Origin: Candidatus Omnitrophota bacterium
Lineage (GTDB): Bacteria; Omnitrophota; Gorgyraeia; Tantalellales; Tantalellaceae
Assembly: GCA_014728075.1 (NCBI GenBank)
Contig: WJMG01000019.1
Location: 1-60,060, forward strand
Length of the DNA: 60,060 nt
Reading direction: 5' to 3'
A model generated the notes under the pieces. It saw only the letters and a list, made by a program, of their open reading frames with translations, was not told the DNA's origin and made no database searches. The position numbers and the translations under genes were made by a program. Of the stretch, positions 1 to 60,060 are shown one piece after another; positions within the stretch are counted from its first letter, which is position 1; the number at the start of each line of letters is the position of its first letter.

Positions 1-150
1 AATACATCGGGAAGGATCCCGTCAAACCTCCAAACCTTACTTTTTAATTGTCTAATTTGTATGTAATATGATATCAACCCTGGATTATATTGTCAACTTT
101 CTTGTTTCTTACTTTTTTATGTTTAACCAACACGGACACCATCCCCCACC

Positions 151-241
151 CACCGGTACCTATCCCCACCGGTACCTATCCGGGATAGATACCGGTCCCG
201 GATGGATATCTATCCCGGATAAGTATCGGTCCCGGATAGGT
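151..241. repeat. REP-like palindromic array A
   Basis: Contains ggtacctatccgggatagatacc, ggtcccggat and tatcccggata units with the same tatcc[c/g]ggata core as arrays B and C. Unit order differs from B/C. Confidence 0.75.
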
Positions 242-457
242 AAAAGGTAAAAACCGGCAACCAATCCAATCAATAATTATCATCAAACCGTTACAATCGT
301 GGCAAAAACTAAGCTTTCGCCTAAAATCTTTATTTTAAACATCTTATACAATATATTCGGTCCCTCGATGGCCTCGTTTCAGATAACTGCACAGAAAAAA
401 CAAAAAAAGTGAAAGAATTTCCCCAAAAAAGTTGTATCTAATAATAGAGCACACTAC

Positions 458-529
458 TACCTATCCGGGATAGATACCTATCCCGGATAGGTACCGGTCC
501 CGGATGGGTATCTATCCCGGATAGGTTAA
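458..529. repeat. REP-like palindromic array B (immediately upstream of the RAYT gene)
   Basis: tacctatccgggatagatacctatcccggataggtaccggtcccggatgggtatctatcccggataggttaa. Units ctatccgggatag and ctatcccggatag are reverse complements separated by atac, giving a potential 13-bp stem. Confidence 0.8.
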
Positions 530-545
530 CTGGTAAACATAAAAA

Positions 546-552
546 AGGAGGG
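546..552 (+). promoter_or_regulatory. Shine-Dalgarno of the RAYT gene
   Basis: AGGAGGG ends 5-6 nt before ATG 558. Confidence 0.8.
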
Positions 553-557
553 AAATT

Positions 558-1229
558 ATGCCGTATAGAAAAGATGCCCTTGGAAACAATGAAATTTATC
601 ATGTTTATTCAAGGAGCATTGCCCAATTTCAAATATTTAATTCTTCTAATGATTTTAAGAGGATGATCCTATCTCTACATTTTTTTAAACATACAGACCC
701 TGGAATTAAATTCTGGCAATACTATGAATCGTTAAAATTCCATAAAATAAATACATATAACCACGATATGTTTAACGGAAAAGAACCTCTAGTCGACCTA
801 ATAGCTTTCTGCATGATGCCTACTCATATCCATTTAATACTCCGTCAGGTCACGGACAAAGGCATTTCCCGGTACATGTATATGTTGCTGAAAAGCTATA
901 CACAGTATTTCAATTTCCGTCACTCTCGCAAGGGACCGCTTTGGGAAAGCCGGTTCCGTAATGTACATGTAAAAACCGACGAGCAATTTTTACACCTTAC
1001 AAGATATATACATCTAAACCCTTGCACATCCGAGCTCGTTAAAAACCCGGAAGATTGGAACTATTCCTCCTACAAAGAATATACATCGCCCAGATCTTCT
1101 GAAAATAACGGTATCTGTGAATTTAATGGCCTTTTGGACATGTGCCCTAAAAAATACAGAACTTTTACGAACGATAGAAAAGATTATCAAAGAAAGCTAC
1201 ATCTGATCAAACATTTATGTCTGGAATGA
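558..1229 (+). CDS. rayT: Y1/HUH transposase of the IS200/IS605 superfamily, REP-associated tyrosine transposase (RAYT)-like
   Basis: 223-aa ORF preceded by AGGAGG (546..551), 6 nt before the ATG. HUH motif in MMPTHIHLIL (H-I-H = 825..833). Catalytic Tyr in LTRYIHLNP (Y = 1005..1007). GPLWESRF and PEDWNYSSY fit the RAYT/COG1943 pattern (G.lW..Rf ... Y.h.NP ... W.wSS). Bracketed by REP-like palindromic arrays. Confidence 0.85.
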   Translation: MPYRKDALGNNEIYHVYSRSIAQFQIFNSSNDFKRMILSLHFFKHTDPGIKFWQYYESLKFHKINTYNHDMFNGKEPLVDLIAFCMMPTHIHLILRQVTDKGISRYMYMLLKSYTQYFNFRHSRKGPLWESRFRNVHVKTDEQFLHLTRYIHLNPCTSELVKNPEDWNYSSYKEYTSPRSSENNGICEFNGLLDMCPKKYRTFTNDRKDYQRKLHLIKHLCLE

Positions 1230-1243
1230 ATTTACTACCTGTC

Positions 1244-1315
1244 TACCTATCCGGGATAGATACCTATCCCGGATAGGTACCGGTCCCGGACGGGCATCTA
1301 TCCCGGACAGGTTAA
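1244..1315. repeat. REP-like palindromic array C (immediately downstream of the RAYT gene)
   Basis: 69/72 nt identical to array B in the same orientation, with three T/C differences: ggaCgggCatctatcccggaCagg versus ggaTgggTatctatcccggaTagg. Confidence 0.8.
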
Positions 1316-1320
1316 TGGTG

Positions 1321-1362
1321 GAACAAGAAAAAGGCCCTGAGAACATGTTCCCAGAGCCTTTT
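1321..1362 (-). terminator. candidate intrinsic terminator of the downstream giant ORF
   Basis: Minus-strand RNA reads AAAAGGCUCUGGGAAC-AU-GUUCUCAGGGCCUUUU (16 pairs including two G.U wobbles), followed by UCUUGUU. On the plus strand the same two positions are C.A mismatches, so the hairpin is better on the minus strand. It lies ~160 nt after the stop at 1524. Confidence 0.45.
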
Positions 1363-1523
1363 CCCAAGATGCAGAAAGGTATCTTGATTTTTACCGTTCG
1401 ATAGACCACCCCCTTTTCAGTTTTTTCCTTACTTAATTTACACAAATAAAATTCCCAATAAACCCCTCAACCCCGGCCTTTAAGTAAGCGCTTACCTGTC
1501 CGCGCATTAATGCTCCCGGCCCA

Positions 1524-4500
1524 TTACGCTCTTATAAGCACTTCCGTAACATAGCGCTCGTAAGCCCTGATCTCGGCCTCGAGGTCCACCTTCTGGATCT
1601 TCGGGAAATATATGAACCAGTTCCCGGAACCCGCTACGGATATGACCTCTCCCAGTTCCGCGGGGATACTGCCCGTAGCCGCTATTTCCACCAGAGACAT
1701 GAGAAGCTGGGAAGCTATCCCCCCCTCTTTCATCTGCACGAATAGCGGCGCAGATATTTCGTCCTCCATGATGGCCTCATCCTGTTCCGTTACCACAAGA
1801 TTACCGGTATCACCTATAGCCAGGTCCTTTGCCAGCATATCCTCACCGAAAGTGCTTCTGGCCAGTTCTATAGTACGCTCCAGGGTCATGTCGTCGGGAC
1901 CCGTTATCACCACATTGGATGGTAAAATATAACCGCTGAGCCCCGTTGCTTCCATGATCTCTTCCTTATTCGCTTCTGTTATGTTCGCGTCGCGCACTCT
2001 GACCTGTATGAAACGCGAAGCCTCTTCCGCGGTGATGCCCATGCCGGCGATGGAGTTGGCTATGAACTTCAGGTCCGCCGCGCTGCCGGCCGATACGCTT
2101 ATGTATTTTCTTGCGGCTTGCTGAGGCCCTTCCGTAATATACGATTCGGCCTCAGCGGAATACACGAAATCACCTTTTACCAGGTCATACACCCTGTTCA
2201 TCCTCAATTCGTACACGCTTTTTTGGCCGAGTTTGAAGGATTCAGCGTCCGGCAGGACTTTCGCCAGCACAAAGGCTATATCCCTCAGCTCTTCCAAAGC
2301 CTCTATCTGCATTACTTTCTGATAATCCAGTGAGGCTATCTCGGGGTTAAGCAGCATTACGATATCTTTTGAGGCCCTGGCGGCAAATCCTCTGATAAGT
2401 TCCTCCGCCTCTCCGGCCCTTTCGGGAGTTATGTCAAGAAGAGCCGCTATGGCCTTCTCCCCTTCGATCCGTGAGTCGAGCTCCGCCAGCATCTGTTCCG
2501 GGCCGCCGGGGCTTACCGGGGTCAGGCGAATACCGAGTTCCCTCTCAAGTTCCTCTACGGTACCTTCTCCCAGATAAGCGTAGACCCGGTCGGGAACGCC
2601 TATCACGACCGCATAATCTCCGAACGCCTCTTCACGGGCCTTATTCTTATCTTCTATTTCACGGATAAGGATCTGCGCCTCTTCCACGACCCAGGCGCCT
2701 TTCGAGACCTCAACGCTGTCCTTTGCCGCTATCGCCCTTATCTTCTCAAGAAGAGGCAGTGCCTCCTCTTCCATAATATTTTCACGCACTATCTTCAAGA
2801 TCCTGGCTATGTTCGTGTAAGTATATTCGTTCTCTATCCCTATATACGACAGCGCAGCGACAGCTTTTTCGTAAAGCCCGAAGCCGGCGGCCGCCTTGGC
2901 ATAGGAAAGATTGGGAAAATGCCACGGAAATGTAATACCCCTGAACTTCTCGATGCCGTTAAGGAACTCGTATACTTCATCGGCAAGTTCCGTATCTTTA
3001 AGATAGCCCAGAGCTTCGTACACAAGGTACCCGCCTTCATAGATATGAGGCCCCGCAAGATACTCCGCCAGGATCTTAATATCCTCTTCCCGCACCATCT
3101 CTCTCCCCTCCGGTTCCCTTAAGGCCATCAAGAGATAATGCGCGGATATGTATTTTTCGGCTATAAGGGACCTGATCCTGATCTCTTCCTCTTCGTTATC
3201 CGCGACAGCATAAGCTTCTTCTCTTATTTCGGGGTGGAGAGCCGCCAAAAGGTCCTCCATAGCCTTCCGCCTTTCATCATTCGGAAGGACACCGTCGACC
3301 AAAGCCCTTCTAGCCGCTTCAAGTTCTTTCATCCTGGAATCCGATATGAGCGGTAAAAATTTCTCGTACATCTCTAGATATATAAAATCGGCCTCTCCCT
3401 TATAGAGCATCGCGGGAAGGGTGCGGGACTGTACTACCTTGAACTCCCCGTCGTGAGTGAGGACCCATTCTATGTCCTGAGACCAGCCCCAGAAAAGGTC
3501 CTCTATTCCTTCGGCTATGCCGGAAAGCTCCCTCACCTGGCGCGGGGTAAGCACTTCCATGTCCATAAGCTCGTCGCCTACCTCGTCGAAATCCACATCC
3601 CTCATGCGCCCGTCCACCAGTTCTTTGAGCTGCATCTGAAAAGAACGCCTCGAATCCGTTCCCTCGTATTCGTCATCGGGTATTTCCTCATCCCTTACGC
3701 TGTCCCAGAGGAACCTGGCCACATTACCTCTGCCGGAAACCGCGGCCGCTATACCCCAGCCCGCCTTGGTCTCGACCCTCGCCTTGTTGCCGGGTACCGG
3801 GTCAACCGTCAGGGTAACGCCCGACCTCAATCTCTTCTTCCCGGCCTCCTCGAGCGTTTCCACTTCGACCGCGGGGACCTGAAGTATAACCGCGGGATAG
3901 ACTTCCTCCTCGGACACACCGTGCTGCACACGGGTATTGAAAGCCGTTTCCGAATATTTGGTCGCTATGACATATTTCAATGCCGTAATTATCTTGTTAT
4001 ACGGCCCGTCCGGGTCAAAATGATCGTATTTCACCTCTTCGTAAAGGTCGTGCTTGGGAAAAGACTCGTACTGTCCCGAGGCGCTTATCATCGGAAGGTC
4101 CTCGAAATTGAAACTGGACCTAAGGAAGAACGAATAGTTGCCGTTCCTGTCCATAAGCTCGTCCGCGGCGGAAATGACCTCTTTTTTGAGGTCTTCGTTC
4201 ATTTCGGCCCGGACTATGATCTCCCTTATCCTGGCCAGCCTGGAGGACAGCTCCTCGCCGGAGACCTGTATGCTGCCGTCCTCCGCGCGTATCGGCTTCA
4301 TTCCTTCGGTACCGTCGCCGGCGAATATTTCCTCTATTTTTTCCCTGAGGCCCGCGGACTCCAGGAAGCGCTGGCAGAACTCGAAAGAAAAAGCCGCAAA
4401 ATCCGGGACCTCGTAACCGTTCTTTATAAGATGGCCCTGGTTAGCGGCTTTCGCGCCGACCCTGTTGATGTAAAGCAGATCAACCTCGTCCCCCATGAAA

Positions 4501-7500
4501 TAGAGTTCGCTTTCCGGCCCAAGGACAGGTTCGGGTATCTTTATGTCCTCTGCAGGCTTAACCGCGGGCCTGGGGGGCGGGTTCTCTATCTCGAAATTCC
4601 TGGCCCTCCTGAGGCTGGCGTTCTTGCTTGGAGTCGCCTGCAGGGTAAAAAGAGTGTTCCTCATGGCGCCGTGGCGGTAATCGAAATCCTTGAGAAGATG
4701 AACACCGTCGGGCACGACCACGAGGGGAATACCCTTTTCCCTGGAGATGTTGAGCGCGTGAAGATTCCCTTCCACACTGGTAATTATCCCCGTGGCCTTG
4801 AGAGAACCCACATTATCGGAAAATTCCGGTATGACCCAGATCAGGTCTTCGGGAAGCTTTTCCTGTTCTTCCGGGCTGAGCAGCCGCTCAAGTTCGTCCA
4901 TGTCGTCCACGACTATCACTTTGCCCACCGCCGCGGGAGCCGCGTTCTCTACTCTCCGGCTGTGAAGCCCGTATTTATTGACATATCTCTGAAAATCGCT
5001 CCTTACGGCGTCGAACATGCCTTCGAGGCCCTCCATATCATCGTTCTCCGAGAGAAAACGCGCCCCCTCGCCTTCTCCTTCGGTCATCTCTCTCAGAACA
5101 TAGCTGACCTTACCCCATATGTACATAGCCCTGAAGAACGCCTGGTCGATATCGTGTTCCCGGGTAACTTTCGCGTAAGCTTCCCTGAACCTTGCCAGCC
5201 CGTCCTTCAGCCTCTTGAAATCGGTCAGCTTCCTGCCGAACCTGCTAAGATATGCCGCCTCGGCGGAAGAGACGAGCGCCAGCATTACATCTATCTTGTC
5301 AGGGCTGAAGCTGAAGGATTCCATTATGAATTCTATCCTTTTGGCCGCCCTGGCCATCTGATCGGCTATCGCGTTCTCATTGGCCTCCAGGATCATGGCG
5401 GATATCTTCTCCATTTTTTCAGTGTGCACCGTCTGGGGATATTCTTCCCTGGGACGAGTATTCCAGTACTGATGCAGAAGGATCGCCCTTACTATCTGGT
5501 TGTAAAGGACCGGCATAACTATATCGAGCGGCATCTCCTCGAAAAAGGCCCTGGTCATGTAAACGGCCTGAGAGGTACCCTGCCTGGTCCCCGAAGACGC
5601 TACCACCCATTTCTCCTGGTCGGCGCCCAGTAGATACGGATAGCTTTCGTATCTGCTTCCCGGGACCGCTTCTATAAGGTATACCTGGAGGTCGTTGACG
5701 AACATGCGGCCCTCGGCCAGGGCCTTGCTTTTCTCCTCGGCGTCCATTTCCAGGTAATTCGTCTTTAAGAATTCGAAGAAAGTTTCGTCACCGTTCAAAG
5801 CCCCCAGCCTTTCCAGCAGCGCAGTGGTGACCGGCCTCGCCTCCCCTCCCGAGTAATCTCTGTCAACATAAAGCCCTCTTTCCGGGTCGAAGGACAGCAG
5901 GAGAAACTTCTTTTCCCCCCTGGCCCCCACGAAAACATCTTCCTGTATCCTCCTTCCGACCGCTTCTTTCCAGTAATGGCTTTCCGTGCCCAGCGAACCT
6001 ATATCCTTGGGATGACTCCCTATCCTCGCGGCTTCGCGCGAGACCTTAAGGTCTTCTTCCAGATAGTCCTCCACCAGCCAGGCCGGTCCGAGGCCGGCTT
6101 CCTCGGCGGGCACGGGCCTGTACCCCGAAGCATAGATAAAAGCCTTCTGCTCCTCCGGCTCACCTTCGGGAACATTAATGCCGGTTTCTGAATACCCGAA
6201 AAGCCAGTTCAGCGCCTCGTCAACATCTTGCCGGTCGCCCTCCAGCTCCATGGCTATCTCGGTCCCGTCTTCGGGGAGAAACCCAAAAGTGAGAAATCCC
6301 ATAGCGTTATTAACAGGGGACATCTCCTCCCCCTTCTTACCCATGGATACCTTGACCTTACCCGTTTGTATGAACTGCTTGAAAAATCCACCGGCGGGTC
6401 CAGCGTGAAAACCTCTCGTGTATTTGTTCAGCGTAAAGACCGTCTCTTCTTTCACCGGTCCGGCTTCTTCGGCGGGCGACCCGTATCCCGAGACATATAT
6501 AAGGTTTCTCTGCTGCTTCTCCAGGCCTTCCGGCATTCCGGGGATACCTTCTTCCGTATAGCTCAGAAGCCAGTTCACGGCTTCGTCGACATCCTCCCGA
6601 AGCCCCTCGAGCTCTATTTCCACCAAATCCTCGGCTTCGGGGTCCAGCCCCATGGCAAGGACATTCGTGGGGAAAGACACCCTTTGCCTCTCTTCCCCGG
6701 GCCGGCCCATAAAAAGCCTTACTTTTCCGGTCTGAACATACCTCATAAAGAACTTCTGGAGCGGCCCGACATGAAGGCCCCTGGTATACCTGTTCAACTT
6801 TACCGTGGTGGTTTCCCTGACAAGAGGCATCTCTTCACTGGAAGCGAAGATCTTCTCCTCCCCTTCCGAAAGCTCCTGGACATCCAGAATGAAGTCATTA
6901 ACATCGCGCTCTTTTCCGAGGATCCTGAACTCAGCCTTTTCACCCTTATTCATAAAAAGGTTGCTCGCCCCTTTTACGCTTACGGGGCCGCCCTCCGCCA
7001 GAAGCTCGAGAGATACGCCGTACTCTTCCATAAGCCTGATTATTCGACGGGCCGGCGCGTTGTGTATCCCGGAGGGAGCGGTTACCGTAAAAGCGAAGTT
7101 CCCCTCGTAGGGAGCCTCTTTCCCGGGAACGGCCTCTTCAGTCTCCGCGGCGCGCCTTTCGCCTCCCGCCAGGACCGATACGGCCAGTCCTATAGTGAAC
7201 AAGGCGGGCGCGAGCATACCGTGAAGCAGATACGCCCAGGCGTCGTTCACCCCAAGGCGGAGGTGCGCCCATTCGTGAGTGTAATAAAAATACTGAAGCG
7301 AAGGCGGCCTCTTTCTCATTTCGGCCTCGTTGATGTGAAGCACTCCCGCCCCGTCGACAAAGGCGATGAACCGGTCTTCATCCGTCAGGTCTTTCATCAC
7401 CATCCGGTCGTCCGAAAATTCGTCAATCAGTCCGTATTCCGCTTTCTGGGCCCCCGGCAGCAGGCTTTTGAGAAAAATATCCGCCCTGTTCACGGCCCCC

Positions 7501-10500
7501 GAATAAAGATCAATACCCTGTACGGCGTAAAGAAGGGCGGTCAGGGAGAACCATACACCCCCTAACAGGTAACGCACATCCGGACCGAGCAAAAGCATGG
7601 CCGCGCCGAGCCCCAGGAACAACCCCGAAGCGAGCATGGAGCCACCGGCGGAAACCGGTTTCTCTTCGGCCTTTTTACTCGTCTTTTCCCCGACGAGGCT
7701 GTCCATGTTCTTCGACTGGGTGAGCGTAGCGGTCTTGTCATCTCCCTTCTCACCGGCCGGCCCGATATTTATCCAGGGAGAAGCCCCCACAAGCCTTTCT
7801 CCGAAGGTGGAAGAGAGCCCTTCGATGAACTCCATGGCCTTTTTCGGACCTATAAGGTTCATATTGAACTCGTTAACTGTAAAATCTATCTCTTTTCCCG
7901 ATACCACGGGGAAATTGTTTATCCACTCAACGGTGCTTCTAAGGTACTCGTCCCTGTCGTCCTCCTTTCCGGTTATCCACGCGTGTATATCGATAAGCAC
8001 TCTTCCGGGGTCTATCCCGACCTCGGGCATCTGGAGGACCCGGAAAAGTTCGGCCGCGATGTCGGGCTCCGTAACGGTGATCCCCACTATAAGCCTTTTC
8101 TTGGCGGGAAGCGCCCTGAGCAGCCTCACCACACTGCCTATAACCTCCGCCTTGGAGTTCTTCTCGTACTTGACGGGCCACTCTATCTCGTTGACCATGA
8201 AATCCACCCGCTCATCGCTCCCGTACCGGCGGGCCACCTCAACGGCTTTATCAGTGAGTTTTTCGAGAGCTATATCGTCCTTCACGGCAAGCACCATATC
8301 AAGGGCTATGAGCTGCGCCTTCATGCCTTCGGGAAGAAGACCCATAAAAGCGTCAAGTTCCTTCATATCAAAAACATCCGGCTTGCCTATATTTACCCTG
8401 ACCGCCCCGTATCCCGCTTTCCGGTACCTCTCGAGCTCGGCCTTTATCCATTCGGCGTTGTTCGTAACGCTTCCCTTTGACATATCGAACCCAAGCCCTC
8501 CTTCTGGAGAAGGCAGGCGCAGATGCCTGACATGGGACACCTTTCCGGGTTCGGCTTCGGCGCGCGCGAGAGTGCCCGCCCCGACTATGGCAACGGGGTC
8601 GGAAGCCTCCCCGTCATAGGAAAACTGAATACCCAGCGCGTTGGTCTCCCGGAAGACGGCCCTGCGTTTTTCGGGATCCAGACCTGAAACATCGAATTTT
8701 ACCCTCACCACACCCGGAGAAGCGAGCAGAACGGAATGCGGCTGTCCATAGGCCGGTTTCCAGCCGTCGTACTTGACGAAAGGCTGCAGGACCAGGGGCT
8801 TCTCGTGGTCGGCTACATATATGCCGGGCACTTTGATATCGAAATAGATCACGGGCGTATCCGGTCCGAGGACATCGCCGGCCTCAAAGAGCACGCTCCC
8901 TTTCTGGCGCGCGGGATCCTCGACGCGGGGCAGGAACGAAGTATTCACCCTTATGGTCTCCAGATCAAGGGGTTCGGCGCTTTCAACGGCCTTTGCCCCG
9001 GGATCGCCCTTATCGGCGTAGAACCTGTACCGCGCCCCGTCGAAGAACGGCTCTCTTTCCGGCGGGTCGGTAACGCTTATCGAAACGACCTCGATATCCT
9101 CGGCGGTTTTCCTCCTGAAAAAGGCCTCGAGTCCCACTATCCTCACGCGGGAAGCGATATCTTCAGGCACGGTCCTGAGGTCGAAGGTCACCAGGGTATT
9201 TACTCCCGAGGAAGTAACATTCATGCCCGGTCCTTCTTTCGCGGTCCAGTCCGGGGCCCCGGCCTTGACATAAGGCTTAACCCATAACAGCTCGTCTTTC
9301 TTCTCGACATACCCTTCCGGGACGCGTATCTTGAACACCAGGATCTTTCCCCTCGCGTCGACGGCTTCGTCGAAGGCAAAATCAGCCCGGCCTTTCTGTC
9401 TGTTACGGTCTTCCTCAGGAGGCCTGAAATCCATATCCAGCCGGTACCCCCGGCCCTCACGCACCACTTCTTTCACGGCTTTCGCGTCCGCAGTGCCTTG
9501 ATCGGGCGAGCCCTTTAGTGCGGTTGTCCTGACCACGGCTTCCTTACGGGCCCGGCCTCCGTCAGCCGGCTCCGCCGCGCCCAGCTGACCGGTGAGGATC
9601 ATGAACATCACAACGGGAGCGGCGAGCAGAAAACGGGCCTTGAAAGGCATCACTCCGAGCGTTCCCTTTAACGCCGCCAGGGCCGGTTTAGCTTTACGGG
9701 CAATATCGCCTACAAAATACATCAGGACAAGAAGGGGAGACAACGGCCCCTGCAGCGAAAAGACCGAAAACTCGGACAAGGTCGTGTTCCTGAGTCCCGC
9801 CGAAAGAAGCGTTTTGTGGATAAGCTCGTGATTATAATAGAACCTCTGGACAAAAGCCGGGCGGCGGGCCATGGCTTCGGCGTCGACATGCATAACGCCA
9901 TCCGCGTCCACATAAGCCAGGCTTTCCCTGCCCGGGGCTATCTCTCTGGAAACTGAAGGATCGCTGAACTCCGGTATAAGCCCGGGCCCCGCCCTCACGG
10001 GAGTGACCCTGGGGAAAAGCATTCTATCAACCCGGGAGAAGATATCGTATTTCAGGTCTCCCGACTGCACAAGATACACCACGGAAGACAAAGCCGCCCA
10101 CGCGCCCGCAAGGAAATACGGCATATCCTGCCCGAAGACAAAAGCACCGACGGCGATCGCCCCAAAAAGAAGAGCCGCCGCCAATGAAGCGGAAGGCGTT
10201 ATTTTCATCTTTTTCCCGCTAAGCGAGGATATCTGTTTTCTCGCCCTTTTTATCCTGCGTCCGGCCAGTTCAAAGAACCTGAGGTTCACCCCGTTCGATA
10301 CGGCAACGCGGGCATTAGAGTTGAATATCCGCCTGAGCTCGTTTATGCTGGCCTCGTTAAGCTTGACGAGGTCTTCCGCCCTCGCGAAACGCCCTATCCC
10401 GATCTCCGACTCTATCTCCTCGAAAACACCGTTAACGGCGTCCCTCAACTCGATGACCCTGAGTTCCGCGTTATAATCCGTAACGCTCTCGTCAGCTTTT

Positions 10501-13500
10501 TCCGCTTCGGGCGGAAGCGCGGTCTTCGTGTCGTTCCCGGCGGGGACACCGTCCAGACTCAGGCTCACCCACGGCCCTACGCCCCGGCAGTTCGGGAAAT
10601 CACGGAGTATCTCACGCAGGAACTTTTCCCCGCCTCCGTACTTTACGACAAATTCGTTAACACTGAACTCTACATCGTCCGGCACGGACATCAGGTATTT
10701 TCTGCATTCCTCCAGATATATATCGGGATCCTCTTCTTTCCGTTCTCCGACATAAGCGTGCAGGTCCAGAACTACATTATTCGCTCCGATCTCGTTCACT
10801 ATACCGACCGCCAGGCCTATTTCGGTCAGGGTGAAGCCTATGTGAAGTTTCTTGCCCCGGGCGGCCTGGTCCTGGGCCAGCTCTTTCAGCATCGACACTA
10901 TCATATCTCTCGATACGGGATCCGGCTTCTCTTTTCCGGGAGCCGGCTTTCTCAGGTGGTATATACCCCCTTCTTCGCGGGATACGATGTGTTCGGGCTC
11001 GTTGACACTCCATATTATGTTCTCGTCGTCACCGTATTCGTCCAGCAGAGCCACCGCCCGCCGGCGGGTATTCTCGAGGCTGTCCTCCCCTCCCGATACC
11101 AGCACAAAATCAATGAACACTACTTCCAGCTTTACCCCCGCGCGGCGGGCTATACCCAAAAGCGCTTCGAACTCCCTTTCAAAAGCCCGTCTTCCTCCCG
11201 GGGTATCGAAATCGAGGACTTTCCCTATGTTCACTCTCACCGCATCGTACCCATGTCCGGACGCCGCGAAAGACTCGAATCTTCGCCTTACCTCCCCGAT
11301 GTTCTCTGTAACGGCACCGGGAACGAGGTCAAATCCGACCTCTTTCGTTTCAGGGGGCGCCGGCAGCCTCCAGTTCCGGGTGAACACCGCCTGCCTGACG
11401 GGGCGTTTCTTCGCGTCAGCCACATAGACTTCCTCTATCTCCACGCGTCCCGAAACCTCGTTATCCGTCTCGAACTGGGCCCCGACGATCGTTATCTGCC
11501 CTATATCCCGGGGAAGCTCCATCTCCGCCCTAAGGGTGTCCCCGGAGACGAATATGTCCTGTGAACTTTCTTCCATTGCCATAAAATAATCCGGCGCGGG
11601 TCCCTTCACGAAAAGCCGAACTCTAGCGGGCGTCGAAGCGTCCGTGAAACCTTCCGGCACAGAGAACCTGACAACGAGTTTTTCGTTCTCCTCCACAGTC
11701 AGCGGCGCCGCCAGTTCGAAGTTCACTCTGCCCCTCTGCCTGTTCGCGTCCGAGGAAGAGAAAGCCGCGTCGATCACCGCCGCTTTCTCTCTGGACTGAG
11801 AAGCTTGCCTGAAAGCGGCAACATCGAGCATATCCGGCGCGGGCCTGTCCACATATACTTCCTTTACTCCCAGGTCTTTCTTTTCCTCTTCATATCCCGG
11901 AGCCATGGCCCTGGACGCTTCCGCCGCCCGCCTGGTCATGCTCATGTGCTCCCTCCATATCCTCATGGCCTCTTCAGGATCTATCCTCCGGTCAAGGTCC
12001 GGCCTGCCTATTATCCTGGGATTGGCCAGCTCAAGGCGTCCTATCGACCTTTTCTGCGAATACCCGTTAAGCAGCAGATACCCCCCCGCTACCGCGTCGG
12101 GGTCGAAATCCTCTATAGTCGGCATGGTCTTTTCCGAGGCCATGGACAAAGTCCCCCAGTTCCCCTCCATGAAGCGTATGCTCCTGTAATCGGCTTCGTT
12201 GTGTTCGTCCAGTTCGACCTTTGTGGGGATATTGAGCCTGGCCCTGCCCCCCTGCGCGCAGATGCCCCCTTCCTCGCCCAAAAGCTTGAGTTCCAGGTAT
12301 TTCCCCTTCAGCTCATCCCGGGAAGACGGGTCCGGCAGCCTTACATCCACGGCAAAGACCTCCCTGTCCGAACGCATTCTCCTTGCTTCGGGAAACATTA
12401 TCCTGACCCCGCCCTCGGTCCTTTTGACATCGAACACGGTCCGGGGCAAAAGGTCGTAGAAAAGCGAATACCCGTTGACCACATTGGGGATCTTCTCGTT
12501 GGGAAGCACCATGTTGTTGGGGCTCACGCCGAACGGGACCATGTCTCCGTGGATGTGCCGCCAGTCAACCCCGAAAAGTTTTCGATAAAGACCTCCCGCG
12601 TCCTTTATCACTCCTTTCTTTTCGAGCGCTGAAAGAGTGTGTTCGAAGTTTATAACATAGTAGTCGAGATGCCACTGGGGGTACGCCTTCCCCGACGCCT
12701 CCAGCCGCTGCATCTCCATAAAGGCCATAAGACTGTGGAACATCTCTTCGGTTTCCCGGCTCATTCTGCCCTCGGTTTTCCTGTCCCTCTCGGCGGCGTC
12801 CTCGAAATCCTTGAGGTAACCCCTGAAATCCTTAAGAACCTCGAGAGCCCTTTCACCGTCACGATCGAGGACGGTCCTCGAAACTTCTTCCCCGGGAGCG
12901 AGCTCGTCGGATATTATCCTGTAGGCCCTTCCTGAGGGGTCCTGCTCCTCCACCATCACCCTTCTCTCGGTCTTCGTCGCTATGGCCCTTGCCATGCGGG
13001 CCCTCTGAAGAGCGTCGGGCCCCTGGTAGAGGTAAAGTATCGCCCCCGAAGGGAGTATCAGGAACACCAGGGCCACGAAACCCCGCTTCAGGTAAGGCAC
13101 TATTTTAGAATCCCAGTAATCCCCGGCCCTGGATAAGGCCCCGGTTAAAGAAGATACCACCCCCAGCCTTTCCGTTCTTATCTGAGTCTTGCCGTGCCAG
13201 GGAAGTTCCTTCACCCTGCGGGGGATCATCACGGAGAACCAGGACGGCATCCTTTCAGCCATACGGAAAAGACGAGCGCAATTCCTGACCAGGAACCTTA
13301 CCCTCGAGAGGGCGGAGCTTCCCAGCCTTGCCCGCGTCAGGGCCTGCCGGCCTCTCCACCATACCGCGCTTATCATCTTCGGAGAGAAGAACTGGTAAAT
13401 GGCCAGCACGGCCGCGAATATAAGGTGGTTGAAATACTGTATGAGAAGCGGAGATTTCATTATCCATACTATGCCGTGCCTTGATCGCCTGCCCACGGTG

Positions 13501-16500
13501 GCAATAGGCTTTCCGGTCACCCAGCTGTAAACCGTCAGTCCGAGGTCGATCGCGGAAAACACCAAAAGCGCAGCGGCGCTCTGCCACGGGATAGCGCTGG
13601 TAGCGTAGAGCAGAAGCCCCGCGGCCCCGACCGCAAGCCCGGCAAAGAACCCTACCCAGCCCAGTCTTATCTCTCCCCTGACCATACTTTTAAGCTCTTT
13701 AGCCCTTTCCACGGCCTCGTGCACGGCGCTCAGCGCCATTATCCTTTCCTCAAGCGGGTCGAGGTACTCCCTTCTTTCCGCTTTCCTTATCCATTTCCTG
13801 TCAGCCAGCTGTTTGAAATCGCCGCCTTTCAGGAACTCACGGAAAGAAGCGAAATCCTTTCCGAACTGCTTGTACTTTGCCTTTCTCCATACAGTGAAAA
13901 GGTCTTCGAGCCCCGCGAAAGAGGCGACGAAAGCCTCGCCGTCAAAGATATTTTCAAAAAGCTCCTCTTTTTTATCCTCCATTTCCGCTATGTAATCGTC
14001 AAGGACGGAGAGGACCTCTTCGTCCTCGGAATAATTGATGTTCAGCCTGTCCGCCGGGACACCCCTTCTTCTTTCCAGGACCTCCCGCATCCCGAAGAAA
14101 CTGCTGTAGTCCATGTCCTCGATACCGAGAAGGTTCCTGGCCGCTTCCCGGAGCATCTCCTCGTCCTCGAAGCTTTTCCTTACGGATGTCATCACGCCCA
14201 TGAAGGTCTGTATTACCATGGGACTTGCGAAGATCATGGCTCCTATGGCCGTGGTCACCAGCCAGCCGTTCAGCATGGGCACCGTGCCCTGAAGCTGCTG
14301 GGCGGTGTGCATGAGAAGAACCCCGATATCCCCGAGGAACGGCATGGGAACATTGGCGAAAAGCAGGATCAGAAGGTACAGGTCGGTTATCAGGAACATG
14401 GCACCCGCGGCAAGCGCCGCAAGCGTGCCTGAAGCGAGATGGGTGACGAACTGGAACCTTACATAGCCCCACAACAGGCCCACCAGTCCCGGACGGCCGG
14501 CCATGGATACTATCGGGTCCAGGTCGTGCTGCATCTGCTTCAATATTCCCGCTCTTTCAAGGGCGGGGTTGACTACGAACCTTCCGGCTATGTAGAACAG
14601 CCATCCGAAGACGAAGAACCCGGCAAAAGCCAGCAATATGCCGTTCAGGGCGAACTGCGAACTGCCGAGAGCGCCCCACACCAGGCCGAACCCGAGGTAT
14701 TGCCCGAAGAACATCATGGCCGCGGGCAGATAGCTCAGTGTGGCCGAAAAGGTCTGCATGGATATCCACCTCGCCCTCTGGAACCACCAGGGAGTCCCTA
14801 CTTCGGGCAGGGCGTCCTCGAGTATCTGGGTATATTTCCCCTCGAGCCGTGTGTTGGGTATACCGTAAAGCGCCGTCCTGCGGCCCAGCTCGGAATCCTC
14901 GATTATGTTATACAGGTCCCACACCCCGGGTATACTGTACTTGTTCAGAAAATCCCTGAAAGCCGAAGCGGGCTTGAAAACGGAAGGTTGTCCGCTGAAC
15001 ATCAGGGTGATCCTCTTCAGCACCGCCCGGTACCAGGGCATCCTTCCTATCTCTTCCCTTACGGCGGCCCTTTCCACATCTATCTTCTCTTTCAGCGGGA
15101 ACTGGAGCATCTGGTGGTGCATCCTCCTGGAAAGCGGGAGCGCTCCCACAACGAAATTCCTGTCCCCGTCCATTATAGCTCTCGAGCCGGCAAGCCTTTC
15201 CCACCTGAAGTTGTTACCCGTTCCGCCCAGGAAAAGGAATCCGAACTTGGTCTGTCCGGGCTGTATGGTGGAATGCCACAAAAGATAATCCATGTGTGAT
15301 TTTTCGCTCAGCAGCGGATCACCTGTCGGCACCAGCCTCAGCTCCGACTGTATGACGAAAGGCGTATGGCGTTCCCTGAACTCGGATTCTATAAAATGTC
15401 TTCTCGGGTCATCGACCCTGGTGACATGTTCGGACTCGAAAAGGAACGATTGCGAAAGCGCCCAGGCCTTGAAAAGCCCCCGTTCTCTCTCGATGTCGGA
15501 ATTCTTCCAGGATAGTACCAGGTTGATATCCACGGCGTCGCCCATGAGAATGCCGTTTATGTCGGAATCACTGAGCCCGTACCGCCTTTGTATGCCGGCT
15601 AGCCTGCGCCTGTACTCCTCCTCAACGGCTCCGAGGGCGCTTTTGTCTATATCGTACGACCAGGTCTTCACGAAGGACCATAGCTGGTATTTGACCCTGT
15701 CCTCCGCGTTGCCGGAGACCAGCAGCGAAAGCGCTTCCTCGAAATCTTTTTCCATTAGGGCGTCGAACTCCCCGGCCGTCGTGGTCCCGGACTTTTTCCT
15801 GAGAGACGAGAGGACATTGTCGAATTCTCTTCCCAGAAGACCCTCTTCGCGGCTGAAATCTATACCCCACCTGTCGACATCTTCCTGGTCTATACTTCCG
15901 GGCGCTTCCGGGGTACCGGCCTGTTCTTTCATCACCCGCTCCCTCATACCCCACACGCATATCTTTGAGCTCAGGTTCAGCATGCCGAGACGGTCCTCCT
16001 GGTCCACCAGCTCCACCGAATACGGCGGTTCGAGATCTTTTTCCGCGTAATACCTTTTGGCCATGGCTATACAGGCCGAGTTCATAGGCGGTTTCATGCG
16101 GACCTTTCTCGGGTTCTTGGCGAAATTGATCCCCCATTCCGGGAAGGTGAAAACATGTATGTTGTTCCTGAGATGGTAAAGTTCCCCCATCTCCTCCGGA
16201 CCCCGGTCAACTCCTTCTTCGTTTCCGTAAACGGCCCTGTAGCAGGACCCTATGCCGCCGGCGTCGTCGTTGTCCAGCGCGAGTATATAATCGATCTCCC
16301 CCGGCCAGGAAGCGTTGGCGCTCTTTATGGTCTGCTTGATGTTATCGCCCGCGTCGGAGCTGAAAACGGTGTCCATTACGGCCAGCTTGTGAAAAAGCGG
16401 TACCGGCTCTACTCCTTTCTGCACGCGTCCCGCGAGTTCGGATATCTCCTCCTCGGTATACATCCACTGCCCCTCGCCAAGCTGTATGTCAAAAACCCTG

Positions 16501-19500
16501 CGGGCCCTTGAAAGATCACCGGCCGTGGCTTCCTCCAAGAGATCGGCGTTCCTCTTGAAGATCGTCAGGAATCTTTCCCTGGCGAGCAGCCGCCTTATGG
16601 CGTCGAGGTCCATTTGTGAGATTATATCGGAATTATCTATAAGCCCTTGCGCATCCAGCACGGAGGGGTCTTCTATCGAATCCATGAACTCGTCGTCCAT
16701 GCGAAGCACATCCACCAGGTCTTGCCTTCTCGCGTTGTTGATGAGGTAGAGTATCAGATGCGAGTGCGTGTCCATCCTCAGGCGATAAACGGCCCATTTT
16801 TCTATCGGTTGTTTTCTAAGCAGGTGCAGCCAACCTCTTATCCCGGAGTACTCCATAGACACCTTTCTCCAGACCTCTTTGGCGTTCCCGCTGGTGATGA
16901 TATTGTTTCTCATCGCCGCGGGGGTGTACCGGGTGCCGTTCTCGGCGTCTTCCGCCATCATGGACGCTTTCACCTCGTTAAGCATACCGGAAAGCGTCTG
17001 TTCGGGTATGTACCTGAGTATGTCGCGGTCGGTCACCATTTCGCCTCCGCCGAAAAAGAAGCGCCTTATTCCGGATATTCCGGGGACCCAGCTGAACAAA
17101 CCCAGGGTTTTTCTTATGATCCTTCCCGGCAGGCCGCCGGCTATCCTTTCGCTGCCCGTAAAATGCCCGGCCGCGAAAAACGCGACCTTGATCAGCATGT
17201 TCACCATCGTATAAGCGAATATTATCGAAACACCCATCGTCATGGCAGTGATGGGTATAGTGTATGCGGGCGCGTCCGACAGGCCGAACGAACCGACCAT
17301 GAAAATACGGATACCCATGGCGATCCACGGGGAAGATATGAACAGCGGGGCCATTATCAATATCACCGGGACCAGCCGTTTCAGGGATTCGACCATGCTG
17401 GTGCTTGCCGGGCCTACTCCGCCGAAACCCTTGATCCCCATCACATTTCCGGTCTCCTGGGCTATCCTGTTCTTGTCCTCCTCGTCGGCCACCACGGCAA
17501 GCTCTTCACCGTATTCTCCCGTACGCCCGAGCTTGGTTATGTTGTTCATCCGGCTCAGTATCTCGGGCACGAAAAGAGGGATGGCCGTCATCGGCACCGT
17601 CTGCCAGCTCATCCCCCTGTACTTCAATAGCCCGTTATGGGCCTCATCCTCTCCGAGTGCCCGGTAAGGCCCGTCCCTTGAGTACCATGCCTCGCGGGCA
17701 TCTTCCCGGCCTTTCGGCACGGGCATCAGACCGTAGAAGGTATCCTGCCCGTCGCTGCTGCGGCGCACCTGGTCAAAAGCCGGCCCGCGCATCCAGAAGG
17801 TAGGTTGCTGCGCCCTGAGAGGTGAAATGCCGTAATGGGCTTCGGAATGCATCGTAAAACCACTGTTCCTGGCGCTGTCGGCCATGAAATCCATCCACAT
17901 TATACTGTAATCGGCGTAATCCAGTATGTTCATCGGCATGGTCCTTACCTGCAGGGCGTCGCCCGCGTCCCCGAAAGGAGCCTGCACGGTGACCGAAAGT
18001 ATCTTCCTTTTTTCTTCGTCAGTGAGGTCAGTTCCGTCGAGAGCCTCCAGAACTTCCGCCCTGAACTCCTCCAGGGCTTTCTTCATGTCGAGAACGACCT
18101 GCCGCTGCCTCACTCTCTGCAAAGCGCGGTCCAGGTTGGGGATCCTGCCGGCGGAAAGCAGTCTGGGGAGATAACTCACCAGGTCCAGCGCCACATAAAT
18201 GTTACGGCTGAGGTCAAGCCACGCCCTTTTTTTCCTGTTCTCCCAGAGCGTAATGTCCGCACGGAGATCCGCGAGTTCCTCTTCCGCCTCTACTACGCTT
18301 TTCTCCAGGCGGTCCGCCTCTTCCGGGTCCGCTTCCTTCACCGCAAGGGCTTCCCTCTTTTTCCGCCCGATATCTGACTCAAGCGCTTTCGCCCGCGCCC
18401 GTAAGCGCGAGGGCTGGCCAGAGATATAAACGATCGCCGCCTTGGCGATGAGGTAGAGCCCTCCCAGCGGCACGAGCCCAAGGGCCATCAACACGGCCGC
18501 CAGCATATGCACCTGGAAACCCCAGGGAAAAGCGGTAGCCATCAACAGTGCTCCCGAAATAAAGAACACCGCGCCGAGCTTATTGTAAGGCACTCTCACC
18601 GGAAACTTATTTCCCTTCTCGCCGTACCTGCCTTCTTCTTCGTTCCATACGACCCCGTACGGGTTGAGCTTGATATGGGCATCCTCGTATTTCCGCGTCA
18701 GATCGGACCCGGCCTCCGACAACGCCTGCCTTACTGAGACGATGTCCTCGAGCTTGGCCCCGTCGACCCCGGGCCTTACGACGGGCCTTAAAACCTTTCT
18801 TTCGGCCTCTTCCCCGGCTTCTTCGGCGGATTCTTCCACGGCCTCTTCCTCGCCGGCAGTAAGACCCGCGGACGCTTCTCCGGCACCTTCCGAAGGCCTT
18901 CCGCCTTCAGGCCTGCCGCCTGCATCCCGGCGGCTTTGACGGGCCTTATCCCCGGAGATCAGCCTCCTTGCTCCGCCCAGGAGCTTACCGGCAAGGCTGA
19001 CAGCCAGAAGTCCAGCGAGAGTGATCCCGAACACCCAGCCGAAACTGACAGCGTACCTTATGGCTTTTCCCCTGAAAAGCCTCGCGCCTACCTGGTCCAT
19101 TGCCTCCTTCAGGGTCAGACGCCCTTCCATGAGGTCCGCCGTTACCTGCATGCGCACCCTTACATCCACTTCTCCGAGATCGTACCTCGTTGAATCGGAA
19201 GCTATATCTCCCACCAGCTTGAGAAAAAGAAGCCTTTCCGCCGCAGGCGACATCCGCGCTTCCGGGTCCTCCTCGACGAGAGCGAGCTTCTCGTTGGTCA
19301 GGTTGGCTTCGAAAAAATCCCTCAGCAGACCTTCCTGTGTTTCCGAGGCTATCATGCGCATCTTGGGCAGGACATCGGCGCCGTATGTCTCAGCGAGATA
19401 AATGAGCTGTCCCAGCGAAGCGTTCCCGTTCTGATCGGAAACATCGAAGAACTCCCGGGCATCGACGGCTTCCTCCGCCCCTGTCCGGTTATACATCTCC

Positions 19501-22500
19501 GCGACCAGAACGCCCATTTTTTCGACCGCTTCGGCGGCTGCCAGGCCTTTTTCGGCTATAACGCCGTCCATGCGGTTCTTCCACCTCATCATTGTATAAT
19601 AATCCTTTTCGGGGATATCCCTCATTTCGCTCCCGTACCTGCCCATGAGCCGTGCAAGCTGGGGCCCGAACACATCTTCGTAACGGGCCGGCCGCCCCGT
19701 GTCCTCGACCGAAAAGGAACCGTCGTTGAAATCGACATCCTTTCTAACTCCCTGTATCTTCCTGTCCGGATCAGGCACGGTTATGTCGGTGCCGGGCGCG
19801 TATACCACGGTAAACCGCTTAACCCCCCGCGGCAGTTCGCTGAGTTCCCGTCCCTCCCAGTAATAGACGCCGTCCTCTGTATAGAACACTCTTTGCCTGC
19901 TGATAAGCGTCCGTCCGCCGGGATACACCAGTTCGTTGTTCTCGTCGATGAACACACCCTCAACGAGGCGTTTGCTCGGAAGGGGGCTCCCGTCCGGGCG
20001 GCAGGGAGAAACGAACACCGATCCGGCCAGGTCGCCGGTGAAATGCTGTACGAAGAGAAGTTCGGGAACACCTTTTTCGTCAACACCGTAAGCGTACCTC
20101 GTAACATCCCTTTCCGCTCCTACCACTCTTCCGTCATCGAGTATGCGCACGCCCTCGACCTCGCCTATGGCTCTCGAAGCCTCGTTGGCAAGGGCATCGT
20201 AAAGGGATTTGAATATCTTCCCTCCTTTGCCTGTGGTTATGTATACCCGTCCTGTCGTGTCCAGCACATACTGGACCTTCGGGTCCTCGACATCGTCGTA
20301 CCCTATCTTGAGTATGGTCACCTCGAGCCCGTCGATGTCCACTATGAAATCCTCGTTATCGAGCGACAGGAAACTTTTCCTGAGTTCCGCTCCGGTAATA
20401 TCAGAAAGTTTCATCACCTCGACCGGAAAAGATATATTATCCGTGGCCAGCCTGGCGACGGTCAGGTTAGGCCTGGACCTGTAGGCCTTGAAAACACCTC
20501 CACGGAGATCTTCCGGCACATACTCCTCGTCGACATATTTGGTGTAATGGTAGTCGCCCCTGTAACCTATATATCCGTACGGCTTGCCGGCAAGCAGCGG
20601 GACCTCATTACCTTCAGGGATCTCTATACCGGTCCTTATCTCGAAAGCCACGGATCTTTCTTCCGATATGGAACCGTCCCCGTCGTAGCCCAGCCTGTAT
20701 ATGTAGGTCAACGGTTCCACCTGTTTAGGCGCGAACCTCTGGTCCCTTTCTATGTAACGCTCCCTGGCAAACCTCAGCACGGGCCTGCGCGAAAGGTCAT
20801 CGTAACCGAAATCGACCACTTTGACCTCAACGGCTTTCCTCTCTCCGTCCACGGTGCGGAATTCCCTGAAGGTGCTTCTCAGCGGAAGGCCTATCTTCAC
20901 CGTGGGCGTGTCGGTAGTAAGGTATGTCCCCCCGGCCGTGGCGAATTCCGTCAATACTTCCCCGGTATCGCTGACCTCTTTTATCGAGCTTACCCTGTAA
21001 GCCCCTTCTTCCCCGGGAGCGCCTTCCGGGTCAAGGTAAGTAAAGACCTTTTCCGGACCATCTCCTGTTTTCTCCGACCTCAACTGGTTGGCCGCGGTCC
21101 TGTAGAACTGCCGTTCCGTGACGACATCTTCCAGCCCCCCGGCCAGGAAACGCCTTTTTACGGCCCTTTCCCCTGACTTCAGGGCGGTCCTGGCGCCTTT
21201 ATCATCAAGGTAATAATCTATGGTGGTCTTTTCCGGGAAGGCGTTGAGAGCCAGCCTGTCCCCCAGGGAACGCATCCTCCTCCTCAGCTCTCCGGCATCC
21301 GGAGGCAGGACAAGGTACATCTTTTCGAGCAGTTCGGCGGAATCCTCCCAGCGAGCCTCCTCAACGAAGCCCTTGAGTCGTTCGAAAGCCTTTTCAATCG
21401 TTATCCTTCCCTGGAGGATCCCCATCCTGGAAGCCATGTATTTCTCATAGACCCCGGTATCGCTTATCTGCTCGAGCCGTTCAGTGACAGCGCCCAGAGC
21501 CTCGGCTATTTCTTCAGGAGTGTACGGCCTCCGGTGATCCACTACCCCGCTCAACAGTCCGTCCCCGTAATACTCGTACTCCATTTCCAGGATCTCTTCA
21601 CCCGTTACTTTTCCATCCCTGACGGTCACGCCGGAAACCTCGTTCTCGCTGACACCCCGCTTCTCCGCCGAAGCGGTAAAGGTCCTGCCTTTCATCTCAA
21701 GGCCTATACCCGCTCTTCTCAAAGAGGGGTTCTCACCGGCCTCCTCAAGGACCTGCCCGTCATCAGTATATTGCGTATATATTTTCCCTCCTCTATACCC
21801 GATGGAGGATATTATTCTCACGCCCGAAAGGTCGGGTTCACGGCCGGGAACGATCTCAAGCCCCATTATTTCGTTCACCGGGTTCTCAACATCTCCGGCG
21901 GGGGCCACGAAAGTCCGGCCGGCTGCCTGGGACTGGCCTATCTCCTGAAGAAGCTCAGAAGTGCCCTCGTAGTGTATGTATACTTTCCCCCCCAGGTAAG
22001 CCATTTTTGAAAGCACCTTCTGTCCCGTCACATCGGCTTTGCCCGGGTGGACCTCGACGCCGGAAACCTCCATGACCGGCCTGGTCAGATCTCCGGCGGC
22101 GTAAGCGAAAGTGCGCCCGGCAAGCCCGGGGTCCTCTCCCGCTTTTCTCAGGACCCCCTCGTCTTCCGAATAGCTGACATACACCATTCCGCCCGCTATT
22201 CCCGCGGTCTTGACCACGGTCCCTTCGTTAACCACTTTGCCGTCCCTTATCAGAGTATCCGTAAGTTCCATTATAGCGGGGCCCTCCCCTTCGCTTCCGC
22301 GGACAAAGGTCTTCCCCCTGTTCGGCCCCCTTTCGTAAGAGGTCCATATACGACCCTCACCGTCGTAAGCGATACGGCTTACGACCTCCTCCCCGGAGGG
22401 GTCGGCTCTACCCTCGACAACATTTACACCACGGACTTCCATGAACGGCCGATCCACGCTGTCTTCCGCGGCCACGAAAACCCTTCCGGCAAGGCCGGGG

Positions 22501-25500
22501 TCAATACCGTTTTTCTTCAACACATCTTCGTGCGGCACATATTGCGTGTAAACCAGGCCGGGTTTTCCCTTTACTCTGCCTATGTCAAGGACCCATACCC
22601 ATCCGTCGTTCCTGACTACGGGCTTTCTCTTTCCGGAAGCGGCGAGCAGGACTTCGGCTTCCTGAGAAGGCGCTCCCGAAAGCACCTCTTCTTTTTCTCC
22701 CTCCTGAGGAGCTCTGGCCATAAGCCCCGAGGCGTCCTCTCCCCGCCTTTGGGAAAGAGGCTCCCCGATGTTTATCTCCCTTCCCGCCACCTGTCCTATC
22801 GGCTCATCCGGGCTATCCGCGTAGGAAACGAAGATCCTTCCGGCCAGTGCCGGATTCTCTCCGTTCTCGGCAAGGCGCCCGGGCGCGTCGGACCACTGCG
22901 TATAGATCTTTCCCATATACCTTTCGACCAGGGCAAGCCTGCCTCCGGGCATATTGACACCCGAAACATCCGTACCCTCTATATCTTCCCGTGAAAGCAC
23001 ATCCACTCTTTCGGAGATATTGAAGATGCCTCCTCGCGCTGTCTTTATCCCGGGGGCGGAAGCCCATATTTCTCTCTGGGAGGACAGCGCTCCTTCCGCG
23101 TCCTCGTAGCTCACGAAAGTCTTGCCGGGCGTAGCGGCCTCCACCACATAGAAAACCCTCCCCTTCCCGGGATAATTTATTTCGTATATATCCCGCAGCA
23201 GTTTGCCTTCCGCGGTGAACACCTGCATTACATCCAGAGTGCTTCCCTCCGGAAGCGTTACGCTTTCCCCCTGGTAAACGGCCTTTCTGCCGGACATATC
23301 GCAATGCATCCTCCCCACGGTAACTTCCTCGTAGGGCGCGACTTGTATATCCCTGAGGTCCGAAGCGTCAAGGGCTTTTTCCGCTTTTACGGGTTCCTTC
23401 AGCTTAAAATCCGCTATCTTATACCGGGGAGCCGCCGTCTCCGGGTCGGTAGGGGCGTAAAGGGATATCCCTGTAACATTCTCCCCGGAATCGTCGTATG
23501 TAAGCGTCGCGCTGGATGTATTAAAAAGTTCCGCGGGCCATTTTTGCCTGTCCGGGCTTCCGGGAAGTTCCAGGATAAGCGTCCTGTCCGGGGCTATCTT
23601 TACAGGTACCGAACCGGCCAGAGGCCTGTGCCGCTGGTATACCCTGCCCTCGAAACCGATCGCGACAACATCTCCAGAAGACCTTCCCACCTGCATCTTC
23701 AGGCGGCCCCTTCCCGCCTGGGACGGTGAGGGCCTTTCGCCCACGACCAGGTCCACAAGCCCCTCGCCGGGCCTTGTAAGAAAGGATAACTGCTTACGGC
23801 CTTCCGGGGTAAGGATATCTATCTGGTCACCCTTATATACTCTCTCTCCTTCTATCATCCTATAATTCCGGCTTCTTACCATTATCGATCCGTCAAGTAT
23901 CTCTATCCCTTCACCGTAAGGCACCTCCGCTACGGTACCCTCTTTAACCTTTCTCGTACGCACAGTTTCACTGAACTCGCGGTAGCCCGAGATCTCGCCG
24001 CTGGACCTGTCGTATTCTATACCGCTTTCCGCGGGGTCCCTGAAAACCGCCACGACCGGCCTCCTGCCACCTTCCGTCACCTTACCCGCTACGGTAACCT
24101 TTTTGACCCTTCCGGAACCGTCTTCCTCGTACTCCACAAAGACCGTTCCTCCTTCGGGAATGCTCACCCCTCCGACTTCTTTCACGCCTTCCGAAAAAGG
24201 CACGGACTCCAGGAAGGTCACGGAAACCGCCGTTATCGACGGCCCTATTGTCTTCTCCGGCGCGGAAGGATGCGGCGCGTTCACATTGAGCTGGCCCAGT
24301 ACGATAGATTCCGCCTCCATCTGACCGGGTATATTCTCGTAAATGACCCCCGAAAAAACGCCTTCCGCGGGCTGCGTTACAGACCCGCCTTCCTCTTCCG
24401 GCCTTACGCTGAAAGAACGCAACACCCTGCCGGACGGATCTACCACGGAAGCATAAACCGCCCTCAGCCTTTCCTGCCTGAGCACCGGGTCCCAGTAGAA
24501 GACCTTTTTGGTCCTCAAAGAATCGCCGTTCTCCATTTTCTCTATCAAAAGCCTGGAATATTCGCCGGTAAAGGCCCTGTCGACATATACCGTCTCGAGG
24601 TATTCGACGCGCCCCCTCAAACGCGCGTGGAAAAGCGTGTTCTCTCCTCTTTCTATCTCCTCTTCGGTGAATTGAGGCGTGGTGACGACATGCTTGACCC
24701 TGCCTCCGGTGGTTATTATCCTCCTTATCCTGGTGCCGTTATTGTCGTGTATACTGGTCTCCACAAGGTCCATGTTCTTGTTGTAATGGTCCTGCACCCT
24801 GGCTTCCTCGTAATAAGGCCATGTGTCCCGGTCGAATACCGGATATGTCATCCAGTTATCCTCACCGTTCCTCAGTCTTCCCGAAACCCTCATCTCCGCG
24901 CTCTTACCTTCTCCACCGCGGCCCCGGTGCACTACGCTGGTCTTGATCCAGGCCTCTACCATACGCCCGCCGGTCTCCACTCTTCCTTTCAAAGATGTCC
25001 TCCAGTCCTTGCTGCTATAGAATTCCGCCATCATCTGACGGAAAGTTACACCCTCTTCCACCAGTTCCGTTATGCGCCTTCTTTCCGCCATCTGGAAGTG
25101 CCTTCTCTGCGCTTTTTCCCACGGGGTCTCGGGCCCCATCTCCCCGTCGTAAAAAATGGGCCTTCCCAGTATATGCATGCCCAGGGCGTCTACCGGGTCT
25201 TCCCAGCTGCCCTTTCCGTCCTCGCCCCGGTACTCTATCAGGGGTGTATCCGCTATATCCCGGTATTTCTCCAGTAAAGGCTCGTGCGACTCCAGATGAT
25301 AAAGCAGCTTTTCGGGGACCACCTGGCCTATATCGGGTCCGGAGGGCATCACCGCTTCCGCCCGCGGGTCGGCCGCGCCTATAATACTGCGGGGAGAGAA
25401 GTTCGGATACTTGAAAAAGCTGTCCCCCTGCTTATACAAGGCCTCTTCCAGAAGGTTCACCCTGCCGCCGTATTTCGGATCGAAGACAGAACCCATCCTC

Positions 25501-28500
25501 TCGGCGAAATCGCCTTCTACCTGAGGCATCTTGCTGAGGTCCCTTCTCAAAGAAACCTGTTTTCCGTATTCGAAACCGGAATTGAGAAGTGATTCAGCGG
25601 TCACGCCGCCCCATTGCGGCACCAGCACCGCGGCGGCCTTGCCCAAAAGAAGCCTAAATATATCAAGGCCTCCCACCCTCTCTTCCTCACCGATCTTGAC
25701 TATGGGAAAATCTTCAGGCCCGGTAACGGCCCTGGATATATCGGATATCACTACCGACTGGCCCTTGGGTATATGCGCCCGGTACTTGATCCCGACCGCT
25801 ACATACCCCTCGGCCACATCTACGAAAATCCCCATGTTCCCGTCCTCGTCCCCTATATAGACCCTCCCCCCTATGGCCCTGCCCGCCATGAACAGACCCA
25901 GTTTTGCCGTTATGTCCTTCGCCCTTTTCCCCTTATCCTTAATGATATAGCCTTCACCCGTCGCCTGAGCATCTCTTATGGCGGCCCTCATCCGGTTGAA
26001 ATCCAGAAGGCTTTCGTATTCCGTAAAAACATCCCTGACCGCGGCCAGGTAGGCCAGCTCGGGGGTAACGCTCAACCCGTCAATGGAAACATAACCGTCT
26101 ATCAGTTTAAGCTGGCCGCGGTCGAACTGGATCGCCCGGTCAAGAAAATCCACCTTCTCCCCGCACAGAGCGTCTATCAGCTTCGGCAGCAGGGTCTTAT
26201 ACTGCCTCTCCACTCTTTCCCTCATCTTTTCAAGCTCGTCCGAAGCTTTATCCAACTGATCGCTCCCTCTGCGGGAAGGCGAATTGGCTCTCACGAAACG
26301 CTCGGCGGCACTGTACCTTCCCTCGTCCATAAGCCCGTTAAGCCGTCTCACCAGCTCTCCGGCTTCCTTTTCCCCCAGCCCTCTTTTTTCGGCGTTCTCC
26401 CTTAACTCGGTTTCAATGACCTCCTCGTAAAGCTGAAAAGCCTTAAGGTCGAAACCCCTCTGATGATAATACCGCGCCTGCAGGTAAACGAACTGCGCCT
26501 CGGAATCGAAAGGTATTATGTAAGAAGGCTGAAGGTCACTTCCTTCGCCGCTTTTCATGTACTCCCTGCGGTGGGAGCCCCATTCCCTCGCCATTATCGC
26601 TACCTTGGCGGGCCTGGTGACGGTGAATCTCCTGCCCCTGACCGTCACTTCGTCGCCTTCCGAAATGCCGGGGTCGGCCAGATGGGAGAACCCGGGGGTC
26701 CTCAGGATATCGGCCCTGTCGGGGATGCTTATGGTATTCTTCCTGCCGCTTCCCACCAGCACCATGTACGGACTGTCTATAACGACACCTATACCCGTTC
26801 CTCCTCTGAGCCCGTCCTTATTGGAATATAATACCTCGAACTTTATCTTGCCGGGTTCCGCGCCCGTCCAGTGGGGCACCACGACATCCTTTACCTCTCC
26901 GGTGACCTCGTCCTCTACAGTGTTAACCTCGATTATACCCGTCATGTCCACGGGCGGGGCCCGTGCAGCCGCCCGGGACAGGTCAGGCACCTCGCCTACG
27001 GGAGGGCCTTCAATATCCGGCTCTTCATCAGATGCTTCAAGAGCCCTGTCCGCTTCCTCGGCAAGGGCCGGAGACAGGCGGACCTCCTTCTCTTTCTCCG
27101 CTCCGGCCGCTCTTCTCTGGGCGAATTCTATCCCCGGCCGCGTCGGATTGAGGTTATATCCTTTATGGGGCAGCGTACCGCAACCGCTAAGGAATATCAC
27201 GGTAATAGCGCCTATGGCCATGTAAGGCAGCACGCTTCTTCTCAAGTACTCCAGCTTGTCCCCCATCCTTTCCCTGACCTTGCCGAACATTTCTTTTTTA
27301 AGGTCCGCTTCGGTATCTATCTCGGGAAAGACCTGGGCAATGATCACATACAGCTCCTCGATGAGCGCTTCTCTTTTCCGGTCGGCCCCGGCAAGCTCCA
27401 GGCGCACCTTTTCCCCGGCTTCCCGGTACCTTTTAAGCGCCGCAGCCGCTTCGGTATCTTCAGGATCTTCTTTAACGATGGAGCGAAAGGCACCGGCCTT
27501 GTACTCAAGGTATTCCTTCTGCATCTCAAGGTATACGGAAAGGGCCATCTGTGACTGTATCTCCCTGCCTATGCGGGTGACTTCCGGGTCTATAAGGCCG
27601 TAGCGTTGTTCGGCGTTCTCCAGCTTAACGGCCCTGCCGTACCCGGGCCTTTCCGGGTCTTCGGGTTCGCTCAGGATAGCCAGGACCACGAAATCCCGGG
27701 TGAACGGCTTGCCGGTCTCCCGATTGGTCATCATAGCTTCCATGCTCCTGAGGTACGCCTCCCTGATCCGGGCCTGTCCTTCGTTCCCCGGGTCAAAGGC
27801 TTCTTCCAGCTTAAGGTCCACCATTTCCCTGATCATTTTCAACTCTTCGGGGGATACCGTCCTTTTTTCCCGCTGGACCACAAGCTTGACGGCAAAATCC
27901 TTGAGAATAGCCAGCTTCTCGCCGGTCAGGACTTCCAGGTCCCCCAGCCCCTGGTCCTCGGCGAGCCTCCACGCCAGGGCCGATGTCATGATATCGAAAA
28001 GCCTGTTTATCTTATCCTCGAGAGAAGGTTCCCCGACCCTTCTCTCGTTGACGATCCACTCGTCGTAAGCCCTGACCACATTGGAATAGAAAAGGTCCTG
28101 TGAAAGGCCTTCACCCGACATTTCGAAAAAAGCTACTCTCTCCTTTTCGGCCTCGTCTATCTTTTCCCTCGCCGCTTTGACCCTGGCCTGTCTCTCTTCG
28201 CTTATTTCACGGACCTGACGCGCCAGAGCCTGCACCTCGGCATAGGTCACGCTGAACTCTTCCGGGTCTATACCGAGCCTTCCGTAAGCTTCGGGCTCTT
28301 CGGTAAAAAACCCGGACATCTTTTCCATAGCGTAGGAAGCGAATCCCGCCCGGTAATACGCCTCTTCCTTCTCGCCCTGTTCAATAAGAGAAGGTATTTC
28401 CTTCGCGTCTTCTCTCACGGTATCGAAAAGCTGGCGGTAATTCCTGAAGGCCGATACCCTGCGGCTGAAATCCTGTTCTTCTCCCCGCTCCTCCTCCAGT

Positions 28501-31500
28501 ATCTCCTCAAGCTCCCTTCGCGCCTCATCCACGCTTTCAGAAAGGTCGGAAGCGAACGCCAGTGTGGTCTCTATCCTTTTATTATTGGCCTCGTGGTAGG
28601 AGAAGATCCCCTTCATCTCCTCCGGCACTTCTTCCAGGTCCACCAGGGTCTCTTCCGCCGGTGTCTCTTCGAGGCCTTCGTCCCCCGGACCCTCATCTTC
28701 CGCGACAGTCTCCTCTTCACGCACGCCCGGAGATTCTTCTTCGCGAACGCTCTCCAGATAAGGCGCGGCTTCCTCTTCCGAAAGCGCGGTCTCCTCTTCC
28801 GCCGTCCTGTCCTTTCCGGGGTCCGTACCCGAGTCCCCTCCGGGCGGAGCGGCCGCGGATTCCTCTTCCGCCGCATCCCGGACATCCGCCGGCGGAGCGG
28901 CCGGCTCTTCCGATACGGCCTCATCTTCTTTCTCTTGCACGGCAGCCTCGAAAAATACGATATGATAATCCCTGTCGTCCCTGTCCAGATCGAAGAGCTC
29001 CATCTGCCTGTCAAGTTCTGGCTTTTTCGCCGCCAGCGCGCTCTTTGTGTGGGTATTCTGGTCCCAGTGGTTTATGAGCATATCTATATAAAAATTCGCT
29101 GCTTCGTCTATCACGGACTCCAGCTCCGAGTCGCTTATTCCACCGATAGATTCCGGAGGTATATACGCCAGGTATTCGAATATCTCGTTCTCCTGCATCC
29201 CCATCGCGGAAGAATACGCGTTCCTCAGCTTGTCGTTGAAAGCTCTCAGCCTCTCTTGCCTCAGGTCTTCCGGAGCCGGACCTTCCTCGGGCTTTTCTTC
29301 CGCGCCCTCGCCGAAAAGTTCCTCTACCGTTTTCGCGGCGAGTTCCAGGTCCCGTTCGAGGTCGCCCTCCCGCGCGTTCAGAAGGGACATAAGGTCTTTG
29401 ACCTTCCAGTTCGCCCTCGCCCCCGAGCCGTTTATCTCCCATCCGTCCTTTTGCGGCAGTTCCATCACGCTTCCCAGGACCTCTAACATCTCCCCTCGCA
29501 TCTCTTGCGGAGTTTCCGTAAGAGCGCTCTCGATAGTGCGGAGGCGCTCAAAAAGCGTATCCCATTTTTCCTCCGGAAGACCTATAAGGGATATAGCCGC
29601 TCCGTTGGCAACATTGAACCCGAGCCTTTCGAGCGCTTCCCTCCTTCGTCCGTCCAGTATCTCCCTAAGCCTTTTATCACTGTAGGAAAGAAGGGATATC
29701 CCTTTGCCGTTATAGATATCTATACCTATCCGGTCTATCGTCTTCACCTTGTCCCTGAGATATACCCTGCTCCCTTCCTGCGTAAAGCTTTCCAGGTATT
29801 TGGGGACTTCCGTTATTCCCAGTATCCTGAGGGCCTCGGCATTGTCCGCCATGTGCATCTTCATCCTGCCGTCGGTCCTCTTGAGGGTCCTGTAATATTC
29901 CAGTATCTTGGGCTTGATACTGGAATTCCCGCTCAGACGGAGCTGTGAAACGCCGGTCTCCGCCTCGGGGCGCGTCTTCGCCACATACCATTTTATCCTT
30001 CTGAGCAGCTTGAAAGCCTGCCTGGTGGCGGAGTCGTACGGGTCGAACTCTTCTTCGGCGGAAGCCGAATACTTTTCCTCATCGAACATCTTTTTCGCGT
30101 CTATGAGAAGCGCGTCGAAATTTCCCGTATCGACCCCGTTCCTGTTCCGGCTGTACATTATCCACAAAGCGGCCATCTGCGCGCCTTCGTCCATGAGCAT
30201 AAAATCGTATATGTCCCTTATGTTTATGGCTATCTCCTCGGCGCCCCGGTCTTCCGCTGTGGGGCCCGAAGGGCCGAGCACGAAATGCCCCAGTTCGTGG
30301 TTCATGACCCAGGCGACCGCCCTTTCGATATCCCTGTCGTCAAGCTCCTTTCTTTTCATGGACTGCTGATACCTGTCTCCCATCACCCTTCTCATAAAAG
30401 CCTTGGTAACCTTTCTTTTGGAGTCACGGGCGCTTTTCAGAAGCTCGATGTCTATTTCTATTACATTCTTGTCACGGTTTATGTTCATGGCCCTGGCGTT
30501 GCCCTTTACAACAGCCACCTTACAGCCTTTGAGCGCGGTCCTCGTCGGGAAAGAAGTATCTCCGGGAAGAGTGGCTTCGTAAGCCCTCTCAAGTATCTCC
30601 TTAAGTTCCTCCGGGAGCTCTCCCCCGACCGGGTAAAGGCCGCCCGGATGAACCTCGGCCTCGTAAACTTTTTCCAGCACCCCGTCCGCGTCCCCGGATA
30701 TCAGTATCGGGGAGTTATACTGGGGTTCCATTACCATTTTCACTATTTCCTCTACCCGCTCCTCGAACTCGGCATATTCTTCCCAGTTCGTAGGCAGGTA
30801 CCCCTCGCGTTTAAGACTCCGGACAACGGCGGGCTTTACTTCCCTGGGGTCGGACTTTTTCTCTTCCGACAGGCGCAGCCTCAGGTCCCTCGCTATCATC
30901 TCGGCAGAGTCGTCTATGTTCCGGATAATGTCTTCCCTGTATCCTATGAATTCCTCTATCTTCTGTTCTATTCCAGCCACTCTCGCTTTCAGGTCGTCTA
31001 TGTCGTCCGCTATTCCGTCCATGTCCCCGCTTTTCAGCGCCTCGAGCTCAGCCAGCAGCCTGGAGGTCTGAGTTCCTTCCTCTCTTTCACCCTCACGCCT
31101 CGCGATGAATATATCTCGCTGGACCTTGTTGGCGGGGTTGAACTCCAGGTATTCCCCGTTCTTCATCACCGCTATGTACGAAGTACCCTTATCCGTATTA
31201 TCCTGCACGACCACGGTCCTTCCTATCCTGTCGACCACCACTCTCTCCATAAGGACCCGCTCGAAAAGTTCGGGGCTGACGGGAGGAAAATCCATATCCT
31301 GTATCCGCGGCTCCACGATCTGTCTGTACCTGTTACGGTATGTCTCTACCCACTGCTTTTTGATAGAATCCAGATCTTCGGGGAATTCGAAGGCCGCTTC
31401 CGCGAGCGCGTGGAAAACGACGGACTTCATACGGGACAGGTCTCCCCTGGCGGCGTAGAAATAAGCTTCCACCGCAAGCTGGTACCTTCCCGAATCCAGA

Positions 31501-33188: not shown

Positions 33189-33192
33189 GATA

Positions 33193-33199
33193 CCTTCCT
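33193..33199 (-). promoter_or_regulatory. Shine-Dalgarno-like element of the downstream giant ORF
   Basis: The minus strand reads gcAGGAAGGtatcATG. Spacing is short (4 nt from the last G). Confidence 0.55.
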
Positions 33200-33248
33200 G
33201 CTTTTCCGCAAATAAGCATGCTTTCTTTTATCCTAACTAATCAACTAT

Positions 33249-33278
33249 AGTATATCATATAAATGGCAGGGACAACAA
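33249..33278 (-). promoter_or_regulatory. candidate sigma70-like promoter (extended -10) for the downstream giant ORF
   Basis: The minus strand reads TTGTTG - 18 nt - TATACT, with TG one nt upstream of the -10 (TGATATACT). It lies in the AT-rich spacer ~60 nt upstream of the ATG. This is pattern only; the consensus for this organism is unknown. Confidence 0.25.
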
Positions 33279-33474
33279 ATAATATCTTAAACTTTTTTAA
33301 ACTTTAACAAAAGTGTTTATTTTGTTATATTATTAATAATACTTCCTTATTTTTCGCCTATCGTCCAAATAGGCTGTATTTCGAAGGACCGGGATATATT
33401 TTTGCTTTTAATTCTTTACTTATAAGTACTTACAAAAACAACCAAACTCCGGGGCCTTCTTCGGGCTTCACCGG

Positions 33475-36400
33475 TTACAGAGATACCGACACCTGGATGA
33501 CAGATTCGATATAACGCCTTATCTCTTCCATATCTATACGCGTGATCTTTACTATGCTGTCAACCAGTCCGCTCAGGGCCCGCTCAAAGCTTTCCGGCAC
33601 CTTCCAGTTTACAGCGGTGACCACCGGCTTACCGCTTTCCGACACGGCTCTTTTAAGCAGGCTTCCGGCCAGAAGGGAAGGCAGCATACCGTTCACTTTT
33701 CTGTTCTCCCCGGGGTCGTCGGAAGGTTCACCGGTTATCACGAATCCCGCGCTTTCCACACGATGCCGCCGTATGTGGTCCATTACCCCGCCCGCCCGGG
33801 CCTGGCCGGTAGCGAGAGCTATCGAGGAAAGCTTTATCTGTCCGAGGCCCGGAAGCCCTCTCATGAACTCATGAGCGTGCAGAGCTATATCCTTTCCCCT
33901 CTCCGGCGGCGGGATCACCACGATATCCGTACCGCTGAAATAGCTCCTCATCTTTTCCACTTCGCTGTCGTCAGGTATAACGGCTACCCGGAGGGTTTTC
34001 TTCGCGGCAAGGTTCCTGAGGCCTTCAGCCATGTCCATGGCGCTGATGCCCGCTCCCTTCCTCACATCGACTACAATGGACTGCGGGGCCTCGATGGAAC
34101 GAGCGCCCGAGAGCCTCGAGATCTCCCCGGCGACGCTGTCCTCAAGATACTGTTCGGCCGCGCTCATGTCGGCTTCCCTCATCCTTTCCGTCAGAGCTTC
34201 GTCCGCCGAAACGAACTCAAAAAGCCGCGAAAAAAGCTCCTCCCTTCCGGCTTTGCCCAGCCGGGCGCTTTCCATCGCGGCCTTTCTGGCCGGACCCCGC
34301 TCCACGCTTTCTTCCGCCTCAAGTATATTGCGGTAAGCCCCGAAAACCGCGTCGATGGAGTTTTCAGGGGCAGTCTCTTCCGGCAGGCTTTCCATGAGCA
34401 CGGCGCTTACTCTTATGACCTCCTGCCTGTCCATGTCCGCCACTTCCTCCCCGGTAAGGCGCGCTATTCCCGGGTACGCGCGGATAAAAGCCTGGACCCT
34501 GGCCTGCTTGACTATATCGTTTATATTGGACCTTACCTCATCTTCCCCCATATCCACGAAAAGCATCGTTCCCGTCCGGACGGAAGCCTCCATCTCAGCG
34601 TAACTTTCCACCCTTTTAAGCGTAACACCTTCGAACTGGCCCAGAGTTTCCGCGTCCACGCCTTTGACCCCTATGAAGATGTCCGCCGCCTCTTCGCCTT
34701 CTTCCCGCGACGCCGGTTCCGGCCTTCCTCCCGCGCCGAAAGCTCTCAAGGCCCCGAGGTTCGCCGCGAAGTGGAAAATGGCCGCAACGGCGTAGAACCA
34801 CGGGGAAGACCACGGGCTTTCGATCATCAGAGGCAGTATTATACCGTTCACTACCGTAATGAGCGAAGGCGTGAAAATTTCCTCGAAAAAGACGCTCCCG
34901 CCCCTTCTTCCGCTCCCGTGCATCAGGACGAACACCAGCCCGGAGAGCATCTGAGCGGCCACATACCCCGCCAGCAGTCCCTGGCCGTGAAAACCGGAAG
35001 CCGCGAGCATCCCGGCGGCCGCCGCGGGTATTGCCCCGCGGAACAACGCTTCTTCTATAATGGGAGCGTAAAGCAAAGCTACCCTCCAGAAAGGAATGTT
35101 CATTAAAAGGCGGCGAAGGAGACGCGTCACACCCGTACCTTTTCCCTCCACAGGAACGGTCACATCCTCGCCTTCTTCGGCCGCGATGATCTCGTCTATC
35201 TGTCTTCTGATCTTTTGCCTTTCTTCGGGACCCAGTTTCCCCCCCAGAAGCCTTAACTCCTCAAGATCTTCCCGGAACCCTCTCAATCTCCCCCGCAGCT
35301 TGTCCAGGGTATACCGCGCTTTTGCATAAGCTTTTTCGTTATCTCCCTTATCTGCAGCCAGTTCTATGTAAACCATAAGTTCGGACAGGCTTTGCCCTGT
35401 ATCGCCGGATTCAAGATAAAGGTCCAGCAGTATTTCGTGCGAAGCCGTATGTTCCGGTGAAGCCTTGACGGCCGCCTCCATGAGGCTTATCTTGCGGTCA
35501 AGGCTCTCCTCGGCGTCCGCCTTCCTCCTGTATTCGATATTAAGGTCCCCGAATACCATTCTCCGGCCTTCTTCCGGAAGTCCCCTCGTCAATATCGCCC
35601 TTTTGAGCCGCGACCCAAGGACATCTCCCCGGGCTATCCTCTTCCTCAGGGCCAGGACACGCAGGTCTTCTTCCATATAAGTTCCTCCCGAGGCGGCTAT
35701 TGCCATATCGGACTCCGCTCTCTTAAAATGCCTTCCGGCGACATTAAGGTAAGCCCTTGACAAAGCCGCGTCCGCCGCGGCGTTCCTTTTGTTTACCTGG
35801 CTGAGGCCATCCAGGGCACTTTCCCTGAAAAGGTATTTTTCGTCAGTCTGGTCGAAATAAGGGAAAACTTGTTCGTTGTACAGCCTGATATCCGACATGA
35901 AAGAAGCTTTGATGTTGCGGGCAAAAACAGCCGCGATGTACGCCTTCCCCGGAGCCCCGTAGTCCCGGGCCTTTTCGAGTACGGCTGAGATGATCTCCGG
36001 CCTTCCGGCCTCGAAAGCCAGCTCCAGGATCACGCCGGCCGCCTCGGGCGTCAAGCTTCCCATTCCTTCTATTTCGGTTTCCGTTATTATCCCGGGGGTC
36101 TTAATGAGGTCGTGGTCCTTCTCCAGAAAGCCCACAAGGTCCCGCTTGTAAGCCTCACCCTTACCCGAAAGATCCTGCTGGTGTAATATCCTGTACAGAC
36201 AATCTTCCATCCGGTCCCTCCGGTAATCCTCTTCCAGCTCTACCATATGAATGGAAGCGAGCTCTCTGAGAACTCTGAGAGAAAAAGGTTCCAGCTCTGC
36301 GGCCTTATCGTACATCTCTATAGCGTTGCGTTCCGCCAGCGCCCGGGCCTTCCCTTCCAGATAAGCGGCTTTCCAGGCATAATACCCGGCAAGGTCCATG

Positions 36401-39400
36401 AACGCCTCGAACCTTTCCGAGGCGTCCTTTATTTCGCTGATCCGGTTCGATATGACCTCTTCGATGTTCTCGAGGTTGAAGTCCTTCTCACCGAAACGCG
36501 TAAAAGCCCTTCTGGCCACCGATATCTCGCGTTTCACCGCAAGGTACGAGGTATCAAAGCCCCTGGAATCCATAAGGGCGATAACGGTCCCCGCGGGCCC
36601 GGTCCTACCGTGTTCAAGGAACTTCAGCACCGCGAACCGCGCGGTTTCCCGGTTCAAGAGGCCTTCCGCAAAAGCCCTTTCCGCGAGAGCGTCGAATCCG
36701 GGGGCTTCCGCCAGGGCCTTCATGACCGCTCCCGCCGTATCCTCCCGCGAAAACTCCGCGCCCTTGCCCGTGTTCTGAGCGTAATATTCCCTGAGCGCGC
36801 GATAGGCTTCCCCGAGCTCCTCCGCCCTGCCGGAAAGAGCCCTCCAGGCCTCGAGAAGTTTTCTCTCCCTCCTGTCGGGATCCTTTTCCTTAAGGAACTT
36901 CTGGCCTTCAACCGCGGCGGCCCTGTCGTTCATATCGTCCACGGCGCGTTTTGCCGGCTCTATTTTCTCCAGAGCGGCGGCCAGCTCCCGGTTCTCAGGC
37001 AAAGCTTTCAAGCCCGCCCGCAGCGTTTCCTCCGCCTTGCTTATATTTCCCTCCGAAACATATATTTCGGATTTTCGGATATAGGCCAGGGCATACCCGG
37101 GATATTTCGCAATAACCCTGTCCAGCCGGTCTTTACGGGCCCTGATGTTTTCGGCTTCCATAGCCAGTTCGACCGAAGCCAGCGACAGCAGCTCTTCCCT
37201 GTTGCTTTCTTCCACCTCGGTGCCTTTTTCCCGCGCTATACCGCGGGCTTTCCTGTAGACCGCGAGTTCATCGAACGCGCTCTCAAGCTCCGCTTCTCCG
37301 ATGCCGAACGGCAGGGCCTCACGAAGCGCTTTTTCCGCGTCTTTCAGGTCCCCCTCGAGCATAAGAAGTCCCGCTATCTCAGTAAGGACATTGAGTTTTG
37401 CGTTGTTGAGAGCGGCCCGGTCAGTGTATTTTCTCCTCACCGCCCTGCCTTCCTCCGCGTAAAGCTCAAGCAAAGCCCTGTAATCGTCAAGAAGCATACG
37501 GCGCAGCGCGGAGGCATTTTCCCGGCCGTAGGCTTCTTTCTCCAGGGCTTTAATGTCCTTTATACGGGCAAGCAGCACCTCTTCACGGCCGCCTTTATAG
37601 TTTTTACGCTCGATGGAAGCCGTCTTAGCGCGGAAAAAGGCTTCTTTATATTCCTTGCCTTCCGCGAGGCCGGGATCCATACGCGCCGCTTTTTCAAGGT
37701 CCTTCAAAGCTCCCGGCGTGTTCCTTCCGGCGCGTCTCAAGCCTCTTTCATAATAAAAGCGGGCGTCTTTTTCGAGGGGATCCACCCTTTTCCTCAGCAT
37801 CTTTGCCCTGGCGAAAAGAAGGGACAGGCGCCTGCCTCTTGCCCTGTACATGACCGCCAGCACCGAAAGCGCCTCGCCGGACCCGGTCTTTTCGTAATAC
37901 TCTTCCATGGCTCTGATGACCTCGTCCGATGATACCCGGTCCAGCATGGAGGCATCCTTTTTCAGGGTCTCCACCAACGCCTTGACCAGTAGTCCCCGGG
38001 CCGGGGGAGAGGTATCTTCGGACGTGAACGCTTCGAGAAAAACGGCTGCCACCCGTTCCACCGCCGCGCGGGAAGCGTTTCTCCTGACCGTATCCATAAA
38101 GGCTCCCGCCTTTCCGAAAGAAGCGGTCTCCGCCATAACTGCCGCTATCTGGACGGCCTCGCTCTCTGAAAGTCGGTAACCGCTGTCGGCCACGGCCTTT
38201 ACCAGACCGTCGATGCTTTGCGCCATCTTATTCTTCATGGACCGGTCGGCGTGAGCTTTCACGGCCGTGTCCAGATAATCCCGTGAAGCCGAAATAAAAT
38301 ATTCCAAGGCCTTCGCTGTTCTATGCCTGTCCAGAAGGCAGGTCGCGATCAGAAGCTTGGCTTCCATCCGCACGGCATAGTTCACGCCCTCGAGCGAAAG
38401 CAGGCTGTTCATCGCCTCGATGGCCTTTCCCGTCTCCCCTGTATTGTAGAGGGCCTTTCCCAGCTCCATAAGGACGCTGTCTTTACCCCGGACTCCGTCA
38501 CCCAACGCGTCCGAAAGAAGCTTCAGCCTCCGGGCATACACTTGCCTGTCCTTGTCCTTGAGCGCTTTGATAACCGCCGATACGGAATATTTCTGTTCGG
38601 CGGGGGTTAACGCGGATATACTTTCGCTCAATTCCCTGAGACTGTTCGAGGACATCTCCCCGAGCGCGGAGGCCATCCGCTCGTCTTCACGCAGAAAAGC
38701 GAGCGCTTCCGCTATTTCGCGTTGGTCCCGCAGATTTTCCGCAAGCCATTGCCGCGCCCCGACCTCCACGGGCACCTTTTCGAAATCTTCGCCGTAAGAC
38801 TCGATATCCCTGAAAAACACAGCTTTTTCCCGGGCACGAGAGGCCCTTTTCCGCGCCTCTTCGACACGCGCTCTGTCCTCAAGGTACTCTTCACGGATCA
38901 TCGCGAGCTTCGAGGCCGCGTTCCGGGCATCCTCGTATCGGCCCGTGGACTCGTAAAGGGAAAATGCCGCCCGGAGAGTTCCCTCTTTTTCTTCGTCGCT
39001 TATACCTTCGGTCCCAAGGGCCTTTTCGTAATATTCCGCGGCTCTTTCGTAATTCCACAGAGCGGTGTGCATCCTGGCCGCGCCGGTGTACGCTTCGTAC
39101 GAGGGACCGTATTCCAGCGCCTTTTCGTAAAGCCCCAGGGCACCCCGCGTATCGTGGTCTTCCGTTCTTTGCGCTTTTTCTGAATACAGCTTCGAAAGGG
39201 CTTTAAGCGCTTTATCCTTGTCGTCCGTCTCCATGTTCTCGTCGGCGATCGCCTCCTCAAGCGATCTTATATGCCGGTCAAGTTCCCGTTCCGTAAAAGG
39301 CCCGGGCTCTGAAACGAAAGCGGTAAGAAGCACCAGCCTCAGGCCGTTGACCTCACGGTACTTTTTAAGCCTGCTTTCCCGCCTCGCGATGTTGCTTACC

Positions 39401-42400
39401 GGCGAAAGCGCCCTTTCGGCTTCTCCGGCAAGATCTTCCGCCGCTGCTTCCACTCCGTCACGCGCGGAAGCGAACACCTCGCTTTTATCTTCGTCTTCGA
39501 GGCTCAGTGCCAGCTCCAGGGCCTTCGCCAGGTCTTCCGCGCGTCTCTCGTATCTCTTCAAGCCACTTTCACGCCTTCCTTTTCTCATACCGCTTCTCTT
39601 AATGTACAGGAGCGCGGCTTTGCCGTTCCAGTAGGCCTTCCTGTCTTCGTCCGAGGAAGAAGCCGATTCGCACAGCTCTATCGCTTTTGTGATGTCGGTG
39701 TATCCGCCCATCATCTCAAAGGTTTCGACCATGCTCTCGAGATCTTCCGGCGATCTCCCTTCAGACCGTGAAGCGCTGTCAAGCAAGCGGCGCGCCCTGG
39801 AAAAGTTACCCGCGCGTGCCTCGGATGCGGCCCGCAGCGCGTCGGTCCTGGCCCCGGAGACCAAAACGCGCCTGTTCGCCCTGAAAAGCTCCGAAGCCAT
39901 GGCGTTACCCCCGTCCGTACCGTAGGAAAGGTAGATAGCGGCAAGCTCAGCGACGGCGTCCGAGGCCCCGTTGGAAGTGAACACCGGCCCGAACTTCTCC
40001 TGACGCTCTTTTTCACGGCCGGAAAAGAAACCTCCGAACCTGGCGGTAAGCAGAAAAAAGCCGTCTGAGGCGTCAATGGCCCTTTCCAGAAGCGCTCTTG
40101 CGCTCTCAACCCTTCCGGATTTCCTGAGTATCCGGGCGTATTTCAGTATATAGCCCCCATCTCTCGGCTTGAGCGAATATCCCTGCCGGGCGTAGGATAC
40201 CGCCGCCGCGTACAAAAGTCCTCTTTTTTCGGGATCTTCTTCCGCCTTCGAGGAATAAATATCGGCAAGTTTGAAACAAAGGTCCGCCGCGGCCGTATTA
40301 TCGTTCAAAGACAGGTACAGTTCCTTGAGCTCCCCGAGGGCTTCTTCGTTCCGCGGAGAAGCCTCCAGAACTTTTTTATAAAGCCTTACGGCTTCGTAAG
40401 GCTTGTCCTGCCGCCTGTACATCCTGGCCCTGTAAAGTGCGGCTTCCGGGGAAGACGGATCGATCTCAAGAGCCCTGTCCAGGTTCTCCACCGCCTCTAC
40501 GGTCTCATCCTTTTCGAACGAAGCGCTCCCTTTTCGGGCAAAAGCCTCCGCTTCGCCGCGGGAAGCGGCTTCCTCGAGTATTTCCGCCCTTTCTTCTTCG
40601 CTTCCGGCGAGGATAAGCCTTCTTTCCAGCCTGCCCGTCTCCTTCCAGATCTCATCACGCTCATCCATCTCCCCGAGGGCCCGGTACATCAGCCCGGTCG
40701 CTTCCCGCAGGTCCTCGCCGGCCACCTCGTATTCCTCTTCACCCGTGGAATACTTCCGCCTGAGCGCGGCGTAAACCTCCTGTCTGAGCGCGTCCCGGTC
40801 CATTCCCCTGAAATCATCCGCCCTTTCTTCGACGCCGCAGACATTGAACATCTCCTCTATCAGTCTTTCCGCGGCCATCGATCTTATTACAGGGTCTCCG
40901 GCTTCTCTCACGGCCCTGAGGCAGAACTCGAAAAGTTCCGGCCCACTTTTATCTTTAAGGAGCGTCTCCATCGCTTCGACGCGTGACAGGCCTTCTACAG
41001 GCACACCCAGGACCTCGAGGCTTTCGCCGCGTCCGGAACCCGTTATGTGCCTTTCAAACTCCTCTTCCGCTCCCCAGGCTCTCAGTATTTCCAGCAGAGC
41101 CTTTCTCATCCCGGCGGACCGGGCGGCGAACTCTTTATCCGGCCTGACCTTTTCCCTTTCCCTCATTGACTCCATCTTCCCTGAAAAAGCGGAAAGCAGC
41201 TTTCTCCTCGGAGCTTCCCGGGAAGTGCCTTTAAGCGCGTTCCTGGCCCCGGAAGCCGCCTCATCATCCTCCGGAGATTCCGCTATGAGATCGAACGCGG
41301 CCCGGTACATCCTCTCCGAGGCTTCTTCGGGTTCCCCGCCGCTTCCGGCAGCCAGAGCGGCCGAATCAATACGGGACTCCCTTCCGGCGTCCAAAAGATC
41401 TTCCGACCTTGTGCGCAGACCCTCGATCTTTTGGCGCTTCTCCTGTATATCACGGACCAGGTCCTCGATCCCGGTTGCCCTGTCCAACCCGTTAAGATCC
41501 TTACGGTATTTATTCTCCGCTTCACTATCTCCCGACGCGGTGGCCTTTTCGATTTCCCCGGTCAGTCTTCTTCTCTCTTCCGCGATCAACGGGTCTTTCT
41601 TCAGAACGCCCGCCTTGCCCTCAAGTTCTTTTATCTCGGATTCGAGACGGGCTATCTCTTCCGACAACTCCTTGCTTTCCCCGGAGGCCTCCGCCCGGGC
41701 GGCCAGGTCCCTCATAATGTCCCTGTCGGTTCCCGCGTGGCTCATAACCTCAAGACGGGAGCGCGTAAAACGACCCAGGGCGAAGATCCTTCTCAGCGCA
41801 GGGTTCGAAGGATCGAGCCTTCGGGCTTCCTCCGCGGCCGCGAAAGCCTTCCGGATGAGGCTTTCGGCTTTCTCCACCTGCTCTTTTCCGCCGATGGCCA
41901 TCCTGGCATCGGCCATCATAAAGCCTCCTTCGGCTTTAGATGCGAACCATTCGGGATCATCCTTCCCGAGTTTTTTCTTTACCCTTTCCAGTTCCGAGGT
42001 CGTCTCTCCCGCCAGGGAAAACACCTCTTCCGGAGAGCCCGGATATTCGGACACTTCGCCTTCTTCGGCCATCGACCGGATCCGCGCCATTTCGGTCCTT
42101 ACGAGCTCGAGCGCGGCCTCCAGTTCCGTCTCCGCTTCCTCCGGTCGCCCGTCCCTCTCCAGGAGCGCGGCCCGGGACCTGCGGGCCCGTACCTTCTCCG
42201 TAAAAATATCTTTCTTTTTCTCGGAGCTGCTTTTCTCTTTTCCCCGCCTGAAGGCCTTAACCCTCGCCGCGAGAGCGGGAAGCCGCTCTTCGTCGATGTC
42301 TATACCGTAATTTTCCGCCAGGGGGGATAAAGCCAGAAGGGCATTGTAAAAAGCTATGACTTGCCTTTCCGAAATTGACGGGTCTTCGGCGGCGCGCCGG

Positions 42401-45400
42401 GACTCTCCGATAATGCCCCGGACCGTCGCTTGGGTAACGAAGCAGTCCTTTTCCCTGAGCACACCCGAAAGGGCCTCGAGAGCGCCCGTTACGGTGTCCT
42501 CTGAAGCGTCTTCCGCTACCGCGCAGGCAAGATATATCTCGATGCGGTCATTATGAGCCAGTGCTTTGAAACCTTCCGCTTTTCCCATGACCAGGAGGAC
42601 CGTTTCCCTTCCCTCGAACGACCGGAGCTGTTCTTTTACGGCGGTCAGCATCTCTCCCCCGGATATACTCCCCATCCAGCCGGCAAGTTCCGCCGCGAGC
42701 CTTTCCCTGTCCTCTCCTTCGCTTTTCTCTATCTCCTCTAATCTCAGCGAGAGATATTTCGCGGCCCATTCGTCTTTTCCGGGAGCGCCTCTTTTCTCTT
42801 TCAACCTTTCCCCGGCGGCTTTCAGGAACAGATCATCGTTGCCACCGTCGCGGTAAAGCGACCGCAACAATATATCCGAAAGGTATTTCTTCTCCGGGTC
42901 CGCTCCAGAAGTCAGACCTTTGCCCAGGATACCCATAGTATCCGATACAACGATATCCCGCGCCGGCCCCTCCACGGCGCCGGTAATACCCAGTATTTTC
43001 CTTGATATGTTCTCCAGCGACATCCCGGGGGCCGGTTCTCCTCTTTCCGACATCTCGACGGCTATCTCGATATATTCGGAGTACATCTTCATAGCCGCCA
43101 TCCTTTCCCACTGGCTTTCTCCGGAAGACAGGGTCTCTATCCTTGCCATTATCCGGCTCATATCGTCTTTTTCGGACCTGCAATACCCCTGTATGAGAGT
43201 GTCCAGAAGCGGAGTGAATTTTTCCCTTATGCGGGCGTCGGTTCCCCTGGCCTCAAGAATACTCAGCAAAAGGCCCATCGCGTTAAGGTACCGTTCTCTT
43301 TTCCGTTCCGGATCATCGCCCGCCATGCTTATGTTCTTCATCAGAAGAGGCCAGAACCCGTCTGCCGCGCGCTCGAGTATGAGAGGGTCCCTTATCATCA
43401 GCACTTTCTCTGCCATGCTGTGCGCCCGTATGTCCATCTCTTTCTTCAGGGACCTTAGTTCGTCGGCGAGTTTTCTTCTTTCGTCCTTCAGCACAAGCCT
43501 TTCCGCCGGGGAAGAAGATGAGCGTATATTCCGGTTCAACACCCCGATCCTTTCCTGCGCGTCGCCGATCTCCGATATTATGTTTTCCATTCGCTCTGCG
43601 TCTTCTCGCACCTCGGCGGAGGCCGGGTATACTCCTTCCGCTTTTTCCGCCAGAGGATGCCGATTGCCCGGCTCCATCTCTTTCCTGAACTGTTCCTTCA
43701 TCTTTTCCGAGTAGAAAGGTATGTCTCCAGCCCGGTCAAGCATCCCCAGCAGCAAAAGAGCGTCTTTGCTCATCTCCGGGGCATGGCGGGACTCCAGGGA
43801 ATGTATATCCCCCGTAAGCGTCTTCACCGCCAGGATGAGGATAAGGCCGTCCGTTTCTGATAGGCCGGCTTCTCCGGCGCTTTCCGCCATCTCTCTTATC
43901 TTCATCCTTAAGGCCCTGATATCGGCCTTTTTACCCTTCTTTATCCTGTTCAGGACAACCAGGACCTCCGAGGCGGCCCCGTCGCCGAGTCCGTTGAGGG
44001 TTCCGTTTCCGGGAATATTTCCTGCGAACATCTCTGCGGCCGCGATCATCCTGTTGAGCCCGTTTACGGCCTCCGCGTCATCGACGATAGAGAGGGTCTT
44101 TTCCATGAGCTCCACGGCCTCCCTGTATTCCCCGTTCACCATAAGGTCCGATGCCAGGGAGTATATCGCCTCAGTATCCGCGGGGTCCCTCTCAACCGCC
44201 GCCCGGTACCTTTCACGGACGGAAGGCCTTTTTTCCTCTCCCTCTTCTATTCGTGGATATCCGATCTCCCCTTTTTCCTCCAGCGCCTCGAGCTCTTCGC
44301 GGGCGCTCTCCGCGCGGGAGGATTCCAGCGAATCGAGCTCCTCGAGCGCCTCAAGGGAAGCGCGCAGAAGCTCTTCGGCCCCGTCAACGGGCACATTAAC
44401 ATCACCTGTCGCTTTGTCCGCCGCCTCGCGCGCCGCGTAAACCCTGCCGGAAAGATATTCGAGCGTTTTCTCCGAACGGGAAGAAGCTTCGGCCCCGGTC
44501 TCTTCGGCGATCCTGGCCTTAAGCACCCTGATCTTCAAGAGCAAGATCCTTCTCTGCACGGGATCGGAGGGGTCAAGAGATTCGACGGCAAAGGGCTCGA
44601 GGATCATCGACGCTTTGCGCGCGTCTCCGCCGTCGAGCGCCTCCTTCGCCAGAAGAAGATCGATCGCGGGAGAAGACGGGTCCTTTTCCCTTATCGCGCC
44701 AAGCACCTCTATATCGACCATGTACCTGATCTTCTTATCGGCTTCCTCTTCACCGGTACGGGTATCCAGCAGGCTCTCGGCAAGCGCCATCAGGTCTTCC
44801 GGGGAGCCCTGTGAAACAAAGAAATCTTTTTTGCGGGACGCGTAGGAATAGGCCTCCTCGATGTTCCCGTCCTCTATATAATGCCGCATGACATAGTTAA
44901 AGGCGCGTATATCGTATGGATCTTCCGAAGCGTACCTGAGCTTGGCCCTGAGGCGTTTTGCCCTCGCCTCCGGATATTCGTAGACCGTTTCGCGGAGCAC
45001 GCCCTCCGTTACGGTCTTCACCGCGCCTGTGATCCCCGCAACGGCGACCAGCGATGTCCCTATGGTACTAACAAGCGCGGTGATAGCGGAGAAAGACCAG
45101 GCCGCCCCGGCTACGGGGTTCAGGACAAATACCGGCACCGCGGCCGCGGCGCCGACGATCATCCACCTCTTGTCCTTCACGAAAAGGGCCTTGAGATCGA
45201 AAGCCGCGGAAAGTTTTTCCTTGAATTCGGGAGAGAGACCCATGAGCTTGTTGAGCAAAGTGGCCGCGATGAAAGCAGGGACCATCGCCCATCCGAATGA
45301 AACCCCGAAAAGCACGGTAACAGCGCCGGCTATGGAAGAGGTCATGGCGAAGACCAGCATGGACCCTCCCGCTCCCATAAGGGATCTGATGGAAAACGCT

Positions 45401-48400
45401 TTTTCTGGCTCTTTTTCCTCCTCAAGAGACTCTTTCTGCTGTTCCTCCTCTTCCTGTTTCTTCTGCCCCGCGTCGATCTCCTCTCCCAGCTCTATCGACT
45501 CCCGGGAAGGCGTCCTCACCTTTACGAGCGCGCCGGCGGCCTCGGAGAACTTCTCCTCATCGGCGAGTATGCCGGCTTTCCTGAGATAAAGGGAATCTTT
45601 CACCGGACGCCCCGCGCCCTTTACTTTCAGGCCTTTTTCAATGTATTCCAGGGCCATGCCGTGTTCTCCCAGCGAACGCAGGATATCGGTATATGTATCG
45701 TAAATAGAAGCGTCATCGTCGTTGAAATAAAGTGCCACGAAAGCGGCTCCCGCGGCCGCCCTGTTGGCCGAAGCGGCTTTTTCTCTCTCCCCGGATTCCC
45801 CGTACTCCTTGCCCCGCTCTCTCAACGCCCGGGCAAGAGCCGCGTAAGCCTGAGAGCTTTCGGGCCGGCGCGCGGCGTCCATCATCAACTCGATGATCCG
45901 TTCGTCTTCTTCCTCCGGCTCGGCCTTGCCCAGCCATTCGGCGCAAAGCGCCCGTATTTCCGCTTCGTCAGGTTCTCCGCCGGCTCCCGCCGGAAGCGCG
46001 TAGTCCTCCAGGACCCTTTCTTTCTCGGGTTTTTCCTCGCCCCTGAACCGGTCCATCAAAGCGGTGGCTTTCGTGTCTATCCACTTCACGGCGTTAACGC
46101 TTACGGCCCGGGGCATACCCACGAATACGGCGTTGACCACCACCGCGACAAAAGCTCCGCTAAAGAGGTAGGAAACGCCCGTAAGCAGCCCTTCTGTTAT
46201 TTTACGGGCCAGAGCGTGGCCGTTAAGTTTTTTATTCGCCCACCTCATAAGGCGTGTCGTCTTAAGGTAATATTTCCTGTAGTCGGCGCGGGACCTTGCC
46301 CTTTCCATCGACAGGATGTCGGTCAATATATCAAAACTCGTTATTTTGGCCAGCAGCCGCCCGGCCCTGCCCATTTTACGGTATTTAAAGGCCATCTCCT
46401 TGTACGCGGCCGATGTTTTCCTCTCAAGCCACGCCAATAAACGCGCCGCGTAACCCGGAAGCGGGAGAACCGCCGCTTCAAACGCGGCCTCGCTTCGCGC
46501 CCCTCCGGCGATCTCGGCTCTTCCTCCGGAGAAAGATACAAGTTCCCTTGCCCCGGCCGTACCTTTTCCGGGAGGAACGAAAAATATGCCTTCGGGGGTT
46601 ATCTGTATATCCCCTTCCCCGGCCCCCGTGTTCTCAAGGATATCCCGCAGGACCGGGTCGCTCAAAGCCAGCTCTATATCGCTGTCTCCCAGTGAATCCG
46701 CCATTAAACCCGCCATCTCTCCGTACTTTTCCTCCAGCTCCTTCCTCTTTTTCTCGATCTCCTCGGGGTCGTAGCCTTTAAGTTCTCCTCTTCCTTTCGA
46801 CTTAAGCTGGGAAAGCGCGAGCACCGCCCTGAGGGCGTCCTTGTCTTCGGAAGAAAGGTTCCTTCCCAGGTCCCGCGCTATGACCTCTCCCCCCTCACAT
46901 CTGACGAGCAGCATGACCCTGCCGTCGTAGACTCGCACATCAGCCCTTTCATCGGGAGCAAGAGCAAGATTCGCAGGCCTTCCCGTCCTTTCAAAGGACC
47001 CGGCCAGAAGCTGTGCCTGGTCCTGTCCGATAATCACCGGGTCAGCGGCGGGGTAGCCCTCTTCTCCTTCCGCCGGCGCCGCAGGCCCTTCGGTATAGAA
47101 AACCAGCTTCTGTCCCGGCGTGGCTCTTTCCCTGTCCCCTTTTGAGACCATATCCCCGAGCACCTTCTTCTCTATCGCTTCCGCCGGCGCGGAGCCGTCC
47201 TGATCTTCTTCGGAAGGCAACATAAAAGCTCCGGCGGGTACTATGACGAGATCCTTCGGCGGCAGAGGCTCTCCTCCTCCGGCGGGTCCGTATCCGGACC
47301 TCAGGTGGTCGGTATACGCCTTGTAGGCCGCCTGTTTTTCCGCGGCGTTCAGTTTGCCGGCGTCCCTGGCTTTACCGTCCGTTCCCTGGCGGGGGTTAAC
47401 CTCTATAACAACCACTTCACGCCCGTCCTCGAGGACCACCACCCTCGGCTCTTCTATCCTTTCGTCAAGTTCCTCCCGGGTTTCCTTTTCGGCTTCCGGC
47501 TGTTTTTCGCCCGCGAGTATCCTGCGTATATTGGAAGATGGCATATCGTCCCGGCCCCTGCCGAACATCCGGTTGAGAAGCTGACCCTTCTCGTCGTTGA
47601 CGACCTCCCGTACATGCTGGCCCTTTCTCGCCAGGGGAGCCTCGAAAACCTCGGCTGTCTCCTCCCTGAGAACTCTGCCCCTGACCTCTTCCAGGTCCTT
47701 TTCGGCGGCAACCTGGCGGGCGTAAGGAAGGTCTACTCGCCGCCGGGCCATCAAGGCTTTTATCAGTCCCCCCGCGGCGGCTCCTGCCGCGGGCCCGTAG
47801 ACCGCGCCTGCCTTAGCCCCGGCCAGGGCCATCGGCCACGCTCCCACTCCCCCCAGAAAAAGGCCCGCCGTGAAACCGGCGATGCCGCCAAGGATACTTC
47901 CGGCGGCAAGGCCCACAAAAGCCCCTTCGGTAGCGCCTTCTATCCCTTCTTTGGCCACGGTCTGCCTTCTGACGGAGGAAGCCCTTCTTTCCGCGACCTC
48001 CTCTTCTTCGGAAGTGAGCTCCCGCCCCAGCTCTTCCCTGAGTTGTTCTTTTTCCCGTTTTACCATCCTCCGCCAGTGATATCTGCGGGCAAGCCCACCG
48101 TGGAGCCATCCGCCCAACGCGCCTATAGCGGCACCCGCCGCGGCGCCGAGAGGCCCAAGCACCATTCCTGCCGCGGCGCCCGCCGCGGCGCCCGATATTG
48201 CCCTGCCCGCACGGGTCTTACGCGCGCCATCCGCCTTACGAAGGGCCGACTTTACCGATCCGGCAATGGACTTCTCGGACTTTTCCTCCTGCTTCTCAAT
48301 TTCCGCTTTCGGCCTGGCCTCCTGGAACTCCCCGTCAATGGCTTTCGAAAGGAAATCTGCCATCTTTACGGGCATTAGCTCTCCCATCTGGTCTATCCTG

Positions 48401-51400
48401 GTACTGCACCATCTCTCTACCTGTTTGACGAACTGCGCGGGCCTGAGGTGCCTCATGTTGCCCACGGCCTCGAAATACTCGTACTGCAGGAGTTCCGTGG
48501 CCGCCTGGCGGAAGGCACCCGTGAACCTTTCACCCAACAGTCTGCCCCCGAAACTGCTTTTCACGGACGCGTATTCTCCGGCGCTTACCCTGTCCCTTAC
48601 ACCCTCGAGGTCCTCGTGTCCGTATTCCCTGCCCTGTATAACGGCTTTCAGTACCGCCATAAAAAGAGGCGCGTTCTCTTTGTTCAGGTTTTCGGCGGTT
48701 ACGACCTCTCCTTCTTTTGTCCTGACGGCCAGTTCCGAGACCATCATCTCCTCGTTCTCTCCCAGAGTCATCACCATCATGGCCCTCAGTTTCTTCAACT
48801 CTTTCTCGTCGGCTTCGGAGAACCTTTTTTCCATTTCGTCCAGCCAGGAAAGCGCCGCGTCCCGATAAGTCAGGCCTTCGATATTCTGGTTCATCAGGTC
48901 CGTCCTGTACGGAGCTATCACATCGGCGAAGTTATCGTGTACGGCAAGATCACGCATGTGATTCTCTATCCTGTGCTGCTGGCCTCTTTTGTCCAGCTCC
49001 CAGAGGGCGTCAAAATACTGTTCGTACAGCGCCCGCGCGAGCTCGTCCCTCCTGGCCCGCTCCGCGGGCGAAAGCTCTTTGCCGCTTCTCATCTTTTCGT
49101 TAAGCTCCCTGTACTCCTCGGTGTCCAGCATGAGCCTGCTCATCTTCGCCTGGTTGTTCTCGAACCCCTTGCTCGCGATCCTGGTAAAATCATCACCGTC
49201 CTCGTCTATGTCCAGGAAAAGCGTTATTTCCGCCGGGTCAGACTGCCTGGCGACACGGCCGAGCGCCTGAAGAAGATCGCCTATAGACTTGTCGCTCAGC
49301 TGCGCGAGAAGCCTGAACCCCGTTACATACCTCGTTTCCACCTGCGTACGGAACTCGTAGAATTTTCCAAGCCACCTTTTGTAATATTCCTGCTCTTCGG
49401 TATCTCCGCGGGAAGCGGCTTCCTCCAGTTTTTCCCTGAGGCGGGCCTCGAAACCCGCAAAAAAGGACTTAAGCCTGTACACGGAGGCCTCTCTTCCTTT
49501 CCCGAAGACCATCCACTCTATCTCCCCCCTTTCCGCGTAAAGGCCTTCGGCCGCCTCGTAAAGTTCACTTCCCTCGAGACGAGATATCCCGTCGATCCTA
49601 TTTTTAAGTTCCCTGAGATTTTCCACGGCCTCATCGTCCAGCTCCCGCCCGTTCACCTCTTTCTTCGTTAAGGCCTCGTCTATAATCCCGGAAAGCGCCG
49701 AAAGGGCCCCCCGGAGACCGGAAACCGCTTCCGCTTCCAGTGCGGCGTCCCCGTGTTCCCTGGCTTTTTTCAGCCGTGACACCGCCTCGAGCAGATCCTT
49801 GAACTCGGCGGGGTCACTCCTGTTCTCCTCGGCGTCCATGTCCAGCAGTATCTGCCTGAAAAGCGCGGATTCGTCCCTGTGAACGGAACCGTACCGCGCC
49901 ATCTCTATCGCGGAAAGCGCCTCACGCAGAGAAGATGAGGCTCGGGAAATACCCTCACGGCTTTTCTCCATGGCTTTTTCAGCTTCCCCGGCCATACCGG
50001 TTTCGGCGGCGGCATTCACTCCCCGCATCACCTCCGGAAGTTCATCCCGCAGGGCCTTTACCGCATCCAGCGCCCCCGAAAGGATCCCGGCTCCCTCTTC
50101 TGAGAGGTAAGAGGATATCCCGCTTTCGTCCGCGAGAGCTTTTTCCATCCGGGAGGAAAGCTCTGCAAGCAGGGACTGCGCTTCTTCCGCGGCCGCGAGG
50201 AAATCCCCGGAAAGCTCTCCGTCCCCTGAATATTCTGACATCCTCTCCAGAGCGTCTATAATCTCCGCCGTGAGAGAAGAGATATCGGCCATGTCCCTTC
50301 TCTCTCCTATAACATCGAGTATTTCCGTCAGGGGGCCGAACATGGAAGAGAGCTTTTTGGGATTGTCCTTGAATATGCCTATGTTCGCGAAAAACGCCTG
50401 GTAATTGGTCCCCCTGGCGCCCGCGTCGGTAAAAATGGTTATGGTGTTGTTGTCCCCGGACCTCTTCCTGGCCCTGTTCAGTTCCTCTCCTTTCAAAGCA
50501 CCGTGAAGTATCTGCACCTCGATATCGGGTATGTCAAGCCCTTCGTGCTCGCGCATACGCTCGATCTCACCGTTTATTATTTTCATCATTTCCTGCGCCT
50601 GTTCGGTGTTCCTTACATAAAGAAGACTGGGTGAAAGTATGATCTTTGTCTCGCCGCCGTATTCTTCTATCCTCATGCCGTTCCTGACCCATTCCCTTAA
50701 CATGGCCGCCCTGTCACCTTCGCCGTCGGCGATCAGTCTGTCGAAATCCCTGTAAACCCTGTCTATGTGAGTGGGTATGTCGACCACTCCCTTGTCGTTG
50801 CCGAGTATGTCCCTCAGTTCACCCGAAGAAGCCAGGGCGGTTCCGCTGGACCCCGCGAGTTTTACGAAGTACTCGGTCCTCGCCGGCCCCCCGCCTATCT
50901 CGGCAGTGCTGTAGCTGTCACCGTGCACTTTTACCCTCTCGTTGCCCCTGAACTCCCTCTGGTACATCTCGAGTATGGTATGCCTTCCGTTACTCAGCCT
51001 CCTGCTCCCCAGAAGGCCGCTGGCGTCGTAAAGCTTGATCTCGCCTCCCACGATACCGTAATCGATGTCCTGGCCGTGTGTCTCTATCATGTCCACGGAT
51101 TTCCTGATCCAGCCGAGAGCTTCGTCGAAAGTAAACCCGTGTTCTGAAGCCAGTTCCCTGGCCTTTTTGCGCATCTCCTCCTCGCCCCTTTCGGTAAAGC
51201 TCACCCTGCCCGTAGAGAGGTCCACGGTGTAGAAATATTCTTCCTCCACATCTTCCCCGGCAACCTCTTCCTCTCCTTCCTCCAGCACCCTTCTCACCCT
51301 GCGGCCCGCGACTATACCGTTGACCCATGTATCGGCAAGTTCCACCGCGCCTCTGATAAGCTTGTATTTATTAGAGTTTGGAGATATCTCCTCGGCGGGA

Positions 51401-54400
51401 AGCGCTATACGGTACTGCGTGGCGGCTTCCCTCATGGAGGCGTCGATCTCGTCCGTTATCACGAACATGAACTTCCTTCCCCTCTCGATTATCTTGGTGC
51501 CCTGTTCTTCGGGGAGCTGCGTAGCCAGTTCGAAGTTGAATCCCGGGGTATCGAAGACGACCACATCGCAACCGGTGTCGCCGTCGAAATTCTCGTCGAA
51601 GATCCTGCGCATCTCCTCTTTTCTCTTCTGGGGGTCACTTTCCATCTCCAGTTCACTTTTGGCGAAAAGCCGCGAGCGTATTCCCATGAAATCCAGCACA
51701 TCCTTTCTCTCCAGCCAGTCCTTTCTCGCCAGGTTCTCGTTGGATGTCTCGTTGAACATCTTGAAGCCGGTGACCACGGAGATAGCGGTAGCGACGAGGG
51801 TGAACTCGGTCTTACCCTCACCGGTCTTCAGGTTGACTATGAACCCGTCGGAAGTAAGCAGCCCCGCCAGGATCTGCACCTCGTAAAGACCGCCCGCGTA
51901 TCCTTTCTTTTTCATCACGGCAAAATCGGTGTAAGCCGTGGCGCAGAACTTCTCGTACATATCAAGCTCGCCGTAAATAGCCTCCATGCTTTCTTCCGTA
52001 TGATTGCCGAGTTCGTCCTTCTCCCTCATGCTCTCGGTCCGGGCAGAGAAATTATCCTTGAGCTTCGCGTATTCCTTTTCGGTTATATCCTTAAAGAAAA
52101 GGAGCCTGAGCCCCTTTCTCATACCTTCCTGCCATTCTTCGCTCTCTGTTTCCGCCTTCTGCGCCCCGCTGAGCTCTATTTGCTCTTCTCCGGCAAAGGA
52201 TATTCCTTCTGCCTTCATTTTCATCTTCACTCTTCTCACCGACTCGCCGATGCCGGCCTGTTGTTCCCTCAAAGTCTTTATCTGGTCCGTGATACGCGCG
52301 ATGGAATCGGTCAGCGAACGCTCCCTTTCCAGGAGAGTGTTCATTTTAGATGTTTCTATGGCCTTGCCGTCCTCGTACACTCCGGCCTCGATCCGGTTTT
52401 GCGTTTTTTCCAGCTCGCTCCGGAATTCCGCAAGCTTCTCTTCCTGCTCCTTTATCTGTCCGGCCACATCCGATCCCATAGCTTCAAGGTCCGCTACAAG
52501 GCTTTCCCCCTCTTTTTCGAGGTCCGCCAGAGCCCCGTCGATCCTCGCTTCCGCCATGACCTCGATCTTCCGACCCCATACGAGCGAAAGATCTTTTAAC
52601 CATCCGGCCCATTTTTTCATCGTATGCGGCTCGAAGAAATGCACATATTCGCTGCATAGGCTGTACACCTTCATCACCTCGTTGATCACTTCCTTCATTG
52701 CCGGCGAATCCAGTTCCTCCCCCTTGAGAAGTTCTCCGACGGCTTTCACTATTTCACCCATAACCTCGGACTGTATTTCCAGCATCTCCTCCCTCGCGGT
52801 CCCCTTTTCGCGGGCGGCGGCGAGTTTCCTTTCCGCCTCGTCCAGTATCTCTCCGACTTCCGCGCCGCCTCTTTCCCTCAAGAGAGCGATTACCGAATCC
52901 AGCTGCGGAGAGAGCTTCCCGCCGAGTTCTTTCATCTTCCGCTCCTGTTCCTTCGGACCGATCTCCATACCGGTACGGAGGATCTGCTCCAGCATGGCCA
53001 TCGTGCTTTCGCCCTCGGAGGGAACCTGTTCTTCGGGCGTGATCCCGTCAGCGGCGGGAGATGGCTTTTCGCCGTCTTTTTCAAGAAGGGAGGATGTCCT
53101 GTTTATCATCGACACCAGGCTCCCCTCCAGTTTGTTCTGTCCGAAAATATCCGCGGCGTCTCTCTCGAGCTCGGACCTGTTCGCCGCGAAATCGATCAGG
53201 GTCAGGGGCATATCGTCCCTCTCGAACTCCGCGCCCAGGCCGCCTTCTTCGGCGCCCAGGAGCTTTTCGGCCCTCTGCAGGTCTTCTCTTATGCCCGCTT
53301 TTTTGTCCCGAAGGAGATCTCTCACCGCCGCGGAAAGGTCTTCCCCCTGCTCTCTTGCCTCGTCGAACCTCTTTTTGACCTCCGAGAACTTCATACCGGT
53401 CGTGGCGTCCAGAAGCTCGACCAGGGCCCGCCATAGCTCAGAAAGCGCTTTTTTGTCCCCGCCTTCTGCTTTTTCCGCCAATCTTTCTATCCGGGAAAGA
53501 AGACCGTTTATCCTTGCGGCTTCCGAGGCCACGCCTTTGACTCTTCTGAGCGATTCGTTGAACCGTTCCACAGCGGAAGCCATCCATTCGCCGCTTGCCT
53601 TTGCCCGCGAAGACTCGTCCTCCATCAGCATGGACTCCATTATGGCCGATGCGATATCCTGCCGTTCCGTGTCTTTCGAATAATACGCGTCAAAGAGGGC
53701 CTTCTTCTCCTTCGCATTGAGCTCCTTCCGGTCAAGGGCGGGATCGAAACCGGCGAGGGCAAGAAGAGCCGTGCGGGCCCTTCTCCTTAGTTCGGCGTCT
53801 TCCTGCTGTGAATAATGTATGAGGATCTTTACAAGGTTTTCGCTTTCGGCAAGCTTGAGGCGGTCCATGAGGGCGGAAGCGTCTTCCGGCCTTCCCGAAA
53901 AATCGTAAAGGGCTTCCTCTACCTTGTCCTTCTCTTCTACCGGGACCCTGAAGAGCGCGGGCCTTTTCTCCCGCTTCAGCGCCCTGAGCTGTTTCTCCGT
54001 ACTCCCTGTCATCGCCTTTACAGGCGATATCCTGTTCCTGAGGGCCTCTACCCTGTCCTTAAGCCGTTCCCTTGCCTCTCCCTCTTCCATGGCGGAAAGT
54101 TTTTCCTCCATGGCGGCCAGGACCTTTTCCATCCCCCCCAGGTCGTCCCTGGCGGACTGTATCGTCCTGATTATCCGGCGCAGAAGGTCCTTCTGGAACT
54201 CTTCGGAATAAGCGGCGTACCTCTCGTCCACCAGCAGCCCCGCCAGGATCTCCATCGCCTCTTCCATATCACCAAGCGATTCTTCCAGGACGGTTGCGGC
54301 TTTTCCCGGGTCAACTTCACTCAAGTCCTGCTCATCCGCCGCCTGTCCGCTTTCATCTATGATATCCTGAGCCTCACCCGCTTCTTCGGCAGCTTCTTGC

Positions 54401-57400
54401 TGCGCGGACATTTCTTTATCTCTTGCGGCGGCAAGCGCTTCGGGCGACATTCCGTCAATATCCATGTCACCGTATTCCCGGAGGGCAGCGTCCACTTCCT
54501 CCCGCTGCTCCGTTGACAGTTTCGCCAGGTCCCGGGCGACCTCTTCAACGAGACCTTTTTCGACCCGCTTCTCAACAGCCCAGAAATCGTAGAATTCACG
54601 CCTCGCGCGCTCCATAGCGTCCCGGATATACTGTTCCGTTTTCATGAGCCTGTCGTAGGCGGACTTCAGCTTTTCGTAAGCGGACTTCAGATCCTCGTCC
54701 GTAACTCCTTCCTGCTTACTGAGAGCGGCGTACCCCTCTAAAGCTTTGCGCAGTTCATCTTTTCTCGAACGGAGGCCTCGCATTGCCTCTTCCCTGGTGA
54801 TATCAAAATGACCTTTCCAGCTCCCGGCCATCATTTTCCGGGCCTCCTCCTCTTCCATTTCCCCTGAAGGACTCTCCTCCAGAGGGGCCTTAGCGTCCTC
54901 GTCTTTCCCGTCGGACACGCGGGCGTAATCGCGGGAGAGGCCTTCGGCGACGCCGGGACCCACGGCACGGGAAGCCAGGATACCTGCCGCTACGGACCGT
55001 AACGCTTCTTCCCTGAGTTCGGCCGTTCTCCTCAAACCTTCTTTCTCAAGGATACTAAGCTGCTCTTCCCTGTTCCCGGCATCTTCAGCGATCAGGTCCT
55101 CAAGCGCTTCCCCGGACATGGAGAAAAGTTCGGCGGCCTGGAAAAGCGTGAGCCCCCTGAAAGCGGCGATGCCGAACTTCTGGGTGGTATCGGCGCTGGC
55201 GAGTATATGCGCTTCCCTCTGGCTCTTGCCTCTCTTCTTCCAGAATATCTCGCGTCCCTCGTGGTACTCCAGTTCCTCCCGCAGCTTTCTCTTTACAGCT
55301 TCACGATCGGAAAGGTCTATCTCTTCGTTGTCCACCATGACCTTTTGCGCGCCAAATTCCTCTTGCGCTCCGTCCACTCCGCTTAAAAGCTTTGCTTCGT
55401 AAACCGTATTATGTACGATGTAAAGCTTCCCGTCCTCGCCGCGGATATGGCAAGCGGCGGCCGCTTCGGCGTACCCGGGGCCCAACTGTTTCGCGAAGTC
55501 GACGCTTATCACAATGACCTCTTCGCCGTTGACAGTTTTCGTTCCTCTTTCTCCGTCGAGTGTCCCGGAGTCTATCTTCTTTTTAAGTTCGTCTTCCGCC
55601 CTTCTGGCCGCATCGGAAGTACCTCTGTACCTCCCTATAGCCTTTGCCGAGCCCCTGTCCGCCTCGATCACCGCCTCGGCCAGTTCTTCCGCTTTCAGCC
55701 TCTTCTCCGCATCGGAAAGGTCCTTCCGCATCACCAGATCGGCTATACCTTCGAGTAGATATCTCCTTCTCAGCATTTCCTCACCGATATTAATATCGCC
55801 GGCTTGCGTCCCCCTTCCGATAATAACGGCGAGGAACAGGGCCGCCGTTTCCCTGTCGGACCTTCTGGTGATGTTCTTTGAGGCGCACCATTTTTTAAAC
55901 GACCCGCTGGCCATTATCTCTCGGCCCGTACGGTCAACCTCGTACTCCCTTAACAGTTCCGCCAGGAATATATCCCTTTCCGATACCCTGCTTGCCGGAT
56001 CCAGCCTCCTGTCTATTACGGAAAGATCCGAAACGGTACCTATTTCGGTGTCGGAAATTACCGTGGGTAAAAGCTTTATCTCATACCCTCCGTCAGCGTT
56101 CCTTCTCACGGAAAGGTGCCTGCGGGAGATATTCATAGCCTCCGGGGCGATCTCGGGACTTCTTCCCATGGTAACTTCACCGTCTTTATCCAGAAAAAAG
56201 CGCTTTCTGAGGCTTCGTCCTCCGTGGCCCTTGGAAAACACGGTCACGCTGCCTTCGGGACCGAACATGAGCGTAAGGACATTATCCCCCACCTTAAACG
56301 CTATAAGCTTTCCGGCCCGCGCGGAGTAATTTGTCCCCCTGGTCATCTCCAGACCTTCGACAGCGGGAAGCGAATTAACCGCTCTTTCCCTGACGGTCCG
56401 GTTCATTCCCGTGTTGGTTATTGTCAGCGTACCGTCACCGTTCCGCACCAGGGTCAAGTGTTTTCTCGACACATTTGCTCCTCCCCAGTTCAGGTGAGCC
56501 CGGCCCTGGTCGGCCCTGCCTATGGTCCCGGACGCTCCGGGGAAGGAAAGGTCGAGAATGCCCAGAGAAACGAGCTCGCCGTCGGGGCCGCGGGTGAACG
56601 CTTCTACACTTCCGTCGGACCTGGTTATGATCTCTATAGACTCTTCCCCCACACTTATCCTTACGCGCGCGGACGGGTTCACCGTAATGGCGCCCTCCGT
56701 CCCCGCCGGGAACATTTCAGGGGTATTTATGTCCCGGATACCCGGAATTTCCCGCAACACGCCTGCCCGGGGCTCGGCCGGCTCTTCCTCCACTTCTTCC
56801 GGAGCTTCTTCCTCTTCCCTCGCTTCCAGTGCCCGGGTCTTCACCCCGAAACGCTTTCGGAGATAATCCTGTATGGCGGGGGACTTACTGAGATAATGTT
56901 CCCATGTCCTGACATAATCGGCGTGCCCTACATCCACTCCGCCGTACCGGGGATGACCGTCCGCGTCCGTATAGTTGAACCTGAATTCCTCCCGGTAATC
57001 CATTAAAGGCGTTGCGAGATCCCCGGCGTCCACCCATTCCTCTCTCAACCCGTGTCCGGTCAATCCGGAGACCTTCTCAACCCCGGCGAACCAGGCGGCC
57101 TTGACCGTGCGCCCGTTCTCGTCCTCGATGTCCATACTGCATATCATGTACCTGTATCTGCCGTCCCTTGAGGGATACACCTCCACATCTATCGTCCCGT
57201 AAAGCGAGGTGCCCATCCTGAACCTTCTGACGGGAGAGGAATAATCTGGTTCTATGCCCTCGCCTTCCTCGAAAGCGAGGCGGGAGGGATCCACCTTCCG
57301 CACCCTCCCGCTCATCCAGGAAGGATCGTGGAACCTGTCGGCCAGCGTATCCTTTTTAGTGGATACTCCTCCCTCGCCGACATCGTAAAGCAGCGATACT

Positions 57401-60045
57401 TCGGGCCTGGGCGCTTCCTCCTTGCCCTTATCTTCCATCCTGCCTCCGAATTCAGCCCACTCCCACTGGTGCCGCAGCCAGTTAGCCGTTCCCGCAAAGA
57501 GCCTGTCGGTAGTATCCCTGTCGAATTTTCTGACCCCGTTACGGGCTATCGCGTCAAGGGCGGGCTGCACTTCACCGGGGAGAGTGAGCGATTCCTGCCC
57601 CGCGTATTTATTGAAATGCCTTATACCTCCCGCTATGATGTCTTCCCTTCCCATCTCCCTGGCGGCTTTCTCGTCGGAAGCCGTATAGGTCGTGTAAAAG
57701 GGCAGATATCTCCAGACGCCGTGGGAATTGCTCCTGTAATAGGTCCTCGCGATGTACTCGTCGCCTTTTTTGACGAACCCTATTACTGCTATCCTTCCCT
57801 TTCCAATGTCGAAAGCGTTGGAAGATAAGAGCACCGTCTCGCCGTCTATATCTACCGCGTAGGAAGGAAGCATTCCGTTCTCCTCGAGCAGTTCCTTGGT
57901 AAGGGAGAGGTCCCTTTCAGGACACTCGCGTGTGACATGGATAGCCATTTTCTCAAGGAACCTGTCCCGGTTGAGTTTCACTCTCCTGGCTTCCGACACG
58001 GCGCCCGAGGCTTCCAGGGCCTTCCCGGCGTACGCCCTGAAACGCTCCTCGTAACCGAGCGCTGACCCGCTCTCGAAAAGGCGGCCTTTGAGAATACCTC
58101 CCCTCATCAGTATCTCCCTCTGCGCCTCCCTGTCTTCGGAGAGTATGTCCCCCAGGACCCCTTTTTCGGCCAGGTCCCATATCTGTGAAGTGTGATAGGC
58201 CGTGAGCCCGTCTTTTCCGAAACGCGCGGCCTGCTCGGCGCTGGCCAGGACATGTGCCACCCGGGCCGGGTCCAGGCCCAGGTCCTCCGCTATCGCCTTC
58301 ACCGCGCCCGCCTGTTCACCGCTCATCCAGTAAGCCTCACGAGCTTCGTGGAAAAGGGCCTCCTCCCTGTACCGGCTGAAAGCGGGATCGGTGTTCAGGA
58401 CTATGACAACGGGGTTTCCTTCCAGGCCCTCTGCCCTGAACTGGTAGGCACCCGCAGTATCTCCCAGGTCGGCCTCGACGACTATCGCGCTCGTTCCGGT
58501 ACCCTCAATGGCCGTGGCGCTCCGCCCCCGGGCCATCTTTTCGAATTCGGGCCTTCTATCTTCCACTTCCCGGGCGGAAGCCGCAGCGTCCTCGTCGCCG
58601 GCGACGCTTATCCTCTTCATTCTTCCGCCTACCCGGGCCAGGACCTTCGTTTCCATTTCTTCATCCGGTTGTTCCTCGGCTATCTCCTCTTCGCTTGCCA
58701 TCGCGACGAAAAGGTCCGAGGAGACATCCCCGGAGACTCTCTCCGCGGATTCTCTTGCCCTGGCGATAAATTGCCTCGCGTCGGAAGCTTTTTCTATCCC
58801 TTTTTCCATATCCAGCAGTTTCAGGATGACCGCGTCGTAACCGATATCTTCTCCTCTCATTCTCCTTTCGTTTATCTCTTTCTCCATGGCCTCAACTTCC
58901 TTGCGCATATTACCGGCCCTGAGCCATTCAATGTATCGCTGCGGCGTAAAGTTCTCTCCGTCAAAGGAATAAGGATTGGCCTTCTTCAACAGGTCGTGAA
59001 AAACCACTCCCAGGGCGTGCAGGTCAGTCTTGGCGTTATAGAAGTTGGTGGCTATGGTCTCGAAAGGAAGATAAAGAGGTGTTCCGAAAACATCTTCCCC
59101 CTCGCGCTGATAGCCATTCTTGCCCTCGGCCATCAGGGCGGATATTCCGAAATCCATGACCTTCAGGGAATACCGCTCTTCGCGCCCGTCTTTTGCCGTA
59201 AAGGAGAACTTGCCGTCTTCGTCCCTGACAAAAAGTATATTGCCGGGTTTTATGTCCCCGTGGACCACTCCGGCGGAGTGTATCTGATCCAGTATAGCGG
59301 CAAGCTCTTCCGTTATTGATACCGCCTTTTCCGGCGTTACCTGCCTCAGGAAATCATCAGAACTTAATGTGTCCTCCCCTTTCTCCATTGCTATGAAATA
59401 ACGGGTGTTCCCATCGCTGTCGGTATAGGTGCCTATGTCGTAGATCTCTATGACGCCGGCCGCGCCTTTTGCCCTCAGGTATTTCATCATAAGGGCTTCC
59501 CTGATAAAACCGACAAGGGCGGCATCGCTGACGCCGGGCCCTGCCGTTATTTCCTTTACGGCGGCCTCTATCTCCCTCCCGTCTGCCCTTCGGACGACGC
59601 CCGGCCGTACGACCGCGCCTTCACCTCCCACGCCCAGTATGCCGGCGCCGATGGTGAGTTCCTTTCCGTCACGCAATACAAGCCTGGCCGAAGCGTCTTC
59701 CCCGGGGGCACCTTCGTGCCTGGCGTATACTTCCCTGCAGGCCGGGGCAAAGCGTTCTCTGTAATCGATCAGGCGTTCCGACATTTTCTCGCGGTCATCG
59801 TCCGAAAGGTCTTCCGCTTTGGTCTCTTCAATGTCGTAGGCTTCGAGTTCCTCCCGGATGTCGCCTATCATCTTCGAGATCATCGCTTCCTCGTATTCCA
59901 TCGCAGTGGAATGCGCTTCTTCCATCATGGCTCTGAAACTCTCCCGGTCGGAGCGGGCGAATTCATCGAGCATGGCCACCTCGCCGCCTTCAGCCGCCCC
60001 GAGTACATTTCTGGCATATTCCATGACATGATCGCGTTCGGCCAT
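33475..60045 (-). CDS. giant multidomain protein (>=8,856 aa): Ser/Thr kinase + 2 FHA + coiled coil + SecA-like ATPase + TM/glycine zippers + TPR solenoid + CPBP protease signature
   Basis: Uninterrupted 26,571-nt frame with TAA stop at 33475..33477. The first ATG is at 60043..60045, but the 15 nt up to the window edge (codons I-I-A-H-E) contain no stop and no Shine-Dalgarno, so the 5' end may be cut by the window. Kinase, FHA, SecA-like, TPR and CPBP motifs are all in frame. Confidence 0.88.
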   Translation of the reverse strand: MAERDHVMEYARNVLGAAEGGEVAMLDEFARSDRESFRAMMEEAHSTAMEYEEAMISKMIGDIREELEAYDIEETKAEDLSDDDREKMSERLIDYRERFAPACREVYARHEGAPGEDASARLVLRDGKELTIGAGILGVGGEGAVVRPGVVRRADGREIEAAVKEITAGPGVSDAALVGFIREALMMKYLRAKGAAGVIEIYDIGTYTDSDGNTRYFIAMEKGEDTLSSDDFLRQVTPEKAVSITEELAAILDQIHSAGVVHGDIKPGNILFVRDEDGKFSFTAKDGREERYSLKVMDFGISALMAEGKNGYQREGEDVFGTPLYLPFETIATNFYNAKTDLHALGVVFHDLLKKANPYSFDGENFTPQRYIEWLRAGNMRKEVEAMEKEINERRMRGEDIGYDAVILKLLDMEKGIEKASDARQFIARARESAERVSGDVSSDLFVAMASEEEIAEEQPDEEMETKVLARVGGRMKRISVAGDEDAAASAREVEDRRPEFEKMARGRSATAIEGTGTSAIVVEADLGDTAGAYQFRAEGLEGNPVVIVLNTDPAFSRYREEALFHEAREAYWMSGEQAGAVKAIAEDLGLDPARVAHVLASAEQAARFGKDGLTAYHTSQIWDLAEKGVLGDILSEDREAQREILMRGGILKGRLFESGSALGYEERFRAYAGKALEASGAVSEARRVKLNRDRFLEKMAIHVTRECPERDLSLTKELLEENGMLPSYAVDIDGETVLLSSNAFDIGKGRIAVIGFVKKGDEYIARTYYRSNSHGVWRYLPFYTTYTASDEKAAREMGREDIIAGGIRHFNKYAGQESLTLPGEVQPALDAIARNGVRKFDRDTTDRLFAGTANWLRHQWEWAEFGGRMEDKGKEEAPRPEVSLLYDVGEGGVSTKKDTLADRFHDPSWMSGRVRKVDPSRLAFEEGEGIEPDYSSPVRRFRMGTSLYGTIDVEVYPSRDGRYRYMICSMDIEDENGRTVKAAWFAGVEKVSGLTGHGLREEWVDAGDLATPLMDYREEFRFNYTDADGHPRYGGVDVGHADYVRTWEHYLSKSPAIQDYLRKRFGVKTRALEAREEEEAPEEVEEEPAEPRAGVLREIPGIRDINTPEMFPAGTEGAITVNPSARVRISVGEESIEIITRSDGSVEAFTRGPDGELVSLGILDLSFPGASGTIGRADQGRAHLNWGGANVSRKHLTLVRNGDGTLTITNTGMNRTVRERAVNSLPAVEGLEMTRGTNYSARAGKLIAFKVGDNVLTLMFGPEGSVTVFSKGHGGRSLRKRFFLDKDGEVTMGRSPEIAPEAMNISRRHLSVRRNADGGYEIKLLPTVISDTEIGTVSDLSVIDRRLDPASRVSERDIFLAELLREYEVDRTGREIMASGSFKKWCASKNITRRSDRETAALFLAVIIGRGTQAGDINIGEEMLRRRYLLEGIADLVMRKDLSDAEKRLKAEELAEAVIEADRGSAKAIGRYRGTSDAARRAEDELKKKIDSGTLDGERGTKTVNGEEVIVISVDFAKQLGPGYAEAAAACHIRGEDGKLYIVHNTVYEAKLLSGVDGAQEEFGAQKVMVDNEEIDLSDREAVKRKLREELEYHEGREIFWKKRGKSQREAHILASADTTQKFGIAAFRGLTLFQAAELFSMSGEALEDLIAEDAGNREEQLSILEKEGLRRTAELREEALRSVAAGILASRAVGPGVAEGLSRDYARVSDGKDEDAKAPLEESPSGEMEEEEARKMMAGSWKGHFDITREEAMRGLRSRKDELRKALEGYAALSKQEGVTDEDLKSAYEKLKSAYDRLMKTEQYIRDAMERARREFYDFWAVEKRVEKGLVEEVARDLAKLSTEQREEVDAALREYGDMDIDGMSPEALAAARDKEMSAQQEAAEEAGEAQDIIDESGQAADEQDLSEVDPGKAATVLEESLGDMEEAMEILAGLLVDERYAAYSEEFQKDLLRRIIRTIQSARDDLGGMEKVLAAMEEKLSAMEEGEARERLKDRVEALRNRISPVKAMTGSTEKQLRALKREKRPALFRVPVEEKDKVEEALYDFSGRPEDASALMDRLKLAESENLVKILIHYSQQEDAELRRRARTALLALAGFDPALDRKELNAKEKKALFDAYYSKDTERQDIASAIMESMLMEDESSRAKASGEWMASAVERFNESLRRVKGVASEAARINGLLSRIERLAEKAEGGDKKALSELWRALVELLDATTGMKFSEVKKRFDEAREQGEDLSAAVRDLLRDKKAGIREDLQRAEKLLGAEEGGLGAEFERDDMPLTLIDFAANRSELERDAADIFGQNKLEGSLVSMINRTSSLLEKDGEKPSPAADGITPEEQVPSEGESTMAMLEQILRTGMEIGPKEQERKMKELGGKLSPQLDSVIALLRERGGAEVGEILDEAERKLAAAREKGTAREEMLEIQSEVMGEIVKAVGELLKGEELDSPAMKEVINEVMKVYSLCSEYVHFFEPHTMKKWAGWLKDLSLVWGRKIEVMAEARIDGALADLEKEGESLVADLEAMGSDVAGQIKEQEEKLAEFRSELEKTQNRIEAGVYEDGKAIETSKMNTLLERERSLTDSIARITDQIKTLREQQAGIGESVRRVKMKMKAEGISFAGEEQIELSGAQKAETESEEWQEGMRKGLRLLFFKDITEKEYAKLKDNFSARTESMREKDELGNHTEESMEAIYGELDMYEKFCATAYTDFAVMKKKGYAGGLYEVQILAGLLTSDGFIVNLKTGEGKTEFTLVATAISVVTGFKMFNETSNENLARKDWLERKDVLDFMGIRSRLFAKSELEMESDPQKRKEEMRRIFDENFDGDTGCDVVVFDTPGFNFELATQLPEEQGTKIIERGRKFMFVITDEIDASMREAATQYRIALPAEEISPNSNKYKLIRGAVELADTWVNGIVAGRRVRRVLEEGEEEVAGEDVEEEYFYTVDLSTGRVSFTERGEEEMRKKARELASEHGFTFDEALGWIRKSVDMIETHGQDIDYGIVGGEIKLYDASGLLGSRRLSNGRHTILEMYQREFRGNERVKVHGDSYSTAEIGGGPARTEYFVKLAGSSGTALASSGELRDILGNDKGVVDIPTHIDRVYRDFDRLIADGEGDRAAMLREWVRNGMRIEEYGGETKIILSPSLLYVRNTEQAQEMMKIINGEIERMREHEGLDIPDIEVQILHGALKGEELNRARKRSGDNNTITIFTDAGARGTNYQAFFANIGIFKDNPKKLSSMFGPLTEILDVIGERRDMADISSLTAEIIDALERMSEYSGDGELSGDFLAAAEEAQSLLAELSSRMEKALADESGISSYLSEEGAGILSGALDAVKALRDELPEVMRGVNAAAETGMAGEAEKAMEKSREGISRASSSLREALSAIEMARYGSVHRDESALFRQILLDMDAEENRSDPAEFKDLLEAVSRLKKAREHGDAALEAEAVSGLRGALSALSGIIDEALTKKEVNGRELDDEAVENLRELKNRIDGISRLEGSELYEAAEGLYAERGEIEWMVFGKGREASVYRLKSFFAGFEARLREKLEEAASRGDTEEQEYYKRWLGKFYEFRTQVETRYVTGFRLLAQLSDKSIGDLLQALGRVARQSDPAEITLFLDIDEDGDDFTRIASKGFENNQAKMSRLMLDTEEYRELNEKMRSGKELSPAERARRDELARALYEQYFDALWELDKRGQQHRIENHMRDLAVHDNFADVIAPYRTDLMNQNIEGLTYRDAALSWLDEMEKRFSEADEKELKKLRAMMVMTLGENEEMMVSELAVRTKEGEVVTAENLNKENAPLFMAVLKAVIQGREYGHEDLEGVRDRVSAGEYASVKSSFGGRLLGERFTGAFRQAATELLQYEYFEAVGNMRHLRPAQFVKQVERWCSTRIDQMGELMPVKMADFLSKAIDGEFQEARPKAEIEKQEEKSEKSIAGSVKSALRKADGARKTRAGRAISGAAAGAAAGMVLGPLGAAAGAAIGALGGWLHGGLARRYHWRRMVKREKEQLREELGRELTSEEEEVAERRASSVRRQTVAKEGIEGATEGAFVGLAAGSILGGIAGFTAGLFLGGVGAWPMALAGAKAGAVYGPAAGAAAGGLIKALMARRRVDLPYARQVAAEKDLEEVRGRVLREETAEVFEAPLARKGQHVREVVNDEKGQLLNRMFGRGRDDMPSSNIRRILAGEKQPEAEKETREELDERIEEPRVVVLEDGREVVVIEVNPRQGTDGKARDAGKLNAAEKQAAYKAYTDHLRSGYGPAGGGEPLPPKDLVIVPAGAFMLPSEEDQDGSAPAEAIEKKVLGDMVSKGDRERATPGQKLVFYTEGPAAPAEGEEGYPAADPVIIGQDQAQLLAGSFERTGRPANLALAPDERADVRVYDGRVMLLVRCEGGEVIARDLGRNLSSEDKDALRAVLALSQLKSKGRGELKGYDPEEIEKKRKELEEKYGEMAGLMADSLGDSDIELALSDPVLRDILENTGAGEGDIQITPEGIFFVPPGKGTAGARELVSFSGGRAEIAGGARSEAAFEAAVLPLPGYAARLLAWLERKTSAAYKEMAFKYRKMGRAGRLLAKITSFDILTDILSMERARSRADYRKYYLKTTRLMRWANKKLNGHALARKITEGLLTGVSYLFSGAFVAVVVNAVFVGMPRAVSVNAVKWIDTKATALMDRFRGEEKPEKERVLEDYALPAGAGGEPDEAEIRALCAEWLGKAEPEEEDERIIELMMDAARRPESSQAYAALARALRERGKEYGESGEREKAASANRAAAGAAFVALYFNDDDASIYDTYTDILRSLGEHGMALEYIEKGLKVKGAGRPVKDSLYLRKAGILADEEKFSEAAGALVKVRTPSRESIELGEEIDAGQKKQEEEEQQKESLEEEKEPEKAFSIRSLMGAGGSMLVFAMTSSIAGAVTVLFGVSFGWAMVPAFIAATLLNKLMGLSPEFKEKLSAAFDLKALFVKDKRWMIVGAAAAVPVFVLNPVAGAAWSFSAITALVSTIGTSLVAVAGITGAVKTVTEGVLRETVYEYPEARAKRLRAKLRYASEDPYDIRAFNYVMRHYIEDGNIEEAYSYASRKKDFFVSQGSPEDLMALAESLLDTRTGEEEADKKIRYMVDIEVLGAIREKDPSSPAIDLLLAKEALDGGDARKASMILEPFAVESLDPSDPVQRRILLLKIRVLKARIAEETGAEASSRSEKTLEYLSGRVYAAREAADKATGDVNVPVDGAEELLRASLEALEELDSLESSRAESAREELEALEEKGEIGYPRIEEGEEKRPSVRERYRAAVERDPADTEAIYSLASDLMVNGEYREAVELMEKTLSIVDDAEAVNGLNRMIAAAEMFAGNIPGNGTLNGLGDGAASEVLVVLNRIKKGKKADIRALRMKIREMAESAGEAGLSETDGLILILAVKTLTGDIHSLESRHAPEMSKDALLLLGMLDRAGDIPFYSEKMKEQFRKEMEPGNRHPLAEKAEGVYPASAEVREDAERMENIISEIGDAQERIGVLNRNIRSSSSPAERLVLKDERRKLADELRSLKKEMDIRAHSMAEKVLMIRDPLILERAADGFWPLLMKNISMAGDDPERKRERYLNAMGLLLSILEARGTDARIREKFTPLLDTLIQGYCRSEKDDMSRIMARIETLSSGESQWERMAAMKMYSEYIEIAVEMSERGEPAPGMSLENISRKILGITGAVEGPARDIVVSDTMGILGKGLTSGADPEKKYLSDILLRSLYRDGGNDDLFLKAAGERLKEKRGAPGKDEWAAKYLSLRLEEIEKSEGEDRERLAAELAGWMGSISGGEMLTAVKEQLRSFEGRETVLLVMGKAEGFKALAHNDRIEIYLACAVAEDASEDTVTGALEALSGVLREKDCFVTQATVRGIIGESRRAAEDPSISERQVIAFYNALLALSPLAENYGIDIDEERLPALAARVKAFRRGKEKSSSEKKKDIFTEKVRARRSRAALLERDGRPEEAETELEAALELVRTEMARIRSMAEEGEVSEYPGSPEEVFSLAGETTSELERVKKKLGKDDPEWFASKAEGGFMMADARMAIGGKEQVEKAESLIRKAFAAAEEARRLDPSNPALRRIFALGRFTRSRLEVMSHAGTDRDIMRDLAARAEASGESKELSEEIARLESEIKELEGKAGVLKKDPLIAEERRRLTGEIEKATASGDSEAENKYRKDLNGLDRATGIEDLVRDIQEKRQKIEGLRTRSEDLLDAGRESRIDSAALAAGSGGEPEEASERMYRAAFDLIAESPEDDEAASGARNALKGTSREAPRRKLLSAFSGKMESMREREKVRPDKEFAARSAGMRKALLEILRAWGAEEEFERHITGSGRGESLEVLGVPVEGLSRVEAMETLLKDKSGPELFEFCLRAVREAGDPVIRSMAAERLIEEMFNVCGVEERADDFRGMDRDALRQEVYAALRRKYSTGEEEYEVAGEDLREATGLMYRALGEMDERDEIWKETGRLERRLILAGSEEERAEILEEAASRGEAEAFARKGSASFEKDETVEAVENLDRALEIDPSSPEAALYRARMYRRQDKPYEAVRLYKKVLEASPRNEEALGELKELYLSLNDNTAAADLCFKLADIYSSKAEEDPEKRGLLYAAAVSYARQGYSLKPRDGGYILKYARILRKSGRVESARALLERAIDASDGFFLLTARFGGFFSGREKERQEKFGPVFTSNGASDAVAELAAIYLSYGTDGGNAMASELFRANRRVLVSGARTDALRAASEARAGNFSRARRLLDSASRSEGRSPEDLESMVETFEMMGGYTDITKAIELCESASSSDEDRKAYWNGKAALLYIKRSGMRKGRRESGLKRYERRAEDLAKALELALSLEDEDKSEVFASARDGVEAAAEDLAGEAERALSPVSNIARRESRLKKYREVNGLRLVLLTAFVSEPGPFTERELDRHIRSLEEAIADENMETDDKDKALKALSKLYSEKAQRTEDHDTRGALGLYEKALEYGPSYEAYTGAARMHTALWNYERAAEYYEKALGTEGISDEEKEGTLRAAFSLYESTGRYEDARNAASKLAMIREEYLEDRARVEEARKRASRAREKAVFFRDIESYGEDFEKVPVEVGARQWLAENLRDQREIAEALAFLREDERMASALGEMSSNSLRELSESISALTPAEQKYSVSAVIKALKDKDRQVYARRLKLLSDALGDGVRGKDSVLMELGKALYNTGETGKAIEAMNSLLSLEGVNYAVRMEAKLLIATCLLDRHRTAKALEYFISASRDYLDTAVKAHADRSMKNKMAQSIDGLVKAVADSGYRLSESEAVQIAAVMAETASFGKAGAFMDTVRRNASRAAVERVAAVFLEAFTSEDTSPPARGLLVKALVETLKKDASMLDRVSSDEVIRAMEEYYEKTGSGEALSVLAVMYRARGRRLSLLFARAKMLRKRVDPLEKDARFYYERGLRRAGRNTPGALKDLEKAARMDPGLAEGKEYKEAFFRAKTASIERKNYKGGREEVLLARIKDIKALEKEAYGRENASALRRMLLDDYRALLELYAEEGRAVRRKYTDRAALNNAKLNVLTEIAGLLMLEGDLKDAEKALREALPFGIGEAELESAFDELAVYRKARGIAREKGTEVEESNREELLSLASVELAMEAENIRARKDRLDRVIAKYPGYALAYIRKSEIYVSEGNISKAEETLRAGLKALPENRELAAALEKIEPAKRAVDDMNDRAAAVEGQKFLKEKDPDRRERKLLEAWRALSGRAEELGEAYRALREYYAQNTGKGAEFSREDTAGAVMKALAEAPGFDALAERAFAEGLLNRETARFAVLKFLEHGRTGPAGTVIALMDSRGFDTSYLAVKREISVARRAFTRFGEKDFNLENIEEVISNRISEIKDASERFEAFMDLAGYYAWKAAYLEGKARALAERNAIEMYDKAAELEPFSLRVLRELASIHMVELEEDYRRDRMEDCLYRILHQQDLSGKGEAYKRDLVGFLEKDHDLIKTPGIITETEIEGMGSLTPEAAGVILELAFEAGRPEIISAVLEKARDYGAPGKAYIAAVFARNIKASFMSDIRLYNEQVFPYFDQTDEKYLFRESALDGLSQVNKRNAAADAALSRAYLNVAGRHFKRAESDMAIAASGGTYMEEDLRVLALRKRIARGDVLGSRLKRAILTRGLPEEGRRMVFGDLNIEYRRKADAEESLDRKISLMEAAVKASPEHTASHEILLDLYLESGDTGQSLSELMVYIELAADKGDNEKAYAKARYTLDKLRGRLRGFREDLEELRLLGGKLGPEERQKIRRQIDEIIAAEEGEDVTVPVEGKGTGVTRLLRRLLMNIPFWRVALLYAPIIEEALFRGAIPAAAAGMLAASGFHGQGLLAGYVAAQMLSGLVFVLMHGSGRRGGSVFFEEIFTPSLITVVNGIILPLMIESPWSSPWFYAVAAIFHFAANLGALRAFGAGGRPEPASREEGEEAADIFIGVKGVDAETLGQFEGVTLKRVESYAEMEASVRTGTMLFVDMGEDEVRSNINDIVKQARVQAFIRAYPGIARLTGEEVADMDRQEVIRVSAVLMESLPEETAPENSIDAVFGAYRNILEAEESVERGPARKAAMESARLGKAGREELFSRLFEFVSADEALTERMREADMSAAEQYLEDSVAGEISRLSGARSIEAPQSIVVDVRKGAGISAMDMAEGLRNLAAKKTLRVAVIPDDSEVEKMRSYFSGTDIVVIPPPERGKDIALHAHEFMRGLPGLGQIKLSSIALATGQARAGGVMDHIRRHRVESAGFVITGEPSDDPGENRKVNGMLPSLLAGSLLKRAVSESGKPVVTAVNWKVPESFERALSGLVDSIVKITRIDMEEIRRYIESVIQVSVSL
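33478..34690 (-). other. domain (upstream giant): C-terminal alpha/beta domain shared with the downstream giant
   Basis: Alignable by eye with 1527..2625. DIFIGVKG/AVVIGVPD. LRVAVIPDDSEVEKMRSYFSG/VRVRDANITEANKEEIMEATG. DIVVIPPPERGKDIALHAHEF/NVVITGPDDMTLERTIELARSTF. IALATGQ/LAIGDTG. Tail KITRIDMEEIRRYIESVIQV/KIQKVDLEAEIRAYERYVTEV. Confidence 0.55.
34745..35110 (-). other. domain (upstream giant): CPBP (CAAX/Abi, PF02517-type) intramembrane protease signature
   Basis: All three family motifs lie in hydrophobic context: EEALFR (35038..35055), FVLMH (34918..34932), HFAAN (34759..34773). Confidence 0.75.
35300..45000 (-). other. region (upstream giant): ~3,200-aa TPR-like alpha-solenoid
   Basis: Repeated 34-aa-type helical hairpins, e.g. 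ALYRARMYRRQDKPYEAVRLYKKVLEASPRNEEALGELKELYL (around 40300..40450), ALGLYEKALEYGPSYEAYTGAARMHTALWNYERAAEYYEKALG, YALAYIRKSEIYVSEGNISKAEETLRAGLKALPEN and DARFYYERGLRRAGRNTPGALKDLEKAARMDP. A shorter TPR-like stretch also lies at ~45560..46000. Confidence 0.7.
45020..45385 (-). other. TM cluster (upstream giant), about 4 helices
   Basis: MLVFAMTSSIAGAVTVLFGVSFGWAMVPAFIAATLL ... WMIVGAAAAVPVFVLNPVAGAAWSFSAITALVSTIGTSLVAVAGITGAV. Confidence 0.6.
46080..46200 (-). other. TM segment (upstream giant)
   Basis: LLTGVSYLFSGAFVAVVVNAVFVGMP hydrophobic stretch. Confidence 0.55.
47740..48210 (-). other. region (upstream giant): two glycine-zipper hydrophobic segments
   Basis: AISGAAAGAAAGMVLGPLGAAAGAAIGALGGWLHGG (around 48121..48180) and GAFVGLAAGSILGGIAGFTAGLFLGGVGAWPMALAGAKAGAVYGPAAGAAAGGL (around 47821..47880). 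They are separated by a charged linker. Confidence 0.6.
48880..51900 (-). other. domain (upstream giant): SecA-like ATPase motor (NBD1 - PPXD-like - NBD2 with ~370-aa insertion - helical scaffold)
   Basis: GLYEVQILAGLL, then NLKTGEGKT (51808..51834, the SecA Walker A). VITDEIDASMREAATQYRI (DEID = 51442..51453). DIDYGIVGGEIKLYDASG...SNGRHTILE. LAGSSGTA. IFTDAGARGTNY (50401..50436). LQALGRVARQSDPAEITLFLDIDED (49201..49280). HRIENHMRDLAVHDNFADVIAPYRTD (48901..48978). Confidence 0.75.
52000..55000 (-). other. region (upstream giant): long E/K/R/A/L-rich alpha-helical, coiled-coil-like segment
   Basis: About 1,000 aa of charged, heptad-like sequence (e.g. KEQEEKLAEFRSELEKTQNRIE, LSAMEEGEARERLKDRVEALRNRI) with no TM or catalytic motif noticed. 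Confidence 0.4.
55123..55461 (-). other. domain (upstream giant): HE-x-RE module, copy 2
   Basis: GKLYIVHNTVYEA...ELEYHEGREIFW (HEGRE = 55249..55263) ... EAHILASADTTQKFG. Confidence 0.45.
56038..56208 (-). other. domain (upstream giant): FHA domain 2 (more divergent)
   Basis: GEVTMGRSPEIAPEAMNISRRHLSVRRNADGGYEIKLL. The GR...(I/V)SR.HL core lies at 56101..56160. Confidence 0.55.
56386..56590 (-). other. domain (upstream giant): FHA domain 1
   Basis: GTIGRADQGRAHLNWGGANVSRKHLTLVRNGDGTLTITNTGMNRTV fits the FHA pattern (iGR...d..l....vSr.Ha.l......i.d..S.NGt.vn). Located at 56401..56538. Confidence 0.7.
58174..58452 (-). other. domain (upstream giant): HE-x-RE module, copy 1
   Basis: NPVVIVLNTDP...EALFHEAREAYW (HEARE = 58336..58350) ... 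VAHVLASAEQAARFG. Paralogous to copy 2. Confidence 0.45.
58780..59650 (-). other. domain (upstream giant): Hanks-type Ser/Thr protein kinase
   Basis: G-loop GVGGEGAVV (within 59581..59640). AAVKE (VAIK Lys). Catalytic loop VVHGDIKPGNILF (59221..59280), HGD rather than HRD. MDFGIS (within 59101..59160). GTPLYLPFE (APE-like). DLHALGVVF. Confidence 0.85.
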
Positions 60046-60060
60046 TTCGTGCGCTATTAT

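Follow-up and report, generated by a model that had tools for sequence, protein, structure and literature searches.

Do two giant proteins encoded side by side in an Omnitrophota genome end in the same domain, and if so, what would such a domain be for? This question is raised by the locus analysed here, a stretch of 60,060 nucleotides from Candidatus Omnitrophota bacterium (contig WJMG01000019.1), which is called the window below. It contains two giant genes and, besides them, only a transposase gene, for which an exact look-up gave no match. The downstream giant g1 (ORF 1524..33188, minus strand) encodes 10554 aa, and the upstream giant g2 (ORF 33475..60045, minus strand) encodes 8856 aa, with its ORF still open at the window end. 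A first-pass annotation had proposed that both proteins close with one homologous domain, which would mark them as parts of one system, and all the sequence strings it quoted are found where it placed them, at both ORF ends.

Features of the two giant genes

The features on which the analysis is based are collected in Table 1. The C-terminal cassette of g1 (aa 9030-10554, including PPDK_N) is collinear with three other proteins of the family described below (L006, L009 and L015). In g2, a divergent SecA_DEAD domain was detected with Pfam, and kinase and FHA domains are also present. Scanned on its own, the 558-aa tail region of g2 gives the PF02517 match at E 7.9e-5 (23.3 bits); inside a 1356-aa chunk the match has E 2.9e-4 (21.5 bits), just below the 22.4-bit gathering score. 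Hydrophobic segments of g2 lie at aa 8357-8408. A hydrophobic-segment scan finds many transmembrane segments in the giants. Crude counts of these segments differ widely between members of the family, and their parity gives an inconsistent side of the membrane for the C-terminal domain.

Table 1. Positions of the C-terminal domains, the N-terminal module and adjoining features in the window
Feature	Coordinates (strand)	Residues or length	Description and basis
g1 canonical CTD	1527..2642 (-)	g1 aa 10183-10554	family HMM 401.8 bits; AlphaFold pLDDT 81
g1 stop codon	1524-1526		directly after the CTD
g1 CTD part 1	2115..2624 (-)	tail residues 1-170	beta-alpha-beta-alpha-beta lobe and helical region (AlphaFold secondary structure); common to g2-type tails (first-half hhalign probability 95.6%, E 1.3e-8)
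g1 CTD part 2	1527..2114 (-)	tail residues 171-366	second alpha/beta lobe and terminal helix (AlphaFold strands and helices)
g1 terminal motif	1527..1628 (-)		...NWFIYFPKIQKVDLEAEIRAYERYVTEVLIRA then stop; PSSM 67.5 bits
g2 divergent CTD (g2-type)	33478..34689 (-)	g2 aa 8453-8856	stop codon 33475-33477
g2 tail, confidently homologous part	34285..34689 (-)	tail residues 1-135	IFIGV strand, FVD strand, helices ...KQARVQAFIRAYPGIARLTGEEV...LMESLPE
g2 terminal motif	33478..33579 (-)		...LVDSIVKITRIDMEEIRRYIESVIQVSVSL then stop; exact register with the family C-terminus
g1 N-terminal module	31089..33059 (-)	g1 aa ~44-700	preceded by a signal-anchor-like hydrophobic segment
Spacer, g2 stop to g1 start	33189..33474 (.)	286 nt	junction of CTD stop, then N-module gene; recurrent elsewhere
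PPDK_N of g1 (ATP-grasp of pyruvate phosphate dikinase)	3420..4466 (-)		Pfam E 2e-33; ~265 aa upstream of the CTD
Rce1/CAAX-protease-like membrane domain of g2	34756..35097 (-)		Pfam PF02517; directly before the g2 tail

A C-terminal domain family of Omnitrophota giants

In an exhaustive search, the last 366 aa of g1 fell clearly into a family of C-terminal domains (CTD) with 102 protein clusters, 38 of which match at E <= 1e-30. The domain always closes the protein, and in 93 of the 102 clusters it stops 0-1 residue from the protein C-terminus or stop codon. All named sources of the homologues are Omnitrophota, except for one MAG deposited as Planctomycetia (L008), and two MAGs carry two paralogues each. 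The shortest member (P0023, N-terminally incomplete, 1196 aa) is barely more than the N-terminal module described below plus the CTD. Against the family HMM, g1 scores 401.8 bits in a full-length match (HMM positions 3-382), compared with only 17.1 bits and a partial match for g2.

The sequence of canonical members ends in the motif (Y/F)(L/I)P....(I/V)D.E.E.R.YERY..EVL.(K/R)A, which extends to the last residue. The C-terminus of g1, ...FIYFPKIQKVDLEAEIRAYERYVTEVLIRA followed by the stop codon, fits it with 67.5 bits on a PSSM that was anchored at the C-terminus and made from 93 family ends. In the genome scan, for which a 6-sequence alignment served as query, the motif stands directly before the stop codon in 10 of 10 loci. 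Near-invariant polar residues are few in the family consensus (D64, S136, R141 and S305 only).

The CTD has two parts, a small conserved lobe with a helical stalk and a bigger alpha/beta lobe that varies far more and is closed by the terminal helix. In the AlphaFold model of the g1 tail (pLDDT 81) the order is beta-alpha-beta-alpha-beta lobe, helical stretch, alpha/beta lobe and terminal helix. This last helix, which in canonical (g1-type) members extends to the final residue, is at pLDDT 46-59 the least confident segment in the C-terminal half of the monomer model. Part 2 varies greatly between the subfamily sequences. It also ends, alone, some smaller neighbouring proteins in other loci ("cluster 2"), whose tails match family columns 175-388 with an hhalign probability of 95.2% (E 2.5e-8). 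Parts 1 and 2 are therefore separable. A superfamily core made of lobe 1 and a terminal hairpin, with an insertion in the middle, was considered and rejected, since it is part 2, and not lobe 1, to which the short "cluster 2" tails align.

The CTD has no match in Pfam, NCBIfam, PDB sequences or Foldseek-PDB, in agreement with the first impression, in which the family was not recognised. No homologues came from word-indexed protein searches, whether the query was one of the tails or the family alignment, the word filter evidently missing this family, and scanning genomes and metagenomes with the g1 tail alone as query returned no matches. Judged from sequence comparison, the CTD represents an undescribed C-terminal domain superfamily of large and giant Omnitrophota proteins, with g1 as a canonical and g2 as a highly diverged member.

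The divergent tail of g2

The tails of g2 and g1 are about 20% identical, and their pairwise comparison is marginal. BLASTP between the tails gives a best E of 0.016, and between full-length g1 and g2 the tail match has an E of 8.3, which is at noise level. In order to compare with chance, 500 shuffles were aligned: the local score of 70 (44.4 +/- 7.0 in shuffles) was reached by 1 of 500, while the global score is no better than that of shuffles (z 1.2).

Profiles give strong evidence. The best match of the family HMM anywhere in g2 is its tail, collinear over the match, and its 17.1 bits compare with maxima of 9.0 in 2000 shuffles and 7.2 in 179 natural tiles of giants. With hhalign, which was run in local mode, the family profile matches the g2 tail with P 2.8e-4 over 321 collinear columns, and a profile of g2-type tails from other loci matches the g1-type family over 132 columns (probability 93.5%, E 2.4e-7). 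When the two profiles are compared by halves, the first halves match at E 1.3e-8 and the second halves at E 0.26, where cross controls score alike (0.11 and 0.55). At the other end, the last 34 aa of g2 score +9.1 bits at offset 0 on the terminal PSSM, compared with a maximum of -0.7 over 20000 natural 38-mers; among the other g2-type tails L020 scores +3.8 and the remainder are negative. Statistical support thus covers the first ~135-170 residues, plus the terminal 34 residues for g2 itself, and the middle alpha/beta half of the g2 tail is collinear with the family without being significant. AlphaFold agrees for residues 1-100 of the g2 tail (pLDDT 80-89), in which the order of elements is the same as in the g1 tail.

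From the above, the main point of the first-pass annotation, a homologous C-terminal domain in both giants, is upheld, with statistical support in these first ~135-170 residues and, for g2 itself, at the very end. Among the blocks that it had aligned by eye, AVVIGVPD/IFIGVKG is supported, and so is a terminal motif common to both tails. For its two middle blocks and for LAIGDTG/IALATGQ, alignment of the g2 tail by family profile and by MAFFT gives collinearity without statistical support. The "conserved NW" is coincidental, being typical of the g1 subfamily only and not conserved in g2-type tails. The best BLASTP match lies in a block that its list lacks, and the strongest common block (...ARASKDIVMLLNPEIASLDYQKV... 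in g1, ...KQARVQAFIRAYPGIARLTGEEV... in g2) is absent from the list.

How much of the tail is shared has to be weighed against the most serious alternative, namely that the two tails have only a short ancestral piece in common (part 1 and perhaps the last helix), that the rest of the g2 tail is unrelated, and that one homologous 400-aa domain is an overstatement. Because the second halves reach only E 0.26 and AlphaFold leaves residues 139-385 of the g2 tail below pLDDT 50 even with the family alignment, g2 perhaps shares only part 1 and the end; the separable parts of the "cluster 2" proteins and the negative terminal scores of most g2-type tails point the same way. However, the g2 tail stays in line with the family from end to end, both by profile and by MAFFT alignment, collinearity also holds for the g2-type group in its local profile-profile comparison, the terminal motif stands in exact register in both g2 and L020, and a consensus comparison places a hydrophobic IA(V/I)(A/G)T/D strand at the matching position in both tail types. 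We consider the short shared piece a possibility to be kept in mind, with the balance tilted against it.

Tails of the g2 type are not limited to the window. The group used here comprises the window g2, L016, L020, L042, L076, L052 and L069. By phmmer, the g2 tail matches L016 at E 9e-15, L076 at 1e-5 and L042 at 7.5e-4; BLASTP links L016 with L020 and L042 with L076, and L052/L069 match the group at E 4.4e-7. The giant of L042 is in addition collinear with g2 aa 5557-8306. The tails of L043/L067 are marginal (E 0.008), and the L054 tail has no similarity to the group.

Fold of the domain and a possible enzymatic role

A Rossmann-like alpha/beta fold had been suggested from the alternation of strands and helices. 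With its alpha/beta lobes, the g1 tail model broadly fits this guess. By eye, neither a nucleotide-binding motif (in the CTD consensus or among the conserved residues) nor a cofactor motif, glycine-rich or otherwise (in the consensus), could be recognised, and Foldseek-PDB yields no significant structural neighbour of the g1 tail (best E 2e-3, TM about 0.2). A diverged PEP-utilizer TIM barrel following PPDK_N was also tried as an identity for the tail and found no support from Pfam, PDB or Foldseek.

Another reading, which we regard as unlikely, takes the CTD for an alpha/beta domain with ligand-binding or catalytic function (binding nucleotides or sugar phosphates, for example) and for the last enzyme in a metabolic string of HPr-like, PPDK_N and PEP-utilizer domains. 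The g1 model has two alpha/beta lobes, and so do the proteins in the top Foldseek-PDB rows, which are two-lobed Rossmann-like enzymes such as UDP-GlcNAc 2-epimerase, GT-B transferases, SIS domains and shikimate dehydrogenase; GT-B enzymes also have a C-terminal helix. The four near-invariant residues and the occurrence of PPDK_N, HPr and PEP-utilizer domains in family members would suit an enzyme as well. However, these neighbours are not significant (E 2e-3 to 3e-2; TM 0.13-0.23, about 0.2 for the best; rmsd 17-23 A, typically about 20 A), and they have no sequence match or common motif with the CTD. Moreover, part 2 varies extremely from one subfamily to another and can no longer be recognised in g2-type tails, no cofactor motif is apparent, and a catalytic domain has no need to stop at the last residue of the protein, as the CTD does in nearly all clusters.

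The N-terminal module and the gene arrays

The canonical CTD has an obligate partner at the other end of the protein. Every CTD family member that reaches its N-terminus has the N-module, and a giant variable middle lies between two fixed ends. The N-module of g1 matches 21 proteins that reach their N-terminus with 282-702 bits, and two N-truncated fragments match less; it has no match in Pfam or PDB. It was found in 70 metagenome loci, and all 7 complete genes found through it carry the CTD at their end.

Generally, genes with the canonical CTD form same-strand arrays, and the gene directly upstream is often a g2-type giant. The gene after a CTD begins with the N-module in L001, L008, L012 and L013. 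The upstream giant ends in a canonical CTD in L022, L025, L032, L034, L055/56, L063 and L081, and in a g2-type tail in L016, L020, L042, L076, L052 and L069, so that g2-type giants stand directly upstream of g1-type (N-module) genes in at least six metagenome loci besides the window. Junctions like the spacer between g2 and g1 were found in L016, L020, L022, L025, L032, L034, L042, L055/56, L063, L076 and L081. This recurrent order supports the view that the domain marks both giants as belonging to one system. The giant upstream of P0017 in L001 lacks the domain, however, so that a CTD is not found in all tandem giants. Solitary family members with no neighbouring giant also exist (L002-L005), and therefore binding between giants cannot be the sole role of the CTD.

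Comparison with known systems

Known C-terminal signals, such as type I RTX signals, type IX CTDs and sortase or exosortase signals, are at most ~100 aa long and are unstructured, beta-sandwich or transmembrane-helical. In docking domains of PKS/NRPS, helical peptides of roughly 20-40 residues stand at the ends of modular synthase subunits. Both share with the CTD its place at the very end of very large proteins. The secretion and sorting elements resemble it in their strict C-terminal position on envelope-associated proteins, and differ in that the CTD is an alpha/beta domain of ~370 aa without RTX repeats, terminal hydrophobic helix or library match. The likeness to PKS/NRPS docking, a functional analogy drawn from gene order, is that one very large protein has a conserved element at its C-terminus, the next has one at its N-terminus, and the genes for the two are neighbours on the same strand. 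The differences are the size (~370 aa for the CTD and ~650 aa for the N-module), the lack of a sequence relation, and an N-module that may sit across the membrane from the CTD.

It is improbable that the CTD is an export or sorting determinant read by a dedicated machine like the type I signals of giant adhesins or type IX CTDs: its strictly terminal position, the conserved last residues of the g1-type family, the giant envelope-associated carriers and a TolC-like part annotated in one family member would fit, but a ~370-aa folded domain far exceeds known terminal signals, neither g1 nor g2 has a HemolysinCabind or RTX match in Pfam, NCBIfam, which includes sorting-signal domains, gives no relevant type IX CTD, sortase or exosortase match, the tail has no C-terminal hydrophobic segment (none in the last 400 aa of either giant) or basic tail, and the carriers already have N-terminal signal-anchors. 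The searched text of one study also reports that secretion-system loci adjoin Omnitrophota giants and that these proteins contain C39 peptidase and SecA-like domains (10.1101/2023.11.21.568195), which would fit export.

Giants of the "Archaeovorin" type have been described from Omnitrophota by West-Roberts et al. 2023 (bioRxiv 10.1101/2023.11.21.568195) and Seymour et al. 2023 (PMC10066038). According to the searched text of these two sources, g1 and g2 resemble the published proteins in phylum, many transmembrane segments, SecA_DEAD (in g2) and PPDK (in g1), and differ from them in size, as the published emphasis is on >=30 kaa and g1 and g2 have 9-11 kaa. The conserved CTD, the N-module and the fixed order of g2-type then g1-type genes are unreported in that same searched text.

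Association or anchoring as the favoured role

Our preferred explanation, held at about even confidence, is a non-enzymatic role for the CTD: as a module at the protein end it would serve association or anchoring, and co-encoded giants would use it to bind the same partner. This partner might be one another, or a shared component of the envelope or of secretion. Binding would fall to part 1, which is conserved, and to the terminal helix, and the variable lobe of part 2 would confer specificity. The terminal helix, with the strongest motif of the family (67 bits) and the lowest pLDDT of the C-terminal half, fits a segment which becomes ordered on a partner. Low pLDDT is common at chain ends and proves little.

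Observations touching a non-catalytic role go both ways. For it are the lack of any matched enzyme family or solved structure, the few conserved polar residues and the differences of part 2 between subfamilies. Against it, the conserved D, S and R and the alpha/beta lobes beside PPDK_N and HPr-like domains give room for a ligand-binding or enzymatic role.

As a more specific and speculative version, the CTD and the N-module might be a matched docking pair, joining co-encoded giants head to tail or closing each giant on itself. By analogy with modular synthases, the g2-type giant, with its kinase, FHA and SecA-like domains, would then be the starter unit. We think this rather a long shot. If it were true, the order of the genes would determine how a megadalton chain or coat on the surface of Omnitrophota cells is built, and the assembly-line logic of PKS docking domains would apply to envelope giants.

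Implications for Omnitrophota giants

Omnitrophota giants are among the longest predicted proteins and are thought to attach to prey or hosts. In the searched text of PMC10066038 and 10.1101/2023.11.21.568195 they are called poorly conserved with few annotated domains. For proteins of which so little conservation has been described, the CTD is a first fixed landmark. Together with the N-module and the recurrent gene order, it provides landmarks by which giant genes can be delimited and classified in fragmented assemblies and complete ORFs told from truncated ones. In addition, they supply fragments of about 135 to 370 aa, small enough to express, for structures, antibodies and partner pull-downs, and the question of assembly and localisation is therefore testable. 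The two constant ends suggest that the giants grew by insertion between them.

Two giant ORFs in the window

The window contains two very long ORFs, the downstream giant (g1) and the upstream giant (g2), which lie head to tail on the same minus strand, 286 nt apart. No stop is found in the g2 frame from the first ATG to the window edge (60045-60060), and the true N-terminus of g2 may lie outside the window. Hydrophobic segments are numerous in both giants and Pfam matches are few: in g1, PPDK_N and a weak HPr-like stretch; in g2, protein kinase, FHA, SecA_DEAD and TPR repeats, as well as a Rce1/CAAX-like membrane domain immediately N-terminal to the tail.

An IS200-like Y1 transposase gene adjoins the g1 stop on the downstream side. 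Clusters of the palindrome TACCTATCCGGGATAG / CTATCCCGGATAGGTA are located on either side of it (457-548 and 1243-1334), with a third at 155-263. The arrangement resembles that of a REP-associated tyrosine transposase (RAYT) and its REP clusters. In this region (155-1334), GC content is 37-41%, vs about 55% in the giants.

Coordinates of features in the window, the g1 tail model and metagenome loci (L-numbers)
Feature	Location	Strand	Basis or remark
g2	33475..60045	-	ORF, 8856 aa
g1	1524..33188	-	ORF, 10554 aa
N-module of g1	window 31089-33059, aa ~44-700	-	
PPDK_N	g1 aa 9575-9923 (window 3420-4466)	-	Pfam
IS200-like Y1 transposase gene	558-1229	+	PF01797, E 2.6e-6
Beta-alpha-beta-alpha-beta lobe	g1 tail residues 5-62		AlphaFold2
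Helical stretch	g1 tail residues 67-168		AlphaFold2
Alpha/beta lobe	g1 tail residues 174-341		AlphaFold2
Terminal helix	g1 tail residues 348-365		AlphaFold2; confidence drops to 46-59
Signal-anchor proteins, 1.4-2 kaa	L009 11705-17026; L010 10185-16277; L012 913-5103		directly after CTD genes
PF20903 radical SAM gene	L002 12660-14033; L004 20916-22292		

The g1 tail defines a C-terminal domain family

The family was defined by exhaustive HMMER search with the last 366 aa of g1. In total, 102 representative clusters are homologous to this tail, 38 of them at E <= 1e-30 (top match 2.7e-59, 39% identity), in carriers of up to 7866 aa, and the match ends 0-1 residue from the C-terminus in 93 of the 102. 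Named sources are Omnitrophota MAGs, except for one MAG deposited as Planctomycetia (L008). All 10 loci from GTDB representative genomes end in ...(I/V)D.E.E.R.YERY..EVL.KA followed by the stop, and two of these MAGs carry two paralogues apiece. This canonical C-terminal domain (CTD) has no match in NCBIfam, in PDB sequences or in Pfam, the last scanned with all 30 aligned members. Product names such as “PEP-binding”, “phosphoglycerate kinase, partial” and “TolC family” presumably stem from domains elsewhere in these long proteins, because the tail is recognised by no library.

Phosphotransfer-type domains recur within family members, for example in g1 (window 3420-7100, aa ~8700-9923) and in protein P0041 of locus L005 (HPr, PEP-utilizers, PEP-utilizers_C). 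A cassette at g1 aa 9030-10554 is collinear with L006, L009 and L015.

The AlphaFold2 model of the g1 tail (30-sequence alignment) has a pLDDT of 81 and a pTM of 0.59. Foldseek found no significant neighbour for it in the PDB (best E 2e-3, TM about 0.2), and the top, non-significant rows are generic two-lobed Rossmann-like enzymes. The g2 tail, modelled from a g2-plus-family alignment, is confident in residues 1-100 only (pLDDT 80-89), where the order of elements is that of the g1 tail; its last helix has moderate confidence and residues 139-385 fall below 50.

Homology between the g1 and g2 tails

The first-pass annotation claimed that both giants end in a homologous domain, block for block. 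All the strings it quoted are found where the two ORFs end, and its conserved “NW” is confined to the subfamily of g1. On pairwise evidence alone, sequence similarity between the tails (~366 and ~400 aa) is marginal: the local score beats 499 of 500 shuffles (z 3.6), but the global score does not stand out (z 1.2). The best BLASTP hit between tails (E 0.016) is a block absent from the annotated list, and the full giants give a best E of 2.8, with the tail match at 8.3.

Several independent tests favour homology for part of the g2 tail. The top match of the family HMM in the whole of g2 is the tail, collinear (HMM 80-136 vs tail 49-104), and a further collinear match takes in the terminal motif. 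The tail scores 17.1 bits, above 2000 shuffles (max 9.0) and 179 natural 404-aa tiles of both giants (max 7.2). Comparison of the family profile with the g2 tail as a single sequence (HHalign) gave a P of 2.8e-4, with 321 columns collinear. When the g2 tail was searched by phmmer through full-length family proteins (178 kaa), almost all of the 30 best alignments lay in the tails of those proteins, at the matching relative position. Scored against a PSSM built from 93 family ends and anchored at the C-terminus, the last 34 aa of g2 reach +9.1 bits at offset 0 (max -0.7 in 20000 natural 38-mers).

The decisive step was the search for relatives of the g2 tail, made in the gene directly upstream of the N-module gene in metagenome loci that match the N-terminal module of g1 (N-module; 70 loci). 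The tail of the L016 upstream giant matches that of g2 at E 9e-15; L076, L042 and L020 were added by direct comparison, and L052 and L069 by profile comparison (E 4.4e-7). In addition, g2 aa 5557-8306 is collinear with the upstream giant of L042. The g2-type profile matches the canonical family (probability 93.5%, E 2.4e-7), with the first halves at E 1.3e-8 and no match between the second halves (E 0.26; cross controls 0.11 and 0.55). Among the other g2-type tails, the terminal PSSM is positive in L020 only (+3.8, ...LMPISAIDIMDNI...). The claimed homology is therefore well supported for the first half (part 1) and, for g2 itself, supported for the terminal motif; in the middle lobe the match is not significant.

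N-module, architecture and gene arrays

The N-module, behind a signal-anchor, is present in all family members reaching the N-terminus (282-702 bits), and the canonical CTD closes 7 of 7 complete genes found via the N-module. At 1196 aa and incomplete at its N-terminus, P0023 is the shortest member and contains little beyond these two modules. This pairing and the near-minimal P0023 suggest that the giants arose by expansion between two fixed ends.

With 41-53% identity to relatives, the N-module is far more strongly conserved than the CTD; neither Pfam nor PDB has a match for it. Invariant residues include D80, H82, E110, G111, G475, G476, H478 and R506. The pattern (..IQDAH.. / ..EGA.G.. / ..TGG.H..) is reminiscent of the GxxH motifs seen in hydrolases of the Tiki/TraB/ChaN superfamily; PF04187 matches weakly in one member only (E 0.11).

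A CTD gene is often followed by an N-module gene (L001, L008, L012, L013), and elsewhere by a 1.4-2 kaa protein. Over its last ~200 aa, this protein is matched by the second half of the CTD alone (part 2; hhalign probability 95.2%, E 2.5e-8), and it ends in ...LP....(I/V)DY......A before the stop. Among 17 loci with an upstream giant >2800 aa, this giant ends in a canonical CTD in 8 (L022, L025, L032, L034, L055, L056, L063, L081; the identical tails of L055 and L056 are both counted) and in a g2-type tail in 6, while two are marginal and one is without similarity. Some family members are solitary.

On metagenome contig Ga0180432_10000025 (217 kb), three N-module genes lie on the same strand (L020, L025, L034). 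Their spacing is consistent with a giant whose tail is g2-type, followed by giants of ~15 kaa and ~9 kaa that are both closed by a canonical CTD; this reading draws on the fetched loci and their spacing. Directly downstream of solitary members on two unrelated metagenome contigs is a spore-photoproduct-lyase-like radical SAM gene (PF20903), with genes for PTS EIIA, HPr and Enzyme I a few kb beyond it in L004.

Omnitrophota giants have been described as poorly conserved overall, with SecA_DEAD, PPDK and peptidase domains (10.1101/2023.11.21.568195; PMC10066038), and as flanked by secretion loci (10.1101/2023.11.21.568195); the searched text of these papers makes no mention of the CTD, the N-module or the gene order.

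Putative function of the CTD

A ligand-binding or enzymatic domain, or an export signal, would be less likely readings of the CTD. We favour a putative non-catalytic association or anchoring module, because the domain keeps a strict terminal register, has few conserved polar residues and a hypervariable part 2, matches no enzyme family or structure, carries its most conserved motif where the C-terminal half of the modelled monomer is folded with least confidence, and is conserved in co-occurrence and gene order.

Follow-up and report, generated by a model that had tools for sequence, protein, structure and literature searches.

The window, i.e. the whole stretch of 60,060 nucleotides that was analysed, contains on its minus strand an ORF (1524..33188) encoding a protein of 10,554 aa, in which every motif quoted in an earlier note on this DNA was found. 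This is a giant multi-pass membrane protein, probably of Omnitrophota origin, with a soluble C-terminal tail that presumably lies on the cytoplasmic side, and the TM region preceding the tail is homologous to the TM region before the corresponding module of the relative L002 (phmmer, 4.6e-9). The Pfam scan of aa 1-8700 gave zero matches and so lends nothing to the previous description of a "glycan-handling" megaprotein; no CBM45 or other carbohydrate-binding module was detected in Pfam scans of the tail and of the neighbouring giant ORF. This neighbouring ORF encodes kinase and SecA-type ATPase domains (Pfam). The tail comprises, in this order, three HPr-like domains (HPr1 to HPr3, aa 8696-9021), a domain designated mid, a phosphohistidine swivel-type domain (His9477), a PpsA-type ATP-grasp, a helical repeat and a C-terminal alpha/beta domain:

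7164..7643, minus strand: last two hydrophobic (TM-like) segments, aa 8516-8534 and 8657-8675, with the intervening loop (Kyte-Doolittle scan)
6840..7103, minus strand: HPr-like domain 1, aa 8696-8783, SGIH(8709)NAPARR, His+2 not Arg (PDB phmmer, hhalign, sub-cut-off Pfam)
6489..6821, minus strand: HPr-like domain 2 and conserved tail, aa 8790-8900, RGLH(8806)VGPL ... EIELEGLREDVDEAVNWL (canonical-HPr HMM, identity to domain 3)
6126..6455, minus strand: HPr-like domain 3 and conserved tail, aa 8912-9021, RGFH(8928)AGPA ... AMELEGDRQDVDEALNWL (canonical-HPr HMM, AF2/Foldseek)
4944..6020, minus strand: mid domain, aa 9057-9415 (conserved in all relatives; AF2; motif counts)
4629..4943, minus strand: phosphohistidine swivel-type domain, aa 9416-9520, DLIWVIPE ... 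EGNLH(9477)ALNISREKGIPLVVV (hhalign, PDB profile, AF2)
3420..4466, minus strand: PpsA-type ATP-grasp, aa 9575-9923, motifs GAKAAN, LRSSFNFEDLP, SGQYES, QDIEWV and VQSR (Pfam PPDK_N)
2619..3401, minus strand: helical-repeat domain, aa 9930-10190 (jackhmmer, AF2/Foldseek)
1527..2609, minus strand: C-terminal alpha/beta domain, aa 10194-10554, ending ...YERYVTEVLIRA (phmmer, jackhmmer)

The ATP-grasp matched Pfam PPDK_N (PF01326) with an E value of 1.4e-33 and 117 bits (cut-off 27), NCBIfam PEP_synth (TIGR01418) at 8.4e-28, confined to the N-terminal third, and the PDB PEP synthase 8a8e at 7.5e-14. Its K, R, D-x-E and Q-x-R motifs, assigned to ATP/Mg binding as in PPDK and PpsA, are intact. The swivel sequence, EGNLHALNISREKGIPLVVV, contains His9477, whose codon lies at 4758-4760, exactly as formerly placed. 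Pfam PF00391 gave this domain 16.9 bits, where its cut-off requires 23.1. The family profile aligned to the canonical PpsA swivel (hhalign P 2e-4, 31% identity) with the catalytic histidines in register, the swivel profile matched PpsA 2ols (363-447) and 8a8e (388-465) in the PDB with E about 0.06, and AF2 predicted a beta/alpha domain. The swivel His is invariant (18/18 family members) within the motif H-A-x-x-x-[AS]-[RK]-E-x-G-I-P and, like the ATP-grasp motifs, is strictly kept although the members are only 23-31% identical. A linker of about 55 aa separates swivel and ATP-grasp; the order proposed earlier holds, the immediate adjacency does not.

The three HPr-like domains all keep a His at the canonical HPr position, namely His8709 in GIHNAPA (codon 7062-7064), His8806 in RGLHVGPL (codon 6771-6773) and His8928 in RGFHAGPA (codon 6405-6407), and the residue at His+2 is A, G and G, respectively, instead of Arg, both as first read. 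Arg17 is important for HPr phosphotransfer, and recognition by canonical EI of a HPr devoid of it would be impaired. HPr1 aligned over the full length with B. subtilis HPr (PDB 2fep_S, phmmer E 0.0017), has a homologue in the relative L001, whose HPr domain is canonical (4e-7), and, taken with this homologue, matched canonical HPr with a hhalign probability of 95-96% (E about 2e-9 to 2e-8). Its Pfam PTS-HPr score is 21 bits with the tail as query and 16.3 bits for the domain alone, both under the cut-off of 23 bits. HPr2 and HPr3 are 47% identical, and the (I/M)ELEG..DVDEA.NWL helix, formerly ascribed to all three domains, is present in these two only. In single-target tests, the canonical HPr HMM gave E 3e-6 for HPr3 (positions 12-77) and 3e-3 for HPr2, and the HPr2/HPr3 hhalign score of 21.0 exceeded 200/200 column shuffles. 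In Pfam searches HPr2 alone had no match and HPr3 reached E 0.053 with PTS-HPr, under the cut-off. The AF2 model of HPr3 (10-residue block means of pLDDT 58-89) presents the HPr order, beta-alpha-beta-(beta)-alpha-beta-alpha, with strand 3 marginal; HPr/Crh/NPr chains were 11 of its best 30 Foldseek matches in the PDB, these matches being weak (E 0.1-1, TM 0.36-0.45 normalised to target). Taken together, HMM, hhalign and AF2/Foldseek support the identities given earlier to the HPr-like, swivel-His and ATP-grasp domains, PPDK_N being the model that passes its Pfam cut-off, while PTS-HPr and PF00391 stay under theirs.

The ~420-aa stretch before the swivel, previously read as a gap, is occupied by the conserved mid domain (~360 aa), which is family-specific and directly adjoins the N-terminal side of the swivel in all relatives. 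Mid opens with a small beta/alpha part and continues as a bundle of long helices (AF2, pLDDT about 80-95 in the helical part). It had zero matches to Pfam and PDB sequences, and Foldseek of its AF2 model against the PDB gave no structural match and no recognised ligand-binding fold. The motif SGT..G..AVYMTR is conserved, the Tyr and Arg of AVYMTR being invariant and HPH, SGT and WG near-invariant; the family motif HPHLL reads YPYLL in the 10,554-aa protein, alone among family members. On the other side of the module, the helical repeat follows the ATP-grasp in every relative (jackhmmer recovers 15), is modelled by AF2 as all helices with high pLDDT, and has Foldseek matches of TPR/ARM/HEAT type only. 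The C-terminal alpha/beta domain, shared by a subset of relatives (phmmer, jackhmmer), gave zero Pfam matches up to E 10 and zero PDB profile matches; by these tests it is no PEP-binding barrel, and AF2/Foldseek gave no match to the barrels of EI, PPDK or PpsA either. Pfam detected no PEP-utilizers_C barrel in either giant ORF, the second one being scanned as far as its last ~200 residues, which excludes PEP as a donor in cis. On the missing barrel, noticed before, Pfam, PDB profile search and AF2/Foldseek concur.

The module of mid, swivel, grasp and helical repeat is rare, with 21 matches among 1.84 billion representative proteins, and its relatives in the genome collection are nearly all Omnitrophota. 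The region of three HPr-like domains was matched by 0/21 database relatives, and homologue searches found no orthologue with the identical arrangement. The majority of relatives present the module without any HPr domain, which indicates that the general acceptor of the module is not HPr. Such domains occur only in L001, where the canonical motif GLHMRPA has a different position and passes Pfam (23.6 bits for a cut-off of 23), in P0003, where the His is absent, and in P0009, which has one with and one without His. The HPr-like fold can thus serve without phosphorylation, and the HPr-like domains are not a conserved part of the module. In P0009, a genuine PEP-utilizers_C barrel (E 3.3e-32) stands just before a HPr-like domain with both His and Arg (TGVHERTA), itself directly N-terminal of mid, swivel and grasp, and P0010 carries a phosphoglycerate kinase (PF00162, 5e-86) at the insertion site occupied by HPr in L001. 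Glycan enzymes are also found in relatives: GT2 in L002, a GH5 cellulase in P0010 and a sub-threshold NAGPA-like match in L005.

Compared with known systems, the ATP-grasp resembles PpsA most, and the His motif of the swivel aligns with the catalytic His of that enzyme, but the order is permuted with regard to PpsA and PPDK, the swivel preceding the grasp with no PEP-utilizers_C barrel, and the tail scores 97 bits with the NCBIfam models, far under the equivalog cut-offs of 598-740 bits. The PTS EI/HPr pair, DhaM (a HPr-like domain plus an EI-N-like domain), FPr and the multiphosphoryl transfer proteins likewise tether an active-His HPr-type domain to an EI-type swivel. Unlike them, the tail has an ATP-grasp as donor domain in place of the PEP-binding barrel, three tandem HPr-like domains lacking Arg17, and no EIIA, EIIB or EIIC. 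Rifampicin phosphotransferase (RPH) and the PigC/RedH-type enzymes are also barrel-less dikinases, in which a swivel His relays the phosphate of ATP to an acceptor other than pyruvate; RPH, however, runs ATP-grasp, substrate domain, swivel, and its NCBIfam model gives 72 bits for a cut-off of 999. In RPH the RIF-binding domain includes subdomains that weakly resemble HPr and EIIA (PMC4844700), the HPr-like one without His and at about 8% identity, whereas the HPr-like domains of the tail are recognisable by sequence and keep the His.

The module order matches glucan water dikinase (GWD), not PpsA, PPDK or RPH. The potato enzyme is arranged as two CBM45, a central domain, a His domain and an ATP-binding domain (PMC13553574), and the swivel-then-grasp order, called non-canonical in the earlier note, already exists there. 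GWD1 and PWD (EC 2.7.9.4 and 2.7.9.5; plants, algae) share an acceptor-side central domain, a His domain and a C-terminal PPDK_N-type domain; they have no PEP/pyruvate barrel, and the GWD His domain is too divergent for easy recognition by PF00391 (PMC13553574). The chemistry, from the beta-phosphate to His to the acceptor, is presumed to be common. In contrast with GWD, the tail is bacterial and membrane-anchored, closes a protein of 10,554 aa, carries three HPr-like domains and has no detected CBM45; mid resembles the central domain in position and shows no detectable similarity to PDB entries. PPDK_N is among the recurrent Pfam domains of the "Archaeovorin"-type giant multi-TM Omnitrophota proteins (West-Roberts et al. 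2023, bioRxiv 10.1101/2023.11.21.568195), which resemble the present protein in giant size, multiple TM segments, PPDK_N, and SecA-like and TPR domains in neighbouring giant genes; that paper mentions neither HPr (0 occurrences) nor a swivel domain nor a mid-swivel-grasp module.

Considering these data, our tentative preference, held at somewhat less than even confidence, is for an ATP-dependent swivelling-His dikinase whose tethered HPr-like domains would exchange phosphate with His9477 as acceptors, donors or regulators. The core of the tail is a self-contained module of mid, swivel, ATP-grasp and helical repeat, in which the ATP-grasp would bind ATP, the beta-phosphate passing to His9477 and the gamma-phosphate leaving as Pi, as in water dikinases. 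The swivel would then swing off and deliver the phosphate, most likely to the HPr-like domains on their flexible tethers (His8709, His8806, His8928), mid being a putative docking or acceptor site. The PPDK_N score with its intact motifs, the invariant swivel His aligned to that of PpsA and the lack of a detected PEP-utilizers_C barrel in both giant ORFs argue for an ATP-driven relay, GWD is a working precedent for the domain order, RPH already combines ATP-grasp and swivel with PTS-like parts, and the canonical-position His of all three copies speaks for a relay onto them. Against it count the missing Arg17, the HPr-free module of most relatives, the His-less HPr-like domains of P0003 and P0009, the sub-threshold Pfam scores of HPr2, HPr3 and swivel with the weak Foldseek matches, and the lack of an orthologue with three HPr-like domains.

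Only somewhat less probable is that the enzyme is a GWD/RPH-like dikinase in which His9477~P serves a small molecule or polymer bound on mid, the HPr-like domains being only regulatory or docking elements that would, for instance, sense or bind partners, as free HPr does in many regulatory complexes. Mid holds the place of the acceptor-binding, glucan-facing central domain of GWD, which means that the acceptor may be something other than HPr, and it precedes the swivel in every member with its invariant Tyr/Arg and near-invariant HPH, SGT and WG. The HPr-like domains, for their part, are missing from most members, His-less in some and without Arg17 here, and relatives carry glycan enzymes. However, no ligand-binding fold was recognised in mid, the His was kept in all three copies through an old duplication (47% identity), which suggests selection, and the change to YPYLL, compatible with a changed acceptor, may have altered the site exactly where the HPr-like domains were added.

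Unlikely, in our opinion, is a flow in the reverse direction, in which a PEP-dependent EI-type protein, acting in trans (in cis in P0009), would charge the HPr-like domains, which would pass the phosphate to His9477 for the ATP-grasp to make ATP from AMP and Pi/PPi. This is PPDK chemistry in the ATP-forming direction, and would supply those parts of the giant proteins that consume ATP, such as the kinase and SecA-type domains next door. The P0009 barrel and the ATP-forming kinase of P0010 allow it. Of the relay proposed earlier, a phosphoryl-transfer role is plausible, and ATP to HPr is one of two possible directions. Yet the ATP-grasp is closest to PpsA, a water dikinase running in the ATP-consuming direction, no EI or barrel was found within the window, and canonical EI recognition would suffer without Arg17. 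Most improbable is that the HPr-like repeats, or even the whole module, are catalytically dead spacers of a giant scaffold, as the sub-threshold scores, the lost Arg17 and HPH and the His-less domains of relatives might suggest, since the swivel His and ATP-grasp motifs are strictly kept between distant members and the His is retained in 3/3 copies.

The association of three HPr-like domains with a swivel-His kinase module devoid of a PEP barrel is rare and seemingly undescribed, and the independent recurrence of HPr-type domains with this rare module argues for a functional link and not for a chance fusion. With the ATP-dependent swivelling-His dikinase that we tentatively prefer, the outcome would be an ATP-driven, PEP-independent His-to-His relay within a single polypeptide.

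The window is nearly filled by two giant minus-strand ORFs, p1 and p2, and the dikinase and HPr-like domains lie in the C-terminal part of p1, at about aa 8690-9930 (residues of p1 were converted to window positions by hi = 33188 - 3(aa - 1)). Judged by its sequence, this tail is a swivelling-His dikinase in the domain order of glucan water dikinase (GWD), fused to HPr-like carrier domains and carried on a giant protein of the Omnitrophota type. The domain fusion is both real and unusual, and no description of HPr-like domains combined with a GWD-order dikinase was found in the searchable literature. A crude hydropathy scan of p1 revealed at least 14 hydrophobic segments, the last two at aa 8516-8534 and 8657-8675. 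Considering that these segments end at aa 8675, the region studied corresponds to a soluble tail beyond the final membrane segment.

Features of the window, by position and strand
1524..33188, minus strand: giant ORF p1, 10,554 aa
33475..60045, minus strand: giant ORF p2, 8,856 aa, directly upstream of p1 and 286 nt apart from it
about 6420-6520, minus strand: conserved tail after HPr2, about aa 8890-8911 of p1, disordered in the AF2 model (pLDDT < 50)
about 6080-6160, minus strand: conserved tail after HPr3, about aa 9010-9035 of p1, disordered in the AF2 model (pLDDT < 50)
5628-5642, minus strand: YPYLL, the variant of the HPHLL motif, aa 9183-9187 of p1 (motif counts)

All the motifs quoted in the earlier note were found in p1 where it had placed them, and the three HPr-like domains that it proposed were borne out, strongly for the first (HPr1) and moderately for the second and third (HPr2 and HPr3). 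HPr1 (aa 8696-8783) is the best supported of the three. Among PDB sequences it gave an end-to-end alignment with B. subtilis HPr (E 0.0017), it was homologous to the HPr domain encoded at L001, the genome locus of a relative (phmmer, 4e-7), and the two domains together matched canonical HPr with a probability of 95-96% in hhalign. The PF00381 cut-off of 23 bits was missed by the whole tail (21 bits), by HPr1 alone (16.3 bits) and by HPr3 alone (14.0 bits), and HPr2 alone gave no PF00381 match. In the same way, TIGR01003 gave 23.2 bits on the p1 tail against a cut-off of 47.9.

HPr2 and HPr3 are paralogues, 47% identical, and far more divergent from HPr than HPr1. Their joint profile found no HPr match among PDB sequences (HMMER), so that their support comes from targeted HMM and hhalign tests, from AF2 models and from paralogy. 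The hhalign score of the pair against canonical HPr was 21.0, above all of 200 column shuffles (mean 10.6, maximum 19.6). Single-target searches with a canonical HPr HMM gave an E value of 3e-6 for HPr3, over positions 12-77, and 3e-3 for HPr2; among the sequences behind this HMM, the B. subtilis one was confirmed against the PDB match. The AF2 model containing HPr3 (20-row alignment, mean pLDDT of the whole model 77.9, HPr3 block means 58-89) shows a strand, a helix, a strand, (a strand), a helix, a strand and a helix in turn, the element order of HPr, an open-faced beta-sandwich, though with a marginal third strand. HPr, Crh or NPr chains made up 11 of the 30 best PDB matches of HPr3 in Foldseek, over the whole target, though only with E values of 0.1-1 and TM scores of 0.36-0.45. 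Behind both HPr2 and HPr3 stands a conserved tail with the consensus GI..(M)PEG...Q...IY(V/A)SGY..P.PAEEAG, so that HPr-like fold and tail together make up a duplicated unit of about 122 aa.

The active-site histidine, which in HPr caps the N-terminal end of helix A in the motif G-[LIF]-H-x-x-P, is present in all three domains as His8709, His8806 and His8928, aligned with His15 of HPr. The arginine two residues further on (Arg17) is missing from all three, as the earlier note had observed, and is replaced by Ala, Gly and Gly; it is kept in the relatives L001 (GLHMRPA) and P0009 (GVHERTA). The p1 HPr-like domains fail two defining features of HPr, the Pfam cut-off and Arg17.

The ATP-grasp of PpsA type is certain, with a PF01326 (PPDK_N) match at aa 9575-9923 that spans positions 2-308 of the 328 in the model. 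It reaches 117 bits (E 1.4e-33), where 27 are required, and the relatives all pass this cut-off too. Its best NCBIfam match was PEP synthase (8.4e-28, over the N-terminal third of the model only), and its best PDB match was the PEP synthase 8a8e (7.5e-14). The motifs GAKAAN, LRSSFNFEDLP, QDIEW and VQSR are intact; as in PPDK and PpsA, they hold the ATP- and Mg-binding Lys, Arg, Asp-x-Glu and Gln-x-Arg.

The swivel-His domain missed the PF00391 cut-off (15.6-16.9 bits against 23.1), and seven relatives tested gave no PF00391 match at E up to 1, but the assignment is supported by the family profile and by an invariant histidine. In hhalign this profile, built from eight family members, aligned at P 2e-4 and 31% identity with residues 372-451 of P0002, a canonical PpsA that carries PF00391, and the catalytic histidines fell on each other. 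Against the PDB it reached the PpsA swivels of 2ols (363-447) and 8a8e (388-465) at E of about 0.06. In the helix motif G-x-x-H-A-x-I-x-[AS]-R-E-x-G-I-P, the histidine, His9477 of p1, is invariant (18/18 relatives), and so is the proline (19/19). The AF2 model is a beta/alpha domain, whose weak Foldseek neighbours were LdcA, RraA and GroEL, which we take to belong to the 'swivelling beta/beta/alpha' fold class of SCOP.

The stretch of about 420 aa that the earlier note had reported between the HPr-like domains and the swivel is not a linker: it holds a conserved domain that had been overlooked. In every relative this mid domain (aa 9057-9415 in p1) comes immediately before the swivel, and it presents the motifs HPHLL, SGT..G..AVYMTR (with Tyr and Arg invariant) and WG. 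AF2 modelled it as a small beta/alpha part followed by a bundle of long helices, the latter with high confidence. No match to it was found in Pfam, PDB sequences or PDB structures (PDB to April 2026); its profile returned only noise from the PDB, and the multi-domain AF2 model had no Foldseek match at E <= 1e-3. EIN structures were missing from the Foldseek top 50 of the helical part, and an EIN-like, HPr-binding role for the modelled bundle is not supported. The two histidines of HPHLL are kept in 15/18 and 17/18 members, and p1 alone has both replaced (YPYLL), which could reflect a changed acceptor site in the sole member with three adjoining HPr-like domains.

The absence of a PEP-binding barrel in cis, already remarked in the earlier note, held: PF02896 (PEP-utilizers_C) had no match in the p1 tail at E up to 10, and none in p1 and p2 in a Pfam scan of everything except about 200 C-terminal residues of p2. 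The idea that the last 635 aa of p1 conceal a barrel was rejected, since AF2 (pLDDT 73.6) models this region as an all-helical repeat (residues 1-270) and a mixed alpha/beta domain. Its Foldseek matches were TPR/ARM/HEAT-type proteins only, with no EI, PPDK or PpsA barrel, and a profile of the region from four sequences found nothing relevant in the PDB.

Together, the mid domain, swivel, ATP-grasp and helical repeat make up a very rare module. A search of 1.84 billion representative sequences gave only 21 proteins (E <= 1e-3), a search of 185,579 species genomes gave seven loci, and JGI metagenome contigs searched with a mid and swivel profile held none. Almost all of the nearest relatives that the genome collections yielded belong to 'Candidatus Omnitrophota' MAGs. 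With jackhmmer, the helical repeat was found after the ATP-grasp in all members and the last alpha/beta domain, ending in ...YERYV.EVL..A, in a subset only.

None of the 21 relatives matched the triple-HPr region of p1. Nothing was found by word-indexed protein searches, either with the triplet plus mid domain or with the alignment of HPr1 and the L001 HPr, nor in metagenome contigs with the HPr2/HPr3 profile, and six-frame scans of the window and the loci L001-L007 gave no additional HPr genes. The protein and metagenome collections searched held no orthologue with this arrangement, and the tandem triplet before the mid domain thus seems, so far, to be unique to p1.

HPr domains are nevertheless recurrently associated with the module elsewhere in the family. 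The L001 protein has one canonical HPr (GLHMRPA), which passes the PF00381 cut-off with 23.6 bits and is inserted behind the helical repeat, ahead of the C-terminal domain. At the same insertion site, P0003 (the protein of locus L002) carries an HPr-like domain whose histidine is replaced (GQGLGILPL), and P0009, of 7,326 aa, a His-less one. N-terminal of its mid domain, P0009 also presents a genuine PEP-utilizers_C barrel (about aa 5135-5431; Pfam, E 3.3e-32), then, just before the mid, swivel and ATP-grasp domains, an HPr-like stretch in which His and Arg are both present (TGVHERTA; about aa 5565-5680; canonical-HPr HMM, single-target E 1e-6). In P0010 the insertion site is taken by an entire phosphoglycerate kinase (aa 1516-1924; PF00162, 5e-86). 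From these HPr, barrel and phosphoglycerate kinase inserts it follows that the module repeatedly recruits domains of high-energy phosphate. Within it, HPr is an accessory rather than a core part, the phosphorylatable residue being sometimes missing.

The interpretation of the earlier note stood in part, for the domain identities and the missing barrel. The order is indeed non-canonical, the swivel (aa 9416-9520) preceding the ATP-grasp, but it is not unprecedented. GWD has a central domain, a His domain and an ATP-binding domain in this order and no barrel, and its pivoting His domain ferries the beta-phosphate from ATP to glucan (PMC13553574). The p1 module, likewise without a barrel, would work most like GWD, and since the order is the same, the mid domain occupies the place of the acceptor-side domain of GWD. 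GWD also has N-terminal CBM45 starch-binding modules; a Pfam scan of p1 upstream gave no CBM or other match. GWD central-domain structures were not among the matches of the mid domain in the PDB to April 2026, a set older than the August 2026 paper on these structures. Although the p1 ATP-grasp is closest to that of PpsA, membership of the PpsA/PPDK family was rejected, because there is no PF02896 barrel and the order is not ATP-grasp, swivel, barrel. Enzyme I (EI) was rejected for lack of the PEP-binding barrel. DhaM and similar multidomain PTS proteins join HPr-like and EI-N-like domains, and the p1 tail recalls them. Rifampicin phosphotransferase (RPH) was rejected with 72 bits for NF041857, over the grasp only, against a cut-off of 999, and by its different order, which is ATP-grasp, RIF-binding domain and C-terminal swivel, whereas in p1 the swivel comes first. 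The module also recalls RPH in another respect, as Stogios et al. described RPH as a chimera whose subdomains include weak HPr-like and EIIA-like ones (PMC4844700; see also PMC13099321).

By analogy with PpsA, GWD and RPH, whose chemistry is established, the ATP-grasp would move the beta-phosphate of ATP to His9477, the gamma-phosphate leaving as Pi, and the swivel would then shift to a second site. Our preferred reading for p1, held tentatively and as somewhat short of probable, is that the acceptors at this second site are the tethered HPr-like histidines, the mid domain being the docking platform. Water-dikinase chemistry attains a PEP-level phosphoryl potential in PpsA, so that such a transfer would be energetically reasonable; phosphotransfer between swivel and HPr-like domains is what we infer from the sequences. 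The complete scheme, a PEP-independent, ATP-driven His phosphorelay in which a GWD-ordered dikinase of a giant membrane protein charges tethered HPr carriers, driven by Pi release, we regard as rather unlikely.

The idea of HPr as the general acceptor of the module is weakened by the family context, as most members have no HPr. This, together with the missing Arg17 in p1 and the His-less HPr-like copies of relatives, favours the main alternative, in which the acceptor bound by the mid domain would not be a protein, as in GWD and RPH, with the HPr-like domains in a regulatory role; we consider it possible, though not what we would expect. A reversed flow, from PEP through EI and the HPr-like domains to the swivel and a nucleotide, is suggested by the barrel of P0009 and the phosphoglycerate kinase of P0010, and seems improbable to us. 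That the module is a dead relic is the least probable reading, since its catalytic motifs are strictly conserved at 23-31% overall identity.

The protein that carries this tail is otherwise poorly marked. The earlier note had called it a glycan-handling megaprotein, a label that was not upheld, because aa 1-8700 (positions 7089-33188 of the window) had no Pfam match at E <= 1e-3; this part has at least 12 hydrophobic, TM-like segments. By eye, the N-terminus of p1, MADWKKRHA...IQDAHASL.AQ...ALEGA.G, is common to four relatives (P0008, P0011, P0015 and P0017), so that proteins of ~1,900 to 10,554 aa have one N-terminal domain in common at their start and one dikinase-like module at their C-terminal end. 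In p2, Pfam identified a Ser/Thr kinase (Pkinase), a SecA_DEAD-like ATPase and many TPR repeats, an FHA match being sub-threshold by stretch. Downstream of p1, an ORF at 558..1229 on the plus strand encodes a Y1 transposase of IS200-like type (PF01797, E 2.6e-6, 28 bits) within a low-GC stretch (0.43 vs about 0.56), flanked by an internally palindromic repeat of 70-90 nt in three copies (155-263, 457-548 and 1243-1334). Positions 155-1334 of the window have the appearance of a REP-associated tyrosine transposase accompanied by REP-like elements. Giant multi-TM proteins of Omnitrophota have been described, with PPDK_N among their recurrent Pfam domains (bioRxiv 10.1101/2023.11.21.568195). Two papers on these proteins, that report among them, have nothing on HPr, and the 2026 preprint is silent on the PTS.

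To our knowledge, HPr-family proteins receive their His phosphate only from PEP via Enzyme I. If true, the charging of HPr-like domains by an ATP-grasp and a swivel would give this family a route of phosphorylation not known before, and PTS-type phosphorelays a new point of entry. The p1 tail would then also stand naturally between the PTS, PpsA/PPDK and the dikinases that lack a barrel (GWD and RPH); how these are linked in evolution is being discussed (PMC4844700, PMC13099321). As the excised tail is of soluble size, about 1,500 aa or less, the phosphorelay idea is open to direct biochemical testing. In the giant Omnitrophota proteins, the mid, swivel, ATP-grasp and helical-repeat domains define a rare conserved module as the C-terminal part, and its variable inserts (HPr, phosphoglycerate kinase, EI-type barrel) point to the handling of high-energy phosphate. 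Should the HPr-like domains be charged in this way, the module would be a built-in signalling or energy-coupling device of these giant surface proteins.

Follow-up and report, generated by a model that had tools for sequence, protein, structure and literature searches.

RESULTS

The locus and its giant protein

The window, a stretch of 60,060 nucleotides from a Candidatus Omnitrophota contig (WJMG01000019.1), carries on its minus strand a giant open reading frame, g1, next to a second giant, g2. The features that concern us are as follows.

1524..33188, minus: giant open reading frame g1 (10,554 aa), which contains the GT2 module (open reading frame list and translation)
13320..18161, minus: block of about 1,600 aa (aa ~5010-6623) that is kept among giant homologues and encloses the GT2 module (BLASTP of g1 against P0006, P0007, P0003 and P0012)
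17169..17375, minus: pair of hydrophobic helices (aa 5272-5290 and 5322-5340) inside the conserved block, some 260 aa before the GT domain (hydropathy scan)
14172..16403, minus: GT2 synthase-like module (aa 5596-6339), predicted GT-A domain plus C-terminal helical bundle (HMMER, hhalign, AlphaFold, Foldseek)
16263..16283, minus: LALDNDD (aa 5636-5642), first aspartate motif (D5639, D5642), at the end of strand beta2; conserved (MAFFT, hhalign)
16080..16100, minus: RMKPPMN, counterpart of RTKPKACN in canonical relatives (alignment)
15993..16007, minus: VDQED (aa 5728-5732), DxD-type motif (D5729, E5731, D5732), counterpart of YDAED (aligned with DAED)
15384..15917, minus: insertion 1, helical, between the DxED motif and the QSELR strand (alignment, models)
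15201..15356, minus: core strand and motifs VIQSELRL ... MDYLLWH ... GGTGNNFRW, counterpart of CIQARLNFYN ... EYxxWF ... GGTSNHFR (conservation, hhalign match)
15201..15227, minus: GGTGNNFRW (aa 5988-5996; translation)
14937..15197, minus: insertion 2, between GGTGNxF(R)W and WDxxNxIED (alignment, model)
14883..14921, minus: WDLYNIIEDSELG with the putative catalytic ED (E6097, D6098; 14895-14900), at a helix N terminus (conservation, alignment, model)
14883..14906, minus: IIEDSELG (aa 6095-6102; translation)
14766..14780, minus: QRARW, the QxxRW motif, within WWFQRARW (aa 6134-6141), in a short helix (translation, conservation, model)
14175..14729, minus: bundle of six long, largely hydrophobic helices after QRARW (aa 6154-6338), kept in homologues (hydropathy, DSSP of the model)
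14493..14555, minus: conserved loop after the second of these helices, consensus RNxQWQVDPxKxMG, ILKQMQHDLDP in g1 (homologue sequences)

Hydropathy analysis of g1 gave 19 peaks at the transmembrane threshold, two pairs of which overlap. The homologues P0001, P0006 and P0008, all from Omnitrophota MAGs, are collinear with g1; NCBI assigns P0001 and P0007 to Candidatus Omnitrophota, and 19 of the 33 genome loci that carry the module bear an Omnitrophota or Omnitrophica label. The distant homologue P0017 aligns with g1 only at the N terminus and in the GT2 module. No second copy of the module turned up when g1 was compared by BLASTP with g2 and with itself. Pfam placed a SecA_DEAD domain at aa 2671-3077 of g2 and none in the whole 10,554 aa of g1, and searches of both complete giants and of the module region with Pfam and NCBIfam returned no GT2, GH, CBM or PilZ match. 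Open reading frames on the plus strand and in other frames over the module region had no Pfam matches and were set aside as noncoding shadows of the conserved minus-strand frame.

Motifs and their conservation

The first-pass annotation had read a processive GT2 signature into this part of g1 on the strength of five motifs (LALDNDD, VDQED, GGTGNNFRW, IIEDSELG and WWFQRARW), interrupted by long insertions and followed directly by hydrophobic helices. Translation of the minus strand placed all five in one open frame of g1, at the positions listed above, and the helices and insertions were likewise borne out by hydropathy, alignments and the structural model. The spacings that it gave were close to those measured, which are 86 aa between D5642 and D5729 and 364 aa between D5732 and E6097; the longer gap, however, comprises two insertions, not one.

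Conservation was assessed in 33 sequences from species-level genomes, mostly Omnitrophota, which share 28-59% identity with the g1 module. The module as a whole is thus kept in giants from at least 33 such genomes. Both D5639 and D5642 are conserved in all 30 sequences that cover them, as is K5699 (30 of 30), while P5700 (31 of 31) and D5729, E5731 and D5732 (31 of 31) are conserved wherever covered. Invariant in the full set of 33 are Q5947, D5967, Y5968, W5971, GGTGN and F5994, the W, D, N, E and D of WDLYNIIEDSELG, and the Q, R, R and W of QRARW, which follows the ED after 36 to 39 aa. The residues equivalent to catalytic positions (D, D, KP, DxED, GGTGNxF, ED and QRxRW) are therefore 100% conserved across the covered sequences, and the D, ED and QxxRW signature holds in homologues without exception. 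In MAFFT and hhalign alignments, LALDNDD aligned with LVEEDD of canonical GT2s and the N-terminal motifs fell in the canonical order YP..D..DxxD, (R)xKPxxN, DxED; WDLYNIIEDSELG aligned with WDPYNVTEDADLG.

Short motifs do arise by chance in proteins of this length. QxxRW is expected about 0.3 times in the two giants, and 3.1% of 2,000 shuffles of the residues of both proteins contained ED-x(30-45)-QxxRW, so that the motif pair alone is only suggestive. A lone QVERW in g2 (aa 3875) has no accompanying motifs and was rejected as such a chance match.

Two insertions split the domain

Both insertions are large and lineage-specific. Insertion 1 measures 214 aa in g1, compared with 89-259 aa in homologues and 24 aa in canonical GT2s. 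It is helical with high pLDDT in the AlphaFold models, and about 85 aa of it are found only in g1 and its closest examined relatives, P0001 and P0002. Insertion 2 measures 95 aa, compared with 73-203 aa in homologues and 10 aa in canonical GT2s, and is modeled as a beta-hairpin and three helices.

Homology to GT2 enzymes

The 1,167-aa module region had no GT2 match in Pfam at an E value of ≤1 and no match of any kind in NCBIfam; for the module alone, the best Pfam match was Glyco_trans_2_3 (PF13632), at 9.9 bits against a cutoff of 27 (E = 0.79). This was also the only Pfam family to recur among the members, in 6 of 33 at an E value of ≤1 (best, 0.0011), always below threshold. Taken strictly, a missing GT2 HMM match is the outcome that the first-pass annotation had named as speaking against its reading, and at curated thresholds this is what was observed. 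We attribute the failure of standard HMMs to the two large insertions, which split the catalytic domain. PDB sequences yielded nothing relevant with phmmer or with two giant-module family profiles, and the g1 module had no NCBIfam match to TIGR03937 (PgaC/IcaA), CelA or PRK11498.

Homology emerged only by way of intermediate sequences and profile-profile comparison. An exhaustive HMMER (phmmer) search of 1.84 billion proteins returned 40 matches, among which P0001 to P0019, proteins of 738-7,834 aa of which many are partial, carry the module seen in g1. Eight further matches (P0033 to P0040; E values of 6e-5 to 7e-4) are all Pfam-confirmed GT2s (Glyco_tranf_2_3, PF13641, and Glyco_trans_2_3, PF13632). 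In hhalign, the giant-module profile matched the profile of these eight proteins over aa 5934-6167 with a probability of 98.3% and an E value of 1.5e-14; the N-terminal half alone was marginal (E = 0.014-0.016). Together, the HMMER matches (E < 1e-3 against 1.84 billion proteins) and the hhalign score place homology to GT2 far beyond chance. The bridging GT2 profile in turn matched BcsA structures at an E value of 1.7e-19. The best NCBIfam matches of the bridging proteins were PgaC/IcaA and CelA; however, they scored only 48-109 bits against the TIGR03937 cutoff of 422 and fell below every NCBIfam equivalog cutoff. These data show that the segment belongs to the GT2 superfamily, nearest to the membrane-embedded cellulose/PNAG-synthase-like group.

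Predicted structure and membrane helices

AlphaFold gave a model with alternating beta and alpha elements (pLDDT, 87.3; pTM, 0.88), the fold of which may lean towards that of canonical GT2s, since these were included in the input alignment. A first model, built with only giant modules as input, had low confidence scores near ED and GGTGN and returned the same classes of Foldseek match. In the second model, DSSP placed the start of a helix (model residues 502-512) at ED and QRARW inside another (537-546), followed by the six long helices. The best 50 Foldseek matches in the PDB were all GT-A glycosyltransferases, individually weak (E = 0.048-0.6; TM-scores of ≤0.42); the match to SpsA (1H7L) had a probability of 1.00 and an rmsd of 3.5 Å over 150 columns (TMt, 0.40). 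The top match was soybean CesA3, and long alignments (>400; 420-750 columns) were obtained only with CesA, BcsA, HAS and chitin synthase, although these had TM-scores of 0.12-0.35, rmsds of 18-27 Å and E values of ≥0.048. When whole molecules were superposed on synthases, the rmsd was around 18-24 Å. The nucleotide-binding half of a GT-A fold thus appears to be present in the modeled module, with weak Foldseek E values.

Hydropathy peaks after QRARW lie at aa 6156-6174, 6183-6201, 6259-6277 and 6308-6326. The upstream helix pair (aa 5272-5340) may provide possible N-terminal membrane partners for the GT domain. In the conserved loop RNxQWQVDPxKxMG, the Q, D and P are near-invariant, and its position, analogous to that of the gating loop, makes it a speculative candidate for a gating-loop analogue. 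A regular-expression search of aa 5001-6800 found neither the gating-loop motif of cellulose synthases, FxVTxK, nor that of HAS, WGTSGRK/R. Regarding a PilZ element, for which a check had been proposed, there was no Pfam PilZ match and no RxxxR...D/NxSxxG motif by regular expression.

DISCUSSION

A divergent, probably active GT2 module

In this study, we have identified within a giant Omnitrophota protein a segment (aa ~5596-6339) that, judged from its alignments and predicted fold, is a highly divergent, probably catalytically active GT2 enzyme of the GT-A fold, belonging to the membrane-embedded synthase-like group that includes BcsA and PgaC. By analogy with characterized members, D5639/D5642 and the DxED motif at 5729-5732 would be the putative nucleotide-sugar- and metal-binding aspartates, E6097-D6098 the putative catalytic base region and QRARW a putative acceptor-binding motif. 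By the same analogy, we infer processive synthesis and export: the GT domain would lie on the cytoplasmic side and take an NDP-sugar as donor, sugars would be added singly to a lengthening beta-linked glycan held by the tryptophan of QRARW, and the product would reach the cell surface by way of the neighboring helices. However, lipid glycosyltransferases are also found among the GT2/GT21 enzymes that carry QxxRW, and the processivity of the g1 module is therefore not proven.

An active GT2 that is not a polymer synthase is the reading that competes most closely, although we regard it as unlikely. The acceptor of such an enzyme would be a membrane lipid, a lipid carrier or the giant itself, to which it would add a single sugar or a few, and its helices would act only as membrane anchor and acceptor site. 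This reading would be in keeping with the missing recognizable gating loop (FxVTxK, WGTSGRK) and PilZ domain, with the lack of adjacent N-terminal transmembrane helices of the kind found in BcsA and HAS, with the low TM-scores to synthase structures and with the status of the closest canonical relatives, which are uncharacterized and score under every NCBIfam equivalog cutoff. Against it, the bridging family has its best solved relatives in BcsA and scores best in NCBIfam with PgaC/IcaA and CelA, and only processive synthases give long Foldseek alignments. In addition, the invariant QRxRW keeps the canonical spacing to ED, with a conserved six-helix bundle behind it and a conserved loop at the gating-loop position.

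It is very improbable that the module is a degenerate relic, its fold kept as a structural or sugar-binding element after the loss of catalysis. Extreme divergence without a curated HMM match, two very large insertions within the catalytic domain and the low confidence of the giants-only model around the catalytic motifs might be taken to suggest as much; however, all equivalents of catalytic and substrate-binding residues are 100% conserved in sequences that have diverged to 28-59% identity and in which the insertion lengths vary freely, as would be expected if purifying selection acted on catalysis. The remaining idea, a chance cluster of short motifs unrelated to GT2, has a negligible probability and is refuted by the eight bona fide GT2s matched in the HMMER search and by the hhalign result, in addition to the collinear alignment of nine motif blocks and the uniformly GT-A top 50 Foldseek matches.

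It had been suggested that a single polypeptide might both make and trim or bind a glycan, through GH-like and CBM-like modules in the same chain as the GT2 domain. No GH or CBM domain was detected by Pfam at an E value of ≤0.01 in the whole 10,554 aa of g1, and the idea is therefore without support here.

Few segments are kept across the Omnitrophota giants, and the GT2 module, with its complete and invariant catalytic signature, is among them; it suggests that these proteins build surface glycans besides degrading them. It is also a concrete, excisable enzymatic unit whose donor specificity and capacity to form a polymer could be tested. Furthermore, curated HMM libraries overlook this GT2 clade, which is relevant to CAZyme annotation in uncultured phyla. 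It can be envisioned, though we consider it doubtful, that the module is the conserved catalytic heart of the giant family and that each giant is a self-contained factory that polymerizes and extrudes a surface glycan, such as a "coat" or an adhesive matrix for prey or host attachment, with the insertions, located at the sites of those in plant CesA, coupling synthesis to the rest of the chain. If so, the giants would have to be redefined as biosynthetic machines and not only as degradative or adhesive ones.

Comparison with known systems

Published descriptions of the giant open reading frames of Omnitrophota note poor conservation, a scarcity of annotated domains and an unclear function (PMC10066038; bioRxiv 10.1101/2023.11.21.568195). 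With an open reading frame of >7,000 aa, many transmembrane helices and few annotated domains, g1 resembles the "Archaeovorin"-type giants of these reports, and its closest homologues, like the published giants, are annotated as Candidatus Omnitrophota. The published type also has a SecA_DEAD domain, whereas here that domain lies in the neighbor, g2. GT5 and GT1 domains have been reported in this literature (bioRxiv 10.1101/2023.11.21.568195; PMC10066038), and a search of both papers for the terms GT2, "family 2", cellulose and cellulose-synthase-like module found no mention.

The closest canonical relatives, P0033 to P0040, are uncharacterized [quoted passage not shown] membrane GT2s, such as Sulfobacillus acidophilus AEJ40237.1. 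They share with the g1 module nine blocks in the same order, namely YP..D..(E/D)DD, (R)xKPxxN, DxED, QxxL, (D/E)YxxW, GGT(G/S)NxF, WDxxNx(T/I)ED, LE(E/D) and QRxRWI, and likewise carry hydrophobic helices after QRxRW. Unlike the g1 module, with its 214 and 95 aa at the two insertion sites, they have only 24 and 10 aa there; they possess adjacent N-terminal transmembrane helices and a C-terminal WxKTxHG motif, both absent from the g1 module; and they are recognized by Pfam as GT2s (PF13641/PF13632), whereas the g1 module stays below the cutoffs. Five of them are proteins of 331-617 aa and three of 663-1,260 aa; the g1 module lies in the middle of a chain of 10,554 aa.

The best solved relative of this bridging family is BcsA (PDB 4HG6/4P00 and 7LBY). 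Unlike BcsA, the g1 module has no PilZ domain, no FxVTxK gating loop, no four adjacent N-terminal transmembrane helices and no NCBIfam match to CelA/PRK11498, and BcsA, although among the long Foldseek alignments, has a TM-score of only 0.19-0.22. Both present D, DxD, ED and QxxRW in the same order, with about 38 aa from ED to QxxRW. The modeled helix that starts at ED and the QxxRW helix that precedes the transmembrane helices presumably match the finger and interface helices of BcsA.

The interruption of the catalytic core by insertions is reminiscent of plant CesA, in which the GT2 core contains large lineage-specific insertions (PCR and CSR) while D, DxD, TED and QxxRW are kept (PMC10291031). 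Like CesA, the g1 module combines large insertions inside the GT2 core with retained motifs; the two sets of insertions have no sequence similarity, and CesA is a stand-alone protein of ~1,000 aa that forms trimers and rosettes, whereas the g1 module lies within a giant bacterial chain. The CSR of CesA, located between GTGCxFxR and VTED, occupies what we take to be the same site as insertion 2 of the g1 module.

RESULTS

By ORF listing and translation, almost all of the window is taken up by two huge minus-strand ORFs, g1 and g2, both of which have very sparse Pfam coverage; the sole Pfam domain in g1 is PPDK_N, near the C terminus.

Features of g1 and g2 (domains by Pfam; motifs by translation in the g1 frame)
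1524..33188, minus strand: g1, ORF of 10,554 aa
33475..60045, minus strand: g2, ORF of at least 8,856 aa that runs off the end of the window
g1 aa ~5597-6334, minus strand: GT2 module, the region of the finding
g1 aa 5636-5642, minus strand: LALDNDD
g1 aa 5728-5732, minus strand: VDQED
g1 aa 5988-5996, minus strand: GGTGNNFRW
g1 aa 6095-6102, minus strand: IIEDSELG (ED at 14895-14900)
g1 aa 6134-6141, minus strand: WWFQRARW (QRARW at 14766-14780)
3420-4379 (g1 aa ~9604-9923), minus strand: PPDK_N (pyruvate phosphate dikinase ATP-binding), E 1.2e-28
g2 aa 136-364, minus strand: Ser/Thr protein kinase
g2 aa ~1174-1217, minus strand: FHA
g2 aa 2671-3077, minus strand: SecA_DEAD
g2 aa ~6500-7700, minus strand: TPR repeats
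g2 aa ~8317-8430, minus strand: Rce1-like CAAX protease, weak match

The five motifs that the first-pass annotation had reported were all found in the g1 frame where it had placed them, and hydropathy analysis showed the hydrophobic helices that it had described directly after them. Short motifs by themselves are weak evidence: QxxRW is expected by chance ~0.3 times in g1 and g2 together, and ED-x(30-45)-QxxRW was present in 3.1% of residue shuffles of the two proteins. Homology was therefore tested. No paralogy between g1 and g2 was detected by BLASTP, neither protein contained a second copy of the module, and no ORF overlapping it on the opposite strand or in another frame had a Pfam match.

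The absence of a GT2 HMM match had been set beforehand as a refutation, and none was obtained at curated Pfam or NCBIfam thresholds for 1,167 aa spanning the module; the module alone scored 9.9 bits (E 0.79) against Glyco_trans_2_3, for which the cut-off is 27 bits. Neither phmmer nor family profiles found PDB sequences for the module. Three word-indexed homologue searches gave no match, though P0001 (one of the top matches described below) and further homologues serve as representatives in the collection searched; the word index seems to miss giant proteins.

When g1 aa 5560-6380 was run with HMMER against the full set of 1.84 billion representative proteins, 40 matches were obtained (P0001 to P0040). 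The top matches, P0001 to P0019, were further very long proteins, of as many as 7,834 aa, that contain the same module at 31-51% identity. P0033 to P0040 (331-1,260 aa; E values of 6e-5 to 7e-4 over the whole library) were all bona fide GT2s by Pfam (Glyco_tranf_2_3 and Glyco_trans_2_3, best 1e-33), and one bears the JGI name [quoted passage not shown] Their alignment to the query was split between aa ~5924-5999 and aa ~6087-6199, and therefore the giant module contains an insertion. Profile-profile comparison of the giant modules (A1) with these GT2s (A2) gave a probability of 98.3% and an E value of 1.5e-14. The GT2 profile matched the BcsA structures 7LBY and 4HG6 (E 1.7e-19), and its best NCBIfam families were PgaC/IcaA and CelA, all under the equivalog cut-offs.

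The N-terminal half by itself reached marginal significance only (hhalign E 0.014-0.016) and was placed collinearly with canonical GT2s by hhalign and, independently, by MAFFT. LAVMDT aligned with YSILIP, WPGEIDYILALDNDD with YPxxLDIxxLVEEDD, RMKPPMN with RTKPKACN, and VELVDQEDRL with VIYDAEDRP; in total, nine blocks aligned in the canonical GT2 order. In P0024 (2,871 aa) and P0028 (1,159 aa), which had no Pfam matches whatsoever, the module is of a divergent, intermediate type (DGTTNSF, IIEDA(K/H)(L/M)G, and QRSRWI), and P0024 has an additional hydrophobic insertion immediately ahead of the GGT motif.

When one genome of each GTDB species was scanned for the pattern, 33 loci were obtained, 19 of them labelled Omnitrophota or Omnitrophica (Ca. 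Omnitrophus magneticus among them) and one from Ca. Aadella gelida, which is Omnitrophota by NCBI taxonomy; the closest homologues are annotated Candidatus Omnitrophota. The remainder (L004, L005, L007, L008, L012, L014, L024-L026, L028, L029, L031, and L034) were MAGs labelled Planctomycetia, Planctomycetota, or Elusimicrobiota, with module identity of 29-60%; these are either mislabelled Omnitrophota bins or evidence of a wider spread of the giant family. At nearly all loci the module lay in an open frame that took up the whole fetched sequence or the greater part of it; L031 and L033 had a frame break inside the module.

In the 33-sequence alignment (A3; 28-59% identity to the window), the D, ED, and QxxRW residues, whose conservation the first-pass annotation had proposed to examine, were among those 100% conserved wherever covered: D5639, D5642, K5699, P5700, D5729, E5731, and D5732; Q5947, D5967, Y5968, W5971, GGTGN, and F5994; and W6090, D6091, N6094, E6097, D6098, E6124, Q6137, R6138, R6140, and W6141. 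In contrast, length varied freely at two sites, bearing out the long insertions noted at first pass.

Spacing in giant modules and canonical GT2s
Site 1, DxED to Q: 89-259 aa in giant modules, 24 aa in canonical GT2s
Site 2, GGTGNxF to WD: 73-203 aa in giant modules, 10 aa in canonical GT2s
ED to QRxRW: 36-39 aa in giant modules, about 34 aa in canonical GT2s

This combination is the mark that purifying selection on catalysis leaves, and the two variable-length sites amid invariant residues explain the failure of the HMMs.

A first structural model, built from giant modules only, had a mean pLDDT of 71.5, with low confidence at the catalytic motifs; its Foldseek matches were already mostly GT-A enzymes. 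A second model (aa 5596-6339; pLDDT 87.3, pTM 0.88) was built with the eight GT2s added and may lean to the canonical GT2 fold because these were in the alignment. It comprised an alternating beta/alpha domain in which insertion 1 was helical, insertion 2 formed a hairpin and three helices, ED fell at the exact start of a helix, and QRARW lay within a short helix followed by six long ones. The best 50 Foldseek matches in the PDB were all GT-A glycosyltransferases, but every E value was at least 0.048 and no TM-score exceeded 0.42. SpsA matched with probability 1.00 (rmsd 3.5 A over 150 columns), and long alignments were limited to soybean and poplar CesA, E. coli BcsA, HAS, and chitin synthases.

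The GT2 module lies inside a block conserved among giants (~aa 5010-6623), as do the hydrophobic helices closest to it on the upstream side (aa 5272-5340), ~260 aa ahead of the GT domain. Neither the PilZ domain or motif suggested as a possible regulatory element nor, by regex over aa 5001-6800, the gating-loop motifs FxVTxK and WGTSGRK were found around the module. A conserved loop without known counterpart, RNxQWQVDPxKxMG (14493-14555, minus strand; g1 aa 6212-6232), with near-invariant Q, D, and P in A3, comes after the second of the post-QRARW helices and before the third, in the place expected for a gating loop; speculatively, it is a candidate gating-loop analogue. The GH-like and CBM-like modules thought to be fused in the same chain were not borne out, since Pfam detected neither a GH nor a CBM domain in g1.

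P0006 (7,834 aa; L001, JGI 3300029258, Ga0309772_1000523) has giant ORFs on either side (>3,248 aa and >7,272 aa); the tandem giant-gene arrangement of the window therefore recurs elsewhere. The downstream giant gene encodes PEP-utilizers_C and Metallophos, which, together with PPDK_N in g1, suggests that phosphotransfer or sugar-metabolism modules are recurrent in these arrays. The g1 N terminus (aa ~11-699; ~31100-33150, minus strand) is 47-49% identical to the N termini of P0006 and P0008, and these ~700 aa represent a second strongly conserved domain of the giant family, without Pfam annotation. Just past the 3' end of g1, a 223-aa ORF (558-1229, plus strand) encodes an IS200-like Y1 transposase domain (E 2.6e-6) in a low-GC stretch (0.43 at positions 1-2000 versus ~0.56 elsewhere).

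DISCUSSION

We have shown that the g1 module is a genuine, strongly constrained GT2 of the membrane-synthase-like clade with two large insertions, and that many Omnitrophota-type genomes encode giant proteins in which it is conserved. Of the processive synthase proposed at first pass, the GT2 assignment stands on the HMMER matches and the profile-profile comparison, whereas processivity is what we infer: the module would act on an NDP-sugar and may be processive, with the glycan extruded through the helices next to the GT domain. The chief alternative is a transferase that is not processive and is directed to lipid or protein. A catalytically dead relic is unlikely because the catalytic residues are invariant in A3, and a chance constellation of motifs is excluded.

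Published Omnitrophota giant proteins have long ORFs, many hydrophobic helices, SecA_DEAD, and few annotated domains, a pattern with which g1 and g2 together agree. GT5 and GT1 domains have been reported in them (PMC10066038; bioRxiv 10.1101/2023.11.21.568195); none of the terms GT2, "family 2," cellulose, and cellulose synthase was found in the papers on these giants that were searched. GT2 synthases and giant Omnitrophota proteins were already known, and what is new is a GT2 clade, laden with insertions and missed by HMM libraries, that is among the few cores conserved across the Omnitrophota giants. Insertion 2 presumably occupies the same site as the CSR of plant CesAs. Like the giant module, these plant enzymes carry large insertions, the PCR and CSR, inside the GT2 domain (PMC10291031).
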